Shown: positions 1 through 64,000 of the stretch, in pieces
Layout of the letters: each line of letters opens with the position of its first letter
How positions within the stretch are numbered: position 1 is the stretch's first letter
Virus record (IMG/VR): IMGVR_UViG_3300048088_000314
Coordinates: 1-64,000 of that record
Reading direction: 5' to 3' (one strand)
Length of the DNA: 64,000 nt
Source of the DNA: a virus
Program-made: the position numbers and the translations under genes
The notes under the pieces: generated by a model
Seen by the model: the letters and a program-made list of their open reading frames with translations, nothing else
Databases searched by the model: none
Told to the model about the DNA's origin: nothing

Positions 1-450
1 GCTTTTAACCCGAACCTCTACCACGTGGGGGTGGTCCACGACCGGGTTCTGCGGACGATCAAGATGGCGTCGCCCGAGACGCTGATGGTGCAGCCCGGAG
101 CAGAACAGCAGCCCCAGGGACAGGACCCGCGCCTCGTAGCCGCTCAGCAGAAGGCGCAGGCGGCCGAACAGGCGGCCCAACAGCGCATGGCCGAAACTCA
201 GCAAAAGTCCCAGCAAGCCGATCGGGATCATCAGTTGACCTTGGCCGAGGGCGCGCAGAAGGCGCAGGCAGACGAGGCCGACCGTGCCCAGGACGCCCAT
301 ATCGCCGCACTCGAATCCTCGGATCGTGCGGCCGATCGCGCCGCCAAGCTCGAGATCGCTCGGGTGAAGGAAGAAACCCAGCGCCAGCGTCTTGAGCAGG
401 AAGGGCACACCGCAGACCAGACCGCCTTTGGCCAGCCGATGACCCCGTAG
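1..450 (+). CDS. C-terminal part of probable portal protein (runs off window start)
   Basis: Frame open from base 1; Q/A-rich coiled-coil tail; lies upstream of GroES-scaffold-capsid block. Confidence 0.5.
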   Translation, partial: AFNPNLYHVGVVHDRVLRTIKMASPETLMVQPGAEQQPQGQDPRLVAAQQKAQAAEQAAQQRMAETQQKSQQADRDHQLTLAEGAQKAQADEADRAQDAHIAALESSDRAADRAAKLEIARVKEETQRQRLEQEGHTADQTAFGQPMTP

Positions 451-545
451 CCCAAGCCGGCGCTACAATTAAGCCCATCGACTAACGAAGGCTAAATCCG
501 CTACATGCTCGTCCCATCGACTCCGCGCGGAGTCAGGAGACGATT

Positions 546-944
546 ATGAGAGTGCGCAGAGGACGCCGCGTGGCCCTCCACCACGTGATCCCGGTATTCA
601 ACGATCCCAACTACGTCGAGGAGCCGCTGTCGCGCTGGGGGCAGGAGATGGTCGATCGCCTCCGCAAGGACGAGCAGAAGCGGGATTTCTTCAATGTCGT
701 TGCGGACTGGGCGATATATCAGTTCCAATCGCTCAATGAGGTCACCAACGCCGTTCGGATGCGGCTCTATACCCAAGGCATCGAGCGGTTCCGCGGTCGT
801 GCGTCGCCGGAAGTGATCCGCACCATTATCGACGCCACGATCCTGCAAGAGCGGTGTCGCCAACAGGAAGTCGCGGCGCATCGCGCCAAGGAAGCCCGCG
901 AAAAAGCAGCCCGTAGCGCGAAACGCACTGCGATGGTATCGTGA
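546..944 (+). CDS. hypothetical phage protein
   Basis: ORF preceded by AGGAGA RBS. Confidence 0.6.
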   Translation: MRVRRGRRVALHHVIPVFNDPNYVEEPLSRWGQEMVDRLRKDEQKRDFFNVVADWAIYQFQSLNEVTNAVRMRLYTQGIERFRGRASPEVIRTIIDATILQERCRQQEVAAHRAKEAREKAARSAKRTAMVS

Positions 945-976
945 GGCGATAGTGCTGAGCGCTGAGGAGAGGGTCC

Positions 977-1627
977 ATGTTTCAGCCAATGCAAAAGGGC
1001 AGGCAGCGGGCGGGTGACCTGATCCAGAACTCGGGCTACGGCCGGCCGCCGATGGCCGGAGGCGGCCATCCGGATTACGCCGAAGACAAGAAGATGATCG
1101 AGAAGGCGTTTTCCGAGCACGACAAGCAATTGCACGGCGGCAAGAAAACCCGGCTGAAGCTCGCCGGCGGCGGCGTTGCCGAGGGCGAGTTGGCCCCGCA
1201 TCGTGCCGATCGCGCCGCGCGTGGCGGTCGCCAGGGTGGCAAGCACAAGGGCACCCAGGTCAACGTTGCCGTGATCTCTCCCCGCGGTGGCGCGGGTGGT
1301 CCGGGGGCCATGGGAGGCCCGATGATGGGCCCGGCCGGGCTGCCGCCGCGTCCGCCGATCGCGCCGCCGATGCCAGCCCCGCCGCCGCCGCGCCCCGCCG
1401 TTCCGCCTCCGGGCGCCGTGCCCGCCGGGATGCCGCCGGGTGGGGGTATCCCGATGGGCGCCGGCATGGCGACGCCGCCGATGGGTCCGCGCCCGATGCC
1501 GATCCGCACCGGCGGCCGTGCCGGCTGGAAGGATGGCGGGGAACTGGGCCGCGGTGGTATCGGTTCGCCGGCATTTGATGCCGGCGCGGGCTCCGGAAGG
1601 GGACGCCTGGAGAAGCGAGACCGCTAG
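977..1627 (+). CDS. Gly/Pro-rich putative internal head protein with xxxGG motifs
   Basis: GAGGAG RBS; LAGGG, RTGG, WKDGG motifs shared with other virion proteins here. Confidence 0.6.
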   Translation: MFQPMQKGRQRAGDLIQNSGYGRPPMAGGGHPDYAEDKKMIEKAFSEHDKQLHGGKKTRLKLAGGGVAEGELAPHRADRAARGGRQGGKHKGTQVNVAVISPRGGAGGPGAMGGPMMGPAGLPPRPPIAPPMPAPPPPRPAVPPPGAVPAGMPPGGGIPMGAGMATPPMGPRPMPIRTGGRAGWKDGGELGRGGIGSPAFDAGAGSGRGRLEKRDR

Positions 1628-1680
1628 AACGGGGAGCTTCACCAAGCGTTGGCTTCAGAGAACTTGAAGGGAGCGTTGAT

Positions 1681-1851
1681 ATGAGCGACCAGAGCACTGC
1701 CCAGCCGGAAGCCGCCGTCGAGACGGTTGCTCCCGAGAAGTCGAAGCCGGCACCGAAGCTGACCGCGGCCGACAAGGCCTGGATCCGCGACGAGATGCAC
1801 CTTGCCGTCGCGGGCATCTCGCGGGAGCAGCGCGAAGAGCAGAACCCCTGA
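1681..1851 (+). CDS. small hypothetical protein (56 aa, MSDQSTAQPE...)
   Basis: Read manually; GGGAG RBS; fills gap between neighbouring genes. Confidence 0.6.
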   Translation: MSDQSTAQPEAAVETVAPEKSKPAPKLTAADKAWIRDEMHLAVAGISREQREEQNP

Positions 1852-1852
1852 C

Positions 1853-2242
1853 GTGGCCATCACGGTGCACAACTACGACCCCATGACGGGCAACTGCCTG
1901 GACTGCGGTGCGCGCCGGGAGGAGATCGACGACAATCTCTTCCCAGCCTGCGAGAAGATCGAGGGGCCGCACCGGCTGGCGATCATCGCTGTGCGCCGTG
2001 AAGCGACGCATCAGCAGTGGCGAGTGAGGCATGCGTGGAGGAATCTACGCCAAGCCGAGGCGCAGGCAGTTGCATGCAGCCAGGAACTACGCGCCGCGCA
2101 GGATGACGAGCGCGCTCTGCTCGACAGCCTTCATGTGCTGAAGCGGGAGAATGGTTCTCTTCCGGACAAGACGCAGCAAACCCTCGCCGAGGCCATCAAC
2201 CGCAAGTTCGATCCTCACGCCGGGTTCGTCTATCAGGACTGA
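1853..2242 (+). CDS. hypothetical protein with CxxC and coiled coil
   Basis: GTG start immediately after previous stop; CLDC motif. Confidence 0.6.
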   Translation: MAITVHNYDPMTGNCLDCGARREEIDDNLFPACEKIEGPHRLAIIAVRREATHQQWRVRHAWRNLRQAEAQAVACSQELRAAQDDERALLDSLHVLKRENGSLPDKTQQTLAEAINRKFDPHAGFVYQD

Positions 2243-2247
2243 TCGCC

Positions 2248-2565
2248 ATGGGCGGCTTCTACATGCGCACCGCTCTTCCCGAGAACCCGACGCGGCCTGA
2301 CGCGATCCTCTGGCAGGGGCCCTATCTGGGGCCGATCAGCGCGATGGACGTCGGGCGCATGGCCGAGGAACTGACGAAGCGCAATGTGTTCTTCCACCGG
2401 GCCTTCCCCCACCAGCGCCAGGGCGCCCGCTACTTGATCATCGAAGGATGGAAGAAACAGCCGCCCTTTATGCCCGACATCCCGACCCCCGAGTATCTCG
2501 ACGCCCTGATCTTCGGTGAGACGACGCATGCTCAGAATGATCCCGGTCGAAAGCAGCCACATTAG
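2248..2565 (+). CDS. hypothetical protein
   Basis: ORF in tightly packed operon. Confidence 0.5.
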   Translation: MGGFYMRTALPENPTRPDAILWQGPYLGPISAMDVGRMAEELTKRNVFFHRAFPHQRQGARYLIIEGWKKQPPFMPDIPTPEYLDALIFGETTHAQNDPGRKQPH

Positions 2566-2845
2566 GGCTATCGGGTACGATTTCGACGCGCAGCGTCTCC
2601 ACGTGGAATACAAGACCGATCGGACCTATACCTGGGACGGAGTGCCTCCGGAGAAATTCGCTGGGCTCATGGCCGCCGAATCGCACGGGAAGTACCTCAA
2701 CCAGGAAATCCGCCGGCGCTATTCGGAGCGCGTCTACGAGGCAGCCGGTCCAGAGCAGGATGCTCCCATAGAAGATGATTTCCACGCCGCGCTCGAGCGG
2801 GCGATCGACAAGTTCCACCGAGATGCGAAGGATGCTCTCCAATGA
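2516..2845 (+). CDS. KTSC domain protein
   Basis: VESSHIRAIGYD...Y...VP...LMAAESHGKYLN pattern; exact start uncertain. Confidence 0.85.
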   Translation: MRRRMLRMIPVESSHIRAIGYDFDAQRLHVEYKTDRTYTWDGVPPEKFAGLMAAESHGKYLNQEIRRRYSERVYEAAGPEQDAPIEDDFHAALERAIDKFHRDAKDALQ

Positions 2846-3099
2846 GGGGAATGGTCGAGGACGACATCGACAAGCTGATCCGCAAGATCAAGCAGCGTCG
2901 CGAGGACCTGGTCGACATCCTGATCAAGGGATCGGCGCCGGCGGAAAATGTCGCCCATGGGTATTTCGCCATCGCCGCGAAGATCGCGGCCTGTGACGAG
3001 ATCCTGACCGACATCAAGGAAGAGTTGGCGAACTGGGCGACCTGGGATCCGATGCCGCGTCCGACCAGACGCAATGTCACTGATCCTGCTGGTTATTAA
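2842..3099 (+). CDS. hypothetical protein
   Basis: ATGA overlap with upstream gene. Confidence 0.55.
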   Translation: MRGMVEDDIDKLIRKIKQRREDLVDILIKGSAPAENVAHGYFAIAAKIAACDEILTDIKEELANWATWDPMPRPTRRNVTDPAGY

Positions 3100-3183
3100 C
3101 AAAACGGCATAGTTTCCAAAGCCGCAGTTTCCGGCGCGTCCATTGCCGCGCCGGCATTGAACAAGCCCGCCCTGTAAAACAAA

Positions 3184-3213
3184 TTGACCGAAGCGAGAGG
3201 CCGCGCCTACAAT
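3184..3213 (+). promoter_or_regulatory. sigma70-like promoter (TTGACC-18bp-TACAAT) flanked by two inverted operator-like motifs
   Basis: Intergenic, upstream of head operon; motif copies at 3157-3180 and 3211-3234. Confidence 0.55.
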
Positions 3214-3256
3214 CTACACGCTCAGCTTGTTCAATTTCTGGGGCGCAAGAGGTCAC

Positions 3257-3682
3257 ATGGCGGTCACGGCGATTGCGATGCGGATGGCGGAAACGCCCGA
3301 GCAGGCCCGACAGCGGATGCTCGATGAAGTGACCCCATTGATGGAGGCGAGCGGCCTCCAGGCGGTCGGCAACAACATCCTCGTCATGGTCTACGACCGC
3401 GCCGGCCAGAAGACAGCCGGCGGCCTCTATGTCCCGGACAGCCATCGCGAAGACGAGTTCCAAGGCAAGATCGGCCTCGTTCTCGGCGTCGGCCCCATGT
3501 GCAACGACGATGCCGCGTCGAACTACTCCAGTTGGTTCGGCGGCGAGGCTCCAAAGGCCGGCGACTGGGTCGGCATCAGCATCCGGGACGGTCTGGCCGT
3601 GAAGCTGGGCAAGCATACCTGCCGCCTCGTCAGGTGGGACCTGATCCAGTTCGTGGTCTCGTCCCCGCACGAGGTCGAGTAA
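3257..3682 (+). CDS. groES: GroES-like co-chaperonin
   Basis: LQAVGNNILV...KTAGGLYVPD...GLVLGVGP...GDWV pattern. Confidence 0.85.
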   Translation: MAVTAIAMRMAETPEQARQRMLDEVTPLMEASGLQAVGNNILVMVYDRAGQKTAGGLYVPDSHREDEFQGKIGLVLGVGPMCNDDAASNYSSWFGGEAPKAGDWVGISIRDGLAVKLGKHTCRLVRWDLIQFVVSSPHEVE

Positions 3683-3695
3683 CCAGGAGCACGGC

Positions 3696-4607
3696 ATGCC
3701 CGATCTCACTCCCGAACAAATCGAAGCCCTCATCGCCGAGCGCGACACGCTCGCCGCCGGCCTTCAAGCGGAGCGCTCGCGCGCCGACGAGCTCGACGGC
3801 AGGGTCCGCAGGACCGACACGCAGATGGCCGAGGCGGTTGTCGCCAATGCGGCGAGCAATGCCGCCCAGGCCGATGCGGCGATTCGCGCATGCGACGCCG
3901 AGATCACCGCGCTCGAGGAGAAGGCGGCGAACCTCAATGCCGAGGGCAACTTCGCCGAGGCCGCGAAGATCAACACCATGGTCGGCGACGCCACGGCGCG
4001 GCGGAATGCTGCCCGGCAGAGCAAGGCCTATTTCGAACAGCAGCACGGCCAGTTGAAGGCGCAGCCGACCGACCCGGTCGAGCGCTTCCTGGCCGCCAAT
4101 CCGGACTTCAGCGAGGCAGAGCAGAAGTGGATTCGTGAGAATCCGCGCTATGCGACCGATCGCGGGTTCCGGGATCGCGTCAACGCCGCGCATGGCTCGG
4201 CCCAGGAGAAGGGATTCCCCCGGGGCAGCGAGGACTACTTCAAGCATCTCGCGGATGCCGGCTACATGCGGCCGGTCGCGATCGTCCCGAAGCCAGGCGA
4301 AGGCGAGGTCGAAGAGACCCCGTTCTCCAGCGCGGCCACCGAGGGTGAGGAAATGAACAACCAGCCGCCGCCGCGTCCACGGGCGACCGCAGCGCCGCCG
4401 TCGCGTCGTTCCCCGACCTCCGGAGGCGAGCGGATCGAGCGCGGCCGTCTGAACGCCGACCAGATGGAAATGGCGATGCGGATGGCCGAGCTTACCGCGC
4501 CGACCGAGGTTCTCGATGGCGGCCCGGCCGCGGTCGCCAAGTGGTGGCAGGACATCGACACCAGCCCCGCCGCCGCCCGCAAGCGGGAGGAGTGGGCCCA
4601 GCTATGA
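3696..4607 (+). CDS. putative capsid scaffolding protein
   Basis: Ala/Glu-rich coiled coil; position upstream of MCP; AGGAG RBS. Confidence 0.65.
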   Translation: MPDLTPEQIEALIAERDTLAAGLQAERSRADELDGRVRRTDTQMAEAVVANAASNAAQADAAIRACDAEITALEEKAANLNAEGNFAEAAKINTMVGDATARRNAARQSKAYFEQQHGQLKAQPTDPVERFLAANPDFSEAEQKWIRENPRYATDRGFRDRVNAAHGSAQEKGFPRGSEDYFKHLADAGYMRPVAIVPKPGEGEVEETPFSSAATEGEEMNNQPPPRPRATAAPPSRRSPTSGGERIERGRLNADQMEMAMRMAELTAPTEVLDGGPAAVAKWWQDIDTSPAAARKREEWAQL

Positions 4608-5161
4608 GCGACAAGCACGCCCCGCCGATGACACGTGCCGGCGCGGCCGGCCCTGCCGCCGGCGCCGCCGCCCCAGCCACCGCAAGGGGCGCCGAACTGG
4701 CCCTTCCGCCGGCCTATCTCGCGCCGCTGCCGCACGAGAAGTATCAAATCCCCGAAGAGCTACGCGACCCGGACATGGACTATCTGTGGCTGCCGTCGTC
4801 GATCTTCGGCGAGCCGAACAAACGCGCGATCGCCCAGCATTTCCGCATGGGCTGGGTTCCGGCCCAGGCCAAGGATTTTCCGCATATCTCGGGATACGGC
4901 GCCGATTACCCAGCGGAGCTCGTTGCCCGCGGCCTGGTCGACAACGTCCGACCCGACGACATCCTCGAGGTCGATGGGCTGATGCTCGTGCAGCGCCCGC
5001 TCGCGGTGTCGCAGATGGCGCGGAAACAGATGGCCGCGGAGGCAGCCGACCGGGTCAACAACCAGTTCCGCCGGCTTCAATCCCAATACCGAGCGAATTT
5101 CGAAGGCGGCGGAGTTAAGCGGGCGATCCGTCCGCTCGCCGACGAAGGATACAGCGGTTAA
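4604..5161 (+). CDS. hypothetical head-module protein
   Basis: ATGA overlap with scaffold gene. Confidence 0.65.
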   Translation: MSDKHAPPMTRAGAAGPAAGAAAPATARGAELALPPAYLAPLPHEKYQIPEELRDPDMDYLWLPSSIFGEPNKRAIAQHFRMGWVPAQAKDFPHISGYGADYPAELVARGLVDNVRPDDILEVDGLMLVQRPLAVSQMARKQMAAEAADRVNNQFRRLQSQYRANFEGGGVKRAIRPLADEGYSG

Positions 5162-5176
5162 CCGGAGGCTTGATCG

Positions 5177-5782
5177 ATGGCAACGAATCCCAATTCGCCG
5201 TTCGGTTTCCTGTACTCCTCCCGCCGGGATGGGTCGCCGCCGAATTACGGCAATCGCCTCGGCTACATCGCGTCGGGCAATACCAACAAGATCTTCACCG
5301 GCGACGTGCTGAAGCCGAATGCTTCGGGTGTCCTCGACGTGTTCACCACGCCGACGCCCGGTGGCGCTCCGATCGGCGGGATCGCCGGGTGGTTCTCCTG
5401 GACCAGCACGAGCCAGAACCGGACGGTCTGGCAGAACTGGTGGCCCGGCAACGGCGACAGCGTCGGCAACGTGCAGGCGCTCTACTACTCGGACCCGTTC
5501 TCCATTTTCATCGTGCAGTGCCTCCTGGGCCCGGTCACCGCAGCGCAGGTCGGCCTCGACGCCAACTTCGCCGTCGGCGGCGGCGGCCAGCAGACCGGCG
5601 CCGGGAACAAGTCGAGCTTCTCGCTTGACGACGGCACGCTGATCGCCAGCCCGACGCTGCCGTTCAAGGTCTACGACCTGCCGAATTACAGCCCGATCAA
5701 CCCGATCTTCGTGCAGCCCGGGTTCGATCCGGCCAACGCCTACAACCAGGTCCGGGTCACTCTCAACAATCTCGACGCCTAA
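5177..5782 (+). CDS. capsid decoration/cement protein
   Basis: MATNPNSPFGF start; beta-rich; directly upstream of MCP. Confidence 0.6.
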   Translation: MATNPNSPFGFLYSSRRDGSPPNYGNRLGYIASGNTNKIFTGDVLKPNASGVLDVFTTPTPGGAPIGGIAGWFSWTSTSQNRTVWQNWWPGNGDSVGNVQALYYSDPFSIFIVQCLLGPVTAAQVGLDANFAVGGGGQQTGAGNKSSFSLDDGTLIASPTLPFKVYDLPNYSPINPIFVQPGFDPANAYNQVRVTLNNLDA

Positions 5783-5837
5783 TCGGCGTGGTGCCGAGCA
5801 GGTATTCGTAAGGCCGACTAGGCAGAGGAGCTAAGCA

Positions 5838-6746
5838 ATGGCCGTCAATCGTGGAGCAATTCGCGACTTGCTGGTTCCCGGCTTGGTCGCCGTGACGGGG
5901 AAATATCCCCAAATACCGCGGCAATGGAGCCAGATCTTCCGTCGCACCGACTCGAAGATGGCGCTCGAGCGTGCAGCCGAGATGCGCTACACGGGCCTGG
6001 CGCAGTTGAAGGCGGAGGGTGGCGCGACGATCTTCGACAACGCCGCCGGCGAGCGCTTCGTCTACCAGATCGAGCACGTCTCACTCGGCCTCGGCGTGGC
6101 GATGACCCGCGAGATGCTCGACGACAACCTCTACAAGGACAACTTCGGCCCGATGTCGATGGGCCTGGCCGAGTCGTTCAAGCAGACGGAGGAGATCCTC
6201 CACGCCAACCTGCTGAACACCGGCACCACGTACAACCAGAACATCATCGGCGACGGGAAGGCGCTGTTCGCGACCGACCATCCGATCGACAACGGCTCCT
6301 ACGCGAACCGGCCGTCCCCGGACATCGGTCTCAACGAGAGCGCCATCGAATACGCGCTGCAGCAGATCCGCGTCTTCCCCGATCAGGCCGGCCTGCGCAT
6401 GGAAGCCCGCGGCAAGCGGCTCGTCGTCCCGATCGCCCAGCAGTTCACTGCGGCCCGCCTCTGCCGCGCCGACCTGCGCCCCGGCACCAACAACAACGAC
6501 ATCACCGCTTTCCTCGCCGAGGGTGGCCTCTCCGAGGGCTACCAGGTCATGGACTACCTGAGCAGCCCGCTCAACTGGTTCATGACCTCCACCATCCCCG
6601 GCCTCGTCTCCTTCAACCGCATGCCCTTCGAGCTCGACATGCAGGTGGACCCTATCACGGGAAACCTAATGATAATTGCGTACCAACGTTACGGTATAGG
6701 CTACCTCAATCCCCGGTCCATTTGGGGCAGTTTTCCGAGCGCATAG
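5838..6746 (+). CDS. major capsid protein (probable HK97 fold)
   Basis: LLVPGL...EEILHANLLNTG...GDGKALFATDHP...RLVVP...YLSSPLNWF...RYGIGYLNPR pattern; GAGGAG RBS. Confidence 0.88.
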   Translation: MAVNRGAIRDLLVPGLVAVTGKYPQIPRQWSQIFRRTDSKMALERAAEMRYTGLAQLKAEGGATIFDNAAGERFVYQIEHVSLGLGVAMTREMLDDNLYKDNFGPMSMGLAESFKQTEEILHANLLNTGTTYNQNIIGDGKALFATDHPIDNGSYANRPSPDIGLNESAIEYALQQIRVFPDQAGLRMEARGKRLVVPIAQQFTAARLCRADLRPGTNNNDITAFLAEGGLSEGYQVMDYLSSPLNWFMTSTIPGLVSFNRMPFELDMQVDPITGNLMIIAYQRYGIGYLNPRSIWGSFPSA

Positions 6747-6836
6747 GTTGCATCACGGGTTTGCACGCGCGTGGTCGGGCGGTGAGATGAAGTACGAGGG
6801 CTTGGCGACCGAACCGTCTGTCAATGGGGTGAAAAC

Positions 6837-7820
6837 ATGACCATCTCGGCCAGCGACGGCCCGATCGTAACCAAGGGTTGGCAAGCCGCGCTCGGGAGCG
6901 CCTCGGGGACGTCGAGCGCCACGGGTGCGCCGAACGCGTATGTCTCGGGCACGGCCGATAACCCAGACGCGGGACCGAACGTGTTTTACGACGGCGTCGC
7001 GATGAAGGATGCGTACTACCGCTACCAGGAAGGCGGTGGGTCGCTGTCGAGCTCGACGGGCTACAAGAACCAGGCCTGCGGTTTCGTCGAGAACATGATC
7101 CTGACGGCGGACTTTGTGCCGTCGCAGATCTCGACCACCAATGTCTCCGCGCTCGCGGCGCCGACCATCGCAACCCCGGTGACGCTGGCGGCAGGCACCG
7201 GCACCGCGATCGAGACCGCGTCCCAGGTCGTGTTGAACACCGGGCTTACGGTGCCCTCGGGTGTGCTGCGCATCGACGCGGCGCCGACCTGGCAGAGCTT
7301 TGGCACGTCAGGCGCGATCCGCGGCTGGAACGGCGCCGGCGTCGGCCGGGCGCTGTCGTTCACGTCGGGTGGGAACGCTTCCGCGGTGACCTTCCGTATC
7401 CGCGGCTACGACATCTACGGCAACCCCGTCACCGAGGACGTGGTCGGCCCGAGCGGCAACACGGTCAACTCGGCGAAATGCTACAAGTGGATCCTGTCGA
7501 TCACGCCGAACGCGACCAGTGCGCAGACCGTCTCGATTGGCACCGCCGACATCTTCGAATTTCCTATTAGGGCCGATCGATTCAGCACGGTTACCATCTA
7601 CGTCAACGAGACGCTGATCACCGCGAACACGGGCTTCGTCGCGGCGGTGCTGACCGATCCGGCGACGGCGGTGACCGGCGACGTCCGCGGCACCTACGCG
7701 CTGCAGACGCCATCGGATGGGGTGGAGCGGCTGGTGATCTATCAGCGCATGGGGCCGGCGCGGCTCAACACCAACCCGCCCTCCACCGGAATGTTCGGGC
7801 CTGCCCAATTCTCGGCGTAA
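6837..7820 (+). CDS. virion structural protein
   Basis: Thr/Gly/Ala-rich beta protein after MCP; GYDIYGNPVTE and TGDVRGTY motifs. Confidence 0.7.
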   Translation: MTISASDGPIVTKGWQAALGSASGTSSATGAPNAYVSGTADNPDAGPNVFYDGVAMKDAYYRYQEGGGSLSSSTGYKNQACGFVENMILTADFVPSQISTTNVSALAAPTIATPVTLAAGTGTAIETASQVVLNTGLTVPSGVLRIDAAPTWQSFGTSGAIRGWNGAGVGRALSFTSGGNASAVTFRIRGYDIYGNPVTEDVVGPSGNTVNSAKCYKWILSITPNATSAQTVSIGTADIFEFPIRADRFSTVTIYVNETLITANTGFVAAVLTDPATAVTGDVRGTYALQTPSDGVERLVIYQRMGPARLNTNPPSTGMFGPAQFSA

Positions 7821-7848
7821 CCCGCGCCTTTAGGTAGGAGCGACTTCG

Positions 7849-8529
7849 ATTCGCCCCTGGATTATCACCAAGACGCTGACGGCGGCTGTCGCGGACAACA
7901 TCGCGCAGAGCCAGGTTCCGGTATCCGGGACGGCGCTGACCCTCAACGGGACGACGGTGGTTTCCGGCGTTGCGACGCTCGACACCCAGCGGCGTGTGCA
8001 ATTGGCCTACGGGAACGAGGCCGTCGCCCGGACGATGCTGATCACCGGGACGAACGGGGCGGGCGCCACGATCAGCGAAACGCTGGCGGTGCCCTCGGGT
8101 GCTCCGGGCACGGTTGCAACGCTCCAGGACTTCCTCACGGTCACGCAGGCCATGCCGGCGGGCGGGGGATGGACCGCTGCCGTCACGCTCGGCACGAACG
8201 CGGTCGGCTCAACGCCCTGGATCAATACCGACACGTACAACGGCCCGATGCAGATCGGGTTCGAATTGGAGCTCCTGGTGGCGGGCGGGACTGCGACGAT
8301 CGAGACGACGCAGAACTCGCCATGGCCAAATCAGGCACCGATCTATACGGCAGGGTTCGACCAGACCCTTCCCGTGCCGACGCCGTTTGCGGCTGCCGGG
8401 CTGACGGGGGTCGCCGGGAATACCCAGGGCGCGGTAGCGCTGACGACGATCATCGCGTGGCGCCTCACGGTGACCGGCACGGGCAGTTGGCGTGCCACCG
8501 GAATTGCTAGCGGTCTGATTCAGGGCTGA
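7849..8529 (+). CDS. virion structural protein, probable ATT start
   Basis: Frame open from 7834; AGGAG at 7836-7840 then ATT at 7849; first conventional start is 7957. Confidence 0.65.
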   Translation: MRPWIITKTLTAAVADNIAQSQVPVSGTALTLNGTTVVSGVATLDTQRRVQLAYGNEAVARTMLITGTNGAGATISETLAVPSGAPGTVATLQDFLTVTQAMPAGGGWTAAVTLGTNAVGSTPWINTDTYNGPMQIGFELELLVAGGTATIETTQNSPWPNQAPIYTAGFDQTLPVPTPFAAAGLTGVAGNTQGAVALTTIIAWRLTVTGTGSWRATGIASGLIQG

Positions 8530-8613
8530 TGACTCCGCGCGGAGTCCTGATTTTCCGGCTCGACGAAAGAGCGAGGCCAGATAGGACGGCCTAAAGTTTT
8601 TCTCCGCGCGGAG

Positions 8614-8643
8614 TTGACCGCGCCGTGGGCGGTGGCATATAAG
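8614..8643 (+). promoter_or_regulatory. sigma70-like promoter (TTGACC-18bp-TATAAG)
   Basis: Upstream of tRNA region; partial palindrome CTCCGCGCGGAG abuts the -35 box. Confidence 0.45.
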
Positions 8644-8844
8644 CCCCTCGCCATGACGTACAACCCAACCATACCGCCGACAGGCAAACCATCCTTAGCC
8701 GAGCTATCGCCGGCCGAACGCCAATTCTGGTATTCGTGCATCGCGAGCTCGGTCGCCGCCAATCGGCGCGGGACGATGCAGCCCAGAGGCGAGGGTTCCA
8801 CCGGGTAAGACGACGACCCGGAAGATGATCCGAAAGGATCCGAG

Positions 8845-8885
8845 AACCCCGCCAGGAAAGCCACCCGGCGGGGTTTTTGGTTTTT
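8845..8885 (+). terminator. intrinsic terminator-like hairpin
   Basis: AACCCCGCC/GGCGGGGTT stem followed by T tracts. Confidence 0.6.
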
Positions 8886-9021
8886 ACGCATAGGGCTTCG
8901 GATGTCCGACACATCCCAGGCCGACTGAGCCGGGTTGGGGGAAGAAAAGCGGTCCCAGCCAAGAGCCGTCGAGCCGGCCGCAGCGACCTTTTGATGTGGA
9001 GATATTCGTTTCGATCTTTAT

Positions 9022-9093
9022 GGGGCGGCGGCCGGGGCCGAGTTGACTCTTGCAAAGTCGACGTCCTGAGTTCGACTCTCAGTCGCTCCACCA
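9022..9093 (+). tRNA. tRNA-Ala(TGC), reduced D arm
   Basis: G3:U70, anticodon loop CT-TGC-AA, T arm, CCA. Confidence 0.8.
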
Positions 9094-9097
9094 ATAT

Positions 9098-9172
9098 GCG
9101 GCTGTAGTTCAACAGCGAGAATCCTGGGTTGCCAATCCGGGGATGACGGGGCAGCACCGTCCAGCCGCTCCA
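9098..9172 (+). tRNA. tRNA-Gly(GCC)
   Basis: Cloverleaf, TT-GCC-AA loop, atypical T loop, CCA. Confidence 0.8.
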
Positions 9173-9175
9173 TTC

Positions 9176-9267
9176 GGGCGTCGGCTCTGGTGAGCGGCTT
9201 CGCCTTATAAGCGAGGATGGGCCAGATCAGCCTAGACGGGTGGGTTCGATCCCCACGGCGCCTACCA
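9176..9267 (+). tRNA. tRNA-Ile(TAT) with long variable arm
   Basis: CT-TAT-AA loop, GGTTCGATCC, CCA. Confidence 0.75.
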
Positions 9268-9270
9268 CAT

Positions 9271-9342
9271 GGCGGGGCAGCGGGTGCTGGCGTCGCTCTC
9301 ATAAGGCGACTAGGTCCGGTTCGAGTCCGACTCCCGTCACCA
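9271..9342 (+). tRNA. tRNA-Met/Ile2(CAT)
   Basis: CT-CAT-AA loop, T arm, CCA. Confidence 0.8.
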
Positions 9343-9343
9343 G

Positions 9344-9598
9344 TTGCGCTATCATGTGCCGATGTCGATCGACGGTCGCGATGATAGGCCCGAAGGCTGG
9401 TCCTTAGCCGAAACCCAGATGCTCGAGGCCTATTTCGACGCCTGCTACGACTGGCTCGACAGCCATGGGTACTTCTGGGAGATCTGGGATCGGCCGGACG
9501 ATACCGAGTGGATTTGCGAGGCCTACGATGCGGGTCACCCGCCCGACTACGCGGCGGTAGTGTTGACGCAACGGTGGCGCAGATTTACGGTGGTTTAG
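9344..9598 (+). CDS. small acidic hypothetical protein inside tRNA array
   Basis: ORF fills gap between tRNAs; start may be 9362. Confidence 0.5.
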   Translation: MRYHVPMSIDGRDDRPEGWSLAETQMLEAYFDACYDWLDSHGYFWEIWDRPDDTEWICEAYDAGHPPDYAAVVLTQRWRRFTVV

Positions 9599-9670
9599 CG
9601 GGAAAAGCTCGGGTGCTGGAAAGGTCTCATAAGCCATTCCGGGTAGGTTCAACTCCTACTCCCGCCCCCA
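9597..9670 (+). tRNA. tRNA-Met(CAT), initiator-like 1:72 mismatch
   Basis: CT-CAT-AA loop, GGTTCAACTCC, CCA. Confidence 0.7.
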
Positions 9671-9674
9671 ATTT

Positions 9675-9749
9675 GCTCGGGTAGCTCAGTGGTAGAGCGC
9701 TACGTTGAAGGCGTGGGCGTCGGTGGTTCAACTCCATCCCCGGGCACCA
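9675..9749 (+). tRNA. tRNA-Phe(GAA)
   Basis: Canonical cloverleaf, CCA. Confidence 0.9.
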
Positions 9750-9753
9750 GATT

Positions 9754-9829
9754 GCGGGTGTAGCTCAGTGGTAGAGCCGGGTCCTTCCAAGTCCCGTGTG
9801 CGTCGGTTCGATCCCGACCATCCGCTCCA
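9754..9829 (+). tRNA. tRNA-Gly(TCC)
   Basis: Canonical cloverleaf, CCA. Confidence 0.9.
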
Positions 9830-9898
9830 TGGTGGGGTGCCCCTCCGCAAGGGGATTAAATCGGCGTGACGCTCGCCGAGCCCTACACGCAGTTTCAT

Positions 9899-9976
9899 TC
9901 CCCAGTAGCTCAGTTGGTAGAGCGGGTGGCTGTTAACCACCGTCTGTCGCGGGTTCGAGGCCTGCCTGGGGAGCCA
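9899..9976 (+). tRNA. tRNA-Asn(GTT)
   Basis: Canonical cloverleaf, CCA. Confidence 0.9.
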
Positions 9977-9979
9977 TTT

Positions 9980-10053
9980 GCGTCTCTAGCTCAGTGGCAG
10001 AGCATCGGTCTCCAAAACCGAGTAGCGGGGTTCGATTCCTCGGGGGCGTGCCA
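9980..10053 (+). tRNA. tRNA-Trp(CCA)
   Basis: CT-CCA-AA loop, CCA end. Confidence 0.9.
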
Positions 10054-10055
10054 TT

Positions 10056-10129
10056 GTGGGGTGAACCAGACGGTCGGGTACGGGGCTGCAACCCCCGGTG
10101 ACGCGGTTCGACTCCGCGACCTCACTCCA
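10056..10129 (+). tRNA. tRNA-Cys(GCA)
   Basis: CT-GCA-AC loop, U73, CCA. Confidence 0.85.
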
Positions 10130-10135
10130 GTTCAT

Positions 10136-10212
10136 GGTGATGCGATGGAGCCAGTGAACCAACCTGACTGTGACCCAGGGAACGACGGGTGCAACCCCCG
10201 TGCATCACCCCA
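10136..10212 (+). tRNA. tRNA-His(GTG)
   Basis: CT-GTG-AC loop, G-1:C73 extended acceptor stem. Confidence 0.8.
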
Positions 10213-10215
10213 AAT

Positions 10216-10290
10216 GCCGGGGTAGCTCAGAGGCAGAGCGGCCGTTTTGTAAGCGGTTGGGCGGGGGTTCGAGTCCCTTTCCCGGCACCA
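10216..10290 (+). tRNA. tRNA-Thr(TGT)
   Basis: Canonical cloverleaf, CCA. Confidence 0.9.
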
Positions 10291-10298
10291 GTTTCATT

Positions 10299-10373
10299 TG
10301 CGGGATTGAAGGTGGTCCTTCCGCGGAGCTCTGACCTCCGTTGCTAAGAGTTCGATCCTCTTGCCCGCAGCCA
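10299..10373 (+). tRNA. tRNA-Gln(CTG)
   Basis: CT-CTG-AC loop, U1:A72, CCA. Confidence 0.8.
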
Positions 10374-10379
10374 AATTGA

Positions 10380-10449
10380 TGGGGGGCCCCGGGCGGTGAG
10401 TTGGGCCTTGACCCCGACTAGCAGGGTTCGACTCCCTGACCCCTAGCCA
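10380..10449 (+). tRNA. tRNA-Gln(TTG), short D arm
   Basis: CC-TTG-AC loop, T arm, CCA. Confidence 0.75.
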
Positions 10450-10453
10450 ACAT

Positions 10454-10528
10454 CTCCCGTTCGACTACCAGCTAGGTCACCACCCTCTCAAGGTGGAAAA
10501 GCGGGGCCGGCACCCGCACGGGAGGCCA
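10454..10528 (+). tRNA. tRNA-Glu(CTC)
   Basis: CT-CTC-AA loop, atypical T loop, CCA. Confidence 0.8.
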
Positions 10529-10532
10529 ACAC

Positions 10533-10617
10533 GCGGGCGTGGCGGAACTGCTAGACGCAGCGGGCCTAAACCCCGCCGCCTTATGGCATGAGGGTTGGAA
10601 TCCCTTCGCCCGCACCA
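10533..10617 (+). tRNA. tRNA-Leu(TAA)
   Basis: Long variable arm, CC-TAA-AC loop, CCA. Confidence 0.85.
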
Positions 10618-10621
10618 ATCA

Positions 10622-10706
10622 GGCCCACTGGTGGAATAGTAGACACGCCAGTCTCAGGAACTGGTGCCGTAATGGCGTGAGGGTGCAAATCCTTCGTGGG
10701 TCACCA
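10622..10706 (+). tRNA. tRNA-Leu(CAG)
   Basis: Long variable arm, CT-CAG-GA loop, CCA. Confidence 0.85.
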
Positions 10707-10710
10707 GCTT

Positions 10711-10787
10711 GCGCGCGTAGCCCAATCGGTAGAGGTACTGCCTCGAGATGGCAGGGGTTGCCGGTTCGAATCCGGCCGCGCGCACCA
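10711..10787 (+). tRNA. tRNA with Leu(GAG) anticodon but short variable loop
   Basis: TC-GAG-AT loop, class I-type body, CCA. Confidence 0.8.
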
Positions 10788-10940
10788 GTTTCTCGCAGCT
10801 AAATAACTGCGGAAAATTATTCCTGGAATTATTCCTGGCGCCGGCGCACTGTCAGCGCATCCCGCCGTGTTCGGGGGATCACCGCGGGTGAGCGTGGGGG
10901 AAGTGAAGTGGAAGGCTGGCCTTGTGCCGGCCTTCTGCCG

Positions 10941-11402
10941 TTATAGGTCGATCACCCTGCCCCGAGGCTTCGGAACGACGATCGCGGCCGGCTCCTCGAG
11001 ATCGAGTGCGCGAATAGCTGGCGCGGCCGGCTCGGTTGGATCGGCAGGCGTCGCGGCGATCGTCTCTCCGCCATTGAAGATGTTGGCCTGGGCGATTTCC
11101 TCGGTCTGCTTGAACGATTCAAGGAGGGCGTCGCCAAGGAAGCCCATATTCTGATAGGCGTCCAGAATTTCTCTGGGGATCGCCACGGTTCGAGTTCTGC
11201 CGTCTGGCTCCGTCATCTTGACGATCATCCGATCGGTCACGGGATCGCGATAAGTGACGTACTCCGGGCGTCCCGGATAAGGGCCTTCGTCGGGGAGGTC
11301 ATTGTTGGCCGTCCCCGGGCGCAGCGGTTGCCGCAAGCGCATCTCTATGGCGCGCAGCCCGGGTCCCAATAGATCGGTCATGTCAGCCCGGGCGATGGCC
11401 AT
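10941..11402 (-). CDS. mini protein built from rearranged major-capsid-like segments
   Basis: GGAGA RBS; DLLGPGL, LRPGTANND and ESFKQTEEIAQANIFN match MCP segments. Confidence 0.7.
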   Translation of the reverse strand: MAIARADMTDLLGPGLRAIEMRLRQPLRPGTANNDLPDEGPYPGRPEYVTYRDPVTDRMIVKMTEPDGRTRTVAIPREILDAYQNMGFLGDALLESFKQTEEIAQANIFNGGETIAATPADPTEPAAPAIRALDLEEPAAIVVPKPRGRVIDL

Positions 11403-11443
11403 CAGCGTCTCCACGTGGGGGCCGCCAGTATAGATGATTTCAG

Positions 11444-11530
11444 GGATGGTCAACCGAGGAAGCCCTCGGCACCCGTTGGAAACGGGTTGGAGCCGCAAGG
11501 CTTACGGGGCGGGACCGTGGCCATCCTCCA
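11444..11530 (+). tRNA. tRNA-Ser(GGA)
   Basis: Long variable arm, TT-GGA-AA loop, CCA. Confidence 0.8.
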
Positions 11531-11531
11531 T

Positions 11532-11616
11532 GGATGTCGACGCGCTGGCGCGCGGGGCGGCCTTGAAAACCGCTGGCACCGCAAGGTGCGGGGTTCGATC
11601 CCTCCGGCATCCGCCA
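11532..11616 (+). tRNA. tRNA-Ser(TGA)
   Basis: Long variable arm, CT-TGA-AA loop, CCA. Confidence 0.85.
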
Positions 11617-11671
11617 ATAAGTCAGTTATTTATCTGCATCTCGACGATAAGTAATTGACTATCTGACCTAT

Positions 11672-11760
11672 GGGCGGTCAACCGGGAGAGCTCCCGGCTC
11701 GGCTTCGAATACCGATGGTGCCCGCAAGGGCATGGGGTGCGAGACCTCGGTCGCCCGCCA
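11672..11760 (+). tRNA. tRNA-Ser(CGA)
   Basis: Long variable arm, TT-CGA-AT loop, CCA. Confidence 0.8.
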
Positions 11761-11766
11761 TCTCGA

Positions 11767-11855
11767 GGACGGCACAAGCGGTCTGGGACCGCGACTGCCT
11801 GCTAAGCAGTGCGTGCCCGTGAGGGCATCGGGTTCGATCCCCGGGCCGTCCGCCA
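11767..11855 (+). tRNA. tRNA-Ser(GCT)
   Basis: Long variable arm, CT-GCT-AA loop, CCA. Confidence 0.85.
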
Positions 11856-11858
11856 ATC

Positions 11859-11933
11859 GCTCCGCTGGCGCAGTGGCAGCGCAATCGCTTGGTAAGCGGT
11901 AGGTCGTCGGTTCGATCCCGACGCGGAGCACCA
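11859..11933 (+). tRNA. tRNA-Thr(GGT)
   Basis: Canonical cloverleaf, CCA. Confidence 0.9.
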
Positions 11934-11938
11934 GTTAT

Positions 11939-12023
11939 GGGTCGGGAAAGCCGTGAGCTACGGCAGGCAGACTGTAAATCTGTTCCCTTCGGGGGAGAGG
12001 CGCGACTCCTCACCGGCCCACCA
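11939..12023 (+). tRNA. tRNA-Tyr(GTA)
   Basis: CT-GTA-AA loop, variable arm, CCA. Confidence 0.85.
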
Positions 12024-12029
12024 GTTCAC

Positions 12030-12105
12030 CCCGGTATAGCTCAATGGCAGAGCAGGCGGTCGATAACCGCCCGACCGTTCGGTTCGATTCCGACTGCCGG
12101 GACCA
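12030..12105 (+). tRNA. tRNA-Ile(GAT)
   Basis: Canonical cloverleaf, CCA. Confidence 0.9.
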
Positions 12106-12109
12106 ATTC

Positions 12110-12184
12110 GCGCGTGTAGCTCAGCGGCAGAGCAGCGGGCTCTTAACCCGTAGGCCGGGGGTTCGAGTCCCTCTACGCGCACCA
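12110..12184 (+). tRNA. tRNA-Lys(CTT)
   Basis: Canonical cloverleaf, CCA. Confidence 0.9.
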
Positions 12185-12314
12185 ACCCGACTCCGCGCGG
12201 AGTCGACGAAACCCGCTCGGTGCACCGGGCGGTAGTCCCCTCGTCAAATTTCCGCAGAGGAGCGGCGAGGACGAGACGTCCGGCGGCCTCCCTTTAAGGA
12301 GTGTCCGCCACGAT

Positions 12315-12388
12315 GCTTCCATCTTTCAGTGGCAGGAAGCCGGCTTGTCACGCCGGTAACACGGGTTCGATCCCCGTTGGAAGCGCCA
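12315..12388 (+). tRNA. tRNA-Asp(GTC)
   Basis: TT-GTC-AC loop, G73, CCA. Confidence 0.85.
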
Positions 12389-12409
12389 GTTTTTTGCTAT
12401 GATCCGATC

Positions 12410-12826
12410 ATGGCGAATGGAAAACAATTGCTCTGGAAGCTGAGCGCCCAAGGCTGGCTGTGCTGGTGGTGCGACATGCCCATCGACGATGGCCTGGGAG
12501 CCGGCTGGAGCGCAACGCGCGAGCACCTAGTTCCCAAGCATAAAGGCGGGAACGGTACACGCGAGAACATTGTTGCGGTACACGCCGCGTGTAATCACCA
12601 CCGCGCGGAGAGGGCGGGACCGCCATCGAGTTCCTACGTTCAGCACCAGCGGGTCAACTACCTGCGGCGCATCGCGGGGCTCTATTGTGAGAAGCCCTAC
12701 AGCGCCAACCGCCACGAGGACTTGCCGAATTTCGGACGGACCCCGGAGGGCCGGTGGCTATGGGCGCCACAGTACGGCATCATTTTCGGCCCGCAGCGGA
12801 TGAGCGCCACGGGCAAGGACGATTAA
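12410..12826 (+). CDS. HNH endonuclease
   Basis: CWWC...TREHLVPKHKGG...NIVAVHAACN. Confidence 0.85.
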   Translation: MANGKQLLWKLSAQGWLCWWCDMPIDDGLGAGWSATREHLVPKHKGGNGTRENIVAVHAACNHHRAERAGPPSSSYVQHQRVNYLRRIAGLYCEKPYSANRHEDLPNFGRTPEGRWLWAPQYGIIFGPQRMSATGKDD

Positions 12827-12827
12827 A

Positions 12828-12904
12828 CCGGGTGTAGCTCAGCCAGGGAGAGCAGCCGCTTTGGGAGCGGCCGGTCAGGCGTTCGAATCGTCTCACCCGG
12901 ACCA
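12828..12904 (+). tRNA. tRNA-Pro(TGG)
   Basis: Canonical cloverleaf, CCA. Confidence 0.9.
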
Positions 12905-12908
12905 TCAT

Positions 12909-12981
12909 GCTCGCGTGCCGCTGGACGGCAGCCGATTTCCTAGGTCGGCCTCAGCAGGTTCGACTCCTGCCGCGAGCACCA
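12909..12981 (+). tRNA. tRNA-Arg(CCT)
   Basis: TT-CCT-AG loop, T arm, CCA. Confidence 0.8.
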
Positions 12982-12982
12982 A

Positions 12983-13058
12983 CGGGGCGTGGCCTAGCAG
13001 CTAAGGCACCTGTTTCGGATACAGGAAATCGAGAGTGCAAGTCTCTCCGTCCCGACCA
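12983..13058 (+). tRNA. tRNA-Pro(CGG)
   Basis: TT-CGG-AT loop, CCA. Confidence 0.85.
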
Positions 13059-13064
13059 GTTCAT

Positions 13065-13139
13065 GGGTCTCTAGGCCAGTGGCAGACCGTCTCGTTTACA
13101 CCGAGAATGTGCGGGGTTCGATTCCTCGGAGACCTACCA
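13065..13139 (+). tRNA. tRNA-Val(TAC)
   Basis: TT-TAC-AC loop, CCA. Confidence 0.88.
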
Positions 13140-13142
13140 TCA

Positions 13143-13215
13143 CGCGCGTTGCTTCTGGGAGGCACCTAGTCCTTCAAACTGGGGCAGATGGGTTCGATCC
13201 CCATACGCGCGACCA
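13143..13215 (+). tRNA. tRNA-Glu(TTC), atypical
   Basis: CTAGT/ACTGG stem with CC-TTC-AA loop, T arm, CCA. Confidence 0.7.
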
Positions 13216-13282
13216 AAAAAGTGCATCGCGCGACGAAACGGGGCTGGACAATCCGCGCACGATGCTCTAATTCGTACACCCA

Positions 13283-13407
13283 CGATCGACGGTGTAGGAC
13301 GCGGTTCCTTCGTAGCTGATACGAAAGTCTGGTTCGAATCCAGAAAGCCCCGCCATTATGGGGCTTGGGCTTGGGCCCAAAACCCCGCTTCCGCTTTTCC
13401 TCGATCG
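13283..13407 (+). ncRNA. Y RNA-like (YrlA-type) RNA 1
   Basis: Terminal stem CGATCGA/TCGATCG; internal T arm TCTGG-TTCGAAT-CCAGA followed by two hairpins; upstream of Ro60. Confidence 0.65.
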
Positions 13408-13573
13408 CTCGGGTTTGTAGAACGGCAGGCAGTGTAGGACACGGTTTCATCGTAGCTCAGTTGGTTGAGCATCTGACTCTAAATCAGAAGGACGCGGGTT
13501 CGATCCCCGCTGATGGCCCGCCCGAAAGGGCAACCGTTTCCATTTTTCTCCTGCCGTTCCACAAGCCCGAGCG
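13406..13573 (+). ncRNA. Y RNA-like RNA 2 enclosing a tRNA cloverleaf with CTA (amber) anticodon
   Basis: About 24-bp closing stem; shares GTGTAGGAC(A/G)CGGTT motif with RNA 1; D, anticodon (CT-CTA-AA) and T arms; no CCA after acceptor stem. Confidence 0.65.
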
Positions 13574-13603
13574 AACGTCGATCGCCAACAAGGGAGATCG
13601 ACA

Positions 13604-15241
13604 GTGGCCACGCTCAACACCCCTAAGACGAGACGCACGGTAGCCCAGAAGCGTCCGGCCCGGCCGCAACTGCCGCCGCAGGTCCAGAGCTACACGCCAT
13701 CCAATTTCGAGCGGACGCACCAGGGCGGCATTGCCGCGCGCATCCCGCTCGAGCAGCAGCTTCGCCGGTCGGTGTGCTCGTGCCTTCTGTGGGAGGACGA
13801 GTTCCAGGAAAGCGGCGAGAGCATTGCCCAGCGCATCGTCAGGCTCGCGCGGATGGTCCCGCCGGGCGAGGCGGCGCGGCTTGCGATCGATGCGCGCAGC
13901 CATCTCAATCTGCGGCACGTCCCGCTGCTGCTCCTGGCGGCGCTGGCGGCCCCGGGCGCGGGAAAGTCTGACCTGATCAGCCGGACGCTCGAGCAGGTCA
14001 TTCAGCGCGCCGACGAGATCACCGAGTTCCTGGCGATCTATAGCCGGGTCTATGGGATGGCCTCGACCAAGCTGCGCGGACGGCTGTCGGCCCAGGTCAA
14101 GAAGGGCCTCGGTCTGGCGTTCCGGAAGTTCGATGCCTACCAGCTTGCCCGCTACTTCAACCAGAGCGGCGAGAAGGTGGCGCCGATCAAGGCGCGTGAC
14201 GTCCTGATGCTGTGCCGCCCGCATCCTCTCAACAGGGCACAGGCCGGCATGTGGAAGCGCATCCTGGAAAACAAGCCGATCGTGAAGGGTGGCGCGCATT
14301 CCTGGGAGGTCGAGTCGAGCCGCGGCGTCGATGAGACAGTGCGGGCGGTCCTCAAGGATGCAGCCGAGCTCGGTGCCGAGGGCAAGATGGCCGAGGGCAG
14401 GGCGGTCGCCAAGGTTCTAAGGGCGGCCGGCATCTCAAAGGACGAGTGGACCGAGATGCGCCGGGACGACAAGAAGTCCGTGTTCGAGCGGCAGTTGAAG
14501 AACGGCAAGCTCGGGTATCTGGCGCTCCTCCGGAACCTGCGGAGCATGACCGAGGCCAAGGTCGATCGCGAGTTGATCGAGGCGGCGATCCTGGCACGGC
14601 GCGGCGCGCACCGGGTATTCCCGTTTCGCTACATCGCGGCGGCGCGTGCGTGCCCTCAGTTCGAGGGGGTGATCGATCAGGCGCTGTCGGAGGCGATTGC
14701 GGAACTCCCCGCGTTGCCGGGCCGCACGGTCGTTCTGGTCGACGTATCCGGTTCGATGGATGAGAAGCTGTCGGGCGGATCCGACTTGATGCGGATCGAC
14801 GCGGCGGCGGCGCTGGCCTCGTTGATGCCGGGCGATCTGCGGGTGTTCACCTTCTCCAACCTGCTCGTCGAAGTGCCTCGGCGCTTCGGTATGGCGGGGG
14901 TGCAGGCGATCATCCAGAGCCAGCAGCACGGCGGTACGCAACTCGGGATGGCGATGGCGATCTTGGCGGGTGGGTCTCCCTACAGCCGGATCGTCAATGG
15001 CCGGCGGGAGCGAGCGGAGCCGATCGAGATGGATCGCTTGATCGTCATCACCGACGAGCAGGTTGCCGACAAGGTCTCGCCCCCGGTGGGCCTGCGCCAC
15101 GGGGCCTACATGATCAACGTGGCCTCGGCGAAGAACGGCGTCGGCTACGGTGACAGTTGGACGCATCTCGACGGGTTCTCGGAGCAGGTGATCCGCTGGA
15201 TCGCCGAGTTCGAGAAGCTGGAGACGCGCGAAGCAGCATGA
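13604..15241 (+). CDS. rsr: Ro60/Rsr-like TROVE-vWA RNA-binding protein
   Basis: TROVE-type motifs (ARSHLNLRHVP, RADE, KFDAYQLARY, ALLRNLR, FPFRY) plus MIDAS DVSGSM, GGT and VITDEQ. Confidence 0.9.
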   Translation: MATLNTPKTRRTVAQKRPARPQLPPQVQSYTPSNFERTHQGGIAARIPLEQQLRRSVCSCLLWEDEFQESGESIAQRIVRLARMVPPGEAARLAIDARSHLNLRHVPLLLLAALAAPGAGKSDLISRTLEQVIQRADEITEFLAIYSRVYGMASTKLRGRLSAQVKKGLGLAFRKFDAYQLARYFNQSGEKVAPIKARDVLMLCRPHPLNRAQAGMWKRILENKPIVKGGAHSWEVESSRGVDETVRAVLKDAAELGAEGKMAEGRAVAKVLRAAGISKDEWTEMRRDDKKSVFERQLKNGKLGYLALLRNLRSMTEAKVDRELIEAAILARRGAHRVFPFRYIAAARACPQFEGVIDQALSEAIAELPALPGRTVVLVDVSGSMDEKLSGGSDLMRIDAAAALASLMPGDLRVFTFSNLLVEVPRRFGMAGVQAIIQSQQHGGTQLGMAMAILAGGSPYSRIVNGRRERAEPIEMDRLIVITDEQVADKVSPPVGLRHGAYMINVASAKNGVGYGDSWTHLDGFSEQVIRWIAEFEKLETREAA

Positions 15242-15426
15242 CGCCTGCCGAACTCAGCGAGGCGGGTCGCAAGCTCTACGGCAAATGGGGCTGGCAAACT
15301 CGCCTCGCCGAGGCGCTGAAGGTAGATGGGAGCACGGTGCGGCGCTGGGTCTCAGGCGCCGTGCCGATCCCCGGGCCGGTCGAGGCGGCCGTCAACTGCT
15401 TCCTCGAGAGACGAGAGACACGCTAG
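15238..15426 (+). CDS. Cro/XRE-like HTH protein
   Basis: QTRLAEALKVDGSTVRRW; ATGA-coupled to Ro60. Confidence 0.8.
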   Translation: MTPAELSEAGRKLYGKWGWQTRLAEALKVDGSTVRRWVSGAVPIPGPVEAAVNCFLERRETR

Positions 15427-15498
15427 CCTCCTCCGGTGGATCCGGGCGCTGGTCTACGAAGCCGGCAGGCGAGGGTTCGATTCCTTCAGGGGGCGCCA
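15426..15498 (+). tRNA. tRNA-Arg(ACG)
   Basis: CT-ACG-AA loop, T arm, CCA. Confidence 0.85.
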
Positions 15499-15503
15499 TT
15501 TCA

Positions 15504-15579
15504 GGGCCTATAGCTCAATGGACAGAGCGGCCGGCTTCTACCCGGCAGGTTCGGGGTTCGACTCCTCGTAGGCTCGCCA
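15504..15579 (+). tRNA. tRNA-Arg(TCT)
   Basis: Canonical cloverleaf, CCA. Confidence 0.9.
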
Positions 15580-15582
15580 ATT

Positions 15583-15658
15583 CTCCCCGTAGCTCATTGG
15601 AGAGAGCGCTCGGCTCCGGACCGGGAGGTAGTAGGTTCGATTCCTATCGGGGAGGCCA
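15583..15658 (+). tRNA. tRNA-Arg(CCG)
   Basis: Canonical cloverleaf, CCA. Confidence 0.9.
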
Positions 15659-15717
15659 GACCCTTAACATTTTTCGGCGGAATCGACGGGACTCTTTACG
15701 GGGCTGAACCATGTCAA

Positions 15718-15801
15718 GCGAGGCTGGCGGAATAGCAGACGCGGTCGGCTCAAACCCGGCTGCCTTCGGGCATGGGGGTGCAAGTCCCTCGCCTCGCACC
15801 A
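15718..15801 (+). tRNA. tRNA-Leu(CAA)
   Basis: Long variable arm, CT-CAA-AC loop, CCA. Confidence 0.85.
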
Positions 15802-15805
15802 ACAC

Positions 15806-15882
15806 GGGTCGGTAACCCTAGAGGCATCGGGAGCAGCCTTTTAAGCTGACCTACGTGAGTTCGACTCTCACCCGACCCACCA
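15806..15882 (+). tRNA. tRNA-Lys(TTT)
   Basis: CT-TTT-AA loop, T arm, CCA. Confidence 0.85.
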
Positions 15883-15893
15883 ACCTGTAGTAT

Positions 15894-15968
15894 GCCCGCG
15901 TAGCTCAGCGGCAGAGCAGCGTCCTCGTAAGGCGTTGGTCGAGGGTTCGAGTCCCTCCGTGGGCACCA
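15894..15968 (+). tRNA. tRNA-Thr(CGT)
   Basis: Canonical cloverleaf, CCA. Confidence 0.9.
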
Positions 15969-16008
15969 GTCTTGCGTGAGCATGCGGCGTTCTATACCTT
16001 AATGCCGT

Positions 16009-16500
16009 ATGGATGCAGAATTTTCCGATCCGCTTTTCGCCGCTCGATTCTGGTCCAAAGTCGAAGTTAAGGGGCCATACGAATGTTGGCCGTGGCGGGC
16101 AGCCCGCGACGACAACGGATATGGTCGCTTTTATTCGAAGCGGCACAGCTTAGCGCATCGGATAGCCTATGTGATGATTCATCCCGATGAGCCCGAGCTC
16201 GGGGCCGAGGAGGATATCTGCCATCGATGTGACAATCCCGGATGCTGCAATCCCCGGCATATTTGGCGAGGGAATGCCCTAGAGAACGTCTACGACGCGC
16301 TGACTAAGGGCCGTTTTTATACGGGTGAGGGCCGAAAGGGAGCGACCAACGGAAATTCCAAATTGACGGATGATGCCGTGCTGGCAATCAGAAGACGGGT
16401 CGCTGCTGGGGAGCGTCGCGTAGTTTTGGCGCGTGAATATGGGATCAGCCAGACCACGATAGGCGCCATCTACAGGAAAACAACATGGGCCCATCTCTGA
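16009..16500 (+). CDS. HNH homing endonuclease with C-terminal HTH
   Basis: FWSKV..CWPW..GYG..AHRIAY..CHRCDNPGCCNPRH..N; lower GC than neighbours. Confidence 0.9.
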   Translation: MDAEFSDPLFAARFWSKVEVKGPYECWPWRAARDDNGYGRFYSKRHSLAHRIAYVMIHPDEPELGAEEDICHRCDNPGCCNPRHIWRGNALENVYDALTKGRFYTGEGRKGATNGNSKLTDDAVLAIRRRVAAGERRVVLAREYGISQTTIGAIYRKTTWAHL

Positions 16501-17069
16501 ATCGCGAGCATCGTTGTTTAGTTTTGAACGCGGACGGACAGCCGATGGGCTGGCCGCTGAGCCTGGTGCCCGCTCGGCGAGCCGTGAAAAAGCTCCTCAA
16601 CGACCGGGTCATCGTCCTGGAGACCTGGGAGGATGCGTTCTGCCGGGCCGGCAACGTGTCGATCGCAATGCCCAAGACGGTGATGCTGCGGCAGTACGTG
16701 CCGATCGAGGGCACGCCGAAATTTTGCAGAAGATCGATAATTTTGCGGGACAAATTTACCTGCCAGTTCTGCAGCGAGCGGTTCCCGTCGCATGAGTTGA
16801 CCTACGACCACCTGCTCCCCCGGAGCCGGGGCGGCAAGACGTGCTGGGAGAACATCGTCACCGCGTGCGTTGCGTGCAACGCCGAGAAGGGAGACCGGCC
16901 GGCGCGAGAGACGGGTCCCAGGGGCGTCAAGGGGTCGCTGCGGCCTCTGCGGCAGCCACGGGCGCCAACGAACGCCCAACTGCTGCGGGCGGGCCTCGAG
17001 TTCCTTCCTCTCGACATCCGGGAGGACTGGGGTTCCTGGCTGCATTGGAACGTGACCCTGCATGCCTAA
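16485..17069 (+). CDS. HNH endonuclease (McrA-like)
   Basis: LVLNAD..RDKFTCQFC..TYDHLLPRSRGG..WENIVTACVACNAEKG. Confidence 0.9.
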   Translation: MGPSLNREHRCLVLNADGQPMGWPLSLVPARRAVKKLLNDRVIVLETWEDAFCRAGNVSIAMPKTVMLRQYVPIEGTPKFCRRSIILRDKFTCQFCSERFPSHELTYDHLLPRSRGGKTCWENIVTACVACNAEKGDRPARETGPRGVKGSLRPLRQPRAPTNAQLLRAGLEFLPLDIREDWGSWLHWNVTLHA

Positions 17070-17151
17070 AACCCCGCTGGCATAGAACACGCGCGATCTG
17101 TATAATCCTCCCTGCCTTGATGGGTGAACCTTCACCCTGCCCAAATGGAGG

Positions 17152-17682
17152 ATGTCAATGGCAAGATCCCGACACGATTCTCATGGCGGCATGCGGGCGG
17201 TCAGTGGGGGCTCCGAGCTCACCACGATGCCGGAAGGTATGCCGGGTGGCCAGGGCGACGCAGCCCCGGGGCATGACGGTTTCAAGCGCGGCGGCCACGA
17301 GGAGGGGAAGATGGAACACGAGAAGCACGGCGGCAAGTCCGATCACGACGCCGACGACATGAAGCGCGGCGGCCATGCCCGCGGCGGCAAGTCCGAGAGC
17401 GACGGCGAGCCCGAGAAGGAAGGCAAGGTCCAGGAATACAACGCCCAGGGCTCGAACGAGATGAAGGAGGCCAAGGACGAGACCCCCGAGTTCCGCAAGG
17501 GCGGCCGGCCGAAGCGCAAGAGCGGCGGCCACGCCGAGGGCAAAATGGAAGAGCGGCGCATGGATCGGCGCCCGCGGCGCGCAGCCGGCGGTCACACCCC
17601 GTACTCGAGCGCGTCGGCCTTCCGCGAGCCCGAATCCGGCAGCGCCGGTCGCGGATACGAGGGAACCGAACGCAAGACCTGA
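17152..17682 (+). CDS. charged low-complexity protein with repeated xxxGG motifs (putative internal head protein)
   Basis: FKRGG, MKRGG, HARGG, FRKGG, RKSGG, RAAGG. Confidence 0.65.
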   Translation: MSMARSRHDSHGGMRAVSGGSELTTMPEGMPGGQGDAAPGHDGFKRGGHEEGKMEHEKHGGKSDHDADDMKRGGHARGGKSESDGEPEKEGKVQEYNAQGSNEMKEAKDETPEFRKGGRPKRKSGGHAEGKMEERRMDRRPRRAAGGHTPYSSASAFREPESGSAGRGYEGTERKT

Positions 17683-17684
17683 TC

Positions 17685-18161
17685 GTGCCGATCGGTCGAG
17701 CGTCCATCCCTGATCTGACGCGGCCCGGCCTTACGGCTGGGCCGCGCGCACAACAGGAGACGGCGATGAGGCAGAAGCGGCCACTGATGCCGGGCGACGA
17801 AGGCGACGGCGTGCCGGAGGCCGAGAACGCACAGAAGCGCGGCGGCCGGCCGAAGCGCAAGACCGGGGGACATGCCGAAGGCCATCTCGAGGGTCATCGT
17901 GCGGACAGGCGCCCACGCAAGGCCGCTGGAGGCCACATAAACGCTGCAGAGCGACGGAAGCTGCCTTCGTCGGACTTCGCCCTTCCTGGCCACGGGGAAG
18001 GCCCGGAGGGCAAGGGAAGCGGCTCCTATCCAATCGATACGGAGGGACGCGCCAGAGACGCGATTTCTCGTGGCTCGGCCAACGCTTCGCCCTCGGAACT
18101 CGCGACCATCAAGCGCAAGGTGCACAGCAAGTACCCAGATATGGAGATCAGCGGGGAGTGA
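17685..18161 (+). CDS. xxxGG-motif protein with DUF6582-like C-terminal domain
   Basis: Shares GGRPKRK.GGHAEG with previous gene; RRKLPSSDFALP..YPID motif. Confidence 0.6.
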   Translation: MPIGRASIPDLTRPGLTAGPRAQQETAMRQKRPLMPGDEGDGVPEAENAQKRGGRPKRKTGGHAEGHLEGHRADRRPRKAAGGHINAAERRKLPSSDFALPGHGEGPEGKGSGSYPIDTEGRARDAISRGSANASPSELATIKRKVHSKYPDMEISGE

Positions 18162-18206
18162 CCGACTCCGCGCGGAGTCGGCGACCGACTGGCGAGGCTG
18201 TAGGCA

Positions 18207-19502
18207 ATGGCCGCAACCACAAGTGGGACGTATTCATTTTCGCCAAGCGTGGCGGAGTGCCTGCTCGAGGCGTTTGAGCGCATCCAGATATTCCCGCCGT
18301 CGCTGACGTCGACCCACATCATCTCGGGCCGGCGCTCGGCAAATCTGTTGCTGTCGGATTGGTCGGGGAACCACGGCGTCAATTTGTTTGCGGTCGACCA
18401 GATCGCGATCCCGCTCGTCCCCGGGAAGGCGCAGTACGACCTTCCGATCATCACGATGCAATTGCTCGATGTGTATCTGCGGCAGTACGTGCCGAACACA
18501 GGCGCGGCGATCAACCTCGGCCACACGCTTACGCCAGTGGGCCCGCCCGGCAATCCCCTCGTGGCTCAGCCGGAAGGCGATCCGCTTATCATCCAGCCCG
18601 CCTCGAACACGTTGTCGTCGGTCGCCGGCAGTGCGGACATTACGCTCAGATGGCCGAGCCACGGTCTTTCCCCGGGAGAACCGATATTCTGGGGATGCCC
18701 GGTCACGGTTGGCGGCCTGACGTTGTCGAGCTTCAGCATCGTCGACACCGTTATCGATATCGACCATGTCCAGTTCCTGGCGGGGTCTCCCGCGGTTGTC
18801 ACGCAGACCAATCAGGGCGGCACGCCGCTGTTCTCGACGAATGCCGGATCGCCCAACGTCGACGTGATCCTGCCAGGCCACGGCTTATCGGTGGGCGACT
18901 CCTGGCCGGTCTCGATCGCCATCAACATCGGCGGCTTCACGATCGCCGCGAACACCAGCGAGACCGTGACCGCGGTGGCGTCGTCCTACCAATTCAGCTT
19001 CCAGCCCGGCGGCAATGCGTCGTCGACCCAGTCGATCTTCCAGAATGGGGGGCAGATCAACGTCACGTCGCAGGCTACGACCTCGGGCCAGCCCGAGCCG
19101 CAGGACATCCTGATGTTCCCCCTCAGCCGCAACGATTACGCGGCGATCCCGCAGAAGTTCGTCGCAGGGCGCCCGACGAGCTACTGGTTCAATCGCATCA
19201 AGTCCCCAAACTTCAGCATCTATCCGCTGGTGCAGCAGGGCTTCTTCTACGGCTTCGTCGCCTACCGGCTACGCCAGATCCAGGACGCCAACCCGACTCT
19301 GGGGCAGATCCCGGACATGCCCAACCGCTTCTGGGAGCCCTTCATCGCCGGGCTCTCCGCCAAGGTGGCCGAGAAATTCCGCCCAGAGGTCCACGCGACC
19401 AAGCTCGGGCTCGCCTCGGCCGCATGGGAACAGGCCGCCTACGCGGACGTTGAGCATGCTACAATGAACGTCAAGCCCAATTTCGCGGGCTATTTCAGGT
19501 AG
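18207..19502 (+). CDS. head-tail adaptor / tail tubular-type protein with beta-rich insertion
   Basis: TSGTYSF..EAFERI..RRSANLLLSDW N-terminus; SRNDYAAIP..GRPTSYWFNR C-terminus. Confidence 0.65.
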   Translation: MAATTSGTYSFSPSVAECLLEAFERIQIFPPSLTSTHIISGRRSANLLLSDWSGNHGVNLFAVDQIAIPLVPGKAQYDLPIITMQLLDVYLRQYVPNTGAAINLGHTLTPVGPPGNPLVAQPEGDPLIIQPASNTLSSVAGSADITLRWPSHGLSPGEPIFWGCPVTVGGLTLSSFSIVDTVIDIDHVQFLAGSPAVVTQTNQGGTPLFSTNAGSPNVDVILPGHGLSVGDSWPVSIAINIGGFTIAANTSETVTAVASSYQFSFQPGGNASSTQSIFQNGGQINVTSQATTSGQPEPQDILMFPLSRNDYAAIPQKFVAGRPTSYWFNRIKSPNFSIYPLVQQGFFYGFVAYRLRQIQDANPTLGQIPDMPNRFWEPFIAGLSAKVAEKFRPEVHATKLGLASAAWEQAAYADVEHATMNVKPNFAGYFR

Positions 19503-19523
19503 AACATGGGAAAGGCGTGAGCG

Positions 19524-19856
19524 ATGGCCCCGCCGCATAATAAGTTCGCTCCGGTTAACATTAGGTCGCCTGAGCCCGCAGGGATTTGCCAAAGGTGCGG
19601 ATTTTTGTACCATCTTTCCGATCTATCGTGGCAATACCAGTGGGCAGGTCCGAGCCTTGTCAACTTTAGACTGTTGGTCTGTTACCGCACGTGTCTCGAC
19701 GTCCCGAACGAGCAATTGAGGACGATTATTATCGGGCCGGATCCAGTGCCTCCCAAGTTCCCGTCGCCGACCTTTTACGCCCAGCAGAATCAGGGCGGGG
19801 TTCCGGGGCCGGGGACTTTCCCGCCGCTGCCTGACGATCCGCCGCCTGGACCCTGA
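19524..19856 (+). CDS. small Zn-finger-like phage tail-module protein
   Basis: CQRCGF..LLVCYRTCLD. Confidence 0.65.
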   Translation: MAPPHNKFAPVNIRSPEPAGICQRCGFLYHLSDLSWQYQWAGPSLVNFRLLVCYRTCLDVPNEQLRTIIIGPDPVPPKFPSPTFYAQQNQGGVPGPGTFPPLPDDPPPGP

Positions 19857-19922
19857 CCTCTCCCCCCTAGAATTGAACAGTCGCGCCGTGTAGATTGGTG
19901 CCTCCGATTGAGGGGGTATCCG

Positions 19923-21794
19923 ATGCGCGTTCTGCTCGCTCTGCTGCTTGCGCTGGGATTGGCGGTCGGAGGGCCAGCGGATGCGGCCTCGACCTTTGGC
20001 GGGCTTCCCGCGGCGACTCAGCCCCTTGGGAACGTTCCGACCTACGTCCCGATGGACCAGGGGACGGATTGCACGGCAGGGACGCCGGCGCATTGCAGCA
20101 CGGTCCAATCCGATGCGCTGCGGCTCGGCCAGCCTATTCAGACGACGTGCTCGTCGGTCGTAACGCCCTTCCTGTACCAGGAGTGCATCGATACCTCGGT
20201 AACGCCGCGGCAGTTAAAGATCTGGCTCGGATCGCAGTGGGTCGAGATTTTTTCCTACGACACGTCGGCACAGACGGTCGCCTTTCCCAACGTCCCGATC
20301 TCGATCAATAACGGGAACGTCAGCATCAACAGCAACAGCTTCTGCGGCACGGTCGTTGCCATGGGCGGCAACGTGCAATCGAGCTTCACGGTCGCCGCGG
20401 CTTCGGGGTTCAATGCCGGCTGCCGGATCATCATTTCGAATATCGATTCCCAGCCGGCCACATATCCGACCGCTGGTGGCCATGCCAAGATCGCGTCCGG
20501 CATTACGCTTCCCACGGGATATCTTGGGAACAACCTGCTTTATCCGCGCTCGTCGGTCACGATCACCCAAATCAATAATGCGTGGGTCGTGTCGTCGGCG
20601 AACCTCCGGTACAAGCCCCTTCCCGCTCAGCCGTTGACGGTCTACGTGGACCCGCTCAACGGGTCGGATAACAACGACGGGTTCTCGGTTTCGACGGCAA
20701 TGAAGAATCCGACTACATGCTACTATCGGGCGCTGGCTGATTTCGACTTCAATAGCAACGATCCTGCCGAGACCTGCGACATCATCAATGACAGTGTCGA
20801 CAATACCTCGGGGTGCATGCACCTTTCCGCCGATGGCTTTGTGGGGGCGCAGGGCGGCGCGCAGTTCATTTTCGACGGGTTCGATCCGGTCAATGCCGTC
20901 AACCGCAAACTCACTTGTACCGGCAACGCGCCATTTCAAGTCTTCCTCTATACCGACATCAATATGCGACGCATTACGCTGTCGTCAGATGCGGCTTGCA
21001 TAACGGCGGGCTATAAATCGATAGTAAATATACTGGACGGGGTTATCTTCAACGGCTGTGGTACGACCGGGGCGATCGTCATTTCGGAGGACGCCCTTGT
21101 GTTCATCACGAATGACATCACGATAAATTCTCCATACGCATATTTTATCAATAGTGCGGGTGGTCGCATCACCACCGGAGTTGTAACGATCCACGGTGGC
21201 TCCAATGCAGGGACGACCTTTGTAGGTTCTTCCACAAATGGGACTGTTGACCTCAGAGCGGTATCGTTTTCAGGGTTCGCTTTTACCGGCCAGCACTGCT
21301 CCGCCGCTAGCGGCGGCCGCGTACTCACGGTTACCGGAAATGCCGATACCGATCTCCCGGGGACTACTATCTCAACGACCAGCAATGGCGGCTGGTGCGG
21401 TAATCAATCTCTGGGAGCGGGAGTCACATCGTTCCTTAAACAGGCGACCTACGACCTCACCACGGCGAGCGGCACGCAAGCCTTGACGGGCTTCGGGTTC
21501 AAACCCAGCGCCTGTCATTTCAAGGGAACAGTTATCGGAAGCGCGGTCGGCTCCTATACGACTTACGGTGGCGATGTCGACAGTGCGGGAAATCAGTCCG
21601 CAGTCTACGCGGGCGGTGGCGCTACAAACACCTACGACAATAGCTCCGTTATGGTTGCGGTTAATGCTGCGGCTACCGCCACTCAGGTCGCGAAGGTGCA
21701 ATCCTTCGATACGGATGGCCTCACACTCTCCTGGACGAAGGTAAGCACGCCAACAGTCGGGACATTCAATTTCTCGGCCATGTGCCTCAAGTAG
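19923..21794 (+). CDS. tail fibre/spike-like protein with N-terminal signal peptide
   Basis: Beta-rich, YVDPLNGSDNNDG motif, Cys-rich, hydrophobic leader ending ADA. Confidence 0.6.
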   Translation: MRVLLALLLALGLAVGGPADAASTFGGLPAATQPLGNVPTYVPMDQGTDCTAGTPAHCSTVQSDALRLGQPIQTTCSSVVTPFLYQECIDTSVTPRQLKIWLGSQWVEIFSYDTSAQTVAFPNVPISINNGNVSINSNSFCGTVVAMGGNVQSSFTVAAASGFNAGCRIIISNIDSQPATYPTAGGHAKIASGITLPTGYLGNNLLYPRSSVTITQINNAWVVSSANLRYKPLPAQPLTVYVDPLNGSDNNDGFSVSTAMKNPTTCYYRALADFDFNSNDPAETCDIINDSVDNTSGCMHLSADGFVGAQGGAQFIFDGFDPVNAVNRKLTCTGNAPFQVFLYTDINMRRITLSSDAACITAGYKSIVNILDGVIFNGCGTTGAIVISEDALVFITNDITINSPYAYFINSAGGRITTGVVTIHGGSNAGTTFVGSSTNGTVDLRAVSFSGFAFTGQHCSAASGGRVLTVTGNADTDLPGTTISTTSNGGWCGNQSLGAGVTSFLKQATYDLTTASGTQALTGFGFKPSACHFKGTVIGSAVGSYTTYGGDVDSAGNQSAVYAGGGATNTYDNSSVMVAVNAAATATQVAKVQSFDTDGLTLSWTKVSTPTVGTFNFSAMCLK

Positions 21795-21806
21795 ATAGGC
21801 TGAGCC

Positions 21807-22619
21807 ATGGACTACGATGGTTACACCGCGGCGATGCAGCAACTGCTGACGACGACGGACGCCAGCGGTCAAGCGATCCTGGCGGCGACGATCGGCACGA
21901 TTATCCAGTTCGCCGAGAACATGATCTACCGCGAGCCGGAGTTTGATTTCCTGGCGACCCGCTCGGTCGATCGCACACAGATCATCACCGCGGGAAGCCG
22001 CACGGTCCCGATGGCCGAGCAGTTAATCGTCCTTCAAGAGGTCAATCTGATCACCCCGGCCGGCGCTGTTATCGGCACCACTGCAGGCTGGCGCCGTTTG
22101 CGGTTGCTGCGCACCAATCGGGATTTTCTCGACATCATCTGGCCAGTGGTCGACGAGACCCAGACGCCCAAGGAATTTGAGACCTACTGGGCGATCTATA
22201 GCGAGCAGGAGAGCGTCGGCGACGAGCCGCCCAACATTCTCCTTCCGGACACCATCATCGTGGCCCCCACGGTGGACGGTTCCTATCAGGTCGAGCAGCT
22301 TGGGATCTTCCAGCCCGAGCCATTGTCGGCAACGAATCCCCAGACCTTCCTCACCGCGTTCTATCCCGACCTGTTCCTCGCGGCGTCGATGTTCTTCGCC
22401 ACCGGCATCGTGCTGAAGAACTTTGGTCTCCAGGCCGACAACCCACAGCAGGCGATCTCCTGGAAGGGTGTTTATGACGCCATCAAGACCGGCGTCGAGA
22501 TCCAGAGCGCGCGGCAGAAGGCGCACGTTGAGGGCTTCTCATCGTGGCCGTCGCTGCCGGCGAATATCCAGCAGCTTCAGGCGATGGCTGCTGCCGCGCA
22601 ACAGCCGTCCGCACAATAG
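21807..22619 (+). CDS. tail adaptor / tubular protein A-like
   Basis: IQFAENMIYR..VAPTVD..LSATNPQTFL..YPDLFLAASM. Confidence 0.65.
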   Translation: MDYDGYTAAMQQLLTTTDASGQAILAATIGTIIQFAENMIYREPEFDFLATRSVDRTQIITAGSRTVPMAEQLIVLQEVNLITPAGAVIGTTAGWRRLRLLRTNRDFLDIIWPVVDETQTPKEFETYWAIYSEQESVGDEPPNILLPDTIIVAPTVDGSYQVEQLGIFQPEPLSATNPQTFLTAFYPDLFLAASMFFATGIVLKNFGLQADNPQQAISWKGVYDAIKTGVEIQSARQKAHVEGFSSWPSLPANIQQLQAMAAAAQQPSAQ

Positions 22620-22621
22620 CG

Positions 22622-24465
22622 ATGAGCACGATCCGCCTTCAGTTCACGCCTGGCGTGGACGTGGAGTCATCCCAAACCGCGAGTAGAGGGGGGTGGAACG
22701 CGTGTAACTTGTGCCGCTGGACGATGAGTTTCTTAGAAAAAATTAGGGGATGGGTCCACATAACGACCGTGGCGATGGTCGGCGTGTGCCGGGAAATCCA
22801 CTACTGGGCGGATCTGGTAAGCCAGCCTTGGATCGGTGCGGGGACCAACTCAAAGCTCTACGTCGAGCAGAGCGGCCAGCTTTTCGATATCACGCCCACT
22901 TTCGGGTTCACTCCGGGGAAGGTGTCGAGCGGGGCTATGCCGTTCTCGTTGCTGATCTGGTCGATCGACAATTTCGGCCAGGATGGACTCATGGTTCCAT
23001 CCGGCCAGGGGCTGTTTTCCTGGACGCCGCCGGTTTCCCCCGCGCTTCCTACCCCTGCGGTTCTTGTTGCTAACGTCCCGGCGCTACTCATCGGCGCCCT
23101 CATTACGCCGGCGCTCGCCACGTGGCATCTCATCCACAATGGCGGCTTTACGATCACGATCAACGGTGTGGTGACCTCGATCACCGGCCTTAACTTTGCG
23201 GCCATCACCGGCCTCGCAGATGCCGTTACGATTATCCAGGGTGCGCTTGGGGGCGCGGTGGTGGTCAGCGGTACGGTAGCGCCGACTGGCCAGTGGCAAA
23301 TCTCAATCCAGACCGTCCTCGAGACCTCGGCGGCAACTTTGTCTTTCGCGACGGGGCCGACGAGCGGGTTCGACATCTCTACCTTCCTGGGATTGACCTT
23401 CAACACGGCGATAAGCCTGCGCACCCAGGGCGGCGGAGCGCCGCCGCATAATCAAGGTCTCCTCGTCACGATGCCGCAGCAGATCGTGATGGCATTCGGG
23501 TCGTCGCCTGACGGAGGAAGCGCGATCGACCCGCTGTTGATCCGCTGGTCGGACCAAAGCGACGGCTCCCACGTGGCGACCGCATCATTGGTGCGATCCA
23601 GGCCGGCGTCGCGACCTACCTGTGGACGGAGTACGAGTTCTGGACGGCGCAATACAGCGGCTTCCCGTTTGTTTTTGGCTTCTTCCAGCAGGGGGCTTCG
23701 TGCGGCCTGATCGCTCAGAATGCGATAATCAGCCTCGGGACCACGACCTACTGGATGGGAGATCATGGTTTCTTTCTGACGACCGGATCCGGCTTCCAGC
23801 AGATCCCGTGCTCGGTGTGGGACTACGTCTACCTCGACCTCGACCTCCCGAACGCGGACAAGTGCTTCGCCGGGGCCGACTACCATTTCCGTGAGATTTT
23901 CTTCTTCTTCCCGTCGAAGAGCGGAGGCACCGGTGAGATCGACTCCTATGTCAAATTCAACACGATGGAGAACCTGTGGGATACTGGCCGCCTGGTGCGC
24001 ACCGCTTGGGACGATCTGAACCCCGGCACGCCGATCGCAATCGACGTCAATGGTATCTTCCAGCGCCACGACCAAGGGCACGACGCGGACGGTCAGCCGA
24101 TGACCGGCGTCAGCGCGACGACAGGTTTCCTGGACATGACGGACGGCGCAGACATCGTGGTCGCCAAGCGGGTGATCCCGGACAATGTCTGGGAGGGAGC
24201 GAACCCCTCCTATAACCTGTCGATGCTGATCCGCTCATTTCCAGGGGATACGATCATCAAGTGCGGACCCTTCGAGGTCACGCCGGATACCGACTACATC
24301 ACGCTCAGCACCGAGGTTCCACCATTGAGCGGCGTGGGCCCTAACGTCCTGGTGCCGGGCGTGCGGGGTCGGGAGATCGCTTTCCTGATCGAGTGCGATA
24401 CGCTCGATACGTGGTTCCGGTTCTGCACGCCCCGGCTACTTGTTCAGGCCGATGGCGTTCTCTAG
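22622..24465 (+). pseudogene. tail tubular protein B / nozzle-like gene, frameshifted at about 23563
   Basis: First frame reads to IRWSDQSD; -1 frame continues RLPRGDRIIGAIQ...CGLI...YWMG into ORF 23755-24465. Confidence 0.65.
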
Positions 24466-24504
24466 GCGCTGACTCCGCGCGGAGTCGGCCGGAAGGATCT
24501 AAAT

Positions 24505-25257
24505 ATGGCAGGCGGCGCGGGAAGTTTCGGCACGCCTCCGGGAGGCCCAAAGAAAGGCGGTCCGGTTGCCGATTACCTGGGGCAGCCACCCAACCCGCCG
24601 GGCGCCGGCCTCGACATCACGTCGCTTCAGTTATTGATACAGGCCTGGTCGACGAACACCCAGACGCTGGCGAACCTCGTTCAACAGCTTGCAACCACGG
24701 TAAACGGCGACGTCACAGGCTCTCTGCCGGGGCCGCTCTCGGTCGTTTCTACGCACTTGGTCGCTCCGCTGCCCCTCGCCCAGGGGGGGACCAACAACGC
24801 CACAGGGCAGCCTTCCGGTGCCGCCGGCGGTCGTCTCTCGGGGAACTATCCCAGTCCAGGGCTGGCCGCGCCGAGCGATTGGGCATTGCTCAGCTTCGTG
24901 GCTCTCGGCGTCGATTTCAATGTTCCCAACAACGATACCCAGATCCCGCTCACCTTCCCGCCCGGGAGAACGCGATATAAGATCAACCTCTTGGTAATCT
25001 CGGGCGCGAGCGGAACGCTAACGACGGCGACTTGCGGTCTATTCACTGCAGCCGGGGGCGGAGGGACGGCGATTATTGCCGGGGGGACGGCGATCACCGT
25101 CACCACGGCGGCGGATGCGACGGCGAATAATATGCAGCAGATCTCAGGCAGCACAATCATTAGCGCCACGGCAACCCCGCTCTTTTTCCGGGTAGGCACG
25201 GCCGAGGGCGTTCCAGCCACGGCCAATGTAGAGCTTCTCGTCACTTTCCTTCCCTAA
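24505..25257 (+). CDS. virion/tail protein
   Basis: Gly/Thr/Ala-rich; GDVTGSLP, LPLAQGGT and GGRLSGNYPSP fibre-like motifs. Confidence 0.6.
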   Translation: MAGGAGSFGTPPGGPKKGGPVADYLGQPPNPPGAGLDITSLQLLIQAWSTNTQTLANLVQQLATTVNGDVTGSLPGPLSVVSTHLVAPLPLAQGGTNNATGQPSGAAGGRLSGNYPSPGLAAPSDWALLSFVALGVDFNVPNNDTQIPLTFPPGRTRYKINLLVISGASGTLTTATCGLFTAAGGGGTAIIAGGTAITVTTAADATANNMQQISGSTIISATATPLFFRVGTAEGVPATANVELLVTFLP

Positions 25258-25296
25258 TTCCAAATCAGGTGTATCCTCCGCGCGGGAGGGCCAGGT

Positions 25297-25557
25297 ATGG
25301 CGACACTGATGGAGATTATGGGCCAGGCCTACCATCGCACCCAGGTTGCCGCCGATCGACGTGGCGCGATTCAGATGATGCGGGATGCTTTCCTGGCCGA
25401 TGAAAAGCTGAAGCAGCAAGCCGAGGCAGAGCTCGACAGGATCGACGCCATGCACGCAATGCCCGGCAGCCGCTTCCAGATGTCGGTGGGGGGCCGGACG
25501 ACCTGCCACGTGACCTCGGTGCAGCGGGACTTGCTGAAGGCCGTCCTGGGCCGATGA
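25297..25557 (+). CDS. hypothetical protein
   Basis: GGAGG RBS; start of translationally coupled cluster. Confidence 0.55.
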   Translation: MATLMEIMGQAYHRTQVAADRRGAIQMMRDAFLADEKLKQQAEAELDRIDAMHAMPGSRFQMSVGGRTTCHVTSVQRDLLKAVLGR

Positions 25558-25970
25558 GCGCGAGGCAGATCAAGGCGACCACGACGGGTGCCATGTGGGC
25601 ACAGGCTCTCGACGTGGCATGCGATTGGTACAACGATGCCCCGACGCCTGCGCAGGTGGCCGATGTTCTGATCATCGACCATCCCCATCTCGAGCGGCAC
25701 CGAGCTTTCCTTGTCGACGTAGCGGGCGCGGCCTTGGTCGAGCGCGGGAAACTGATCGCCTTTCTCCGCGAAGGCGCGAAGGATATACTCAGGATCGACC
25801 CGAACCTCCCGGTGTCGCTGATCCAGCGGGTGTTCTCCGGCTGGCGTGGAGAGCGCGATCGTATCCGGGAGATCCTCGCGTTCAACGGAGTGCACGATGG
25901 CCAACGAATTGACCCCGCAGCCCGGCATGACGGTGATCGCGCCGTACCTGCAGCAGCACGGGCGCAATAG
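25554..25970 (+). CDS. hypothetical protein
   Basis: ATGA overlap. Confidence 0.5.
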   Translation: MSARQIKATTTGAMWAQALDVACDWYNDAPTPAQVADVLIIDHPHLERHRAFLVDVAGAALVERGKLIAFLREGAKDILRIDPNLPVSLIQRVFSGWRGERDRIREILAFNGVHDGQRIDPAARHDGDRAVPAAARAQ

Positions 25971-26379
25971 CCCCAAGGTCGACGGCTTCCTGACGGTCAA
26001 CGTCCCCGGCGAGATCCTCCGGTTCAAGGTGATGAAGGTCATCACCAACGACCTTGTCGAGGGCGAGCTTCTCTCGGTCCCGATGGGGCGCAACCCCGAG
26101 AACCTGCACAAGGGCGACATCGTCACGGTGCACCGGACGGTTGGCGACCATGGCATCGAAGCCTGGAATCTCCTGACCGAGCGCGAGGTCCAGCAGAACA
26201 TCCGGCGCCATCAACTCGAGCAGGAGCAGGCCGAGGCAGCCGCGGCCAAGGAGCGCGAGCGCATCCAGGCGATCCGCGACCGTGATCTGGCGCAGCAGGC
26301 GGCCGAGGCGAAGCCGAAGCGGACGGCAGCGAAGAAGCCCGTGTCACGGCGCCGCGCCACGGCGAAGAGGAAGGCGTAA
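25897..26379 (+). CDS. hypothetical protein with basic C-terminus
   Basis: GGAG RBS before ATG 25897. Confidence 0.6.
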   Translation: MANELTPQPGMTVIAPYLQQHGRNSPKVDGFLTVNVPGEILRFKVMKVITNDLVEGELLSVPMGRNPENLHKGDIVTVHRTVGDHGIEAWNLLTEREVQQNIRRHQLEQEQAEAAAAKERERIQAIRDRDLAQQAAEAKPKRTAAKKPVSRRRATAKRKA

Positions 26380-26720
26380 TGGCGATCCAGGGCGCAGGCG
26401 ACATTTCGCCGGCAGCACTAGCGGCGCTGATGGCGCGCAGAGAAGCCGAAGCGATGGAGTGCCTGCACACCGGAGATTACGTGGCATCGCGATCGTTCTC
26501 GAACCGCGCGGAGGACATGAAGCCGCTGAGCGCGGCCGACCTAGACACCCTCGCTCGGGCAGTTCGGCAGCCACTCCCGGCACCTGCTCCGCAGGTAATC
26601 CGCTGGAGCGAGGTCGGCGACTTCACGGACTGGACTCCGCGCGGAGACGGCGTCGCCAAGCTGGAGGATCCCGAGCCCGACATCTTGGGTATTATCAGAG
26701 CCGTAGCACGAGGTTACTAA
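26379..26720 (+). CDS. hypothetical protein
   Basis: TAATG coupling; ends EPDILGIIRAVARGY. Confidence 0.6.
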   Translation: MAIQGAGDISPAALAALMARREAEAMECLHTGDYVASRSFSNRAEDMKPLSAADLDTLARAVRQPLPAPAPQVIRWSEVGDFTDWTPRGDGVAKLEDPEPDILGIIRAVARGY

Positions 26721-26998
26721 TGGCCAATTCGATAGAGGACGATCTGGTGGACGCCTTGCTCGCCGATATCGAAACTCTCATCGCCGAGCGGGATGAGGCA
26801 GATGAGCCATTGGTAGAAATCCTCGGGACGATGCTTGACGCAGGGGCGTTCGCGGGATTTCCCGGAGGAATCTCACGAGTGAGGCATCCGGTTCTTCTGG
26901 ACTCGATGATTAAGTATCAGGCGAGCGGTGACATTGAGCTATTCCCCGCAGAGCCTGACATCCTGGCCATCACCCGAACCGTAGCGCGGGGCTCGTGA
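26720..26998 (+). CDS. hypothetical protein
   Basis: TAATG coupling; ends EPDILAITRTVARGS. Confidence 0.6.
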   Translation: MANSIEDDLVDALLADIETLIAERDEADEPLVEILGTMLDAGAFAGFPGGISRVRHPVLLDSMIKYQASGDIELFPAEPDILAITRTVARGS

Positions 26999-27222
26999 TG
27001 GACACCGCTGTTTGCGCCCTCTTTGCGAAGTCCTGGCCGAGCGAGGAACGGGGAGTTCCGATCACCGTGGACATTCAAGGTGTCGACGGAGTCTGGCGCA
27101 CCGAGCGGATGGTGGCTCCGGGATTCAGCACCAGCCAAGGCATTCGGTTCAGGATCCGCGACTTGGCCGCGCAGCCTGACCTGGGACTGCCGGGCGTGCG
27201 CGTTCACGAAGCGAGGCGATGA
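26995..27222 (+). CDS. hypothetical protein
   Basis: Overlap-coupled ORF. Confidence 0.5.
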   Translation: MMDTAVCALFAKSWPSEERGVPITVDIQGVDGVWRTERMVAPGFSTSQGIRFRIRDLAAQPDLGLPGVRVHEARR

Positions 27223-28112
27223 TGCCCCTCCTCCCCGGTAAGGAAAATATCTCCCGAAACATCTCCGAGCTCACCCACCACGGGAGCCGCGAAAGGAGTC
27301 ACCGGCAAATCGTCGCCATCGCGCTCGCAAACGCCGATCGGCATCCGCACAAGGCCGGCGGAGGCGGGATCGGCTTCGCCGGCGGCGGGTTTGCGAAGCC
27401 GCCCGCCTTCCACCTGATGCCCCCGGTGCACGCCCTGGCGCCGGTGCCGAAGCCGGAATCGCCAAGCATGGGCACGCCGTCCTGGACGCGCTCGACGATG
27501 CGGATGGACAGCCCAGCCCACATGCGGTTCGCCCGGGGCGGGATCGGCGAGTACGTGGAGTTCGGTGGCCACGAGCACATGGCGGGCGGCGGCGATGATG
27601 GCGCGGTTGCCGGGCCGGTGATCCCAGATGAGGCGATGCACAGCGGGCTAATCGGCGGCGTCGGCGGCGGCCGTACCGATCGCACTCCGCTTTCAGTCCC
27701 CAGTGGTGCGCATGTTGTGCCGGCTGACGCGGTATCCGGACTTGGCCAGGGGGCAAGTCACAACGGAGCGGCGCTGTGGGCTGCGGCGATCCGTGGTGGC
27801 CCCTGGGGCGTTCCGGTTCCGGCGACACACGGCGGCCATGGCCCGCCCTCGGCGCCGCATGCAGCCGCCCAACAGACCCAGACGATGGCGGAGGGTGGCG
27901 AGGCGCGCACATCGATCCTTGCGGCAAGCGGCGAGGTCGTCGTGGCACCCGAGGATGTCGAAGCTATCGGAGAGAGGGCGATCCGCGATGGCAGAGCAAA
28001 ACGTGGCGAGAGTGCTGCGGATGTGGGCCATCGACTGATCGACGAAGCCATTGATCGCGTTCGAAAATTCAACATTTCGTGGCTTCGCGCCGCGCCGCCT
28101 CCAAAAAAATAG
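27219..28112 (+). CDS. putative internal virion protein with xxxGG motifs
   Basis: ISRNISEL..QIVAIAL N-terminus; GGRTD..HVVPADAVSGLGQG; FAGGG, FARGG, MAEGG. Confidence 0.7.
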   Translation: MMPLLPGKENISRNISELTHHGSRERSHRQIVAIALANADRHPHKAGGGGIGFAGGGFAKPPAFHLMPPVHALAPVPKPESPSMGTPSWTRSTMRMDSPAHMRFARGGIGEYVEFGGHEHMAGGGDDGAVAGPVIPDEAMHSGLIGGVGGGRTDRTPLSVPSGAHVVPADAVSGLGQGASHNGAALWAAAIRGGPWGVPVPATHGGHGPPSAPHAAAQQTQTMAEGGEARTSILAASGEVVVAPEDVEAIGERAIRDGRAKRGESAADVGHRLIDEAIDRVRKFNISWLRAAPPPKK

Positions 28113-28158
28113 AGACAATTCGCGCGACGATCGGGTACGGTCGCCGCCGTCACGGAAA

Positions 28159-28935
28159 GGCGGTCACGGTTCGGCTCGGTGGGGCGGGCTATGGCACGGT
28201 ATGCCTCGGTCCGGCCTGGCGGTCATGGCTGGGTTGTCAGGGGCCTGGCGAGCAGGGGCCGGGTGTGTTCTGGCGGTAGCGGCTAGGACCGGCATGGCCT
28301 GTCGAGGCGTGTCCTGTTGAGGCTTGGCGGTTGGGGCCTGGTCTGGTCTGGAACGATGAGCCGTGGCGAGGCTTGTTAGATCGGTCGTGGAACGGCGAGG
28401 TTGGCCGGCTCCGGATTGGTTAGTCGAGGCGGTAGCGGCAGGGCGCATTGCGGGAAGCCGAGGCTGGGCCGGTCAGGGTACGGCTGGGCGGGGCGTGTTA
28501 CGGCCCGGCGGTCGCGGAAAGCCGAGATTGGCAAGGCCGGGCAAGCCGGGGCGGTCATGGCAGGGACGGGGTCGGATCGGTTTGGCTGGGCAACGCGGTC
28601 ATGGCAAGGACCGGCCACGTCTGTCTTGGTCGGGCCAGGCATGGTGCGGCGGTCACGGTTAGCCCCGCATTGGCCAGTCCAGGCGGGGCAAGGCGGTCGT
28701 GGAGTGGCCAGGAGCGGCCAGCCCAGACTGGGTAAGGCCCGGCGAGGCGGTCTAGGTCCGGTTAGGCTTGGCTCGGTCGGGCGCGGCTCGGCGGGGCGGT
28801 CGGGGCGAGGCACGGCCCGGCGCGGTTAGGCTTGGCGGTTGCGGCTTGGGTTGGCGTGTTGAGGCGGGGCAACGCTCGGCATGTCGGTCGAGAAAAGGCG
28901 CGGCTAGGCGGGGCGTGGCACGGTATGCCGGTTGC
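28159..28935 (+). ncRNA. pentamer-periodic GG(Y)NN array 1 (about 16 units delimited by GGCGGT-N-NN); putative guide-RNA array
   Basis: Delimiters at 28159, 28218, 28272, 28326, 28380, 28428, 28468, 28507, 28550, 28594, 28648, 28692, 28746, 28795, 28834, 28883, each followed by 6-10 pentamers. Confidence 0.8.
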
Positions 28936-28938
28936 GTC

Positions 28939-28968
28939 TTGACGTGGTCGCCGCCGCCGCCGTAACCT
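28939..28968 (+). promoter_or_regulatory. sigma70-like promoter (TTGACG-18bp-TAACCT) for the RAMP-like gene
   Basis: Directly after array 1, upstream of 29093. Confidence 0.5.
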
Positions 28969-29092
28969 AATTTCGTTACTCGCGGCGGTCACCGCGTGGA
29001 CGCAACATCAGAGAGCTTCCCGCCTCGGTGTTGCTTTGCAACCCCTGAACCATGCGTCCCGGGCGTGACCGGCCGGGGCGGGGAGACCACTT

Positions 29093-29965
29093 GTGAAATC
29101 GAAGAAAACTGAAGCAGTAGAAGTCGAACTTCTTGAAATCCGGCAAGCGTCGGCTGTGTTCTGTATCGTCGGAGTTTCTCCGTTGATTTACAACGCGGTG
29201 AGCCAGAAGGCCCAGCGCGAATTGTTGATGCCATCGGGCCGAAAGAACGCCGCGGCGCGGGCAAGCTCCCTGAAGCACGACCCGATCACTGAATATCAAA
29301 ACTCGATCTACCGCGCCCACGAGGATGATGCGCCGACGCGGATGGTTTTCCCGGCAGTGGCCTTCAAGAAGGCGCTGGCTACTGCTGCCCTGGACATCCC
29401 AGGGGCGACGAAAGCGGCGGTGGGCCGGCTCTCCTGGGTCACCGGCGACAAGACGCCGATCTACGGTGTCCCGCAAATTCTCCTGAGTGTCGTGAGGTCG
29501 GCCGATATGAACCGGACGCCGGACATTCGAACGCGGGCGATCCTGCCGCGGTGGGCCTGCGCGATCCGGATCAATTTCGTCCAACCCCAGTTGTCGGAGC
29601 GCAATGTCGTGCATCTGCTCGCGGCGGCCGGGGTCCTGTGCGGGATCGGCGATTTTCGTCAGGAGAAGGGCGCGGGGTCTTACGGTCAGTTCCGCATTGC
29701 GGATGGGCCTGACGATCCCGAGTTCGTCGAGATCGTCCAGAGCGGCGGTCGCGAGGCGCAGGATGCGGCGCTCGCAAACCCCGAGACCTACGACAACGAG
29801 ACGGCGTCACTGTACGCCTGGGTCACCGAGGAGATCGCCAAGCGCCGCGAGGCTGGCGTGGAGGCGTCGCGCCACGCTCCGGAAGGCGAGGACGACGTCC
29901 CCCAGGTCGGGACGTTGCTGAAGCCGCGTCGCGGGCGCAAGGCCAACGGCGAGGCGCACGCCTAA
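29093..29965 (+). CDS. Cas7/RAMP-superfamily-like RNA-binding protein (stand-alone, phage-encoded)
   Basis: N-terminal strand IVGVSPLI, FPAVAFKKAL helix motif, C-terminal glycine-rich loop GIGDFRQEKGAGSYGQF. Confidence 0.75.
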   Translation: MKSKKTEAVEVELLEIRQASAVFCIVGVSPLIYNAVSQKAQRELLMPSGRKNAAARASSLKHDPITEYQNSIYRAHEDDAPTRMVFPAVAFKKALATAALDIPGATKAAVGRLSWVTGDKTPIYGVPQILLSVVRSADMNRTPDIRTRAILPRWACAIRINFVQPQLSERNVVHLLAAAGVLCGIGDFRQEKGAGSYGQFRIADGPDDPEFVEIVQSGGREAQDAALANPETYDNETASLYAWVTEEIAKRREAGVEASRHAPEGEDDVPQVGTLLKPRRGRKANGEAHA

Positions 29966-29975
29966 CGCAACAGGG

Positions 29976-30005
29976 AAGGGGCGCGGCTGCGGTCGCGCTC
30001 CCTTT
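29976..30005 (+). terminator. terminator/attenuator-like hairpin between RAMP gene and partner
   Basis: GGGGCGCGGC-TGCG-GTCGCGCTCC followed by CTTT. Confidence 0.5.
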
Positions 30006-30022
30006 CTGACAAGGAGGAACAG

Positions 30023-30496
30023 ATGTTCATCAGCGACGAAGTCAAAAATTCGGTTTTGGCCCTGGCCGATCGCAACGGTGGCATTGTCCAGCCCGAGCAA
30101 CTGGTCGAGGCAGCGGCCGATCCGAGCCATCCTGCGAATGGCTGCTTCGAATGGGACGATGCGAAAGCCGCTGCTCGCGACCGGCTCACGACCGCGCGCA
30201 TCATTATCCGGAGCATTCGGCTGGTGGTCGACGTGGTCGAATTGACGGGACCGAGGCGGGTGCCGGCGTTCGCGGTCAATCAGAGCGGCAGCGGATATGC
30301 CACGTTGGATTCCCTCCGCAGCGATCCCGATGCGGCGCGGGCGGCGGCCGTTTACGAGTTCCAGCGCGCGGCGGCGGCACTGCGTCGAGCTCGGCAGATC
30401 GGGGTGGAACTGGGTCTGGGGCCGGCAGTCGACGCCACGGTGGCGCGGCTGGTCGGCGATGTCGAATCAGCGACGCAGGTTTACGCTGCGCGCTGA
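30023..30496 (+). CDS. small alpha-helical partner of the RAMP-like protein
   Basis: AAGGAGG RBS; PEQLVEAA.DP.HP...FEWDD.KAA...R...AR.II motif. Confidence 0.75.
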   Translation: MFISDEVKNSVLALADRNGGIVQPEQLVEAAADPSHPANGCFEWDDAKAAARDRLTTARIIIRSIRLVVDVVELTGPRRVPAFAVNQSGSGYATLDSLRSDPDAARAAAVYEFQRAAAALRRARQIGVELGLGPAVDATVARLVGDVESATQVYAAR

Positions 30497-30502
30497 CGTC
30501 AA

Positions 30503-30974
30503 GGAATGGAACGGCGGTTCGGGCTAGGATCGTCTAGGACAGGTCTGGTCAGATTCGGCTTGGCGGTCGCGGATGGACAGGGTAAGGCCAGCCTTGGCTC
30601 GATGTGTCACGGTAGGGCGGGGTAAGGCGGTCGGGGCGAGGCACGGCCCGGCGCGGGTAGGCTTGGCCGGGCGGTCGGGGCGGGGTCTGGGCAGGTGTGG
30701 CTAGGCTTGGCGGTCGAGGCGGTGCGTGGAGTGGCTGGGCGCGTAAGGCAACCTCCGGCGGTCGAGGCTTGGATGCCGTGGCGTGGTGAGCTCGGGCGGT
30801 CGAGGAATGGCCGGGGGTGGCATGGCGTGGTGAGGTTGGGCGGTCCGGGCTAGGCGGTCAAGGCTAGGTGCGGCCCGGTGAGCATGGGCGTGGCCGGGCG
30901 GTCATGGCTGGGTGCGGCCGGGCAACACATGGTGGGGCGGGGCCGGACAAGGCATGGCGGTCGCGGATTGGCCG
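30503..30974 (+). ncRNA. pentamer-periodic GG(Y)NN array 2 (about 10 units); putative guide-RNA array
   Basis: Delimiters at 30513, 30562, 30626, 30670, 30709, 30757, 30795, 30839, 30853, 30897, 30956. Confidence 0.8.
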
Positions 30975-31020
30975 TCATGCTTTCTCCCACGTGGAGAGGG
31001 ACGGTAATGTTGTGACGGAG

Positions 31021-31590
31021 ATGCCAAAAACCGTGCGTCTGGCGGAGCCTCCGGACGAGGCGCAGTTGTTCTCCCTGCTGATCGACATGCACCGCTACAA
31101 CGGCGGCGGCTGGGGCATTCCCTACAATCTTGCGCTTGTGCGCGACCATGTCGAGGCGGGGACGCGCCGGATCATGCGAACGGACGCGCAGGGGATACAG
31201 CGGCCCGATACGCGATTCCGGAGCAATCCCAACAATGAGGCGGTCGCATCGATCGGGGTGATCGGTCCCCTGGGTGGCCATCTCGAAGCGTCGATCGGCC
31301 TCTTCGTCGAGCCTGTCGCTTGGTTCAGCGACGTGCCGGGCTTCTCCGAAAAATGGCTTTTCGTGCGTCCGGAGGCGCGCGATCGGCGTCATCTCGAGGA
31401 CGATCTCTTCCATTTTGCCCGGTGGGCCAGATCGTTCATGGACGCGGGCGCCCAGCCGTTTCCCTTTCGGTTGTTGACTGGGTTTGTTTACGATGGGGCT
31501 GATCCGCGGCGCCGTGCGGCGATGGACCGGCTGTGGACTCGGAAGAGCGGGGGGCGTCGGATTGGCTCTCTTTTTATGACCGACCGATGA
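31021..31590 (+). CDS. GNAT-fold acetyltransferase-like protein
   Basis: GGAG RBS; VRLAEPPD..WFSD..EKWLFVRPEAR; position before ejection genes. Confidence 0.6.
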   Translation: MPKTVRLAEPPDEAQLFSLLIDMHRYNGGGWGIPYNLALVRDHVEAGTRRIMRTDAQGIQRPDTRFRSNPNNEAVASIGVIGPLGGHLEASIGLFVEPVAWFSDVPGFSEKWLFVRPEARDRRHLEDDLFHFARWARSFMDAGAQPFPFRLLTGFVYDGADPRRRAAMDRLWTRKSGGRRIGSLFMTDR

Positions 31591-31787
31591 AGCTGGCAGA
31601 CGCGCTCTTTGAAGCATCGCGCGATCCTCAGAATCTCAGAGCGCGCAGGCCGACGTGGAACGACGAGAGCGCGTGCGTCCTCTACAAGGGACACCCGCTT
31701 CTGATGATCGGCGGTCGACCGTCGCCCAATTGCGAATTGCGGAACGATGATTGGGCTGCCGACGATTGGGAGATAGTCCCGGCCTAA
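31587..31787 (+). CDS. DUF2829/Tad2-like small protein
   Basis: MKLADAL...RARRPTWN...DWAADDWEIV. Confidence 0.55.
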   Translation: MKLADALFEASRDPQNLRARRPTWNDESACVLYKGHPLLMIGGRPSPNCELRNDDWAADDWEIVPA

Positions 31788-31867
31788 CGGGGCTCGGAAA
31801 GGCCGGCTGACAGGGAGGCCATCTCCAGGTATTCTACACGCGCGATCTGTTCAAAGGCGGGCGCGCG

Positions 31868-34800
31868 ATGAGCTCCCAAGGCGCAACAACCACGACGTCG
31901 AGCGCACCGCCTCCGCAGGTGATGCAGAACTACACCCAGTTGACGGGTGCTGCCACCGGGGTCGCGCAACAGCCGCTCAATCTTTACACGGCGCCCGTCG
32001 TTGCGGGCTTTACACCGCAGCAGCAGCAGGCGTTCCAGGATGTTCAGAACGCCTCGGGTATCCAGACGCCCTACATCAACGCTGCGGCGCAGGAGTACGC
32101 GACCGCGACGACGCCGCTGTGGCCGACGCTGCCGACCTTCGGGACCGGGTCGGTCAACACGTACCTGAACCCGTACACGACCGACGTCACCAACCAGCTT
32201 ACGAACCTCTACGACCAGCAGAATGCCCAGGCTGCGGCGCAGCTTGCCGGGCAGTCGACGACGGCGGGCGCTTACGGTGGCGACCGCGAGGCGGTGGCGC
32301 AGGGGATTCAAACCCAGCAAGAGCAGATGGCGCAGGCGCCGACGCTCGCGCAGGTCCAGCAGCAGGGCTACCAGCAGGCGGTCAATGAGTTCAACAACCA
32401 GCAGGCGACGCAGCTTGCCGCCGAGCAGGCCAATTCATGGCTGGCGTCGCAAGCGGGCTTTGGCCTGGCGGGGCTGGGCTCTCAGGCCCAGAGCGCCGCG
32501 CTGCAGGGTGCCAGTGCCGAGATGCAGGCAGGGGCGGCTCAGCAGGCTCTGGCCCAGCAGCAGTTGAATGTCCCCTACCAGCAGTACCAGCAAACCCAGG
32601 CCTACCCATACCAGCAGCTTTCGTTCCTGACGCCGATCGTCGAGGGGACGGGATCGCTATCGGGCGGCACGGGGAGCACGACGCAGCCGCCGCCGAGCAT
32701 GCTGGGGCAGGTAGCCGGCGCCGCGACCGCTGGGGCCGGCCTTATCAACGCCTTCCCCTCCTCGCCGTCCTATCCTCCGGTGGACTATGCCACCAATCCG
32801 ACTGGCGGATTTGCCCGCGGTGGCCGCCTCGGCTTTGCCGATGGCGGCGGGATCGGTAGTGGCGGGCTCAATCTTCCGGGCAGCCCTAGCGGGGGGATCG
32901 GCACCCTCAACTTCCCGGACCTCAGCATCTCGTTCATCCCCCCTCCCCCGACGTCAGCGGGCGGCAAGTCGATGTTCAACCCAACGCAGCCCGATGTCAC
33001 GACCACCACGAGCGGCGGCGGGGGCGGGATTCTCGGTGCCGTTGGGCCGCTGCTCACCATCGCGAAATTCGTCGTTCCCCTCATCGGTGCGAAGGACGGG
33101 GGAGCTATGCGCGAGCATCGTGCGGCCGGCGGAACGGGTGGGATTGGCGACTATACGTCCCTGGCGACGCCAGCGCTCCCCGTGCCGACGCTTGAGCTTC
33201 CCTGGCTGAAGATGATGCAGCATCAGCAAGGTTCCCACATGGGGGCGGGCCCACCGAAGGCTCCCACGCCGGGAGCGGCACCCGACCCGATGAAGGGGGT
33301 CCAGGATCTCGGCGGCGCGGTCGGCAGTCTCGGAAAGCTGTTCAATAGCGACAGCACCGGCGGAGATTATGGTGGCGGGGGCGACAGCACTACCACGGGG
33401 AAGTCAGGCGGTGGCGCGATCGGTCGGGCCCATTACCAGACAGGGGGGCCGGGGCCGACCAGCGTTCCGACCTCGGTGATGGCGCAGTTCGGCGGAGCGC
33501 CGCCGAACGTCCAGAGCCAGTTGCAGCAGCTTCTCCAGTTGCCTCTGGCGCAGTTGCAGGAAATGGCGGTGCAGTATCCGCCGACGACCTCTCAGGGCCA
33601 GATGATCGCCCAGGCTATCGCGCAGAAGCAGGCGACGCCGGGATCCGGGACGGCGCCCCAGACACCCGCGCCGCAGCAGCCGTTTGTTGGCCTTGGTGGT
33701 TCGGGTGGATCGACTGGGGGCACGGCATCTCTGGCGACCTCGCCGGAGAGCTATGGCGGGACTTCGCATTTGGCCAGCGGTGGGCAAGCCGAAGCGGCCG
33801 ACACCCGCGGTTACGTGACGCCCGAGGAGCTCGATCCGCGGCCGGTGGTCGATCACTCCGGAAGCACGGTCAAGGTCAATTACCCCTCGGAAGGGAAGTC
33901 GCTCGATTTGGGATTGCCACCGATCAGGCCAGAGCGCCGCGCTGCGGGGGGATCCGCCGGCGCGGCCATGCCGGTGGTGCCGCATGTCAGCCTTTCTGGT
34001 GGCGAATGGGCTCCCGTGCCGACGTCTGATGCGTCGGCGCCAGCACATTTGCCGATCACTGGGCCAGCGAACAATGCACCGCTCGGGGGGACGCAACAAG
34101 CAGGGGAGAACAACACGTCTCCGGCCGCGTTTTTTACGAGCAGCATGCCGACCGCTAACGGTGTTGCCATCCCGCAATTGTCGAATCAGATGTTCGGGCC
34201 GGTCCAGGGTGTTACGCCGGGATCAGGCCTGCCGGGCTGGTACGCGCCGCTACCGCAGCAGACCGTGTTTGGCACGGGCCCTGGCGGCTCGACCATCTTC
34301 CCGACGTCAACCGCCTTCACCCCGGCCATGGCGCCGATCACGTCAGTCTATGGTGGTTCCGTCCCGACCTGGGCAGGTGGTTCGAGCGCTCCTGCGCCGG
34401 CGACTGGCGGGACGATGACCCAGGATCAGATCGACCAGATGAATGCCGCCACCACTGCGGCGAACTACGCGCAGGCGGCATCCGGCTACAAGCGCGGCGG
34501 TCGTTTTGGGGAGGGCGGCGGCATCGGCGGCTCACGCCCTTTCCGCGGACATTTCGATGAGGGCGGCGATCTAAATCCTGGCGATGAACTGCCAATCCCG
34601 AGCGCGCCCGTCGACGCCGGCTATGTAGATGCCGGGGTTGCCGGCTCGGGTGCCGGGCCTGGCACTCTGGATCTTCTGCAAGAGCGCGAGGCGGAGGATC
34701 GGGTGAGGGCGGACCGTGCCCTGGCGAAGATTACCGCGTCGGCAGAAGGTAAGGGCGGCATCGGCAAGAGTGTTACGGGGCATCCGATGCTGATGCGAGA

Positions 34801-37672
34801 GCCATCCGCGCCATTGGCGCCGGCGCCGGTTTTCCCGGATACGGGCGGCTCAGGCACCATGGATATCCTGCAGGCGCATCAGGCTGTCTCAGATGCGCTC
34901 GACCAGGCGGGGCCTCGGAAACACGCTGTCGAGGCACCCGGGATCCCGCCGACTATTCCACCGGCGGTCAGTCCGGATACGGCGATAATGCTGCAGGCGC
35001 ACGACGACGAAGGCAACGCGATCGACACCACGCCCGAACCGACTCCGCGCGGAGTCGAACCGCCGACACCAGAACTGCGCGCAACCCCAACCTCACCGCG
35101 TAATGAACAGGTATCGCAGGCGACCCAGGACGTTCTCCGGGAGCACGGCGAGATGCCGAGCGAGCCGTTCTATGGACGCGCCATCCCGTTCAGCCAGTTG
35201 CCCGAGCGCGGCGGTGGACCGCCAGTCCAGTACGGCATGCCGAGCGAAGGGCGCGGCGGAATTGGCATGCCGAGCGAGGCTGCCGTTCCGGTCACTCCTA
35301 CGGGAATCAAGGGCGGAATCGGCACCGACTATGTCGAGCCGCCACCGCCGGATTGGACCCAGCCGGAGTATTGGACCCGGCAGCGCTACGAGCAGTGGAA
35401 CCCGGCGACTCAGCCGGTGCCGTCCGCGCCCGCCGCTCCAACGCCGATGCCGCAGAGGCCTGTCGTCGCTACAGAAGGCCCGATGCCGCAGAGACAGGTC
35501 ACCCCGCCTGCTACCGCAGAAGCGCCGGCAGCAGCGCCCGAAGCGCCAGCGGTCACGACGCCGACGACGGTATCGGCGGCGACCAAGCCAGACCTGTTCG
35601 CGCCAGCGCCGACAACGGCGGCTGCGCCAGCGACGGCTCCCGCCGCAGCGCCGGAGGTCTGGGGCGACTCACTTGGAGTCGGCGTCCACAACGTCCTCAA
35701 GAGCCCAGGCGGCTACCAGCATGGCGGCGACGATCCAAAGACGGTTTTCGGCGAGATCAGGAAGCAGCCAGAAAACCATTGGCAGGGCAAGGACGTGATC
35801 CTGTCGAGCGGCACCAACGGCAACGACATGCCGACCGTCCTCGAGACGATGAATTATCTCAAGGGACACGGCGCCAACGTCGCGGTCATTGGCTATGGTT
35901 CGAAGTACGCCGACAGGGACGCGCAGCTTCAGCAGTACGCCAAGGATGCCGGCGTTGCCTATGTCAAGGCGGGAGTCAATGACGGCACCCACATGAGCCC
36001 GGGTGGCTATGCGGACGCCACGGCGCGGGCCCAGCAGGCGCTCGCGACTTCTCGGGCTCCGAGAGCCATGGCTGATGGCGATGTCTATGCGTCCGATCCC
36101 AAGTCGCCGAACTCTGGCGCGGTCATCCCGAGCACCCCGACGCCAGCCGCGCCGGATGCGCGCAAATCTGCCGCGCAAACGAACGCGAAAACCGCTATCG
36201 ACACAATGGCGGGGCTCGGCGGCAGCAAGGTATTCCAGGCCGCAGGCCTTACCCATGCCATGTACGAGGGCGGGTTCGCTGACAATTGGGTGTTGAGCGG
36301 TATCCCCGGCGAGGACAGTCGCGGTCATTTGCAATTCAACGCGAACGGGCAGCGTCCGCTTTACGAGCGATGGCTGGCGGCTAACGGGAAACCTGTGGAT
36401 TCGCACAGCACGGCTGATCAGTTCGCCTACATGACCCAGTGGGTGAAGACGCATCATCCGGAGGCGTTGACGACCAATGATCCGCGGGTGGCGATGGATG
36501 CCATCGGCGATTTCGAGCACTATACGGGATACGCGCCGGGCCAGGGCCAGCGGATGGGGAATTACCCAATCGCGGAGAAGATGGTCAACGGCGATCTCAG
36601 CGTGACCCCGAGCGGGCCGATCGGCGGCACCCGCGGTGGTGGAGGCGCCGGTGGTGGCGCCGCGGGCGCAGGAACGGGGGCGAACCCCAACGCCCCTCCC
36701 GCAACGCCGGAGAACGTCAGCAACGCCGCCCGGCAACTCTCCGCCCAGGCTCCGCCGCACGAGCGCAACGCCCTTTACACGTGGCTGCACAGCCCCGGCG
36801 GGATGCTGTTTATGATCGGCGCCGGCATGCTCGCCTCCGGATCGCCGTACCCCGGCGTCGCGCTGGGCCAGGGTCTCGAGTTCGCGGCCAAGGGGCTGAT
36901 GACGGGCGAGGCCCAGGAGAACAAGAACGAGCTCGCCGAGATCCGCGCCGAGCACTACCGCGAGATGGCGGATGCAGCCGCGGGTAAGCTGGGCCTGACC
37001 CAGCAACTCGGCGAGGGCCGGCTGGCGAACCAGCAGACGCAACTCCAGTTGACCGCTGAGCGTCTGGCCAATTCGCAGCAGGTCGCGCAGAACAACATCC
37101 TCATCGCGACCCAGAAACTCGACTTGGCCAAGAGCGCGGAGGAGCGTCGACTGGCCGAGGGACAGCGCCGCGATGCGATCAAGATGATGATCGGCCTCCA
37201 GCCGAAGGGTGAGATGGCGATCCTCCAGGCAGTGATGGATCAGCCGAATGGACCCAAGACGATCCCCGAGGCTGAGGCGGCGATTGCCGCGGCGAAGCGT
37301 GATCCTTCCAAGGCACAGGGGGTCCAGGTCGCGATCGAGGCCGAGGCGCGCAAGCGAGCCTCCCTCGATCTGCAGGCGCACAATGCCGACCCGACCAACA
37401 TCGGGCGCACCTTCGATACCCAGGCCGCGACCAAGCAGCACCTGGACGAGCTCCGGGCGACATTGGGGGCGACTGCGGCGCCCGCGGCACCCGCTCCGGC
37501 CGCTCCCGCTGCAGCGCCGCAAGGGGCGCCCGCAGCGCAAGGTGCAAAGCCCGATTGGGCAGTCCCCGTCCTGGGCGATCAGCATTACCTGGATGGCAAG
37601 CCGATATTCACTGACGGAAGGGCGTGGTATTTCGGCGATCACACGCCGGCGGGAGCCGCCGCAACCCAGTAA
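31868..37672 (+). CDS. large internal virion/ejection protein with SGNH-hydrolase and lysozyme-like domains
   Basis: Q-rich N-terminus with GAYGGDR; WGDSL/GTN/DGTH; AAGL..YEGG..GHLQF..DQFAYM. Confidence 0.75.
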   Translation: MSSQGATTTTSSAPPPQVMQNYTQLTGAATGVAQQPLNLYTAPVVAGFTPQQQQAFQDVQNASGIQTPYINAAAQEYATATTPLWPTLPTFGTGSVNTYLNPYTTDVTNQLTNLYDQQNAQAAAQLAGQSTTAGAYGGDREAVAQGIQTQQEQMAQAPTLAQVQQQGYQQAVNEFNNQQATQLAAEQANSWLASQAGFGLAGLGSQAQSAALQGASAEMQAGAAQQALAQQQLNVPYQQYQQTQAYPYQQLSFLTPIVEGTGSLSGGTGSTTQPPPSMLGQVAGAATAGAGLINAFPSSPSYPPVDYATNPTGGFARGGRLGFADGGGIGSGGLNLPGSPSGGIGTLNFPDLSISFIPPPPTSAGGKSMFNPTQPDVTTTTSGGGGGILGAVGPLLTIAKFVVPLIGAKDGGAMREHRAAGGTGGIGDYTSLATPALPVPTLELPWLKMMQHQQGSHMGAGPPKAPTPGAAPDPMKGVQDLGGAVGSLGKLFNSDSTGGDYGGGGDSTTTGKSGGGAIGRAHYQTGGPGPTSVPTSVMAQFGGAPPNVQSQLQQLLQLPLAQLQEMAVQYPPTTSQGQMIAQAIAQKQATPGSGTAPQTPAPQQPFVGLGGSGGSTGGTASLATSPESYGGTSHLASGGQAEAADTRGYVTPEELDPRPVVDHSGSTVKVNYPSEGKSLDLGLPPIRPERRAAGGSAGAAMPVVPHVSLSGGEWAPVPTSDASAPAHLPITGPANNAPLGGTQQAGENNTSPAAFFTSSMPTANGVAIPQLSNQMFGPVQGVTPGSGLPGWYAPLPQQTVFGTGPGGSTIFPTSTAFTPAMAPITSVYGGSVPTWAGGSSAPAPATGGTMTQDQIDQMNAATTAANYAQAASGYKRGGRFGEGGGIGGSRPFRGHFDEGGDLNPGDELPIPSAPVDAGYVDAGVAGSGAGPGTLDLLQEREAEDRVRADRALAKITASAEGKGGIGKSVTGHPMLMREPSAPLAPAPVFPDTGGSGTMDILQAHQAVSDALDQAGPRKHAVEAPGIPPTIPPAVSPDTAIMLQAHDDEGNAIDTTPEPTPRGVEPPTPELRATPTSPRNEQVSQATQDVLREHGEMPSEPFYGRAIPFSQLPERGGGPPVQYGMPSEGRGGIGMPSEAAVPVTPTGIKGGIGTDYVEPPPPDWTQPEYWTRQRYEQWNPATQPVPSAPAAPTPMPQRPVVATEGPMPQRQVTPPATAEAPAAAPEAPAVTTPTTVSAATKPDLFAPAPTTAAAPATAPAAAPEVWGDSLGVGVHNVLKSPGGYQHGGDDPKTVFGEIRKQPENHWQGKDVILSSGTNGNDMPTVLETMNYLKGHGANVAVIGYGSKYADRDAQLQQYAKDAGVAYVKAGVNDGTHMSPGGYADATARAQQALATSRAPRAMADGDVYASDPKSPNSGAVIPSTPTPAAPDARKSAAQTNAKTAIDTMAGLGGSKVFQAAGLTHAMYEGGFADNWVLSGIPGEDSRGHLQFNANGQRPLYERWLAANGKPVDSHSTADQFAYMTQWVKTHHPEALTTNDPRVAMDAIGDFEHYTGYAPGQGQRMGNYPIAEKMVNGDLSVTPSGPIGGTRGGGGAGGGAAGAGTGANPNAPPATPENVSNAARQLSAQAPPHERNALYTWLHSPGGMLFMIGAGMLASGSPYPGVALGQGLEFAAKGLMTGEAQENKNELAEIRAEHYREMADAAAGKLGLTQQLGEGRLANQQTQLQLTAERLANSQQVAQNNILIATQKLDLAKSAEERRLAEGQRRDAIKMMIGLQPKGEMAILQAVMDQPNGPKTIPEAEAAIAAAKRDPSKAQGVQVAIEAEARKRASLDLQAHNADPTNIGRTFDTQAATKQHLDELRATLGATAAPAAPAPAAPAAAPQGAPAAQGAKPDWAVPVLGDQHYLDGKPIFTDGRAWYFGDHTPAGAAATQ

Positions 37673-37686
37673 TCAAAGGTTAGAGT

Positions 37687-40600
37687 ATGCTGCGTGACGG
37701 AGGCAGACCGGGGTTTGCGGAAGGTGGCGACTCTGGCGACCAAGTCATCCCGTCTGACTTGCCGCCTCCGCCGCCCGGCGCGACCACAGAGCCGCCGCAG
37801 GAACTGCCGCCGCTTCCAGCCGGCGCGACGCTTACGCCGCCTCCGCCGCCACCAGGCGCGACGACCACGCCGCCGTCACTCTTTGCCAAAGATAAACCCC
37901 TGGTTCCCAAAACCCAGGACGACATCAGAACCTCGGCGCCGGGATCTTGGATCAAGGATCCTCTAACGGGGGCGCTTTATCAAAAGCCTGTTCCTGCGCC
38001 TGCCGAAAAAGCGCCAGCACCAAAGCTGGATTTCCGCGGTCTTACCCCCGAGCCAACGCCAAGTGTCATGGGCGCGGCGGGGCGCGGTTTTGAGCGGGGT
38101 GTTGGCCCCGCCGCTGGTGGATTCGTCGGTGCTGGCGCACTCGGAGAGGCGGGTGCCATTGGAGGCGCAGCCGTTGCCGGACCTCCCGGCGCTTTGGTTG
38201 GTGGCATAGCTGGGGCGCTTACGGGCGCTCTGGGTGGCGGCTACGCTGTTGGCGCCGCCCAGAATTGGTTACTCAAACAATTGCCGGACAGCGTTCAGCG
38301 ATGGCTCGGGCAAAGCGATGAGCAGCAGGCGGCTGATGTCGAGGCACATGGTATCCCGGCAGAATTGGGCGAGTTTCTCCCAAACTTGATCGCCGCGCCA
38401 CCACGTCTCGCTGCCGCGGCCATTCGTGAAGGGGCCGGAGCAGTCGAGCGATTGCTGACGAGTCGATTTGGTGCGCCAGTGACGGGTGCCGCGATCATGG
38501 GCGGCCAAAGTGTGGCACAACAGGAACTCGCGAAAGGCGAAATCAGTCCAAAGGAAACAGCGATTGCGGCAGGCGAAGGCCTGTTGATGGGGCACCCGAG
38601 CCCGATTGGTGAGCGACTTCTGAGTGCGGGCGCGAGGCCGGTTCGAGCAATCACCGGGAGAGGAGAGCCGACACCGGGCGGAGAGGGCGGTGGTGCCGGT
38701 CAGGAAGGTGGCGCACCGCCTCCCGCTCTCGGCGAGGTCATGGGCATCCCCATGGGCGACAACAACGTGCAGCGCATGACGGTTTCCCGGGTCACCCCGG
38801 AAGGCGATGTGGTGCTTGTCGACCAAGCGGGGCTGGCTCATCCTATGACGGCGGCGGATGTAGCCCGCCTGCGCACCGAGCCACCTCCCGAGGAAGCCGC
38901 GCCGAGTGCCGAGACGCCACCGCCCCCAGGGACGCCGCCAGCAGGCGAAGCGCCCCCCCCCGAAGGTGAGACTCGCCCGCCGCCAGCGGGTGCCGCGGGC
39001 GTAACGCCCAGCTTCGACATCTTCCCACCGGACGAACTGCCGCCAGCACCGCCGGGGGCGACAAGAGAACCCCCGCCCGCTGAACCGCCGCCGGCAGCCG
39101 CGCCAGCCGCTCAAGTAGCCGCCGCAGATCAGGCCGCTGCTGCGGAGCGCGCAGCGACCGCCGCACAGGCACCGGCGCAGCCCGGCGAACTCGACCAGCG
39201 CATCGCCGCGGATCAGGCCGACGTTGCCGCGGCGCAGGCCGGCGCTGCGGAGCCGGCACCTGCTGCTGCTCCAGCCGCAGCCCCGGCGCTACCGGACGGC
39301 TATCGGATCGAGCCCTTCGAGGGCGCCACCGTTACCGGCAACCCGGTAACGCGCTACCGCTTGATCGGGCCGTCTGGGAACATGATGGCCGAGGGCGGCA
39401 ATCTCACGGAATTGGCCGCTCATGCCCGGCGGGTAGCGGCGATCCGCGCCGCGCCGACTCCGCGCGGAGTCGAGCCGGCTCCCGAGCAAGCGCCACCCGC
39501 TCCCGAGCCAGCGGCGGCACCAGAAGCCCGCCCAGCGCAGGAAGCGCCGCCGCCCCCTGTTGCGGCACCCGAGCCGGTTGAGGCCGCTCCCGCGCCCCCA
39601 GAGCCGGCCGCCGCTACACCGGAAGCGGAGAATGGCGGCTACAAAGTTGTATCCCGGAATAATGGCATTCGAGAGTTCTGGTGGATACAGCGACCGGATG
39701 GTTCGCTTGTCGGGCCAGGAAGATCAGGAACGGCAGTCGAGACCCGCGAAGAAGCCGAATGGGCTCTGCCCTACTATGTTGAGGCTGGCAAGTTGATTGC
39801 TGCCAAGACTTCGCCGCCAGAGCCTGTCGCGCCAGCCGCCGCCGAGCCAGCCAACACGCCAGTCGTCACCCAGGAGAAGCACACCAAGACCGGCGCTGAC
39901 CTGTGGTTCGTCCGCTTCCCCGAGAAGACGACGGGGCTGGGGCCGCTGGCGCGCTCGCTCAAGGGGTATTGGTCGGCCTTCCGCGGCGGCGGCATGCAGC
40001 CGGGCTGGGCCTTCAAGAGCCTTGAAGCTGCCAACGAGTTCGCTACCCGGGCACGGTTGCCTGGCGAAAAGCCGACGCCAATCCCGGAGGGCGCAGCACC
40101 ACCGGCGGTAGAGACGACGCCAGAGTCATCGCCGGCTCAGCCCGAAGCCGCGACACCGCCGGCCGCTCTGGCCTATGTTTCGACGCTACGTGATCCCGCG
40201 CGGCGCGAGTACGCGACGCAATACCTCCGGTATCTCCTGGGACGCCGCGACGAACCGGATACCGATCTCTCGCCGATGGCGCAGCAGGGCATCAGGCTGC
40301 GTCTCGATGAGTTGGCTGGAAGCCGCGCCGGGCCGGCAGGTGAGCCGATGCCGCCGAGCGGCGAGCGCCCCGCTGCGCCGCCATCACCGTTCGACGCTTG
40401 GGCCGACGAGGTTTTCAAGGTTTACCAAGAGCAGGGGTCGGAAGCCGCAAACACCCTCTTTGATACGATCGCCACGCGCGAGAATCTGTCGGTGGAGCAA
40501 TGGTCCCAGATTTCTCAGCAGGTGCGCGACCGCGTCGAGGCGGCCAGCCTCCCGTGGGGAAAGGGAGTGAATTACGTCCCGCCAGAGCGGCCTGTTGAAA

Positions 40601-43600
40601 CGCCGGCCGGTCCACGGCCTGTCGAGGATGCAGCGGCTACGGAGCGCCGCAACTTCGTAGACGCTCTGAATTTGACGAACAGCGTCGAAAGAAACGGTGC
40701 CCGCTACTCGATTGAGAACCAGGATGGACGATTCCGCGGGGTCGTCGGCGGAGAGGGGCTAACCCCGGCATACATCGGGGAGTGGACTCCGAACCGAGGC
40801 AGCGCAATACAGGCGGCGCGAGATTATGCTTTCAGGGCAGAAACGCCGGAGCCACCGCGCGCCGAACCTATCGCCGAGACGCGCGCAGAGGCGGAACGTG
40901 CAGAGCCAGCCCCGCGGGAAGAGCCGGCCGCGCCGCGCGCCGAGGCCAAGCCTGCCGTTACGCCCGCCGCCGGCACCCCCATGTGGGCGCACATCGGAAA
41001 GAATTATCTCGACCGCGACCTCTACCGCGACAAGAACGGCGTGCGGTCCTACGTCGATGACAACGGTATCCGCCACACCGAGCCGGTCCAGATCATCCCG
41101 ACCCGTGGCGGCATGCGCTACAGCACCGCGGAGCCGCTCAACAAGGATCCGGAGTGGCAGGTCGCCCAGCCGCGCGACGCTTACGAGGACGAGCACGGCC
41201 TCCCGATCGAGAAGGAATACTACCGGAAGGAGCCGGAGAACCTGGAACAGAGGATCGCGCGGCAGCTTGAGAACGCCCGCGAGGTCACCGAAGCCAACCC
41301 GACAAGAGCAGAGATCGAGGCCGGCAACTACCCGAAGGGCCGGGTCAACTTCTACGGTATTCCCTTCGTCATGGAGAACGCACGCGGTGCGCTGCGTGAA
41401 GGTATCGACGAACATGGCGAGCCATGGGAATCCCAATTGGCTGCCGATTATGGCTACATCTCGCGCACCGTTGGGGCGGAGGGCACCGATAACGTCGATG
41501 CGTTCATCGGCCCTGACCTGGGGAGCCAACAGGCCTTTGTGATCGACCAGTTCGACCCGGACGACGGGTTTGACGAACACAAGGTGATGCTCGGCTACAA
41601 GGACTGGCCGGCGGCGCGCGACGCCTATCTCGATTCGTTCTCCGATGGCCGCGGTGGCGAACGCCTCGGCAACTACACGCCGATGTCGCTCGACCAACTC
41701 AAGGCATGGCTGGACACCGGCGACACCCGCAACCCGATCGGCCAACAGGCCTTGCCGCTTGGACGAGAGGAGCCGACCCGTGGAGTTCAAAACGCCGTAC
41801 CTCCTGGCGATGAGGGAGAGAGACCCGCAACTGTTCAACGCCCTGCGGAGGAACGGGGAAATGAACCGGCACCTGCAGCAGAAGAGCGAGCAGGCGCACC
41901 AACTCCTCGAGGAGATCTTGAAGCACGATCCGAAGCCATCCTTGCCGAAGATGAGGGAGGCGGAGGAGATCGTGCTGGCGACGCTGATCGAGTTCCCGGC
42001 GGACAACGAGAGGGAGCCGAGCCAGGAGCCGCCGCAGGACCTGCCGACACATCCGGGGCAATTCGGCCGCCGACGCGGGAGATAGACCTCGAGCCGGGCA
42101 AGGAGGTTGGCGTTCCGTCTCAGGCGGGGCGCGTGGTGGATTGGGAGGTCAAGGGCACCAACTTCCCGCTGACCGCCGAGGCTATCTCCGAGAACCGCTC
42201 ACCGCTTGCCAAGGCGCGCGACAACCTTGCCGCGATCGAACTGGCGAAGCGCCTCGTCGCCGAGAAACGCCCGGCGACCCGCGCAGAACAGGCGCTGCTC
42301 GCCCGCTATGTCGGCTGGGGTGGAGTCTCCGGTGCGTTCAAGGACAGGGCTGGCAATTTCCGCAAAGGGTTCGAGGATGTTGGCCAGCGCTTAGCGCAGG
42401 TGCTGACCAAGCCGGAATACGACGCCGCGGCGCAGTCAACGCTGTATGCCCACTACACTAGCGAGCCAGTCATTAAGGCCATGTGGTCGGCGATGCAGCG
42501 TATGGGGTTCAAGGGCGGGAGCGTGTTCGAGCCGGGCATGGGCATCGGCCACTTCCTCGGGTTCATGCCGCCCGACATAGCGCAGACGTCACGGTATCAC
42601 GGGCTCGAGATCGACCCGATGACCGCGACGATCGCCAAGCTGCTCTACCCGGAGTCGGGCATTAGGCAAGCTGACTTCAAGAGCACGCCCTATCCCGAGA
42701 ATGTGTTTGATATCGCGATCGGCAATCCGCCGTTCCACGATGTCGTCGTCCAGAGCGACCCCAAGTATCGTGCGCGCGGCTTTGTGCTGCACGACTACTT
42801 CTTTGCCAAGAGCCTCGACAGCGTGCGCCCCGGTGGGTTGCTGGGCTTCATCACCAGCGCCGGCACGATGAACAAGCTCGACACCAAGGCGCGGAAATAT
42901 CTCGCCGACCGGGCGGAGTTCGTCGGCGGGGTGCGCATGCCGTCGTCGACTTTCGCGCGCTCAGCCAATACCGAAGTCACCACCGACATCTTGTTCTTCA
43001 AGAAGCGGGGGCAGATCCTCGACCATGCCGAGAACGAGTTGCCCGAATGGACCCAGACGGTGCAGCGCGACCTGCCGAACCGCGCCGGCGAGATTATGGG
43101 GGCGAACGTCAATCGCTATTTCAGCGAGCATCCCGAACAGGTCCTCGGTGAAGAGGGGATGTTCGACAAGCTGGTTGCCGGCGAGCGCTATGCGGTGCGA
43201 CCGACCCCGGGGATGGACGTTCCTGCCGCGCTGAATGAGGCATTGGCGCGGCTCCCTGAGAACATAATGACCGAGGCCCCGTCGCCGAAGGAACTCGCCG
43301 AACTCGATTTCTCCCGCGACGAGCGTAAGGACGGCAGCTTCTACGAAGCGCCGGACGGCACGCTGATGCAGTATCGCGACGGCGCTGGCCGCCCGGTGGC
43401 ACGGCGCGGCGCCGGTGTCGAGGGTGGCCGGACCTCCGCTGAGATGAAACTGATCCGGGAGCTTGTCCCGATCCGTGACGCGATGCGGGCGGTCTATCGT
43501 GCCGATCTGGGGGGCGGCGAGGAAGCCATCGCCGCGCGCACCGAGTTTAACCGGGTCTACGACGAGTTCGTTTCCCGCCGCGGCCCGCTCAACAAGACCG

Positions 43601-46600
43601 AGTATTCCTACCGTAGACCGACCCCGGCACAGCTTGAGAATCTGCGCTCCGAGGCTCGCGAGGACGCGCGTGACCTGGGTCGCGAGTTTGACGAGGGCGA
43701 TTTCGACGCCCGGCCGCTTATCGAAAAAAAGGCCTCGGCAGCGGCCATCGCGTCAGCCCGCCAGGAAGCGCGCAACCGTGCCGCAGCCGAGGGGCGTGAG
43801 TTCAACGAAGGGACGTTCGACCCGGCGGATGTTCCCGACATCACCATCCCCAAGAAGGAAAACCTCGACGCTTTCAGCCAGGACCCCGAGCACCATCGCC
43901 TTGCGGCGATCGAGCAATACGACGACCGCACTGGCGTCGCGACGAAGCGCACGATCTTCTTCGAGAACCCGCTCGACGTCCGGCCCGAGCCGCAAGTCAA
44001 TTCGGCCAACGACGGTGTGCTGTGGTCCCTCAACCAGCATGGCAAACTTGACCTCGACCAGATCGCCGAGAAGCTGGGAAAGTCGCGCGATGACGTGATC
44101 AAGGAACTGGGTGACAGCGTCTATCGGGTTCCCGGCACCGACGAAACCTACCAGACCGCCGACGAATATCTGTCGGGCGACGTGGTCTCAAAGCTGGAAG
44201 AGGCCCGCGCAGCGCTCGAGAGCGATCCGAAGGTACAGCGCAACGTCGAAGCGTTGGAGAAGGTCCAGCCCGCGCCGATCTCGCCTGCGGACATTTCGAT
44301 CCGCCTTGGTATGCCGTGGATGGGGACCAAGGAAGTCGGCGACTTCATGCGCGAAGGGCTCAACCTGGGGGGCGGCGCAGAGGCACGCTATCTGCCGGCG
44401 CTGGGTCGTTGGATCGTCGGCCTGGGCGGTGATTATGGCGATGGCCGCGCGGAATGGTCGACCCTGCGCATGAACGCAGAGGACCTCCTTACCCACGCCC
44501 TCAATCGCACGGCACCGAAGGTATTTGACCCCGGGGAAAAGAAGGGCTCCCGAGTTCTCAACGAGGACGCCACCCAGGCAGCGCAGGATAAAGTCCAGGC
44601 GATGCACGAGGCGTTCGAGCGCTACGTCTACGGCAATGGCAGTCCCGAACAGATCGAGCGGCTCGACCGCATCGCCGCGCTCTATAACGACCGCCACAAC
44701 CGCGAAGTCATGCGGCAGTGGAATGGCGACTACCTGACGACGCCGGGTATCGCCAAGGGCTGGTCATGGCGCCCCCATCAGCTTCGCGCTATCGCCCGTA
44801 TCATCCAGAGCGGAAACACGTACATCGCGCACGCGGTCGGCGCCGGCAAAACGTCGGTCGCGATCGGCGCGGCGATGGAGATGCGCCGGCTGGGGCTCGT
44901 CCGCAAGCCGATGATCGTGGTCCCGAACCACATGCTCGGCCAATTCGCCAAGGAGTGGTACGAGCAGTACCCCACGGCCCGTCTGATGATCGCCGACGAG
45001 CAGCGGTTCCACACCGACCGCCGGCGCCAGTTCGTCGCCGACGTGGCGCAGCAAGACCTCGACGGGGTGGTGATCACCAACTCCGCCTTTAAGAAGCTGG
45101 CTGTCTCCAAGGAGTACGAGGCCAAGCTGATCCAGGACGAGATCGCCCAACTCGACGAGGCGATGGAAGGGCTGGGGCAGGATCCAACCAAACTCACGAG
45201 TGTCAGCGCCGGAGCGCGCGACAACATGAGCACGGTCAAAAAGCTCCAATCCAAAAAACTGAAAATGGAGGAGCGGCTCCGAGGCGCCACCGCGACCGAC
45301 GTTGATCAGACGCACACCTTCGAGGAACTCGGCGTCGATTTCATGTTCGTTGACGAGGCGCATCAGTTCCGCAAACTGGCCTTCGCCTCGCAGATGTCCG
45401 TGAAGGGAATCTCGCAGGAAGGCTCGGACATGGCGTGGGACCTCTACGCCAAGACCCGTTACCTCGACGAGCAGAACCCGGGCCGCTCCCTGGTGATGAT
45501 GTCGGGCACGCCGGTCACCAACACGATCGGCGAACTCTACTCTCTCAGCCGCTACATGCAGCGCGCGGAATTGGAGAAGCAGGGCATCCCGTCCTTTGAT
45601 GCCTGGGCTCAAACCTATGGCCGCGAAGCGACCGAACTCGAGCAGACGGCACAGGGCACCTATGAGCCGGTGACCCGGTTCTCCAAGATCGTCAACGCCC
45701 CCGAGCTCTATAAGATGGTCGGGCAGGTGATGGACGTGGTGACGCCGAACGAACTATCGCAATACGTCATCCGCCCCGCACTGGATAACGGCCAGCGCAC
45801 GACGCATCTGGCCGAGCGCTCGATGTGGCTCGACAACTTCCAGGAAGAACTCGGGGATCGCGTGCGGGCGATTCGCAGCCGGAAGGGTCCGCCGTCGAAG
45901 GGCGACGATATCCTGTTGTCGGTCATCAACGATGGGCGCCTGGGGGCGATCGACCCGCGGTTCATCGATCCGTCCTACGGGACGGGGAATGCGCCGTCGA
46001 ACACGCCGAGCAAGCTGGACACGATGATCGACAATGTTCATCGCATCTGGCGCGATACAGCGAACCAGCCCTTCTACGAACCCGGCACCGGCAAGGAGTT
46101 GTTCCGCGGGCCGGCAACCCAACTGGTGTTCTCGAATCTCGGTATCCAGGGCCGCGATGGCGGGTTCTCCGGCTATCAGCACATGAGGCGGGAGTTGATC
46201 CGTCGCGGCGTGCCCGCGAGCGAGATTTCCTTCGTCAAGGACTTCGATGGCAAACCCTCGGAGAAGCAGCGGCTATTCAACGACATGAATGCGGGCAAGA
46301 CCCGTATCCTGATCGGTTCGACCCAGAAGATGGGCACCGGCCTCAACGTGCAGCGCCGACTGGTGGCGGTGCACAATCTTGACCCGCTGTGGTTCCCGGC
46401 GGACGACGAGCAGCGGGTCGGCCGCATCCTGCGCCAGGGCAATCTCAACCCGACGATCCAGGTGCACGACTACTCGACTAAGGGCACCTACGACTCCACC
46501 ATGTGGGGGATGATGGGCCGCAAAGGGCGGTTCATCGAGCAGTTCTTCCGCGGGGATCCTAACCTCCGAGAGATCGAGGACCTGGGCGAGGCCAGCGTCT

Positions 46601-49600
46601 ACGAGCAGGCCGCGGCGATGTCGACCGCCGATGAGCGCGTGATCGAACTGACCCAGGCCAAGCAGGACCTCGACAAGATCCTGCGGCAGCAGTCGGCCCA
46701 CCAGACCGAGCAGTTCGGGCTGCGGAGTGCGATCCGGTGGAATGAAGAGGGCGTTAAATACAACGAGGGCATTATCGAGGGCATCGATAAGGACCTCGCG
46801 AAGCGCGAGGACACCCGCGGCAAAGCCTTCAAGATCACGATCGGTGGCAAGACCTATACCGACCGTGGCGAGGCGGAGAAGGCATTAACCGCTCAGGTGA
46901 AGGACCTGCTCCCGACGCTTAATCCGAAGAGCGATTTGAAAAAGATCGCTGAGATCGGCGGGTTCGATATCCGGCTTGGCGCCAATGAGAGGATGGGGCG
47001 CGACGCCAATGGCAAAATCATAAAGAGCATCGAGCCCGAGTTTGTAACTGGCGGCTTTGAGCATACCCGCTACGGTATTCGGAACGACGCGACGACTCCG
47101 CGCGGAGCGATCCAGGCGGCGGAATATGCAATCGGAAATCTTGAGGACAAGCGCCGCAGCTACGAATGGAATGTGATCCGGTCCCAGGCGGAGATCGATC
47201 GCGCGAAGCCACTGGTCGGGCGCGAGTTCGCGAAGGCCGATCAGATTCAGCCCCTACAGAACCGGGTCGCCGAACTCGAGACAGCGCTGGCGGCCAAGGA
47301 TGCCGAGCGCGGCTTCGACTGGGATAAGGTTCGCAAGGGCTTCGAGACGAACGGCAAAGCCGTAGGGCCGGACGGACACGAGTATTCCGTCCAGGCGCAG
47401 ACCCAGTACGGGCGCCGCGCATCCGGTGAGAAGCAGCGCTACGCGGTCTACGAGAACCCCGAGCCCGGCAATGACGAGACCCGGGGCAGGCGTCCGCTCT
47501 TCTACGGTGAGATGGACAACGTCATGGAGTTGCTCCGGGATCACACCGACCCGGAGAAAATCGCCGAGCGTGCCGAGAAGCGCCGCATCGCCGAGGCGCA
47601 GTATGCGAAACTCACGGGCGAGCGGGACGCGGCGATCGAGCAGGCCAAGGCTGCGGGCAAGTCCGAGTACGAAATCAACCGCAGCCAATACACCGATGAG
47701 CCCTGGAGAGCGCGCGCAAGCCGCATCAGGGAACTCGAGCAGGAGTTGGGGATCGGGCGCTACGCTAACTTGTACGAGGGCGAGACGGCCGCGGCGCTGA
47801 ACAGCAGCCGTGGATTGGACCAGGATTACGAGCGCTTCGCCCAGGGGCGCCAGGGAGCGCACGAGACGGCCCGCGATTTCGTGCTCGACCAGGGCCGGAA
47901 GAACGGGCTGGAGAACATGGCGGTCGTCGATCGCGATGGGAAGGTCTACGCCTCGACCTCCGACTCGCCCGAGGGCGTCGTGTCTCATGCCGACCTCGAA
48001 GACAAGCTGGACGATCCGAACGCCGGCTTGGTGGTGCACCACAACCACCCGTCGAACACCGGCCTGTCGTCCTGGGACATCGCCGCACTGGCCTACCGCG
48101 GCGTGTCGCACATCGTCGCCTATGCGAACCGCACCGGCGCCCACAGCATGGCCTCTCTTACCCCGTGGGCCCGGCAGTGGATCCGGGAGTATTCGCCAAT
48201 CTACACGGGCGCGCTGCGCTCGCTGTGGCGGGCCGCTCGCGATACGCTGGAGCCGCAGGTACGCGGCGCTGTCGAGAGCGGCTACCTCACCGAGGAAGAG
48301 GGCAACCGCCTTCTCGGCGACCTGACCAATCGCGCCCTGGACGCCGCGGGGGTCATCGACTATGTGAGCCCGCACGACCTCGCGCCGTTGAGCGAAGCCG
48401 GCCGCCGGGGAATGGTCGAGTACGGGGCACAGGCTGTCCAACAGCGCCTTCAGAGCTTTGGCGCCCGGCAGGAGACAAACATTGCCGATCGAATTGATCG
48501 ATCCACCCGGCCCGTTCTCCCCGCCGAAGCGATGGGAAGACTTCCTCGGCCGGCTGATGAAAATGCCGCGAACGCCGGCGGTGGAGGACGCGATCTTGGA
48601 GGCGAGGAAGCGCCTCGCGGACTCCGCGCTGCAGAAGAGCCCGACTTCTCAACCGAGGCAACCGCCGCAGCAATAAACGCAGCGGGGCCGCCGGAGAACA
48701 CCCGCGGCTGGTGGGATCGCCTGGAGCGGAACCTCGATATAGCGCCGAGAAGCCCGGGCGAAGGCGATCACTTCTTCAACGCGCTGAACAAGGATTTCAC
48801 CTTCCCGATGACCAAGGCCGCGCTCGACCCGCTGTCGAACGCGAAGTGGATTGCCGAGCTTAGCCGGCGCCGCGATGCCGGGGGATTGGCCCACGACTAT
48901 TACCAGATGCTCGACTCCTGGCAGGGCAAGCCGCCAGAGACGTGGCGCAAGCTGTTCGCGGCGATGGAGATCCTCACCCTTGAGGGTCGCGAAGTGCCGA
49001 CCGATGGCCGGGCGATCATCGTCAGCAATGAGGACCGTCCGCTGGCGGCGCTGTCGAAGCCGGGCGACGTCATCCGCATTACCGACCCCTCGGAGATACG
49101 GATGTTCGCCGACTACCGCAAGGCGATGGACCAGGTCTGGAAGGACCTCGTCGCCGAGACGGCGAAGCAAGTGGGCTGGGAGGGGGAGCCGACCGCCAAG
49201 GCAATCTATGAGGCTGCCGAGGCGGCGCCGACCGGGCGCGAAAAGGCGCACCTGACCAGGGCCGCACGCATCGTCGCCGGCATCGAGATGATGCGCCGCG
49301 ACTCGTATTTGCCGTTGATGCGATCGGGCGACTACTTTGTGCGCGTCACCCCGAAGGCCGGCACCCCGGACAAGCCCGGCATCCCAGGCTGGAATGCCGA
49401 GGGGATGGCACCGACTGTCACATACAAGCTGATCGATTCCATGACCCCCGCCGAGCGCGCGGTGGGCGGCATCCGCTCCGGCACGCCGAAGCAAGCCGAA
49501 GCGGAGATCGCCCGGCTGCGCGAGACGTTCCCGGAGGCCGAATACGACATCACCCACGGCTATGCGTTCCGCGACACCGACACGCTGCGCGACCTCGATA

Positions 49601-51522
49601 TTCCGGCGGTCGACAAGCTGATGATGCTGGTCGCAAACGATGGGCGAAATCAGCTACGTGAGCGCATGGAAGCGATGGGCATGCCGAAGAAGGAAGCCCA
49701 GGCGAAGGCACGCGAGGATTATGACAAGCTGGTCGATGCGGTGCTCGACCAGGTCTACGATCAGCGGGTCGCAGGGTTCAAGAAACCCAGACTGGGGATA
49801 CCCGGCTACGATTCCGACTTTGCCAAGAGCACGGGGTCCTACTTTAACTGGCTGGCGAACCACATCGCATCAATGCGTTATCGGCCAGATATTGAAGCTG
49901 CCGACGAAGGGATCGAGCGTCACCCCGATCCGCGCACCCGCGCGTTCTGGCGCGACTGGGATCGCCGGCAGGAGGATTACGGCGACCAGATGAACGGCCC
50001 CTTGATGGCGCTGCGCCAGGGTTCGTTCTACTGGCTCCTCGGCGCCAACGCGGCGACCACGGCCAAGATACTGCTGCATGGACCTCTGCGCGGCGTTCCG
50101 GTGCTCACGACGGGGCTGGGCGGGCAGGGGCGCATGCAGGCGCTTGGGACCTATCTCAACGCCAGCCGGACATTGCTGAAGGGGCTGCGCGTCGGTGGCC
50201 GCGGTATCGAGATCGATCTGGATGCGGTGCGCGGCTCGCTGAGCCCAGAAGAGCGGGCGATGTTCGATGAGGCGGAGCGCACCGGGGTCCTACACCCGCA
50301 AACCGCCAACGAACTGGCCTCGGCGCGCACCCAAGGCGAGGAAATCCTGACGCCGCAGCGGCGCTTCTTCCGCCGGGTCCTAGACATCTGGGGATCGAAC
50401 GTGTCGGCGGCCGATCGCCTAACCCGCAGCGCGATGCTGTTGTCGGGCTACCGTGTCGCAAAGCGCGCCGGGATGGACGCTATCAACCAGGTGTGGGATC
50501 GCGACCTCAACTGGAAGAACGCACCGGAGAAGACCCCCCAGGCGTTCGGTCAGTTCATGGTCGACAAGACGGTGGGGATCTGGGGCGACATCAACCGGCT
50601 GCCGGCGATGCGCTCGCAACTCGGCGGGATGATCGGCCAGTTCAAGCTCTACGAGATGGGCTACCTGTCGAATCTCCACCAGATGCTGACGCGGATGGGC
50701 CCCGAGGGGAAGGTGACCGCGGCGCTGATGTTGGGTGGCCTGGGTATGATGGGCGGCGCCATGGCGATCCCCTTCGCGCAGGACGTCGCGCAGGCAGGCG
50801 AATGGGCCTATGGCCTGGTGAACGGGATCGAGCCCGACCTGGATTCGTCGCTACGCCACGCTTTCGACGCGATGACAGGCGGCGGCGGGGAGGAGTTCCT
50901 GCACGGTGCGCGGCCACTCGGCATCGACTGGAGCGGCATCGGCTTTGGCGACATCATCGGTAAGAACGTCCAGTCTCCGCTCGACCTGATCGGCGCCGCC
51001 GGCTCGACCGTGGTGGGAGCGCCGTACCGTGCGATGCAGCGCGAGCGCACCGGACAGGGCGACCTTGCGGCGTTCCGGGAACTCACCCCGAATGCGGTCA
51101 AGCACATGCTCGACGCGCTCTATCCCGAGCTTTCGGCATACTCAGTCGCCGGCACCCGTAAGCTCCGGGAGCCTGGAGAAATGACCGACGAGGACCGGGT
51201 CAAGATGGGCCTCGGGTTCCGGCCCGAATCGCAAGCCGTCTCCGCCGAGAGAAGTCGCGAGTTCGGCCACAACCGCTCGGCCTACATCCAGGCGATGACC
51301 GTCGCGGAGAACCGCATCGCGAACCTGCAGGATCGCGGGGAGCCCACGGCCGACGCAATCGCCGCCGCGAGCCGCCTCATCACCGAAGGCGAGCAGGCTG
51401 GTATCTTTGACCAGAATGAGGTTGCGCGGTTCCGGCGTGACCTGCACAACAAGATGGTCCAGCGCGCGGCACCGCAGGTCGGCTCTCGGACGCAGCAACG
51501 CTACCAGGCGGTCAATCCATGA
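37687..51522 (+). CDS. giant DarB-like polyvalent protein (pyrophosphatase-like, N6-adenine MTase, SNF2-type helicase, JAB/MPN-like domains)
   Basis: DYGYI..DNVDAFIG..FDEHKVMLG; EPGMGIG and GNPPF; HAVGAGKT, VDEAH, SGTP, QRVGRILRQG; HNHPS..LSSWDI. Confidence 0.88.
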   Translation: MLRDGGRPGFAEGGDSGDQVIPSDLPPPPPGATTEPPQELPPLPAGATLTPPPPPPGATTTPPSLFAKDKPLVPKTQDDIRTSAPGSWIKDPLTGALYQKPVPAPAEKAPAPKLDFRGLTPEPTPSVMGAAGRGFERGVGPAAGGFVGAGALGEAGAIGGAAVAGPPGALVGGIAGALTGALGGGYAVGAAQNWLLKQLPDSVQRWLGQSDEQQAADVEAHGIPAELGEFLPNLIAAPPRLAAAAIREGAGAVERLLTSRFGAPVTGAAIMGGQSVAQQELAKGEISPKETAIAAGEGLLMGHPSPIGERLLSAGARPVRAITGRGEPTPGGEGGGAGQEGGAPPPALGEVMGIPMGDNNVQRMTVSRVTPEGDVVLVDQAGLAHPMTAADVARLRTEPPPEEAAPSAETPPPPGTPPAGEAPPPEGETRPPPAGAAGVTPSFDIFPPDELPPAPPGATREPPPAEPPPAAAPAAQVAAADQAAAAERAATAAQAPAQPGELDQRIAADQADVAAAQAGAAEPAPAAAPAAAPALPDGYRIEPFEGATVTGNPVTRYRLIGPSGNMMAEGGNLTELAAHARRVAAIRAAPTPRGVEPAPEQAPPAPEPAAAPEARPAQEAPPPPVAAPEPVEAAPAPPEPAAATPEAENGGYKVVSRNNGIREFWWIQRPDGSLVGPGRSGTAVETREEAEWALPYYVEAGKLIAAKTSPPEPVAPAAAEPANTPVVTQEKHTKTGADLWFVRFPEKTTGLGPLARSLKGYWSAFRGGGMQPGWAFKSLEAANEFATRARLPGEKPTPIPEGAAPPAVETTPESSPAQPEAATPPAALAYVSTLRDPARREYATQYLRYLLGRRDEPDTDLSPMAQQGIRLRLDELAGSRAGPAGEPMPPSGERPAAPPSPFDAWADEVFKVYQEQGSEAANTLFDTIATRENLSVEQWSQISQQVRDRVEAASLPWGKGVNYVPPERPVETPAGPRPVEDAAATERRNFVDALNLTNSVERNGARYSIENQDGRFRGVVGGEGLTPAYIGEWTPNRGSAIQAARDYAFRAETPEPPRAEPIAETRAEAERAEPAPREEPAAPRAEAKPAVTPAAGTPMWAHIGKNYLDRDLYRDKNGVRSYVDDNGIRHTEPVQIIPTRGGMRYSTAEPLNKDPEWQVAQPRDAYEDEHGLPIEKEYYRKEPENLEQRIARQLENAREVTEANPTRAEIEAGNYPKGRVNFYGIPFVMENARGALREGIDEHGEPWESQLAADYGYISRTVGAEGTDNVDAFIGPDLGSQQAFVIDQFDPDDGFDEHKVMLGYKDWPAARDAYLDSFSDGRGGERLGNYTPMSLDQLKAWLDTGDTRNPIGQQALPLGREEPTRGVQNAVPPGDEGERPATVQRPAEERGNEPAPAAEERAGAPTPRGDLEARSEAILAEDEGGGGDRAGDADRVPGGQREGAEPGAAAGPADTSGAIRPPTREIDLEPGKEVGVPSQAGRVVDWEVKGTNFPLTAEAISENRSPLAKARDNLAAIELAKRLVAEKRPATRAEQALLARYVGWGGVSGAFKDRAGNFRKGFEDVGQRLAQVLTKPEYDAAAQSTLYAHYTSEPVIKAMWSAMQRMGFKGGSVFEPGMGIGHFLGFMPPDIAQTSRYHGLEIDPMTATIAKLLYPESGIRQADFKSTPYPENVFDIAIGNPPFHDVVVQSDPKYRARGFVLHDYFFAKSLDSVRPGGLLGFITSAGTMNKLDTKARKYLADRAEFVGGVRMPSSTFARSANTEVTTDILFFKKRGQILDHAENELPEWTQTVQRDLPNRAGEIMGANVNRYFSEHPEQVLGEEGMFDKLVAGERYAVRPTPGMDVPAALNEALARLPENIMTEAPSPKELAELDFSRDERKDGSFYEAPDGTLMQYRDGAGRPVARRGAGVEGGRTSAEMKLIRELVPIRDAMRAVYRADLGGGEEAIAARTEFNRVYDEFVSRRGPLNKTEYSYRRPTPAQLENLRSEAREDARDLGREFDEGDFDARPLIEKKASAAAIASARQEARNRAAAEGREFNEGTFDPADVPDITIPKKENLDAFSQDPEHHRLAAIEQYDDRTGVATKRTIFFENPLDVRPEPQVNSANDGVLWSLNQHGKLDLDQIAEKLGKSRDDVIKELGDSVYRVPGTDETYQTADEYLSGDVVSKLEEARAALESDPKVQRNVEALEKVQPAPISPADISIRLGMPWMGTKEVGDFMREGLNLGGGAEARYLPALGRWIVGLGGDYGDGRAEWSTLRMNAEDLLTHALNRTAPKVFDPGEKKGSRVLNEDATQAAQDKVQAMHEAFERYVYGNGSPEQIERLDRIAALYNDRHNREVMRQWNGDYLTTPGIAKGWSWRPHQLRAIARIIQSGNTYIAHAVGAGKTSVAIGAAMEMRRLGLVRKPMIVVPNHMLGQFAKEWYEQYPTARLMIADEQRFHTDRRRQFVADVAQQDLDGVVITNSAFKKLAVSKEYEAKLIQDEIAQLDEAMEGLGQDPTKLTSVSAGARDNMSTVKKLQSKKLKMEERLRGATATDVDQTHTFEELGVDFMFVDEAHQFRKLAFASQMSVKGISQEGSDMAWDLYAKTRYLDEQNPGRSLVMMSGTPVTNTIGELYSLSRYMQRAELEKQGIPSFDAWAQTYGREATELEQTAQGTYEPVTRFSKIVNAPELYKMVGQVMDVVTPNELSQYVIRPALDNGQRTTHLAERSMWLDNFQEELGDRVRAIRSRKGPPSKGDDILLSVINDGRLGAIDPRFIDPSYGTGNAPSNTPSKLDTMIDNVHRIWRDTANQPFYEPGTGKELFRGPATQLVFSNLGIQGRDGGFSGYQHMRRELIRRGVPASEISFVKDFDGKPSEKQRLFNDMNAGKTRILIGSTQKMGTGLNVQRRLVAVHNLDPLWFPADDEQRVGRILRQGNLNPTIQVHDYSTKGTYDSTMWGMMGRKGRFIEQFFRGDPNLREIEDLGEASVYEQAAAMSTADERVIELTQAKQDLDKILRQQSAHQTEQFGLRSAIRWNEEGVKYNEGIIEGIDKDLAKREDTRGKAFKITIGGKTYTDRGEAEKALTAQVKDLLPTLNPKSDLKKIAEIGGFDIRLGANERMGRDANGKIIKSIEPEFVTGGFEHTRYGIRNDATTPRGAIQAAEYAIGNLEDKRRSYEWNVIRSQAEIDRAKPLVGREFAKADQIQPLQNRVAELETALAAKDAERGFDWDKVRKGFETNGKAVGPDGHEYSVQAQTQYGRRASGEKQRYAVYENPEPGNDETRGRRPLFYGEMDNVMELLRDHTDPEKIAERAEKRRIAEAQYAKLTGERDAAIEQAKAAGKSEYEINRSQYTDEPWRARASRIRELEQELGIGRYANLYEGETAAALNSSRGLDQDYERFAQGRQGAHETARDFVLDQGRKNGLENMAVVDRDGKVYASTSDSPEGVVSHADLEDKLDDPNAGLVVHHNHPSNTGLSSWDIAALAYRGVSHIVAYANRTGAHSMASLTPWARQWIREYSPIYTGALRSLWRAARDTLEPQVRGAVESGYLTEEEGNRLLGDLTNRALDAAGVIDYVSPHDLAPLSEAGRRGMVEYGAQAVQQRLQSFGARQETNIADRIDRSTRPVLPAEAMGRLPRPADENAANAGGGGRDLGGEEAPRGLRAAEEPDFSTEATAAAINAAGPPENTRGWWDRLERNLDIAPRSPGEGDHFFNALNKDFTFPMTKAALDPLSNAKWIAELSRRRDAGGLAHDYYQMLDSWQGKPPETWRKLFAAMEILTLEGREVPTDGRAIIVSNEDRPLAALSKPGDVIRITDPSEIRMFADYRKAMDQVWKDLVAETAKQVGWEGEPTAKAIYEAAEAAPTGREKAHLTRAARIVAGIEMMRRDSYLPLMRSGDYFVRVTPKAGTPDKPGIPGWNAEGMAPTVTYKLIDSMTPAERAVGGIRSGTPKQAEAEIARLRETFPEAEYDITHGYAFRDTDTLRDLDIPAVDKLMMLVANDGRNQLRERMEAMGMPKKEAQAKAREDYDKLVDAVLDQVYDQRVAGFKKPRLGIPGYDSDFAKSTGSYFNWLANHIASMRYRPDIEAADEGIERHPDPRTRAFWRDWDRRQEDYGDQMNGPLMALRQGSFYWLLGANAATTAKILLHGPLRGVPVLTTGLGGQGRMQALGTYLNASRTLLKGLRVGGRGIEIDLDAVRGSLSPEERAMFDEAERTGVLHPQTANELASARTQGEEILTPQRRFFRRVLDIWGSNVSAADRLTRSAMLLSGYRVAKRAGMDAINQVWDRDLNWKNAPEKTPQAFGQFMVDKTVGIWGDINRLPAMRSQLGGMIGQFKLYEMGYLSNLHQMLTRMGPEGKVTAALMLGGLGMMGGAMAIPFAQDVAQAGEWAYGLVNGIEPDLDSSLRHAFDAMTGGGGEEFLHGARPLGIDWSGIGFGDIIGKNVQSPLDLIGAAGSTVVGAPYRAMQRERTGQGDLAAFRELTPNAVKHMLDALYPELSAYSVAGTRKLREPGEMTDEDRVKMGLGFRPESQAVSAERSREFGHNRSAYIQAMTVAENRIANLQDRGEPTADAIAAASRLITEGEQAGIFDQNEVARFRRDLHNKMVQRAAPQVGSRTQQRYQAVNP
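41780..42085 (+). CDS. nested overlapping gene, TnpV-like helical protein
   Basis: GAGGAG RBS 7 nt before GTG; RDPQLFNALRRNGEMNRHL..AEEIVLATLI. Confidence 0.55.
   Translation: MEFKTPYLLAMRERDPQLFNALRRNGEMNRHLQQKSEQAHQLLEEILKHDPKPSLPKMREAEEIVLATLIEFPADNEREPSQEPPQDLPTHPGQFGRRRGR
48482..48676 (+). CDS. nested overlapping small gene
   Basis: AGGAG RBS 7 nt before TTG; globular-looking MPIELIDPPGPFSPPKRWEDFLGRL over a linker of the host gene. Confidence 0.45.
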   Translation: MPIELIDPPGPFSPPKRWEDFLGRLMKMPRTPAVEDAILEARKRLADSALQKSPTSQPRQPPQQ

Positions 51523-51629
51523 CTATCAGAGAGATCTTCGGCTGGTCGATCATCAAGCTTTTGGGGTTGGCTGTTGGAGCCGGTGCCGCCATCGTGGGCC
51601 TAGCCGTGCTGCTCGCTAGGTGCACGTGA
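51519..51629 (+). CDS. 36-aa single-pass membrane peptide
   Basis: ATGA overlap with the giant gene; hydrophobic. Confidence 0.45.
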   Translation: MTIREIFGWSIIKLLGLAVGAGAAIVGLAVLLARCT

Positions 51630-51656
51630 TGCGACTCCGCGCGGAGTCGGTCGCAG

Positions 51657-52055
51657 GTGAGAGGTATGTCTGAGCAGCGGGACCGCATGTATGAGGGGTG
51701 GGGCTTCAACGGGCCTACCGTGAGTGCCGTGATCGCCACGATCGCGCTAGGGGGAGCTCTCTTTGGATGGTGGATTACCAACGATCGAAATATGACTGCC
51801 ATTAACGCGGCGCAGGACGTCGCGCTCGTCAAACTCGCGGGCGACTTGGCCGCTGCCAAAATACAGATCACCAACTCTGAGGCGGCAATCGCACAGTTGC
51901 GGGCTGATTTTCAGGCCGCGATTATACAGGTCCGGACCGATGACCAAGCCGCTATTCAGCAATTGCGCGGGGATGTGAAGGAGAGCATCAGCGATGTCAA
52001 ACACACGCTCGAGAAGATCCCCGATGATCTCACTCGTGCTCTTGGCCGCAAATAG
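51657..52055 (+). CDS. membrane-anchored coiled-coil protein (possibly spanin-like)
   Basis: One TM segment followed by heptad repeats. Confidence 0.55.
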   Translation: MRGMSEQRDRMYEGWGFNGPTVSAVIATIALGGALFGWWITNDRNMTAINAAQDVALVKLAGDLAAAKIQITNSEAAIAQLRADFQAAIIQVRTDDQAAIQQLRGDVKESISDVKHTLEKIPDDLTRALGRK

Positions 52056-52248
52056 CGCATGTGCCCAAGCCGGGCAGCCGAGTGTCGTCGAGGGCCCGCT
52101 GATCGATAGTGGGTATCACAGCACCAAGCCTGCTCCGCCTGTTCCTGCGACTAAGCCGCTTGCGCCAGAGCAGACACGGGCTCTTCGGGATCAGATCGAT
52201 GCTGCCCGGGAGCAGATTGACCGAGCGCACGATCGATTGGATCGCTAG
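52024..52248 (+). CDS. putative Pro-rich lipoprotein (possibly o-spanin-like)
   Basis: Hydrophobic leader then Cys; overlaps end of previous gene. Confidence 0.4.
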   Translation: MISLVLLAANSACAQAGQPSVVEGPLIDSGYHSTKPAPPVPATKPLAPEQTRALRDQIDAAREQIDRAHDRLDR

Positions 52249-53729
52249 GAGACTCTGGACCACCGCGGCTTGATTGCGACCAGGCCGAACCCCGCGATGA
52301 TCGCGCGCACCACCAGCACCATGCCCTCGTAGCGAAAGTCGGGATCGGCAAACGCTCCGACGATGGCGGCGTTGTAGAGCAGCAAGAGGACCGCGGCGAG
52401 GAAGCTCGCGATGAAGGCGCGGGAGAACAGCATCGGCGCGGCGAACACGACCAACAGGCCGGCCACCATCAGGGCGGTCGAGCCGAAGATGAACGGCCAG
52501 TAGGTGTAATGCCAGGCCAGGGCGACGGCCTTCAGTATCTCACGATAGGGACGCGGAACCCGCGCCTCTGCCTGAGAGTCCTCCGGGAAGCGGTCTATCT
52601 CCGTGAGGTCCTCGCCGGCGGGATAGAAGTTCCGGCCGGAATAGACGAAGCCGGCGACGTTGTAGCGGGTGTGGGAAAATCCCGGCAGCGCCAGAAACAG
52701 AGCCATATTGCGCAGGGTGTAGGACGCGACGTAGACCGGCTCAGCCCAGGCGATCTCTGCCGCGGCGCGCAGCAGGAGCATGTCCGGCGCCGCTCTGTCG
52801 ATAAGCTGCATGTACTCGTAGTTGGGCCGCGCCCAGATGCGCTGCGTCAATTCGACCGTGGTCGGAAGCATCAGGTGGAACTTGGTGAACTCGGGTGGTT
52901 CGACGGTGGCGAGCTCGGCGATCAAGGCATTATTCGCCGGCGATGGCTGCAGCGCGGCGGTCAGCCGGTCGATTACCTCCGTGACGGCCGGGCCCATCGC
53001 CGGGTTGATGACCACGCCGTAGTCCTCGGAGTTGATGTACGCATTGTAGAAGACCTGCTCGCCGGTATAGCTCGGCGTGTAGCCCAGGTGCGCGACGTCG
53101 AGGACCTTGGCTCGGTACTGCCCGTATCCCAGCATCGCGACCACGAACGCGGCGAAGCAGCACCCGCCTGCCAAGCGGTAGCGCGGCTGGACCAGCACGG
53201 CCAGCAGCAGCAGTACAGGGAACACCAAGTTCATCGCCGGGCGCATCAGCGAATCAGTGATCGCCACCGCTGAGAACAGGACCAGCCAAAGCCAACCGGG
53301 CGTCTGGAAAAATCTGATCAGGCAGACCAGCATCAGGACCATGAAGAACACGCCGGCCTGATCGGGGTACATCATCTTGATGAACAGGTACGGCCCTCCG
53401 CTCAGCATCGCCGCCAGGGCGCACAGGAGGGCCACAGAAGGGGAGAAGCGCTTGAGGGCTGCCCAGACAAGAGGCGGCATCAGGAAGGCCATCACTGCCC
53501 ACAGGGCGGCGACGTTGGCGATCTTGCCGCTCTGCCCGAGGCTTGTGAGCCAGATCAGTAATGGAAAGCCGACGTCGCGCTGGGCGAAGCCGGGATTGAG
53601 CGTGGCGTCCGTTCCGATTGTGTTGGCCCAGATGAAGAAACCCCACGACCCGCCTGGAACGATGTACCCTGACGCCACCCAAAAAAACCACGCGGCGAGC
53701 GCGCTGAGCGCGAGAACGATGTAACCCAT
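52245..53729 (-). CDS. polytopic membrane protein, GT-C glycosyltransferase-like
   Basis: Many TM helices; RDVGFPLL loop; LMRP; C-terminal DFRY. Confidence 0.6.
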   Translation of the reverse strand: MGYIVLALSALAAWFFWVASGYIVPGGSWGFFIWANTIGTDATLNPGFAQRDVGFPLLIWLTSLGQSGKIANVAALWAVMAFLMPPLVWAALKRFSPSVALLCALAAMLSGGPYLFIKMMYPDQAGVFFMVLMLVCLIRFFQTPGWLWLVLFSAVAITDSLMRPAMNLVFPVLLLLAVLVQPRYRLAGGCCFAAFVVAMLGYGQYRAKVLDVAHLGYTPSYTGEQVFYNAYINSEDYGVVINPAMGPAVTEVIDRLTAALQPSPANNALIAELATVEPPEFTKFHLMLPTTVELTQRIWARPNYEYMQLIDRAAPDMLLLRAAAEIAWAEPVYVASYTLRNMALFLALPGFSHTRYNVAGFVYSGRNFYPAGEDLTEIDRFPEDSQAEARVPRPYREILKAVALAWHYTYWPFIFGSTALMVAGLLVVFAAPMLFSRAFIASFLAAVLLLLYNAAIVGAFADPDFRYEGMVLVVRAIIAGFGLVAIKPRWSRVS

Positions 53730-54453
53730 GGTGAATGTTCCTGATCCCCTCAAGGCGATCACCACTATGGCCCACTGGCGCGGCGTGTTCGAGGTTGCGT
53801 GGTGCTGGTCGCATATCATCCTGGCCCTGGCGCTGGTCGAGAGTTATCCGTGGCTCTTCGCGATAGGGCTCGTCTTTGTCGGAGCGCGGGTCTACGGACT
53901 GGCCGTCCTGTTCCACGACGCGCAGCATCACACCTTGCACCGCGCTCGGCGGGTCAATGACCTGATCGGCCACTACTTCCTATCGCTGCCGCTGGGAACC
54001 GATCTCCAACGGTCGCGCAGGTCGCATTTCCGCCACCACCGCGATCTGGGGAAGCGATTCGATCCGGATTATCCGATCTACGCCGAGGGGAAGTTCAGCC
54101 GGCAATCCGATGTCGGTATATGGCCGTTTATCAGGGTGATCGTAGCTGTCGCGATCGTCGCTCCGTGGTGGCCTGTCGCGCTGATCTGGATCCCCTCGTT
54201 GGTCCTGGCCGGGGTCTTTGATCGAGTGCGGACCTACTGCGAGCACTCCGACCCGACAGGAAGCCTCAACAGCTTCCGCAGCAATGCGATCGAGCGGTTC
54301 TTCTTGGCGCCCTATCACATGAATTGGCACGGCGACCACCACCTGAAGCCCGGCGTGCCGCACTACCGCCTGCCGCTGCTGGACCCCGATCCGAGGATAC
54401 AGCGCCGCGGCAGCTACATACGCTACCTGCTTCCACATGGAGACGCGGAATGA
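53728..54453 (+). CDS. membrane fatty-acid desaturase family protein
   Basis: Three His boxes: HDAQH, HFRHH, HGDHH. Confidence 0.88.
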   Translation: MVNVPDPLKAITTMAHWRGVFEVAWCWSHIILALALVESYPWLFAIGLVFVGARVYGLAVLFHDAQHHTLHRARRVNDLIGHYFLSLPLGTDLQRSRRSHFRHHRDLGKRFDPDYPIYAEGKFSRQSDVGIWPFIRVIVAVAIVAPWWPVALIWIPSLVLAGVFDRVRTYCEHSDPTGSLNSFRSNAIERFFLAPYHMNWHGDHHLKPGVPHYRLPLLDPDPRIQRRGSYIRYLLPHGDAE

Positions 54454-55391
54454 GGGTTGATTGGGTACGCTGTGCGCTGTGCGGCTCAACGGAAAGCAAA
54501 CCAATCGCCGCAGGGACTGACCGCGAATATCGCACGACGATCGAGCACTTTTGCGCCGTGGCCTGCGCTGGGTGCGGGTTCGTCTATCTCAATCCCCGCC
54601 CGGCCGAGTGCGAGCTCGGCACGATCTATCCAAAGACCTACCACTCCTACGTGATCGGCGATGGCCTGACCGCGAAGATGCGCCGCATGGCGGGACGCTG
54701 GCGCATGGCACGCGCGCTCGGCCACTACTACCCCAAGAGGCCGAGGCTGCTCGACATCGGCTGCGGCAACGGCTGGCTGCTCGACGTGTTCAAAGACCTT
54801 CGCCCCGACATGGTCACGGCAGGCGTCGACATTGACGAACAAGCCTGTCGCGCAGCGAGGGAACGAGGCCACCTGGCCCATACCGGGCGCTTCGAGGACA
54901 TCGACTGGCAGGGGCACTACGACATCATCAACCTGACCCACGTCATCGAGCATCTCTCTGATCCGGTCGCCGTGATGCGCCGGGCGGCGGGACTTCTGAG
55001 CACCGGCGGGATCATGGTGATCGAGACCCCCAACATCGGCGCACTCGATCATCGCTGGTTCCGAAATACATGGGGAGCTTATCACTTCCCCCGGCACTGG
55101 AGCTTCTTCGACGCCGAGCATCTGGACCGCGCCGCGGCCGATTGCGGCCTCGAGAGGGCTGACCTCTACTACCTGCCGGCTCCCACCCACTGGGTGTGGA
55201 CCCTCCACAATCTCACCGGCTGGTGGCTGTTCGACCCGACCGCGATCTTCAAGGCCAAGCTGTGGCCGGCGGTCCTGCTGGCGGGGTTCTATCTCCTTGA
55301 CCGCCTCATCCTGGCTTGCGGCGCACAGACGTCGGTGATGACAGCGGTCTACCGACTCCGCGCGGAGTCGGTGCCCAAAATTCAAGGCTAG
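54450..55391 (+). CDS. class I SAM-dependent methyltransferase with N-terminal Zn ribbon
   Basis: CALC..CAGCG; LLDIGCGNG; HVIEHL. Confidence 0.9.
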   Translation: MRVDWVRCALCGSTESKPIAAGTDREYRTTIEHFCAVACAGCGFVYLNPRPAECELGTIYPKTYHSYVIGDGLTAKMRRMAGRWRMARALGHYYPKRPRLLDIGCGNGWLLDVFKDLRPDMVTAGVDIDEQACRAARERGHLAHTGRFEDIDWQGHYDIINLTHVIEHLSDPVAVMRRAAGLLSTGGIMVIETPNIGALDHRWFRNTWGAYHFPRHWSFFDAEHLDRAAADCGLERADLYYLPAPTHWVWTLHNLTGWWLFDPTAIFKAKLWPAVLLAGFYLLDRLILACGAQTSVMTAVYRLRAESVPKIQG

Positions 55392-55453
55392 GAAAGAACA
55401 CCGCGCGTCTGTACAATCTCCCCACCTATGGGCCTATGGCTGGGGGCAGGGAC

Positions 55454-55858
55454 ATGAAGCGGAATTTCTCCTTGGGCGTTCTGTTGGCGGCCCTGGTCGC
55501 ATTGGCTCTGCCGACCTCGGCCTTCGCGCAGGCAGGCGCGGCGTGCCCGATCGCCACGCAATCGCCGGTCGTTAGCGCGGCCTCGACCTACACGCTGAAG
55601 GCATCCGACAACTGCAAGACGCTCGTGTTCACCGCGGCGTCGGTGGCGATCACCATGCCGAATGCGCCCGTGACCTTTCCGCCCGGCTGGCGGGTGTGGC
55701 TGAAGGCGACCGGGGCCAACGGCATCTACACGACGCCGACGACCTCGCTGCTCGACGGCGCCTCGAGCCAGTTGCACATCACCCAGGGCTTCGGGTGCCA
55801 GTTGAACTCCGACGCCGTCAATATGTATTCGATCGGCTGCGGCGTCGCCCACCCGTAG
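55454..55858 (+). CDS. secreted/virion-like small beta protein
   Basis: Signal peptide ending AFA; YTLKASDN..ITMP fibre-type motif. Confidence 0.6.
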   Translation: MKRNFSLGVLLAALVALALPTSAFAQAGAACPIATQSPVVSAASTYTLKASDNCKTLVFTAASVAITMPNAPVTFPPGWRVWLKATGANGIYTTPTTSLLDGASSQLHITQGFGCQLNSDAVNMYSIGCGVAHP

Positions 55859-55951
55859 CACGAGAAGCTCGGCGGGGCGGCTTTTCGGCCTGATCCGGCG
55901 GTCGTCCCTTTGATCGTCTCCCGCGTGGAGACGCAGTGCGGGAGACGATCG

Positions 55952-56920
55952 ATGAGGCTGCGCTTCCTTCTTGGGGTCATCGCTGTTGCGGCGGCTCTAT
56001 TTGGACCATCGGCTCTGCGAGCGGAGCCGAGCCCGGTAACGGCTTATCCGCCGGGCTGGACGCAGATCGGTGCGCCGGCATCCCTATCCGTCTCGAACAG
56101 CACTGGCAATGTTAAGCTAGGCTGGGTAGGCGTTCAGGCGCAGGCTCCACAAAATGCGTGGGTTTGCAATACCGGAGCGAACACCGCTTACGTCGCCTTT
56201 GGTGCCGCAAGCACGGTCGTGGCAACGGCATCGAATTTTGCGATATCGGGCGGCGGCTCCTGCGTTTTGCTTGCCCTTAACGGTGCCTCTTATATTGCGG
56301 GCATCACCGCTGGTTCAACAACGACACTTTCGGTCCTCACCGGCGACGGAACCCCACCGAGCAGTCTGTCTTCGGGAAGCTCTCCCCCGATAATCGGGAC
56401 AGTTGCTATCGACCAAGCGATACCCGGGTCGACGAACCTCGTCTCGGCCGGTTTCTCGCAGCAGGTCGCCAGCACCCCGGTTGTCCAGAACGCGCAATAT
56501 GTCTCCGGCAACTGCATCGGCGGGTTCAACGCGATCACGGTCGCGGTCAACAACGGGCAGTCGGGCTTCGTCACCCATTTCCGCGTTGCCTCGCTCGGCG
56601 GCTCGATCCCGACGCTGACGATCTACCTGTTCTCGTCGAATCCGTCTGCCTCGACCTGCACGGACAAATCCACGTTTACGCTCGCCGCGGCGGACGTGGA
56701 TAAGCTGATCGTATCGCCGACGGCGATCACGCTGGCCGCCCCGACCGGCACGTCGGTCACGTTTGGCGCGACCGAGTTCACCCCGCCGCGGGCATTTATC
56801 GCCGGCGGCTCGACCGGCAGCGGCGTCGCGACGATCTACTACGGACTGGTCAGCGGCACGACCTTTACCCCGGCCACGGTCTCGGACCTGCACACGCGCA
56901 CCGGCGTGGTGCTGAATTAA
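55952..56920 (+). CDS. secreted/virion-like beta protein
   Basis: Signal peptide; Ser/Thr/Gly-rich. Confidence 0.6.
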   Translation: MRLRFLLGVIAVAAALFGPSALRAEPSPVTAYPPGWTQIGAPASLSVSNSTGNVKLGWVGVQAQAPQNAWVCNTGANTAYVAFGAASTVVATASNFAISGGGSCVLLALNGASYIAGITAGSTTTLSVLTGDGTPPSSLSSGSSPPIIGTVAIDQAIPGSTNLVSAGFSQQVASTPVVQNAQYVSGNCIGGFNAITVAVNNGQSGFVTHFRVASLGGSIPTLTIYLFSSNPSASTCTDKSTFTLAAADVDKLIVSPTAITLAAPTGTSVTFGATEFTPPRAFIAGGSTGSGVATIYYGLVSGTTFTPATVSDLHTRTGVVLN

Positions 56921-56921
56921 G

Positions 56922-58331
56922 ATGCGCCGCATCGGTTGGTGGCTTCTTGCCGGACTGCTCGCCTGCCTGCCGCTGGTCGACCGCGCCGCCGCGGTCACCC
57001 CGACGCAGCAGGCGGTCCTGTTCACCGCGCCGTGCCCGGCCTTCGTGCCGCGCGTCGCCGGGGTCTGCGCCTCGCCGTTCGCCAACTTCGCGACGGGCCA
57101 GTACTTCTACAACCACGTCTCGACCAACAGCTTCTCCGGATGGCTTTCTGCGCTCAGTGGAACCTTCGCCCGCGCCGACGCCACGTCGCCGATCGCCAGC
57201 TACGTCAACTCCGCCGGCCTGATCGCCTTCGCCGGGGCCAACGTCCCGCGCTTTACCTACGATCCGGTGACGTTGCAGCCGCAGGGCATCCTGCTGGAAG
57301 GGTCGCGGCAGAATATTGCCCTTTCCAGCGGAGATATACGCAGCGCCACTGCCGAAGGAAACTCCATCACCGCTTGGACCGCGCAAGCAACGACAGCAGT
57401 ACTTGCGGCGGCTGGGACCGCCCCGGACGGTGTAAGTGCCGCAACGATAGTTACAGCAACCGCTGGAACTGGGGATCATGAGCGGTTCCAGTCGATCGCC
57501 AATACCAACGTCGCACTTGGTTACTCGATCTTCGCCAAGAAGGGCACCGCTAATTGGGTTGGCATCTGGGCGAACGTTTCGACGACGGGCGCTTATTTTA
57601 ACCTTGCCACGGGTGCGGTCGGAACCATCGGCGGGTCTGCCACCAGTGCGTCAATTCAGGCATACCCGAACGGGTGGTATAGGCTTACGGTCGTTGCGAC
57701 GGTGCCAGCCAACCGGGCGTGGACCATTATGCCCGCAACGGTAGACAATCAAGCGTTCAACTGGAACGCCGCCGGGACCGAGAACATTCTCGTCTGGGGC
57801 GCAGATGTAGAAATCGGCTCCTTCCCCTCGTCCTACATCCCGACGACCACCGTGGCGGTGACGCGGGCGGCGGATGTTTTCCGCCTTGGGTTGACCGGTA
57901 TGGTTAACCTGGCCGGATTTACTTATTTCTTGCAGGCGGACCCATCACAGGGCGTTTCTCAGGAACTCTTATGGTCCGGAGAGCCTGGCGCGAACGACAC
58001 CACGGAAGCATTTAACTCTACCGGATCGGTGTATCAGTCGTTCCTTTATGCGTCGGGGGGAACCGTCCACGCTGATGTCACCGCCGGGTCGCCGTCAACC
58101 ATAAAGCTCGCGCAAGCATTCAGTAATGTTGATCTTTCGGTTCGCGCAAGCGTAAATGGCTCTGCTGTGGCGAGCGCGTCGTCTAGTGGTACACTAAAGG
58201 CGGTCACAGACATGACCGTTGGAGCTTTCAGAACGAACGCCACGAACAACTATTTTGGTAAATTTCAGCAGTTAGGGATTTTCCCTTCAATGGCGATCCC
58301 GAATGCCGACCTGCAGCGGCTGACGCAGTGA
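56922..58331 (+). CDS. fibre/head-spike-like lectin-type protein with signal peptide
   Basis: PRFTYDP..GILLEGSRQN; NGWYRL; SSYIPTTTVAVTRAAD. Confidence 0.7.
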   Translation: MRRIGWWLLAGLLACLPLVDRAAAVTPTQQAVLFTAPCPAFVPRVAGVCASPFANFATGQYFYNHVSTNSFSGWLSALSGTFARADATSPIASYVNSAGLIAFAGANVPRFTYDPVTLQPQGILLEGSRQNIALSSGDIRSATAEGNSITAWTAQATTAVLAAAGTAPDGVSAATIVTATAGTGDHERFQSIANTNVALGYSIFAKKGTANWVGIWANVSTTGAYFNLATGAVGTIGGSATSASIQAYPNGWYRLTVVATVPANRAWTIMPATVDNQAFNWNAAGTENILVWGADVEIGSFPSSYIPTTTVAVTRAADVFRLGLTGMVNLAGFTYFLQADPSQGVSQELLWSGEPGANDTTEAFNSTGSVYQSFLYASGGTVHADVTAGSPSTIKLAQAFSNVDLSVRASVNGSAVASASSSGTLKAVTDMTVGAFRTNATNNYFGKFQQLGIFPSMAIPNADLQRLTQ

Positions 58332-58357
58332 TGCCCTGCTATCTCGGGGAGAAGCTG

Positions 58358-58855
58358 ATGTTCGTCTACGCGGCGTCCCTTGTGCTGCTTGCGTTTGCCC
58401 TCTCCGGCTGCGGCACGACGCCGCTTGCTCGTATCGCCTACATGCCACCCGACGAGTTCTTGCGGCCGTTCAACGGCACGGTGGTGGTCATGCCGCAAGA
58501 CCCCAACTCTCCTAATGTGTCGTCAGCGGAGACGAAACCGACGCTTGGGACGTGCATCATCCGACTCCCGGCGGGACACACCGTTCCAGGCATAGCGGCC
58601 CCCGCTGCGCCGACGACGATGCTGTTTGAGCCGTCCGTTGCTCCGTCTCAGGGCGCGTGGCGGATCAACGATGAGCTGCGCCGTGGCCTGTTCCTGATCG
58701 AGCTTGGCGGCTGCAATGGGGCGATCGACGTGAACGCGGACCCACAGCGGCGGATCGTTCCGGCCGGCTACGAGCGCACGCTGGCCTCGCGCGACTGGAC
58801 GCCGGTCTACGAGCGCCTGGCTGCGACGGCCAAGTGGGTCGGGGTGGCTCCATAA
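58358..58855 (+). CDS. putative lipoprotein
   Basis: Lipobox LSGC. Confidence 0.6.
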   Translation: MFVYAASLVLLAFALSGCGTTPLARIAYMPPDEFLRPFNGTVVVMPQDPNSPNVSSAETKPTLGTCIIRLPAGHTVPGIAAPAAPTTMLFEPSVAPSQGAWRINDELRRGLFLIELGGCNGAIDVNADPQRRIVPAGYERTLASRDWTPVYERLAATAKWVGVAP

Positions 58856-59874
58856 CCGCCGCGATTCTAGCATTTGCCGCATCGGTAGCCTTCTGGCCGG
58901 GCCTTATCTCGGCGGCGGTGGCGCCGCGCTGGGCGCTGCTCGCCGTTGGTCTTCCTCTCGTATCCTGGCTTGACCCTCGCGCTCTCGGGATGGTGCCGCT
59001 TCTGCTGATGGCGGGGTTTCTCGCCTACGCCGGGATGTCGCTGGCCTGGGCACCGGATCGGCTAACGGGATTCAACGACCTTCTGCACCTGCTGGTGTTT
59101 GCCGCGGCGGTCCTGCTCGGAGCAAATCTCACCGAGGTCGACAAGGTGCTGCGCGCCGCGGGATGGGGAATCGGGATCTCGAGCGCGGTGGTGATCGCGC
59201 AGTTCTTCGGATGGTCGGCTATCCCGCAGGCGTCGATCCCGGCCGGCCTGTTCTTCAATCGGGACATCCTGGCCGAGGTTGCGGCGGTGGTTTTCGTTTG
59301 GGCGGTCCTCAGCCGGCAGATCCCGCTCGCGATCGTGCTGGCGATCCCGCTGGCTTTCTGCGGTTCCCGGGTGGCGCTGATGGCGGCAGGGGTTGGTCTT
59401 GTAATGGGCCTGCCGCGGCGCTGGGCGCTCCTGGGAGGGGCATTAGCCATCGCGGCCACGATCTGGGTCTCGATCTATTTCCAGCACAAGCTGACGAGCG
59501 TTGGCGAGCGCCTGGACATCTGGCAAGCCGCTCTCTCGGGTCTGTCGATCGCCGGCCGCGGTATCGGGTCCTTTACCGCCGATCATCCTGGGTGGGAATA
59601 TGTCCACAGCGATCTCCTCCAGTACGCCTACGAACTCGGGGTCGGCGCGATCCTCCTCGCGGCCTTTGCTGCCTACGCGGCGTGGCGATCCCCTCCTGGA
59701 CCTCTGCGCGCCGTGGCCGTTACCTTGGGTGCCGAGGCTGCCATTGCCTTCCCCTTTCATGTTCCGCTTGCGGTTCTCCTGGCTGGCGTGGTGGCGGGTT
59801 TTATGGCTCGCAGGGGGCCTCGCCTACGCATGGAGCAGCCTGTCGGCGGAGGTTCACCTAGCTTCGCTGTTTGA
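58834..59874 (+). CDS. O-antigen ligase/Wzy_C-like membrane protein
   Basis: GLFFNRD..SRVAL..ERLDIWQ..GRGIGSF..HSDLLQYAYELG. Confidence 0.8.
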   Translation: MGRGGSITAAILAFAASVAFWPGLISAAVAPRWALLAVGLPLVSWLDPRALGMVPLLLMAGFLAYAGMSLAWAPDRLTGFNDLLHLLVFAAAVLLGANLTEVDKVLRAAGWGIGISSAVVIAQFFGWSAIPQASIPAGLFFNRDILAEVAAVVFVWAVLSRQIPLAIVLAIPLAFCGSRVALMAAGVGLVMGLPRRWALLGGALAIAATIWVSIYFQHKLTSVGERLDIWQAALSGLSIAGRGIGSFTADHPGWEYVHSDLLQYAYELGVGAILLAAFAAYAAWRSPPGPLRAVAVTLGAEAAIAFPFHVPLAVLLAGVVAGFMARRGPRLRMEQPVGGGSPSFAV

Positions 59875-60025
59875 CGGCCATGAGCGCACCGGAGAGGAAG
59901 TGATGGGCATCGCCACCGACGCGGTGAGCCGGTTTCCCTTCGATCCCCACCTGCGGGACGTCCTGACGCAGCTTGCCCAGATGGTGGGTGCGGCAACCCG
60001 TGGAGATTCCACAGGGAAGTGGTAA
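59759..60025 (+). CDS. small membrane protein, or frameshifted C-terminus of the ligase-like gene
   Basis: Overlapping ORF with TM segment. Confidence 0.35.
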   Translation: MFRLRFSWLAWWRVLWLAGGLAYAWSSLSAEVHLASLFDGHERTGEEVMGIATDAVSRFPFDPHLRDVLTQLAQMVGAATRGDSTGKW

Positions 60026-60062
60026 TCTAAGCTTATGTGGTTGTCACGAATGAGGTAGGCGG

Positions 60063-60260
60063 ATGGAGCATCCGCCGCTGACCGTGATCTGCACGATGTG
60101 CGGTGGAAAGGGAACTTTGGCCCGCTTGCCGGGGAAGACAATGGACAACCAGCCGGTAGGAGAAGTGCCGATTACGCGCTCCGAATTGTACCCCCAGGTC
60201 TGCGAGAAATGCTCAGGGAGCGGGCTGGTGGCGGCTCCGCTAGTGCCGGATTCGGATTGA
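60063..60260 (+). CDS. small Zn-finger protein (DnaJ-like CxxCxGxG repeats)
   Basis: CTMCGGKG and CEKCSGSG. Confidence 0.6.
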   Translation: MEHPPLTVICTMCGGKGTLARLPGKTMDNQPVGEVPITRSELYPQVCEKCSGSGLVAAPLVPDSD

Positions 60261-60520
60261 GTAATGTGGATTGGGAAACCGTCCTCTCGCTTGGTGCGCT
60301 CAGCGTCGCTGTGTTAGCGGCGCTGTCGAGGGTGTTGGATAAGTCTCTTTCGATCCGGGAACACAATGAGTTCAAGGATCGCGTGATCAAACTGATCGAC
60401 GACAACCTGGGGCGGGTTGAGCGCGAGCTTGACAAGCTGGAAGATCGTCTCAAGGTCATAGAGCAGACGCGCCCGACGACGGGGGAACTAGAAGCGCGGC
60501 TGGGGAAAAGGAACAACTGA
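60257..60520 (+). CDS. holin-like membrane protein with coiled coil
   Basis: One TM segment; directly upstream of endolysin. Confidence 0.5.
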   Translation: MSNVDWETVLSLGALSVAVLAALSRVLDKSLSIREHNEFKDRVIKLIDDNLGRVERELDKLEDRLKVIEQTRPTTGELEARLGKRNN

Positions 60521-60521
60521 G

Positions 60522-61391
60522 ATGGTCGAATTTGCGGGACCGGCGACTCTGCTCACGCCGATGGATTTTGTTGTCGAGGCGGCGCTGATAAAGGTCGACG
60601 CCGCGACAGTCCATGCCGTGAGGGATGTCGAGTCCGGCGGCCGCTCGTTCCTGCCCGATGGCCGCCCGGTGATCCTCTTCGAGGCGCACGTCTTCGGCCG
60701 CCTGACGCATCATCAGTGGGATGGGAGCCACCCCAACATCTCGGCACCGTCCTGGGACCGCTCGCTGTACGGCGCCGGCGGTGCGCACCAGTACGACCGC
60801 CTGGCAGAGGCCATCGCCCTTGACCGCGAGGCGGCGTTGCAGAGTGCCTCCTGGGGCGCCTTCCAGATCCTCGGTCTGAACTTCAAGTCGTGCGGCTTCA
60901 ACGACGTCGAGGCCTACGTCGCGGCGATGGTGCAGGGCGAGCGGCAGCAGCTTGACGCCTTCGTGGCGTTCTGCAGCGCCGCCAACCTCACTCGTTTCCT
61001 GCGGGCCCATGACTGGGCCAATTTCGCCGAGGGCTACAACGGCCCGGGCTACGCGGAAAACGCATACGATCGCAAGCTCCAGGCGGCCTGGACGAAATGG
61101 CTGGTGATGGAGGGCCCGGCCGGATCGCCGCAGCCGCCAGCCAACCCAGCGCCGCGGACTCTGCCCGAGCACCACTATGCGACGCTGCAAGAGGGGTCGA
61201 AGGGCGACGAGGTCCGCACGATGCAGCAGTACCTGCACGATCACGGCTATCCCAATCTCGAGGTCGACGGCATCTTCGGCGAAGAAACTGCGGATGCGGT
61301 GGTCGATGTGCAGGTCGCGAACGACCTGTCTGCCGACGCGATCGTTGGCCCAGCTACGCGCCCGTTTGTCGGGCTAGGAGAAGCACAATGA
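60522..61391 (+). CDS. endolysin: N-acetylmuramidase (DUF3380) plus peptidoglycan-binding domain
   Basis: VESGG..ILFEAHVF..SASWGAFQILG..FAEGYNG; VDGIFGEET. Confidence 0.92.
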   Translation: MVEFAGPATLLTPMDFVVEAALIKVDAATVHAVRDVESGGRSFLPDGRPVILFEAHVFGRLTHHQWDGSHPNISAPSWDRSLYGAGGAHQYDRLAEAIALDREAALQSASWGAFQILGLNFKSCGFNDVEAYVAAMVQGERQQLDAFVAFCSAANLTRFLRAHDWANFAEGYNGPGYAENAYDRKLQAAWTKWLVMEGPAGSPQPPANPAPRTLPEHHYATLQEGSKGDEVRTMQQYLHDHGYPNLEVDGIFGEETADAVVDVQVANDLSADAIVGPATRPFVGLGEAQ

Positions 61392-62485
61392 TTTCCTTAG
61401 AGGTAGCCGCCAAGGTCGCGCAAGCCTTTCACCAGAGCGCGGCCCCGAGCCCGAATGCGTTGGCGCTATACTACGATCACTCCCTCTCAGCCGAGGCCGC
61501 TGCTCGGCTGAAGGTATGGGACGAGCAACCGGAAGCGCCACGAGCGCTAGAGGACTTGCGGCGGCTTCTCCTGCCGGGCCTGCTGATGGTCGAACAACGG
61601 TTCCTGGACATTCCCCGTCAATGGCCGAGCATCTATCGCCGCTCGCGTGGGACTTTTAACCCGGAGCGCGTGGTCGAGATGCGTTACACGGGTCTAGCCC
61701 AGCTACGGTCACCGGGGTCTCCGACGATCTTCGACAACGCTGTTGGCGAGCGTTTCGTCTACAACATCCCTCGAAACGATCTCGCGCTCGCCACCACGCT
61801 GGCCTCCGATCTCGCGCGCTCGTCAGCGGCAGGCACCTTGGATAAGGCAGGATTCGAGATCATTGCAGCTTTGGCGCATAGCCTGGCCGAGGCGTTCAGA
61901 ATCAGCGAGGAAATCCTCCACGCCAACGTGCTCAATACCGGCACCGTCTATAATCCGGGGGTCATGGGTGACGTCGTTCCACTCTTCTCGAATGCCCACC
62001 CGATCGATACGGGGCACTACTCCAACCTGATGGACGCGCCGTTGAGCATGGCCTCCCTGGAACAGGCCATCGAGCTTATGGCGGCGATGCCAGACCAAGC
62101 GGGGAATCCGAAAAAGGCCACGCCCAAAATCTTGGTCGTGCCGATCGCCTTGCAATTTAAGGCGGTGCGATTGATGCACCAGATCGCAGACGAGGTCGGC
62201 GAGGAGCGGCGCGGCCGCTACCCGAGCGAATATGCAGTGCTCGATTACCTATCGAGCCCCGATGCGTGGTTCGTGAAGACGAGCATTCACGGACTGGCGA
62301 GCATGGAATGGGCCCCCTTCCGGCTCGATCTGAAAATCGAGGGCGATGGTCTCGTCTTGGAGGGGGCGCAATCCTATACCGCGGGCTATTACAACCCGCG
62401 CGCTTGCGTCGGGAGTTTCCCCACGCCAGCGGCGCTGGATGCCGCCCGTGAGCCGATCGCTCATTTGGTGCGCCAGCATCAGTGA
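61388..62485 (+). CDS. second major capsid protein paralogue
   Basis: Shares IPRQW, EMRYTGLAQL, TIFDNA.GERFVY, EEILHAN.LNTGT, DYLSSP and NPR..GSFP with the MCP. Confidence 0.85.
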   Translation: MISLEVAAKVAQAFHQSAAPSPNALALYYDHSLSAEAAARLKVWDEQPEAPRALEDLRRLLLPGLLMVEQRFLDIPRQWPSIYRRSRGTFNPERVVEMRYTGLAQLRSPGSPTIFDNAVGERFVYNIPRNDLALATTLASDLARSSAAGTLDKAGFEIIAALAHSLAEAFRISEEILHANVLNTGTVYNPGVMGDVVPLFSNAHPIDTGHYSNLMDAPLSMASLEQAIELMAAMPDQAGNPKKATPKILVVPIALQFKAVRLMHQIADEVGEERRGRYPSEYAVLDYLSSPDAWFVKTSIHGLASMEWAPFRLDLKIEGDGLVLEGAQSYTAGYYNPRACVGSFPTPAALDAAREPIAHLVRQHQ

Positions 62486-62548
62486 GCGTCTCCCTCGACA
62501 ACCGGAAGGTGTAGGCGTACAGGTAATCCCCGCTTAGGGGAGAGGCGC

Positions 62549-62833
62549 ATGAATCCGATTTCGCCGAAAGCCTACGTTGGCGGCGCTGCAGTGACGCTGG
62601 CGGCACCGATTGTTGGTCTGATCGTCTATTTCGGCCACATGGCACCGCCGCCTGACGTTTTGGCGGATATGACGGCCGTGTTGGGGGCTGGGCTGGGATT
62701 TCTCGGCGCGTTTCTCGCACCGCACTTCCCGGCCGCGGCTCAGAACGGCAATGATGCGCAACAGCCCGCACCACCGCCGGCCCCGCCGCCACCACAAGCA
62801 ATCATCGAACCTGTCCCACAAGGAGCCGCCTGA
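62549..62833 (+). CDS. holin-like 2-TM protein
   Basis: Two hydrophobic helices, Pro-rich tail. Confidence 0.55.
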   Translation: MNPISPKAYVGGAAVTLAAPIVGLIVYFGHMAPPPDVLADMTAVLGAGLGFLGAFLAPHFPAAAQNGNDAQQPAPPPAPPPPQAIIEPVPQGAA

Positions 62834-63369
62834 TGATCACCCGCCGCAACCTTCTCCGCACGACCGCCTGGCTTCCGATCGGCTTCGTCGTCGCTGGCTG
62901 CGCCGGCACTACGGGAAGCACGGGCACCACGACCGATCCTGGCGTGCTCCAGCGCGTGATCCAGTACGGCCAGGGCGTCGCTGGAGCCTTTACCGCGATC
63001 CTGCCGACCCTGCAGGCATTGCCCGGCGTCGGTGGTTCCAGCGTGCTCAGCACCCTCGTCTCGGTCGTTGGCGAGGCCGTCAAGGTGCTGCCGACCGTCG
63101 CCTCGATTGCCGGCGCGGCCAACCCCATCTCGGCCATCTTCGGCGCGCTCCCACAGATCGCCGCGCTGGTCGGCAGCGTGGGCAACCTGCCGCCCAACGT
63201 GCAGATGTGGATCAACGCCACGGCATCTCTAGCTCAGGTCGTCGGCCCGCTGGTCGGCCTCGCGCTCACGCTGGCGGCGCCTGCGCCCGGCGTCGTCATG
63301 GCCGCACCGACCGCGCACCCCGACGAGCAGGTCGCGTACCTGCAACTGCTGGCGCTGCAGCGGCGATAA
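62833..63369 (+). CDS. lipoprotein with Tat-like leader
   Basis: TRRNLL...VAGC. Confidence 0.6.
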   Translation: MITRRNLLRTTAWLPIGFVVAGCAGTTGSTGTTTDPGVLQRVIQYGQGVAGAFTAILPTLQALPGVGGSSVLSTLVSVVGEAVKVLPTVASIAGAANPISAIFGALPQIAALVGSVGNLPPNVQMWINATASLAQVVGPLVGLALTLAAPAPGVVMAAPTAHPDEQVAYLQLLALQRR

Positions 63370-63382
63370 AGCAATGGTCAGC

Positions 63383-63544
63383 ATGACCGATTGGGAACCG
63401 TGGTTTGCATGGCGTCCCGTCTATTGCCGATACGGACGCCGTCAGGGTCTTGCGTGGCTGTGCTGGGTCGAGCGCGCATGGCGTGACGATTTCGGGACGC
63501 ACATCGGCCCCGAGCGCGCCTTCAGAATGCCGAGGGCACCCTAG
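63383..63544 (+). CDS. small Trp-rich phage protein
   Basis: Read manually; WFAWRPV..WLCWVER motif. Confidence 0.55.
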   Translation: MTDWEPWFAWRPVYCRYGRRQGLAWLCWVERAWRDDFGTHIGPERAFRMPRAP

Positions 63545-64000
63545 ATGGCCTCTTTCTTCGCGGTCCTCAACCACGGCAACGTCGCGCTCCTCGACGTCGA
63601 GGCGTTCTGCGCCGCCACTGAGGAGCTGATCCTCTCGAAGATCGTGCCGTTCTGGCCGGACTTCGCCGGCACCCGCATCCGGCCGGTTCCCGAGGGCGAC
63701 AAGGAGTTCGCCCACGAGATCCCGATCAGCATCGCTCCGAACGCGACGATCGCCGGGACGCTCGGCTACCACACGACGACGCTGCTCGGCCTGCCGGTGG
63801 GCACCGTGGAGCTTGAGGCGTGTGAACGGTACAACTGGCCGTGGACCGTAGCGGGGAGCCACGAGATCGTCGAGATACTCGGCAACCCATCTGTCTCGCA
63901 ATTCGTCCGCGCCGGCGGTCGGACCTTCCCAAGGGAACTCGTCGACTTCACTACAAGCACCCAGATCGACATCGTCGGGGTTCCGGTCTGCTCCTGCGTG
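63545..64000 (+). CDS. zincin-like metalloprotease (partial, runs off window end)
   Basis: LGYH..SHEIVEILGNP..RELVD. Confidence 0.55.
   Translation, partial: MASFFAVLNHGNVALLDVEAFCAATEELILSKIVPFWPDFAGTRIRPVPEGDKEFAHEIPISIAPNATIAGTLGYHTTTLLGLPVGTVELEACERYNWPWTVAGSHEIVEILGNPSVSQFVRAGGRTFPRELVDFTTSTQIDIVGVPVCSCV

What the first reader, a model, noticed from the sequence alone, without database searches (positions are those of the whole stretch)
28159..30974. Candidate RNA-guided system: stand-alone Cas7/RAMP-like gene and partner flanked by two GG(Y)NN pentamer arrays
Seen: two strongly 5-nt-periodic, apparently non-coding arrays (28159-28935, about 16 units; 30503-30974, about 10 units). Most units are a 9-nt delimiter (GGCGGT-N-NN) followed by 6-11 pentamers whose first three bases are near-constant (GGC/GGT) and whose last two vary freely, e.g. 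ggcggtcta-ggtcc-ggtta-ggctt-ggctc-ggtcg-ggcgc-ggctc-ggcgg. They bracket a 290-aa protein with RAMP-like motifs (IVGVSPLI, FPAVAFKKAL, glycine-rich loop GIGDFRQEKGAGSYGQF) and a 157-aa helical protein. No cas1/cas2, cas3/cas10 or repeat-spacer CRISPR array is in the window. Established: Cas7 RAMPs polymerise along guide RNA with fixed periodicity. Inference: one subunit grips each GGY and displays the NN; each delimiter-bounded unit is one guide; with no nuclease visible the output may be binding or silencing. I recall a recently reported phage system of this architecture (VIPR) but cannot verify identity here.
Basis: partly seen in the sequence, partly recalled or inferred. Interest (0 to 1): 0.97.

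Follow-up and report, generated by a model that had tools for sequence, protein, structure and literature searches.

The report
Phage VIPR system with staggered guide arrays

The parts
28145..28940 (+). Upstream vrRNA array: about 17 abutting guide units of 5-14 GGYNN pentamers. Units are separated by a 4-nt short repeat (GGCG, then GTCNN), so successive runs overlap by 1 nt.
   Evidence: Periodicity; parse and composition; gaps of -1 between consecutive in-phase runs.
28164..28222 (+). Guide unit with 11 NN (AC TC TC GG GG AT AC AT TC CC CT). It is the only guide with a candidate natural target.
   Evidence: 19/22 match to the phage's own gene, reached by 0 of 1000 NN-order shuffles. Homologue P0293 matches all 11 decoded residue classes. 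Metagenome homologue L102 matches 21/22.
27927..27958 (-). Near-match site of guide 28164 inside ORF 27219-28112 (peptide SGEVVVAPEDV). Skip bases fall on codon position 3, and three mismatches spare the phage's own copy.
28942..29040 (+). Strongly folding spacer between the upstream array and vipr: a long GC hairpin plus a second hairpin. Its role is unknown; it could be a cap, a terminator or a processing element.
   Evidence: RNA fold of 28925-29060: -60.8 kcal/mol, z -4.55, 0 of 200 shuffles fold as well.
29093..29965 (+). vipr: 290-aa minimal RAMP. It has an RRM core, a thumb hairpin (strands 128-135 and 143-151, R148), a G-loop (G184-G198, D187 F188 R189) and a clade-specific C-terminal helical extension (about 205-260).
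   Evidence: PDB profile hit to SUSP1 Vipr, E 1.5e-7; hhalign 96.9%; AF2 pLDDT 91.9; Foldseek and VIA hits are all CRISPR RAMPs.
30023..30496 (+). vap-like accessory gene (157 aa): small N-terminal helical/beta-hairpin domain plus a C-terminal helical hairpin, of a virus-only family without a name.
   Evidence: A homologue lies directly downstream of vipr in 70 of 83 loci. PHROG 15946. No Pfam, PDB, NCBIfam or PADLOC match. Not similar to SUSP1 Vap1. Atlas neighbours are all viral.
30495..30965 (+). Downstream vrRNA array: about 11 guide units of the same architecture. The unit at 30631 is a near-duplicate of the unit at 28800.
   Evidence: the repeat-induced assembly joint 30625/28795.
30951..30987 (+). 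Hairpin followed by UUUCU at the end of the downstream array; a possible terminator.
   Evidence: Fold (z -2.06, weak). The consensus terminator scan did not call it.

Best explanation
This is a VIPR (Viral Interference Programmable Repeat) system of a soil phage. Both arrays are transcribed on the + strand into vrRNAs. Vipr protomers bind one per pentamer, sequester each GGY through the thumb arginine and the G-loop Asp-aromatic-Arg, and expose the NN dinucleotides. The NN pairs read double-stranded DNA by the published rule 'two paired, one skipped' (NNx). The bound filament blocks transcription of competing mobile elements. The Vap-like protein assists in an unknown way. What is shown here: homology to SUSP1 Vipr, the RAMP fold, conserved GGY-contact residues, the array anatomy, and conserved vipr-vap-array synteny. 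What is inferred from the SUSP1 work: RNP formation, the skip rule and repression. My own inference is that the 4-nt GGCR short repeat breaks the 5-nt register and so sets guide boundaries in this tail-less 'staggered' array type. I also infer that guide 28164 is aimed at rival phages' versions of the neighbouring gene 27219-28112.
Against: There are no expression data: no RNA run holds the locus. No sigma-70-like promoter was found on the + strand. Only one of about 21 testable guides has a candidate target, and that evidence is partly circular, because the best DNA match was found by scanning with the guide itself. The Vap here is unrelated in sequence to SUSP1 Vap1, and its fold gave no functional lead. 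W178 is F here. The equivalents of SUSP1 H17 and K33 could not be mapped. The VIPR type (I-VII) could not be assigned because the preprint's figures and data files are not held.
Confidence: 0.93

Rival explanations
1. It is a VIPR-related system with a different output from SUSP1-type silencing. The unnamed Vap might recruit a host nuclease or helicase, or the complex might target RNA.
For: The Vap family here shares no detectable similarity with SUSP1 Vap1 and has no known fold match. Vipr has a conserved C-terminal helical extension of about 85 residues that the 195-aa SUSP1 protein lacks. The preprint reports that types III-V carry nucleases or helicases.
Against: No nuclease or helicase domain is detectable in Vipr, Vap or the flanking ORFs that were tested. 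The GGY-binding residues and the pentamer code are the same as in SUSP1. The one candidate target sits in a coding sequence in wobble phase, as reported for DNA-targeting VIPRs.
Confidence: 0.05
2. The arrays are G-rich microsatellite or G-quadruplex-forming DNA, or a recombination hotspot, with no RNA-guide role. Their position next to the RAMP gene is incidental.
For: The arrays are G-rich and repetitive. Assemblies break and mis-join in them. No transcription evidence is available.
Against: A same-strand array accompanies the gene in 79 of 83 independent loci across 28-72% protein identity. Three positions of each pentamer are fixed while two vary freely, which is not how microsatellites behave. 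The protein is homologous to one shown to bind exactly such RNA.
Confidence: 0.01
3. It is a decayed or orphaned VIPR locus. The genes and arrays are recognisable, but the guides have drifted and the system no longer acts.
For: Several units contain degenerate pentamers (for example GCTAT, TCAGG, CGTCT) and some units are short or fragmentary (28375, 30743-30771, 30844). 20 of 21 guides found no target.
Against: Both ORFs are intact with good RBSs. Invariant family residues are all present. The preprint notes frequent internal degeneracy in working vrRNAs. Target databases for soil phages are very sparse, so missing targets are expected.
Confidence: 0.01

Closest known systems
VIPR systems (Vipr + vrRNA + Vap), type II exemplar Escherichia phage SUSP1 (bioRxiv 10.64898/2026.04.26.720920, 10.64898/2026.04.26.720927 and 10.64898/2026.10.15.759431; PDB 36pp)
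   Same: Homologous Vipr protein with conserved thumb Arg and G-loop GDxR. GGYNN arrays on the gene's strand on both sides of a two-gene operon. A phage genome of about 91 kb. No cas genes or CRISPR array.
   Different: Vipr is 290 aa against 195 aa, with an extra C-terminal helical domain. Similarity outside the thumb/G-loop segment is not detectable by sequence. There are about 28 guides rather than 4. There is no AT-rich pseudoknot tail after each guide; units abut through a 4-nt register slip. The accessory protein is unrelated to Vap1.
'Staggered vrRNA arrays' mentioned in the VIPR preprint (its fig. S18, legend only readable here)
   Same: The legend describes vrRNAs derived from positions overlapping by 1 nt, where the end of one marks the start of the next. 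Here consecutive in-phase runs overlap by exactly 1 nt, and 83% of boundaries in the clade are 4-nt slips.
   Different: I could not see the figure or its example locus. Identity of architecture is therefore inferred from the legend alone. The VIPR type that uses it is not stated in the text held.
Class 1 CRISPR-Cas backbone subunits (Csm3, Cmr4, Cas7, gRAMP/Cas7-11)
   Different: No CRISPR repeats or spacers and no Cas5, Cas6, Cas10, Cas3, Cas1 or Cas2. The period is 5 nt, not 6. The guide is discontinuous (two bases of every five). It is encoded by a phage. Sequence identity is 7-16%.
PHROG 4652 and PHROG 15946 (unknown function)
   Same: Vipr matches PHROG 4652 (E 1e-13) and Vap matches PHROG 15946 (E 7e-15). 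These unnamed phage families are therefore the Vipr and Vap of this clade.
   Different: The PHROGs carry no functional label; the link to VIPR is made here.

Membership tests
VIPR system | Vipr protein homologous to an experimentally characterised Vipr | tested here: met
   Profile against PDB 36pp_D 'SUSP1 Vipr protein', E 1.5e-7. hhalign against SUSP1 YP_009199429.1 gives 96.9% probability and E 1.8e-10 over 53 columns.
VIPR system | Residues that hold G1, G2 and Y3 in SUSP1 (R138, D177, W178, R179, C173; also H17 and K33) | tested here: met
   R148, D187, F188 (aromatic in place of W), R189 and C183 align to them. R148 and R189 are invariant and D187 nearly invariant in 70 relatives. H17 and K33 lie outside the alignable segment and were not mapped.
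VIPR system | Candidate vrRNAs: at least 4 tandem YNNGG/GGYNN repeats next to vipr, with GGY conserved and NN hypervariable | tested here: met
   About 28 units of 5-14 pentamers. Composition G 94%, G 78%, Y 87%, then near-uniform NN. The arrays are on the gene's strand.
VIPR system | The association of vipr with such arrays is conserved among homologues | tested here: met
   76 of 80 IMG/VR loci and 3 of 3 cultured phages (Pipp, ODay, Saal). The four exceptions have short flanks downstream of the gene.
VIPR system | Adjacent vipr-accessory (vap) gene | tested here: met
   A 157-aa gene lies directly downstream, with homologues in 70 of 83 loci.
VIPR system | Mostly viral or proviral; no CRISPR array or cas genes in the locus | tested here: met
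   Virus record of 90,804 bp with head and ejection proteins. No CRISPR-like repeats in the window. No PADLOC hit for the three locus proteins.
VIPR system | vrRNAs are expressed and co-purify with Vipr | not testable with these tools
   No RNA run is listed for this soil phage. This needs sRNA-seq or a pull-down.
VIPR system | Guides match natural DNA targets by the 1-nt skip rule (NNx), typically in competing mobile elements | tested here: inconclusive
   One guide (28164) matches the phage's own gene at 19/22, reached by 0 of 1000 shuffles. It matches homologues better: 21/22 in L102 and all 11 residue classes in P0293. The other 20 guides gave nothing above shuffled controls. The skip-0, -2 and -3 controls were likewise flat.
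VIPR type II (SUSP1 / P. fulva clade) | Each repeat tract is followed by an invariable structured 3' tail (a pseudoknot) | tested here: not met
   Units abut with a 4-nt slip and no tail. With the same parser, SUSP1 shows its AT-rich tails. This locus is therefore not type II; it fits the staggered architecture.
Class 1 CRISPR-Cas effector | CRISPR repeat-spacer array plus cas5/cas6/large-subunit genes | tested here: not met
   No repeat-spacer array. The neighbours are phage structural genes.

The most novel reading that the evidence does not exclude
In this large Vipr clade (soil phages and actinophages) guides are delimited by a one-base-short repeat (GGCR) that throws the Vipr filament out of register, not by a structured tail or a ribozyme. 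Array reading and guide length would then be set by the protein ruler itself, a biogenesis route not yet demonstrated. Guide 28164 would also show a 'hit the rival's allele, spare my own' design aimed at a virion-module gene of sister phages.
Probability: 0.35. Interest if true: 0.55.

Novelty: new member of a known kind. Interest (0 to 1): 0.4.

Why it matters
VIPR is a months-old discovery: an RNA-guided, DNA-binding system with a discontinuous code that is proposed to predate CRISPR. This locus adds nothing categorically new, but it is a clean, large example of the least-described array architecture, with about 28 guides in two arrays that lack tails. The same clade occurs in cultured Mycobacterium smegmatis and Gordonia terrae phages, where guide biogenesis and natural targets could be tested directly. 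It also links two unnamed PHROG families (4652 and 15946) to Vipr and a Vap-like partner. Finally, it offers one concrete candidate of self-sparing targeting of a rival phage's gene.

Tried and rejected
The DNA of the best protein-level target candidates (P0293, P0306) could therefore not be fetched.
- Sequencing runs: no RNA holder was listed. Laying four DNA runs gave only identical fragments plus a repeat-induced joint, so there is no natural variation to analyse.
- Exact NNx scans of IMG/VR:
  - Guide 28594 gave 8 hits, all in 29-47% GC phages and without extension, so these are chance.
  - Guide 28751 gave 0 hits.
  - Guide 28164, full length, gave 0 hits.
- The genome-contig scan for guide 28164 gave 3 hits in unrelated proteins sharing a G-D/E-I/M-V-I-P-P-D/E-D/E-V motif.
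- The metagenome scan gave 6 hits, 5 of them in unrelated proteins of that kind.
- Mismatch-tolerant scans of all guides found nothing beyond shuffled controls apart from guide 28164. They covered the phage's own contig, 83 VIPR loci, 18 loci with the neighbouring gene and five related phage genomes. Two marginal hits in G002 (17/20 and 16/20) lie in no recognisable homologue and were dropped.
- Guides from 137 units of other loci do not target this phage above chance.
- A single-sequence search for the 297-aa neighbour in IMG/VR found nothing.
- Rfam found no family in 27900-31300.
- The promoter scan found nothing on the + strand.
- The VIPR preprint's supplementary tables are not held, so neither the type nor whether this clade is among its 667 loci could be checked.
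Full report
**The observation**

Self-identity at lags 5, 10 and 15 is 0.39-0.46, against roughly 0.21-0.34 at most other lags. The genes between and beside them show the usual lag-3 signal. In a sliding scan they are the only such regions in the window and in the whole 90,804-bp contig from which the window is cut.

A dynamic-programming parse into pentamers with allowed register slips gives about 17 units upstream (28164-28926) and about 11 downstream (30518-30960). Pooled over 221 pentamers, position 1 is G in 94%, position 2 is G in 78% and position 3 is C or T in 87%. Positions 4 and 5 are near uniform, and all sixteen dinucleotides occur. No ORF can explain a 5-nt period. Rfam finds nothing in the region, and the window has no CRISPR-like repeat-spacer array.

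**The literature**

VIPR (Viral Interference Programmable Repeat) is described in a 2026 preprint (10.64898/2026.04.26.720920), a cryo-EM companion (10.64898/2026.04.26.720927), a follow-up on satellite conflict (10.64898/2026.10.15.759431) and a language-model survey (10.64898/2026.10.21.760802).

The defining features are these:
- a minimal RAMP protein (Vipr);
- usually one accessory gene (vap);
- flanking non-coding RNAs of 9-16 YNNGG repeats;
- a mainly viral or proviral location;
- recognition of dsDNA by pairing the NN of each repeat while skipping every third target base, which gives transcriptional repression.

**The Vipr protein**

The 290-aa product has no Pfam, NCBIfam or PADLOC match. 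It matches the unnamed PHROG 4652. It belongs to a very large family: more than 2,598 relatives in the 90%-clustered set and 1,864 cluster representatives at 50% identity, none of them named.

A profile of 70 members (A1) hits one informative PDB sequence, 36pp 'SUSP1 Vipr protein', at E 1.5e-7. I fetched SUSP1 (NC_028808.2; vipr is YP_009199429.1, as given) and ran hhalign against it. The result was 96.9% probability and E 1.8e-10 over the thumb base, the following strand and helix, and the G-loop.

In that alignment the SUSP1 residues that the cryo-EM paper shows holding the GGY bases map as follows:

| SUSP1 residue | Role in SUSP1 | Residue here |
|---|---|---|
| R138 | thumb | R148 |
| C173 | Y-pocket | C183 |
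| D177 | G-loop | D187 |
| W178 | G-loop | F188 |
| R179 | G-loop | R189 |

R148 and R189 are invariant and D187 nearly invariant across the family. SUSP1 R138A and D177A abolish silencing.

**Conservation of the locus**

IMG/VR holds 323 stretches that encode a relative, and 80 were fetched. In 76 of them a 5-nt-periodic region lies beside the gene, always with GGY on the gene's strand; GGYNNGGY counts are, for example, 89 against 3 or 118 against 4 on the two strands. The four without an array have short flanks downstream of the gene.

The phage collection gave 28 cultured actinophages with a 28-32% identical homologue. The three I opened (Gordonia phages Pipp and ODay, Mycobacterium phage Saal) all have the array.

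A homologue of the 157-aa ORF sits immediately downstream of vipr in 70 of 83 loci. The unit is therefore vipr-vap-array, often with a second array upstream, as here.

The Vap-like protein matches PHROG 15946 and has only viral, unnamed neighbours in the ESM Atlas. It has no sequence or profile similarity to SUSP1 Vap1. Its model (pLDDT 85) gave no informative fold match; only the C-terminal helical hairpin aligned, and only generically.

**Array architecture**

SUSP1 guides are each followed by a structured tail of about 40-60 nt. My run-finder recovers those repeats and their AT-rich tails, which serves as a positive control.

Here there are no tails. Units abut, and consecutive in-phase runs overlap by exactly one base (gaps of -1). 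Across the 83 loci, 580 of 700 boundaries are 4-nt slips. They come in two flavours, GGCGG followed by TCNN and GGCA(A/G) followed by GGCA. GTC occurs as an internal variant of GGY in related loci, so both flavours reduce to one rule: a 4-nt 'short repeat' GGCR inserted between runs of full pentamers.

This fits the legend of the preprint's fig. S18, which describes 'staggered' arrays whose vrRNAs derive from 1-nt overlapping positions. I could not see the figure itself. My inference is that the missing base breaks the one-protomer-per-five-nucleotides register and thereby ends one filament and starts the next. This is untested.

The spacer between the upstream array and vipr folds unusually well (z -4.55). 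The downstream array ends in a hairpin followed by UUUCU. The roles of both are unknown.

Near-duplicate units indicate that guides arise by duplication and divergence. The pairs are 28795/30626, 30626/30670 and 30771/30815.

**Targets**

Using the published NNx rule, I scanned every guide with mismatch tolerance and shuffled-guide controls against four sets:
- the phage's own contig;
- the 83 VIPR loci;
- 18 loci with the neighbouring gene;
- five related phage genomes.

Nothing exceeded the controls except one guide, and skips of 0, 2 or 3 bases did no better or worse.

The exception is the first full unit, at 28164. It matches 27927-27958 on the minus strand at 19 of 22 bases. This site lies inside the ORF immediately upstream of the array (27219-28112), and the skipped bases fall on codon position 3. 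None of 1,000 NN-order shuffles and only 2 of 1,000 random-NN guides reach 19 anywhere in the contig.

Read as wobble-skipped codons, the guide spells [S/R]-G-[D/E]-[I/M]-V-[I/M]-P-P-[D/E]-[D/E]-V, whereas the phage's own protein reads SGEVVVAPEDV. Among 72 homologues of that protein, P0293 reads SGEMVIPPEDV (all eleven classes match) and P0306 reads GGEMVIPPEDV.

A metagenome scan with the guide returned six contigs. One of them (L102) encodes a homologue of this same protein (tblastn E 5e-9) and matches 21 of 22 bases at the homologous site.

This pattern, a better match to relatives than to self, is what the October preprint reports for vrRNAs aimed at rival phages. I rate it suggestive rather than established, for four reasons:
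- V-to-I and A-to-P changes are common.
- The motif also occurs in unrelated bacterial proteins.
- L102 was found by searching with the guide itself.

**Context**

The contig is a virus record from soil and rhizosphere metagenomes. It has 64% GC and carries a head protein, a 1,934-aa ejection-like protein, a 4,611-aa ORF and a block of 30 tRNAs. The VIPR locus sits inside the virion module. In Gordonia phage ODay it likewise sits between the tail chaperones and the tape measure gene, whereas in Pipp and Saal it lies by the immunity region.

**Verdict**

The locus meets every sequence-testable criterion for VIPR, and its mechanism is best taken from the SUSP1 work. It is not type II, because it has no tails. 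It belongs to a large soil-phage and actinophage clade with staggered arrays and its own Vap family.

Because VIPR and its staggered variant are already described, this is a new member of a known kind. Its interest lies in the size and cleanliness of the arrays, the boundary rule, the candidate self-sparing guide and the existence of tractable cultured relatives. Another window of this scan noted the same stretch with the same reading.

Noticed in passing
L083 (Mycobacterium phage Saal, NC_023580.1) 2590-2850; L081 (Gordonia phage Pipp, MN234179.1) 3563-3790; L082 (Gordonia phage ODay, MW534375.1) 3633-3790: Cultured actinophages carry the same Vipr clade (genes annotated 'hypothetical protein': Saal gp51, Pipp gp42, ODay gp19) with staggered GGYNN arrays. 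The tblastn search found 25 Mycobacterium and 3 Gordonia phage records. In Pipp the array lies under an annotated CDS (gene 43), which is probably a false gene call.
   Followed up: partly
window 9022-15968: A block of 30 tRNA genes on the + strand.
   Followed up: no
window 31868-37672 and 37687-51522: Two giant + strand ORFs directly downstream of the VIPR locus: 1,934 aa (N-terminus matches PHROG 4287, DNA ejection protein) and 4,611 aa.
   Followed up: no
window 27219-28112: A 297-aa protein of an unnamed family (72 relatives, mostly on phage-sized contigs of about 90 kb) with a conserved C-terminal motif ILAASGExVxPPEDV. This is the gene that guide 28164 resembles.
   Followed up: partly
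G003:C1:18959-19573 (IMGVR_UViG_3300037258_000279, 93,664 bp, complete): A related phage sharing the 297-aa gene carries only a distant Vipr (31% identity, E 1.3e-9). Another complete relative, G001 (91,268 bp), has none. VIPR is therefore gained and lost within this phage group.
   Followed up: no
window 28795-28838 versus 30626-30669; 30626-30669 versus 30670-30713; 30771-30801 versus 30815-30845: Near-duplicate guide units occur within and between the two arrays. Their differences are mostly at NN positions, which suggests new guides arise by unit duplication and point change. The inter-array duplicate causes an assembly mis-join in one public run.
   Followed up: partly

What the first reader, a model, noticed from the sequence alone, without database searches (positions are those of the whole stretch)
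28594..30708. Variable dinucleotides decode as codons with the wobble base skipped and spell mobile-element enzyme motifs
Seen: unit 28594-28647 gives NN = AT AA CC CA CT TT CG CA AT GC; read as NN+n codons this is [IM][NK]P[HQ]L[FL]R[HQ][IM]A, i.e. INPHLFRHIA, the catalytic HxxR box of tyrosine recombinases. Unit 30670-30708 gives GG GG CT CA GT TA TT = GGLHVYF, the His motif of AEP primase-polymerases. Unit 28507 (one 4-nt pentamer) gives AKELNRKG, resembling the IA..LN..G motif of large serine recombinases. Other units also read protein-like (GETPAYLR, EKAYGVTI, AFFVDGNSI, AWRNHFSVTRGK). Inference: guides recognise gapped NN-x-NN-x targets in coding DNA, making them insensitive to synonymous escape and aimed at conserved integrase and replication genes of competing phages, satellites or plasmids. 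Caveat: I resolved ambiguous residues by eye, which inflates apparent matches.
Basis: partly seen in the sequence, partly recalled or inferred. Interest (0 to 1): 0.93.

Follow-up and report, generated by a model that had tools for sequence, protein, structure and literature searches.

The report
Phage VIPR guide arrays, codon-skipping code

Summary
Two non-coding arrays (28159-28940 and 30513-30975) are built of GGY-NN pentamers. They are cut into units of 5n+4 nt at GGCG|GTC and flank a Cas7/RAMP-fold gene and a small partner gene.

This is a VIPR system (Vipr protein, vap gene, vrRNA arrays; bioRxiv 10.64898/2026.04.26.720920, .720927 and 10.64898/2026.10.15.759431). Those preprints show experimentally that the NN dinucleotides read double-stranded DNA while skipping one base, mostly the codon wobble base. 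The system silences rival mobile elements, including a satellite's recombinase.

Tests here:
- Unit 28594 matches 10/10 NN, in codon phase, in box II (INPHLFRHIA) of tyrosine recombinases in two alphaproteobacterial genomes.
- Unit 30670 matches 7/7 NN on the GGLHVYF motif of Prim-Pol/AEP primases in many viral contigs.
- The phage has neither gene and no self-target.
- The serine-recombinase reading was not tested.
- The other "protein-like" readings carry no weight: a control 7-NN unit hit about 15 unrelated proteins.

This is a new member of a known kind, with "staggered" arrays and a non-type-II vap. The scan has already logged VIPR in at least 16 other genomes.

The parts
28159..28940 (+). 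Upstream vrRNA array (array A). It holds about 15 units of GGY-NN pentamers, each starting GGCG|GTC, with unit lengths of 39-79 nt.
   Evidence: 5-nt periodicity. Unit parsing and pentamer profile. No Rfam family. No fold beyond shuffles.
28594..28647 (+). vrRNA unit with 10 NN (AT AA CC CA CT TT CG CA AT GC). Its predicted target is box II (INPHLFRHIA) of a tyrosine recombinase subfamily.
   Evidence: It matches 10/10 NN, in phase, in L081 and L083. At the same site, 8 of 19 homologous copies in the family of G001 have at least 8/10 NN.
28507..28549 (+).
   Evidence: Sequence only. The target claim was not tested.
28795..28833 (+). Unit shared with array B (GG GA AC CC GC TA TT).
   Evidence: The pattern gives 111 viral hits scattered over unrelated proteins, so no target can be assigned.
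29093..29965 (+). vipr gene, 290 aa. It encodes a single-RRM RAMP/Cas7-like protein with a thumb hairpin (SADMNRTPD) and a G-loop (GIGDFRQEKG).
   Evidence: AF2 model with pLDDT 81.6. The Foldseek top 45 hits are all Cas7-family. VIA Z 9.3 to Csm3/Cmr4. HHalign to SUSP1 Vipr at 96% probability, E 4.9e-9. More than 2,598 homologues, none named.
30023..30496 (+). vap-like accessory gene, 157 aa, helical, with no known fold match.
   Evidence: It sits next to vipr in 63 of 80 loci. Model pLDDT 84. No informative structural match. Not similar to SUSP1 vap1.
30513..30975 (+). Downstream vrRNA array (array B), about 10 units.
30626..30669 (+). Second copy of the shared unit.
30670..30708 (+). vrRNA unit with 7 NN (GG GG CT CA GT TA TT). 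Its predicted target is the GGLHVYF motif of Prim-Pol/AEP primases.
   Evidence: More than 114 viral hits. Of the 80 read, 25 read GGLHVY[FL] in phase, and 23 of those lie in primase-like ORFs. Pfam Prim-Pol, AEP-TOTE or AEP-like on representatives.

Best explanation
The region is a VIPR (Viral Interference Programmable Repeat) locus in an uncultured phage of about 91 kb and 64.5% GC. It comprises a vipr gene (29093-29965), a vap-type accessory gene (30023-30496) and two vrRNA arrays on the same strand.

By homology with the characterised SUSP1 system, the arrays are transcribed and cut into guides of 7-15 GGY-NN repeats. Here the arrays are 'staggered': neighbouring guides share one base at GGCG|GTC. 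Vipr protomers polymerise along each guide. They bury every GGY and present every NN. The filament then binds double-stranded DNA in which successive NN are separated by one skipped base. It forms an R-loop triplex and blocks transcription.

Because the skip falls on the wobble base, a guide reads codon positions 1-2 and tolerates synonymous variation.

Shown here:
- the anatomy of the arrays and units;
- the RAMP fold and the homology to SUSP1 Vipr;
- conservation of the module in hundreds of phage contigs;
- exact codon-phased matches of two guides to a tyrosine-recombinase catalytic box and to the Prim-Pol His motif;
- absence of both target gene families, and of any self-target, in the phage.

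Inferred from the preprints, not shown for this locus: transcription, processing, filament formation, the 1-nt skip in this clade, and silencing.
For: Anatomy:
- Periodicity is confined to the two arrays.
- GGYNN profile.
- 256 of 319 GGCGGT-to-GGCGGT distances are 4 mod 5, peaking at 49, 54, 44 and 59 nt. This fits the 1-nt-overlap 'staggered arrays' of the preprint.

Protein:
- Cas7/RAMP fold.
- HHalign to SUSP1 Vipr (KT454805.2, 28474-29061) at 96% probability, E 4.9e-9.

Module:
- Arrays lie next to the gene in 78 of 80 viral loci and in 133 of 151 non-redundant loci.
- The partner gene is present in 63 of 80 loci.

Code and targets:
- Published 1-nt skip rule, wobble alignment, recombinase target and cryo-EM triplex.
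- Unit 28594 matches 10/10 in phase in the recombinases of L081 and L083, which have GC 0.65, the same as the phage.
- That recombinase family is patchy (16 of 301 genomes), and 8 of 19 copies have at least 80% NN match at the same site.
- Unit 30670 lies on the Prim-Pol motif.
- The phage has no PF00589 or PF09250 gene and no self-hit at 80% NN or more.
- Independent case: the first guide of L064/L089 matches 9/9 in phase on the vipr thumb motif AD[IM]NKTPDI of other loci. Shuffles put the probability at about 5e-4.
Against:
- The 1-nt skip rule is experimentally shown only for type II (SUSP1). This clade has a different vap and no 3' tail.
- The 10-NN pattern has about 1 hit expected by chance in 596 Gb, and one of the 3 hits (L082) is such a hit.
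- It has no hit in 2.9 million viral contigs.
- The 12-NN and 15-NN units have no exact hit there either.
- A 7-NN guide is short: a control 7-NN unit gives 111 hits, 40% in phase by codon composition alone.
- Across 10,303 NN, HxxRH-type strings are not enriched.
- NN composition fits a uniform model better than codon positions 1-2.
- On a 0.68-Mb local database there is no general gap-1 excess once low-complexity runs are controlled.
Confidence: 0.85

Rival explanations
1. It is a VIPR locus, but the named motif readings (integrase box, primase motif) are coincidences and the true targets of these guides lie elsewhere.
For: - Chance expectation is about 1 hit for the 10-NN pattern in the genome collection, and 3 were found, one clearly random.
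- 7-NN patterns hit more than 100 places.
- HxxRH strings are not enriched family-wide.
- No other window unit matches the integrase loci.
- The 10-NN pattern has no viral-contig hit.
Against: - Both integrase hits are in phase, in the catalytic box, in genomes with the phage's GC content. Homologues keep 8-9/10 NN at that site.
- About 29% of the primase-pattern hits that were read fall on one catalytic motif across at least 6 divergent subfamilies. The control unit shows no such family.
- A recombinase is the proven natural target in SUSP1.
Confidence: 0.2
2. The arrays are a sequence-periodic scaffold or sponge for a multimeric RNA-binding protein. This would resemble TRAP, which binds (G/U)AG triplets separated by 2-3 free bases. 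The NN would be neutral spacers that carry no targeting information.
For: - NN positions evolve fastest between homologous units (per-site mismatch 0.19 and 0.08 at positions 3 and 4, against 0.008 at the invariant G).
- NN composition is near uniform.
- The units are unstructured.
Against: - Published reprogramming experiments show that NN alone sets specificity in the homologous system.
- Whole-unit, codon-phased matches were found here.
- In L064 versus L089, one unit keeps all 18 NN bases while 6 bases at pentamer positions 1-2 (the second G and the Y of GGY) changed.
Confidence: 0.04
3. The periodic G-rich tracts act at the DNA level, as G-quadruplex or R-loop-prone DNA, or as a packaging or partition site. 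They would be unrelated to the neighbouring gene.
For: Strong G over C strand bias and GG every 5 nt.
Against: - The arrays are strictly linked to the RAMP gene, on the same strand, across phages that otherwise share no neighbouring genes.
- vrRNAs of the homologous system are expressed and co-purify with Vipr.
Confidence: 0.01

Closest known systems
VIPR systems with 'staggered' vrRNA arrays (bioRxiv 10.64898/2026.04.26.720920, fig. S18 legend)
   Same: - Phage-borne vipr plus one accessory gene, flanked by GGY/NN arrays.
- Adjacent guides overlap by one base. Here that shows as GGCGGT spacing of 5n+4 nt in 80% of cases.
- There is no tail between guides.
   Different: The preprint's type assignment for this clade could not be checked, because no supplementary tables are held. 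This clade is very large in metagenomes (more than 2,598 homologues; arrays up to 2.5 kb in L018 and L021), and its boundary word GGCG|GTC is conserved across clades with 45-55% protein identity.
Type II VIPR of Escherichia phage SUSP1 (KT454805.2: vipr 28474-29061, vap1 28031-28471)
   Same: - RAMP protein with the G-loop GVGDWR..FGRF, aligned to GIGDFRQEKG..YGQF here (HHalign 96%).
- GGY-NN guides both upstream and downstream of the two genes.
- By inference, the 1-nt skip code.
- A recombinase as a target class.
   Different: - SUSP1 Vipr is 195 aa; this one is 290 aa, with a helical C-terminal extension.
- SUSP1 guides are about 100 nt with a pseudoknotted 3' tail and GGT repeats. Here there is no tail, and the guides are 39-79 nt.
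- The vap proteins are unrelated.
Cas7 backbone of class 1 CRISPR effectors (Csm3/Cmr4, type VII and type IV Cas7)
   Same: Same RRM/RAMP fold with thumb and G-loop (Z 9.3; Foldseek E 2e-5). One protomer binds per fixed number of guide nucleotides.
   Different: - The period is 5 nt, not 6.
- The fixed nucleotides are sequence-specific (GGY).
- There are no CRISPR repeats.
- Neither locus protein matches a PADLOC or NCBIfam model, and no Cas5, Cas6, Cas10, Cas1 or Cas2 gene was seen beside them. The wider window was not screened for cas genes.
- The target is read discontinuously.

Membership tests
VIPR system | Vipr protein: a minimal RAMP with an RRM core, G-loop and thumb | tested here: met
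   AF2 model with pLDDT 81.6. The Foldseek top 45 hits are all Cas7-family. VIA Z 9.3, rmsd 3.7 over 150 residues to Csm3, with ranks 1-38 nearly all RAMPs.
VIPR system | Sequence homology to a founding Vipr (SUSP1 ALH47069.1) | tested here: met
   HHalign of the 53-sequence profile against SUSP1 Vipr: probability 96%, E 4.9e-9, 51 columns covering the G-loop region only.
VIPR system | vrRNA made of tandem GGY/NN (YNNGG) pentamers with conserved GGY and hypervariable NN | tested here: met
   Pentamer profiles. Units hold 7-15 repeats.
VIPR system | Minimal locus of vipr plus one vap gene flanked by long non-coding arrays, mostly on phages | tested here: met
   G000 is a virus record, 95% complete.
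VIPR system | Targets follow the 1-nt skip rule, mostly in coding DNA with the skip on the wobble base | tested here: met
   Two window guides and one guide of L064/L089 match in phase. A general excess over shuffles could not be shown on the 0.68-Mb local database.
VIPR system | No self-target at 80% NN match or more | tested here: met
   The best own-genome match for the 18 units is 47-75%, within the shuffle range.
VIPR system | Arrays are transcribed and processed, and co-purify with Vipr; the complex silences its targets | not testable with these tools
This feature is known only for SUSP1, P. fulva and a few other systems.
VIPR type II (SUSP1-like) | Each vrRNA ends in a conserved structured 3' tail; the accessory gene is vap1 | tested here: not met
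   Units abut directly at GGCG|GTC with no tail. They fold no better than shuffles. The partner gene is unlike vap1.
CRISPR-Cas class 1 | CRISPR array of repeats 20 nt or longer with spacers, and effector genes (Cas5, Cas6, Cas8 or Cas10, Cas11) beside Cas7 | tested here: not met
   The only repeats are 5-nt periodic. The two locus proteins have no PADLOC or NCBIfam hit. Neighbouring genes are virion proteins or have no family hit.

The most novel reading that the evidence does not exclude
This GC-rich, tail-less, staggered-array clade may be a functionally distinct VIPR type. Its guides would be aimed at catalytic motifs shared by whole enzyme families, not at one rival element. The examples seen are tyrosine-recombinase box II, the Prim-Pol His motif and the Vipr thumb. 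That would make it a broad-spectrum 'anti-family' silencer. Its guides would be released by a processing step at GGCG|GTC that has not yet been described.
Probability: 0.25. Interest if true: 0.55.

Novelty: new member of a known kind. Interest (0 to 1): 0.35.

Why it matters
The case shows that the VIPR code can be read straight from a raw phage sequence.

It extends the published picture from enterobacterial phages to a very large clade of GC-rich environmental phages. That clade has thousands of homologues and arrays of up to about 45 guides.

It also gives concrete, testable target predictions. One is a recombinase catalytic box in mobile elements of Rhodobacter-like Alphaproteobacteria. 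The other is the Prim-Pol catalytic motif.

Finally, it hints at the phage's host range. It does not add a new principle.

Tried and rejected
- Early ideas dropped once the RAMP fold and the literature were in hand: a TRAP-like scaffold, G-quadruplex or R-loop DNA, and packaging, partition or Chi-like sites.
- I had judged a 3-nt target period geometrically implausible for a Cas7-type filament. The cryo-EM preprint shows this objection is wrong.
- Rfam: no family. Unit folding: z-scores near 0. Promoter and terminator scan: nothing informative.
- Phage-collection DNA search: no match. The protein search found only two Gordonia phages.
- Partner protein: no structural match. Complex prediction of Vipr with the partner gave no verdict.
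- Exact gap-1 patterns for the 12-NN and 15-NN units, and for the flagship unit, gave 0 hits in viral contigs.
- The pentamer-coded vipr-motif unit occurs only in the L064/L089 lineage.
- A raw gap-1 k-mer excess (z 12-17) proved to be an artefact. Low-complexity NN runs were matching period-3 coding repeats, and reversed strings gave the same excess.
- The codon-composition test and the HxxRH enrichment test were negative. In hindsight they are weak tests, because targets lie on both strands and in unknown genes.
- The shared unit 28795/30626 has no assignable target.
Full report
**What is there.** The window is the first 64 kb of a 90.8-kb virus record (GC 0.645, 95% complete). Only two stretches of the whole genome show 5-nt periodicity: 28150-28950 and 30425-30975. 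Both are non-coding and G-rich on the + strand. They are built of pentamers with G at position 5 (92-97%), G at position 1 (about 60%), a pyrimidine at position 2 (72-83%) and nearly free positions 3-4. Written in the other register, this is GGY-NN. The arrays are cut into units that begin GGCGGTC, with lengths of 39, 44, 49, 54, 59 and 64 nt.

**Context.** The arrays flank two genes on the same strand: 29093-29965 (290 aa) and 30023-30496 (157 aa). Neither has a Pfam, NCBIfam or PADLOC match. Each matches a PHROG of unknown function. The 290-aa protein folds with confidence (pLDDT 81.6). Its structural neighbours are almost exclusively Cas7-family RAMPs: the Foldseek top 45 all belong to that family (E from 2e-5), and VIA gives Z 9.3 to Csm3 and Cmr4. 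The partner protein is helical and has no informative match.

**Conservation.** Relatives of the 290-aa protein are encoded on 323 viral contigs and more than 547 metagenome contigs. More than 2,598 protein clusters exist, none of them named. In 78 of the first 80 loci, and in 133 of 151 non-redundant loci, G-rich 5-nt-periodic arrays lie beside the gene on the same strand. Some reach 2.5 kb. The small partner is adjacent in 63 of 80 loci, while the other neighbours are not shared. Over 10,303 pentamers the same GGYNN profile holds. Of 319 distances between successive GGCGGT words, 256 are 4 mod 5. The units fold no better than shuffles, and no Rfam family matches.

**Identification.**
- A literature search found bioRxiv 10.64898/2026.04.26.720920. 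It describes VIPR systems: a phage-encoded ancestral RAMP (Vipr), an accessory gene (vap), and vrRNAs of 9-16 YNNGG repeats with constant GGY and hypervariable NN.
- That work shows that targets follow a "1 nt skip rule", using pangenome searches, competitive binding and GFP repression. Most natural targets are coding sequences with the skipped base on the wobble position, on either strand. Changing NN alone reprograms the system. Natural targets are satellites, prophages and other VIPR systems.
- A companion paper gives the cryo-EM mechanism. Vipr protomers sequester each GGY and present NN. Every third DNA base is skipped, and an R-loop triplex forms.
- A third paper shows that the SUSP1 system silences a satellite's excision recombinase. 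It also shows that codon-periodic reading prevents mutational escape, and that some guides target rivals' vipr genes.
- The preprint further describes "staggered" arrays whose guides overlap by one base. This explains the 5n+4 spacing seen here.

**Direct membership test.**
- I fetched phage SUSP1 (KT454805.2). Its two-gene locus at 28031-29061 is flanked by GGTNN repeats with tails.
- The profile of the window's protein family aligns to SUSP1 Vipr with 96% probability (E 4.9e-9) over the G-loop region.
- The accessory proteins are unrelated, and there is no 3' tail here. The locus is therefore VIPR but not type II.

**Testing the decoding claim.**
- *Unit 28594.*
  - The 20-base gapped pattern has no hit in viral contigs and 3 hits in 596 Gb of genomes, where about 1 is expected by chance.
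  - One hit is antisense to an FtsH-like gene and is noise.
  - The other two are in codon phase in tyrosine recombinases (Pfam PF00589) of an uncultured alphaproteobacterium and a Rhodobacter sp. They read ...INPHLFRHIAAK...LLGH...Y, which is catalytic box II.
  - Those loci have GC 0.65, like the phage.
  - The recombinase occurs in 16 of 301 genomes of that family. At the same site, 8 of 19 copies keep at least 8/10 NN, and one keeps 9/10.
- *Unit 30670.*
  - Of the 80 hits read, 25 read GGLHVY[FL] in phase. Of those, 23 are in primase-like ORFs from at least six divergent subfamilies.
  - Pfam on eight representatives gave Prim-Pol four times, plus AEP-TOTE, AEP-like, DUF927 and one terminase.
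- *Control.* The shared unit 28795/30626, also 7 NN, gives 111 hits, 45 of them in phase, spread over about 15 unrelated proteins with no common family. The high in-phase share therefore reflects codon composition, and a "protein-like" reading on its own means nothing.
- *Self-targets.* The phage has no tyrosine recombinase, no Prim-Pol gene, and no own-genome match at 80% NN or more.

**An independent case.**
- While testing the rule on the related loci, I found that the first guide after vipr in L064, and also in L089, reads GC GA AT AA AA AC CC GA AT.
- This matches 9/9, in phase and in sense, the family's most conserved motif, AD[IM]NKTPDI. In the model this motif lies in the thumb hairpin.
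- The 9/9 match holds in vipr genes of other loci. L064's own gene matches 8/9.
- Shuffles give a probability of about 5e-4.
- Between L064 and L089 the unit keeps all 18 NN bases, while 6 bases at pentamer positions 1-2 differ.
- The unit is confined to that lineage.
- It parallels the published vipr-targeting guides.

**Negative or weak tests.**
- NN composition fits a uniform model better than codon positions 1-2.
- HxxRH strings are not enriched across 10,303 NN.
- The 12-NN and 15-NN units have no exact viral hit.
- No other window guide matches the recombinase loci.
- A large raw gap-1 excess on the 0.68-Mb local database vanished under reversed-string and complexity controls.
- None of these contradicts the rule. 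The local database simply lacks the targets, and published targets lie on both strands.
- Between homologous units, NN evolve fastest. This fits guide turnover as well as neutrality.

**Verdict.**
- This is a new member, probably of the staggered-array kind.
- It comes with two credible target predictions and one untested one.
- Expression, processing and the skip length in this clade remain inferred.
- The scan's own index lists VIPR loci in at least 16 other genomes, with the same verdict.

Noticed in passing
L064:1217-1261 and L089 (first unit after vipr, near 4750-4800): A guide whose 9 NN spell, in phase, the Vipr thumb motif AD[IM]NKTPDI of other phages' vipr genes. It matches 8/9 on its own gene, which is above the 80% self-target threshold used in the preprint. 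NN are fully conserved between the two phages, while pentamer positions 1-2 drift.
   Followed up: yes
L018:5376-7925 and L021:4901-7425: Arrays of about 2.5 kb, roughly 45 guides, downstream of vipr-vap. These are much longer than the arrays described for SUSP1.
   Followed up: no
L056, L060, L064, L084, L085 (for example L064:1390-1430): A fully conserved, non-pentameric element (…TTTGGTCAAAGCTAGGCTGCTCGTGGCGGTC) sits inside otherwise fast-evolving arrays. It may be a promoter, a processing signal or a tail-like signal.
   Followed up: no
L083:197-5256 (- strand): The targeted 417-aa recombinase lies in tandem with a second tyrosine recombinase (302 aa). It overlaps a 924-aa ORF that has no Pfam match. 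This looks like a multi-recombinase mobile element.
   Followed up: partly
window 28150-30975 and related loci: The NN are not uniform. Position 4 is G in 28-47% of pentamers, and TG and AG each make up about 9% of dinucleotides, about 3.5 times their share at codon positions 1-2.
   Followed up: partly
window 31868-37672 and 37687-51522: Two giant ORFs (1,934 and 4,611 aa) lie directly downstream of the VIPR locus, within the virion-gene region. The first has no Pfam match.
   Followed up: no
Gordonia phages ODay (MW534375.1, 10361-10969) and Pipp (MN234179.1, 32525-33061): Cultured actinophages encode relatives of the Vipr-like protein (30-32% identity, phrog_4652). They could serve as laboratory models for this clade.
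   Followed up: no
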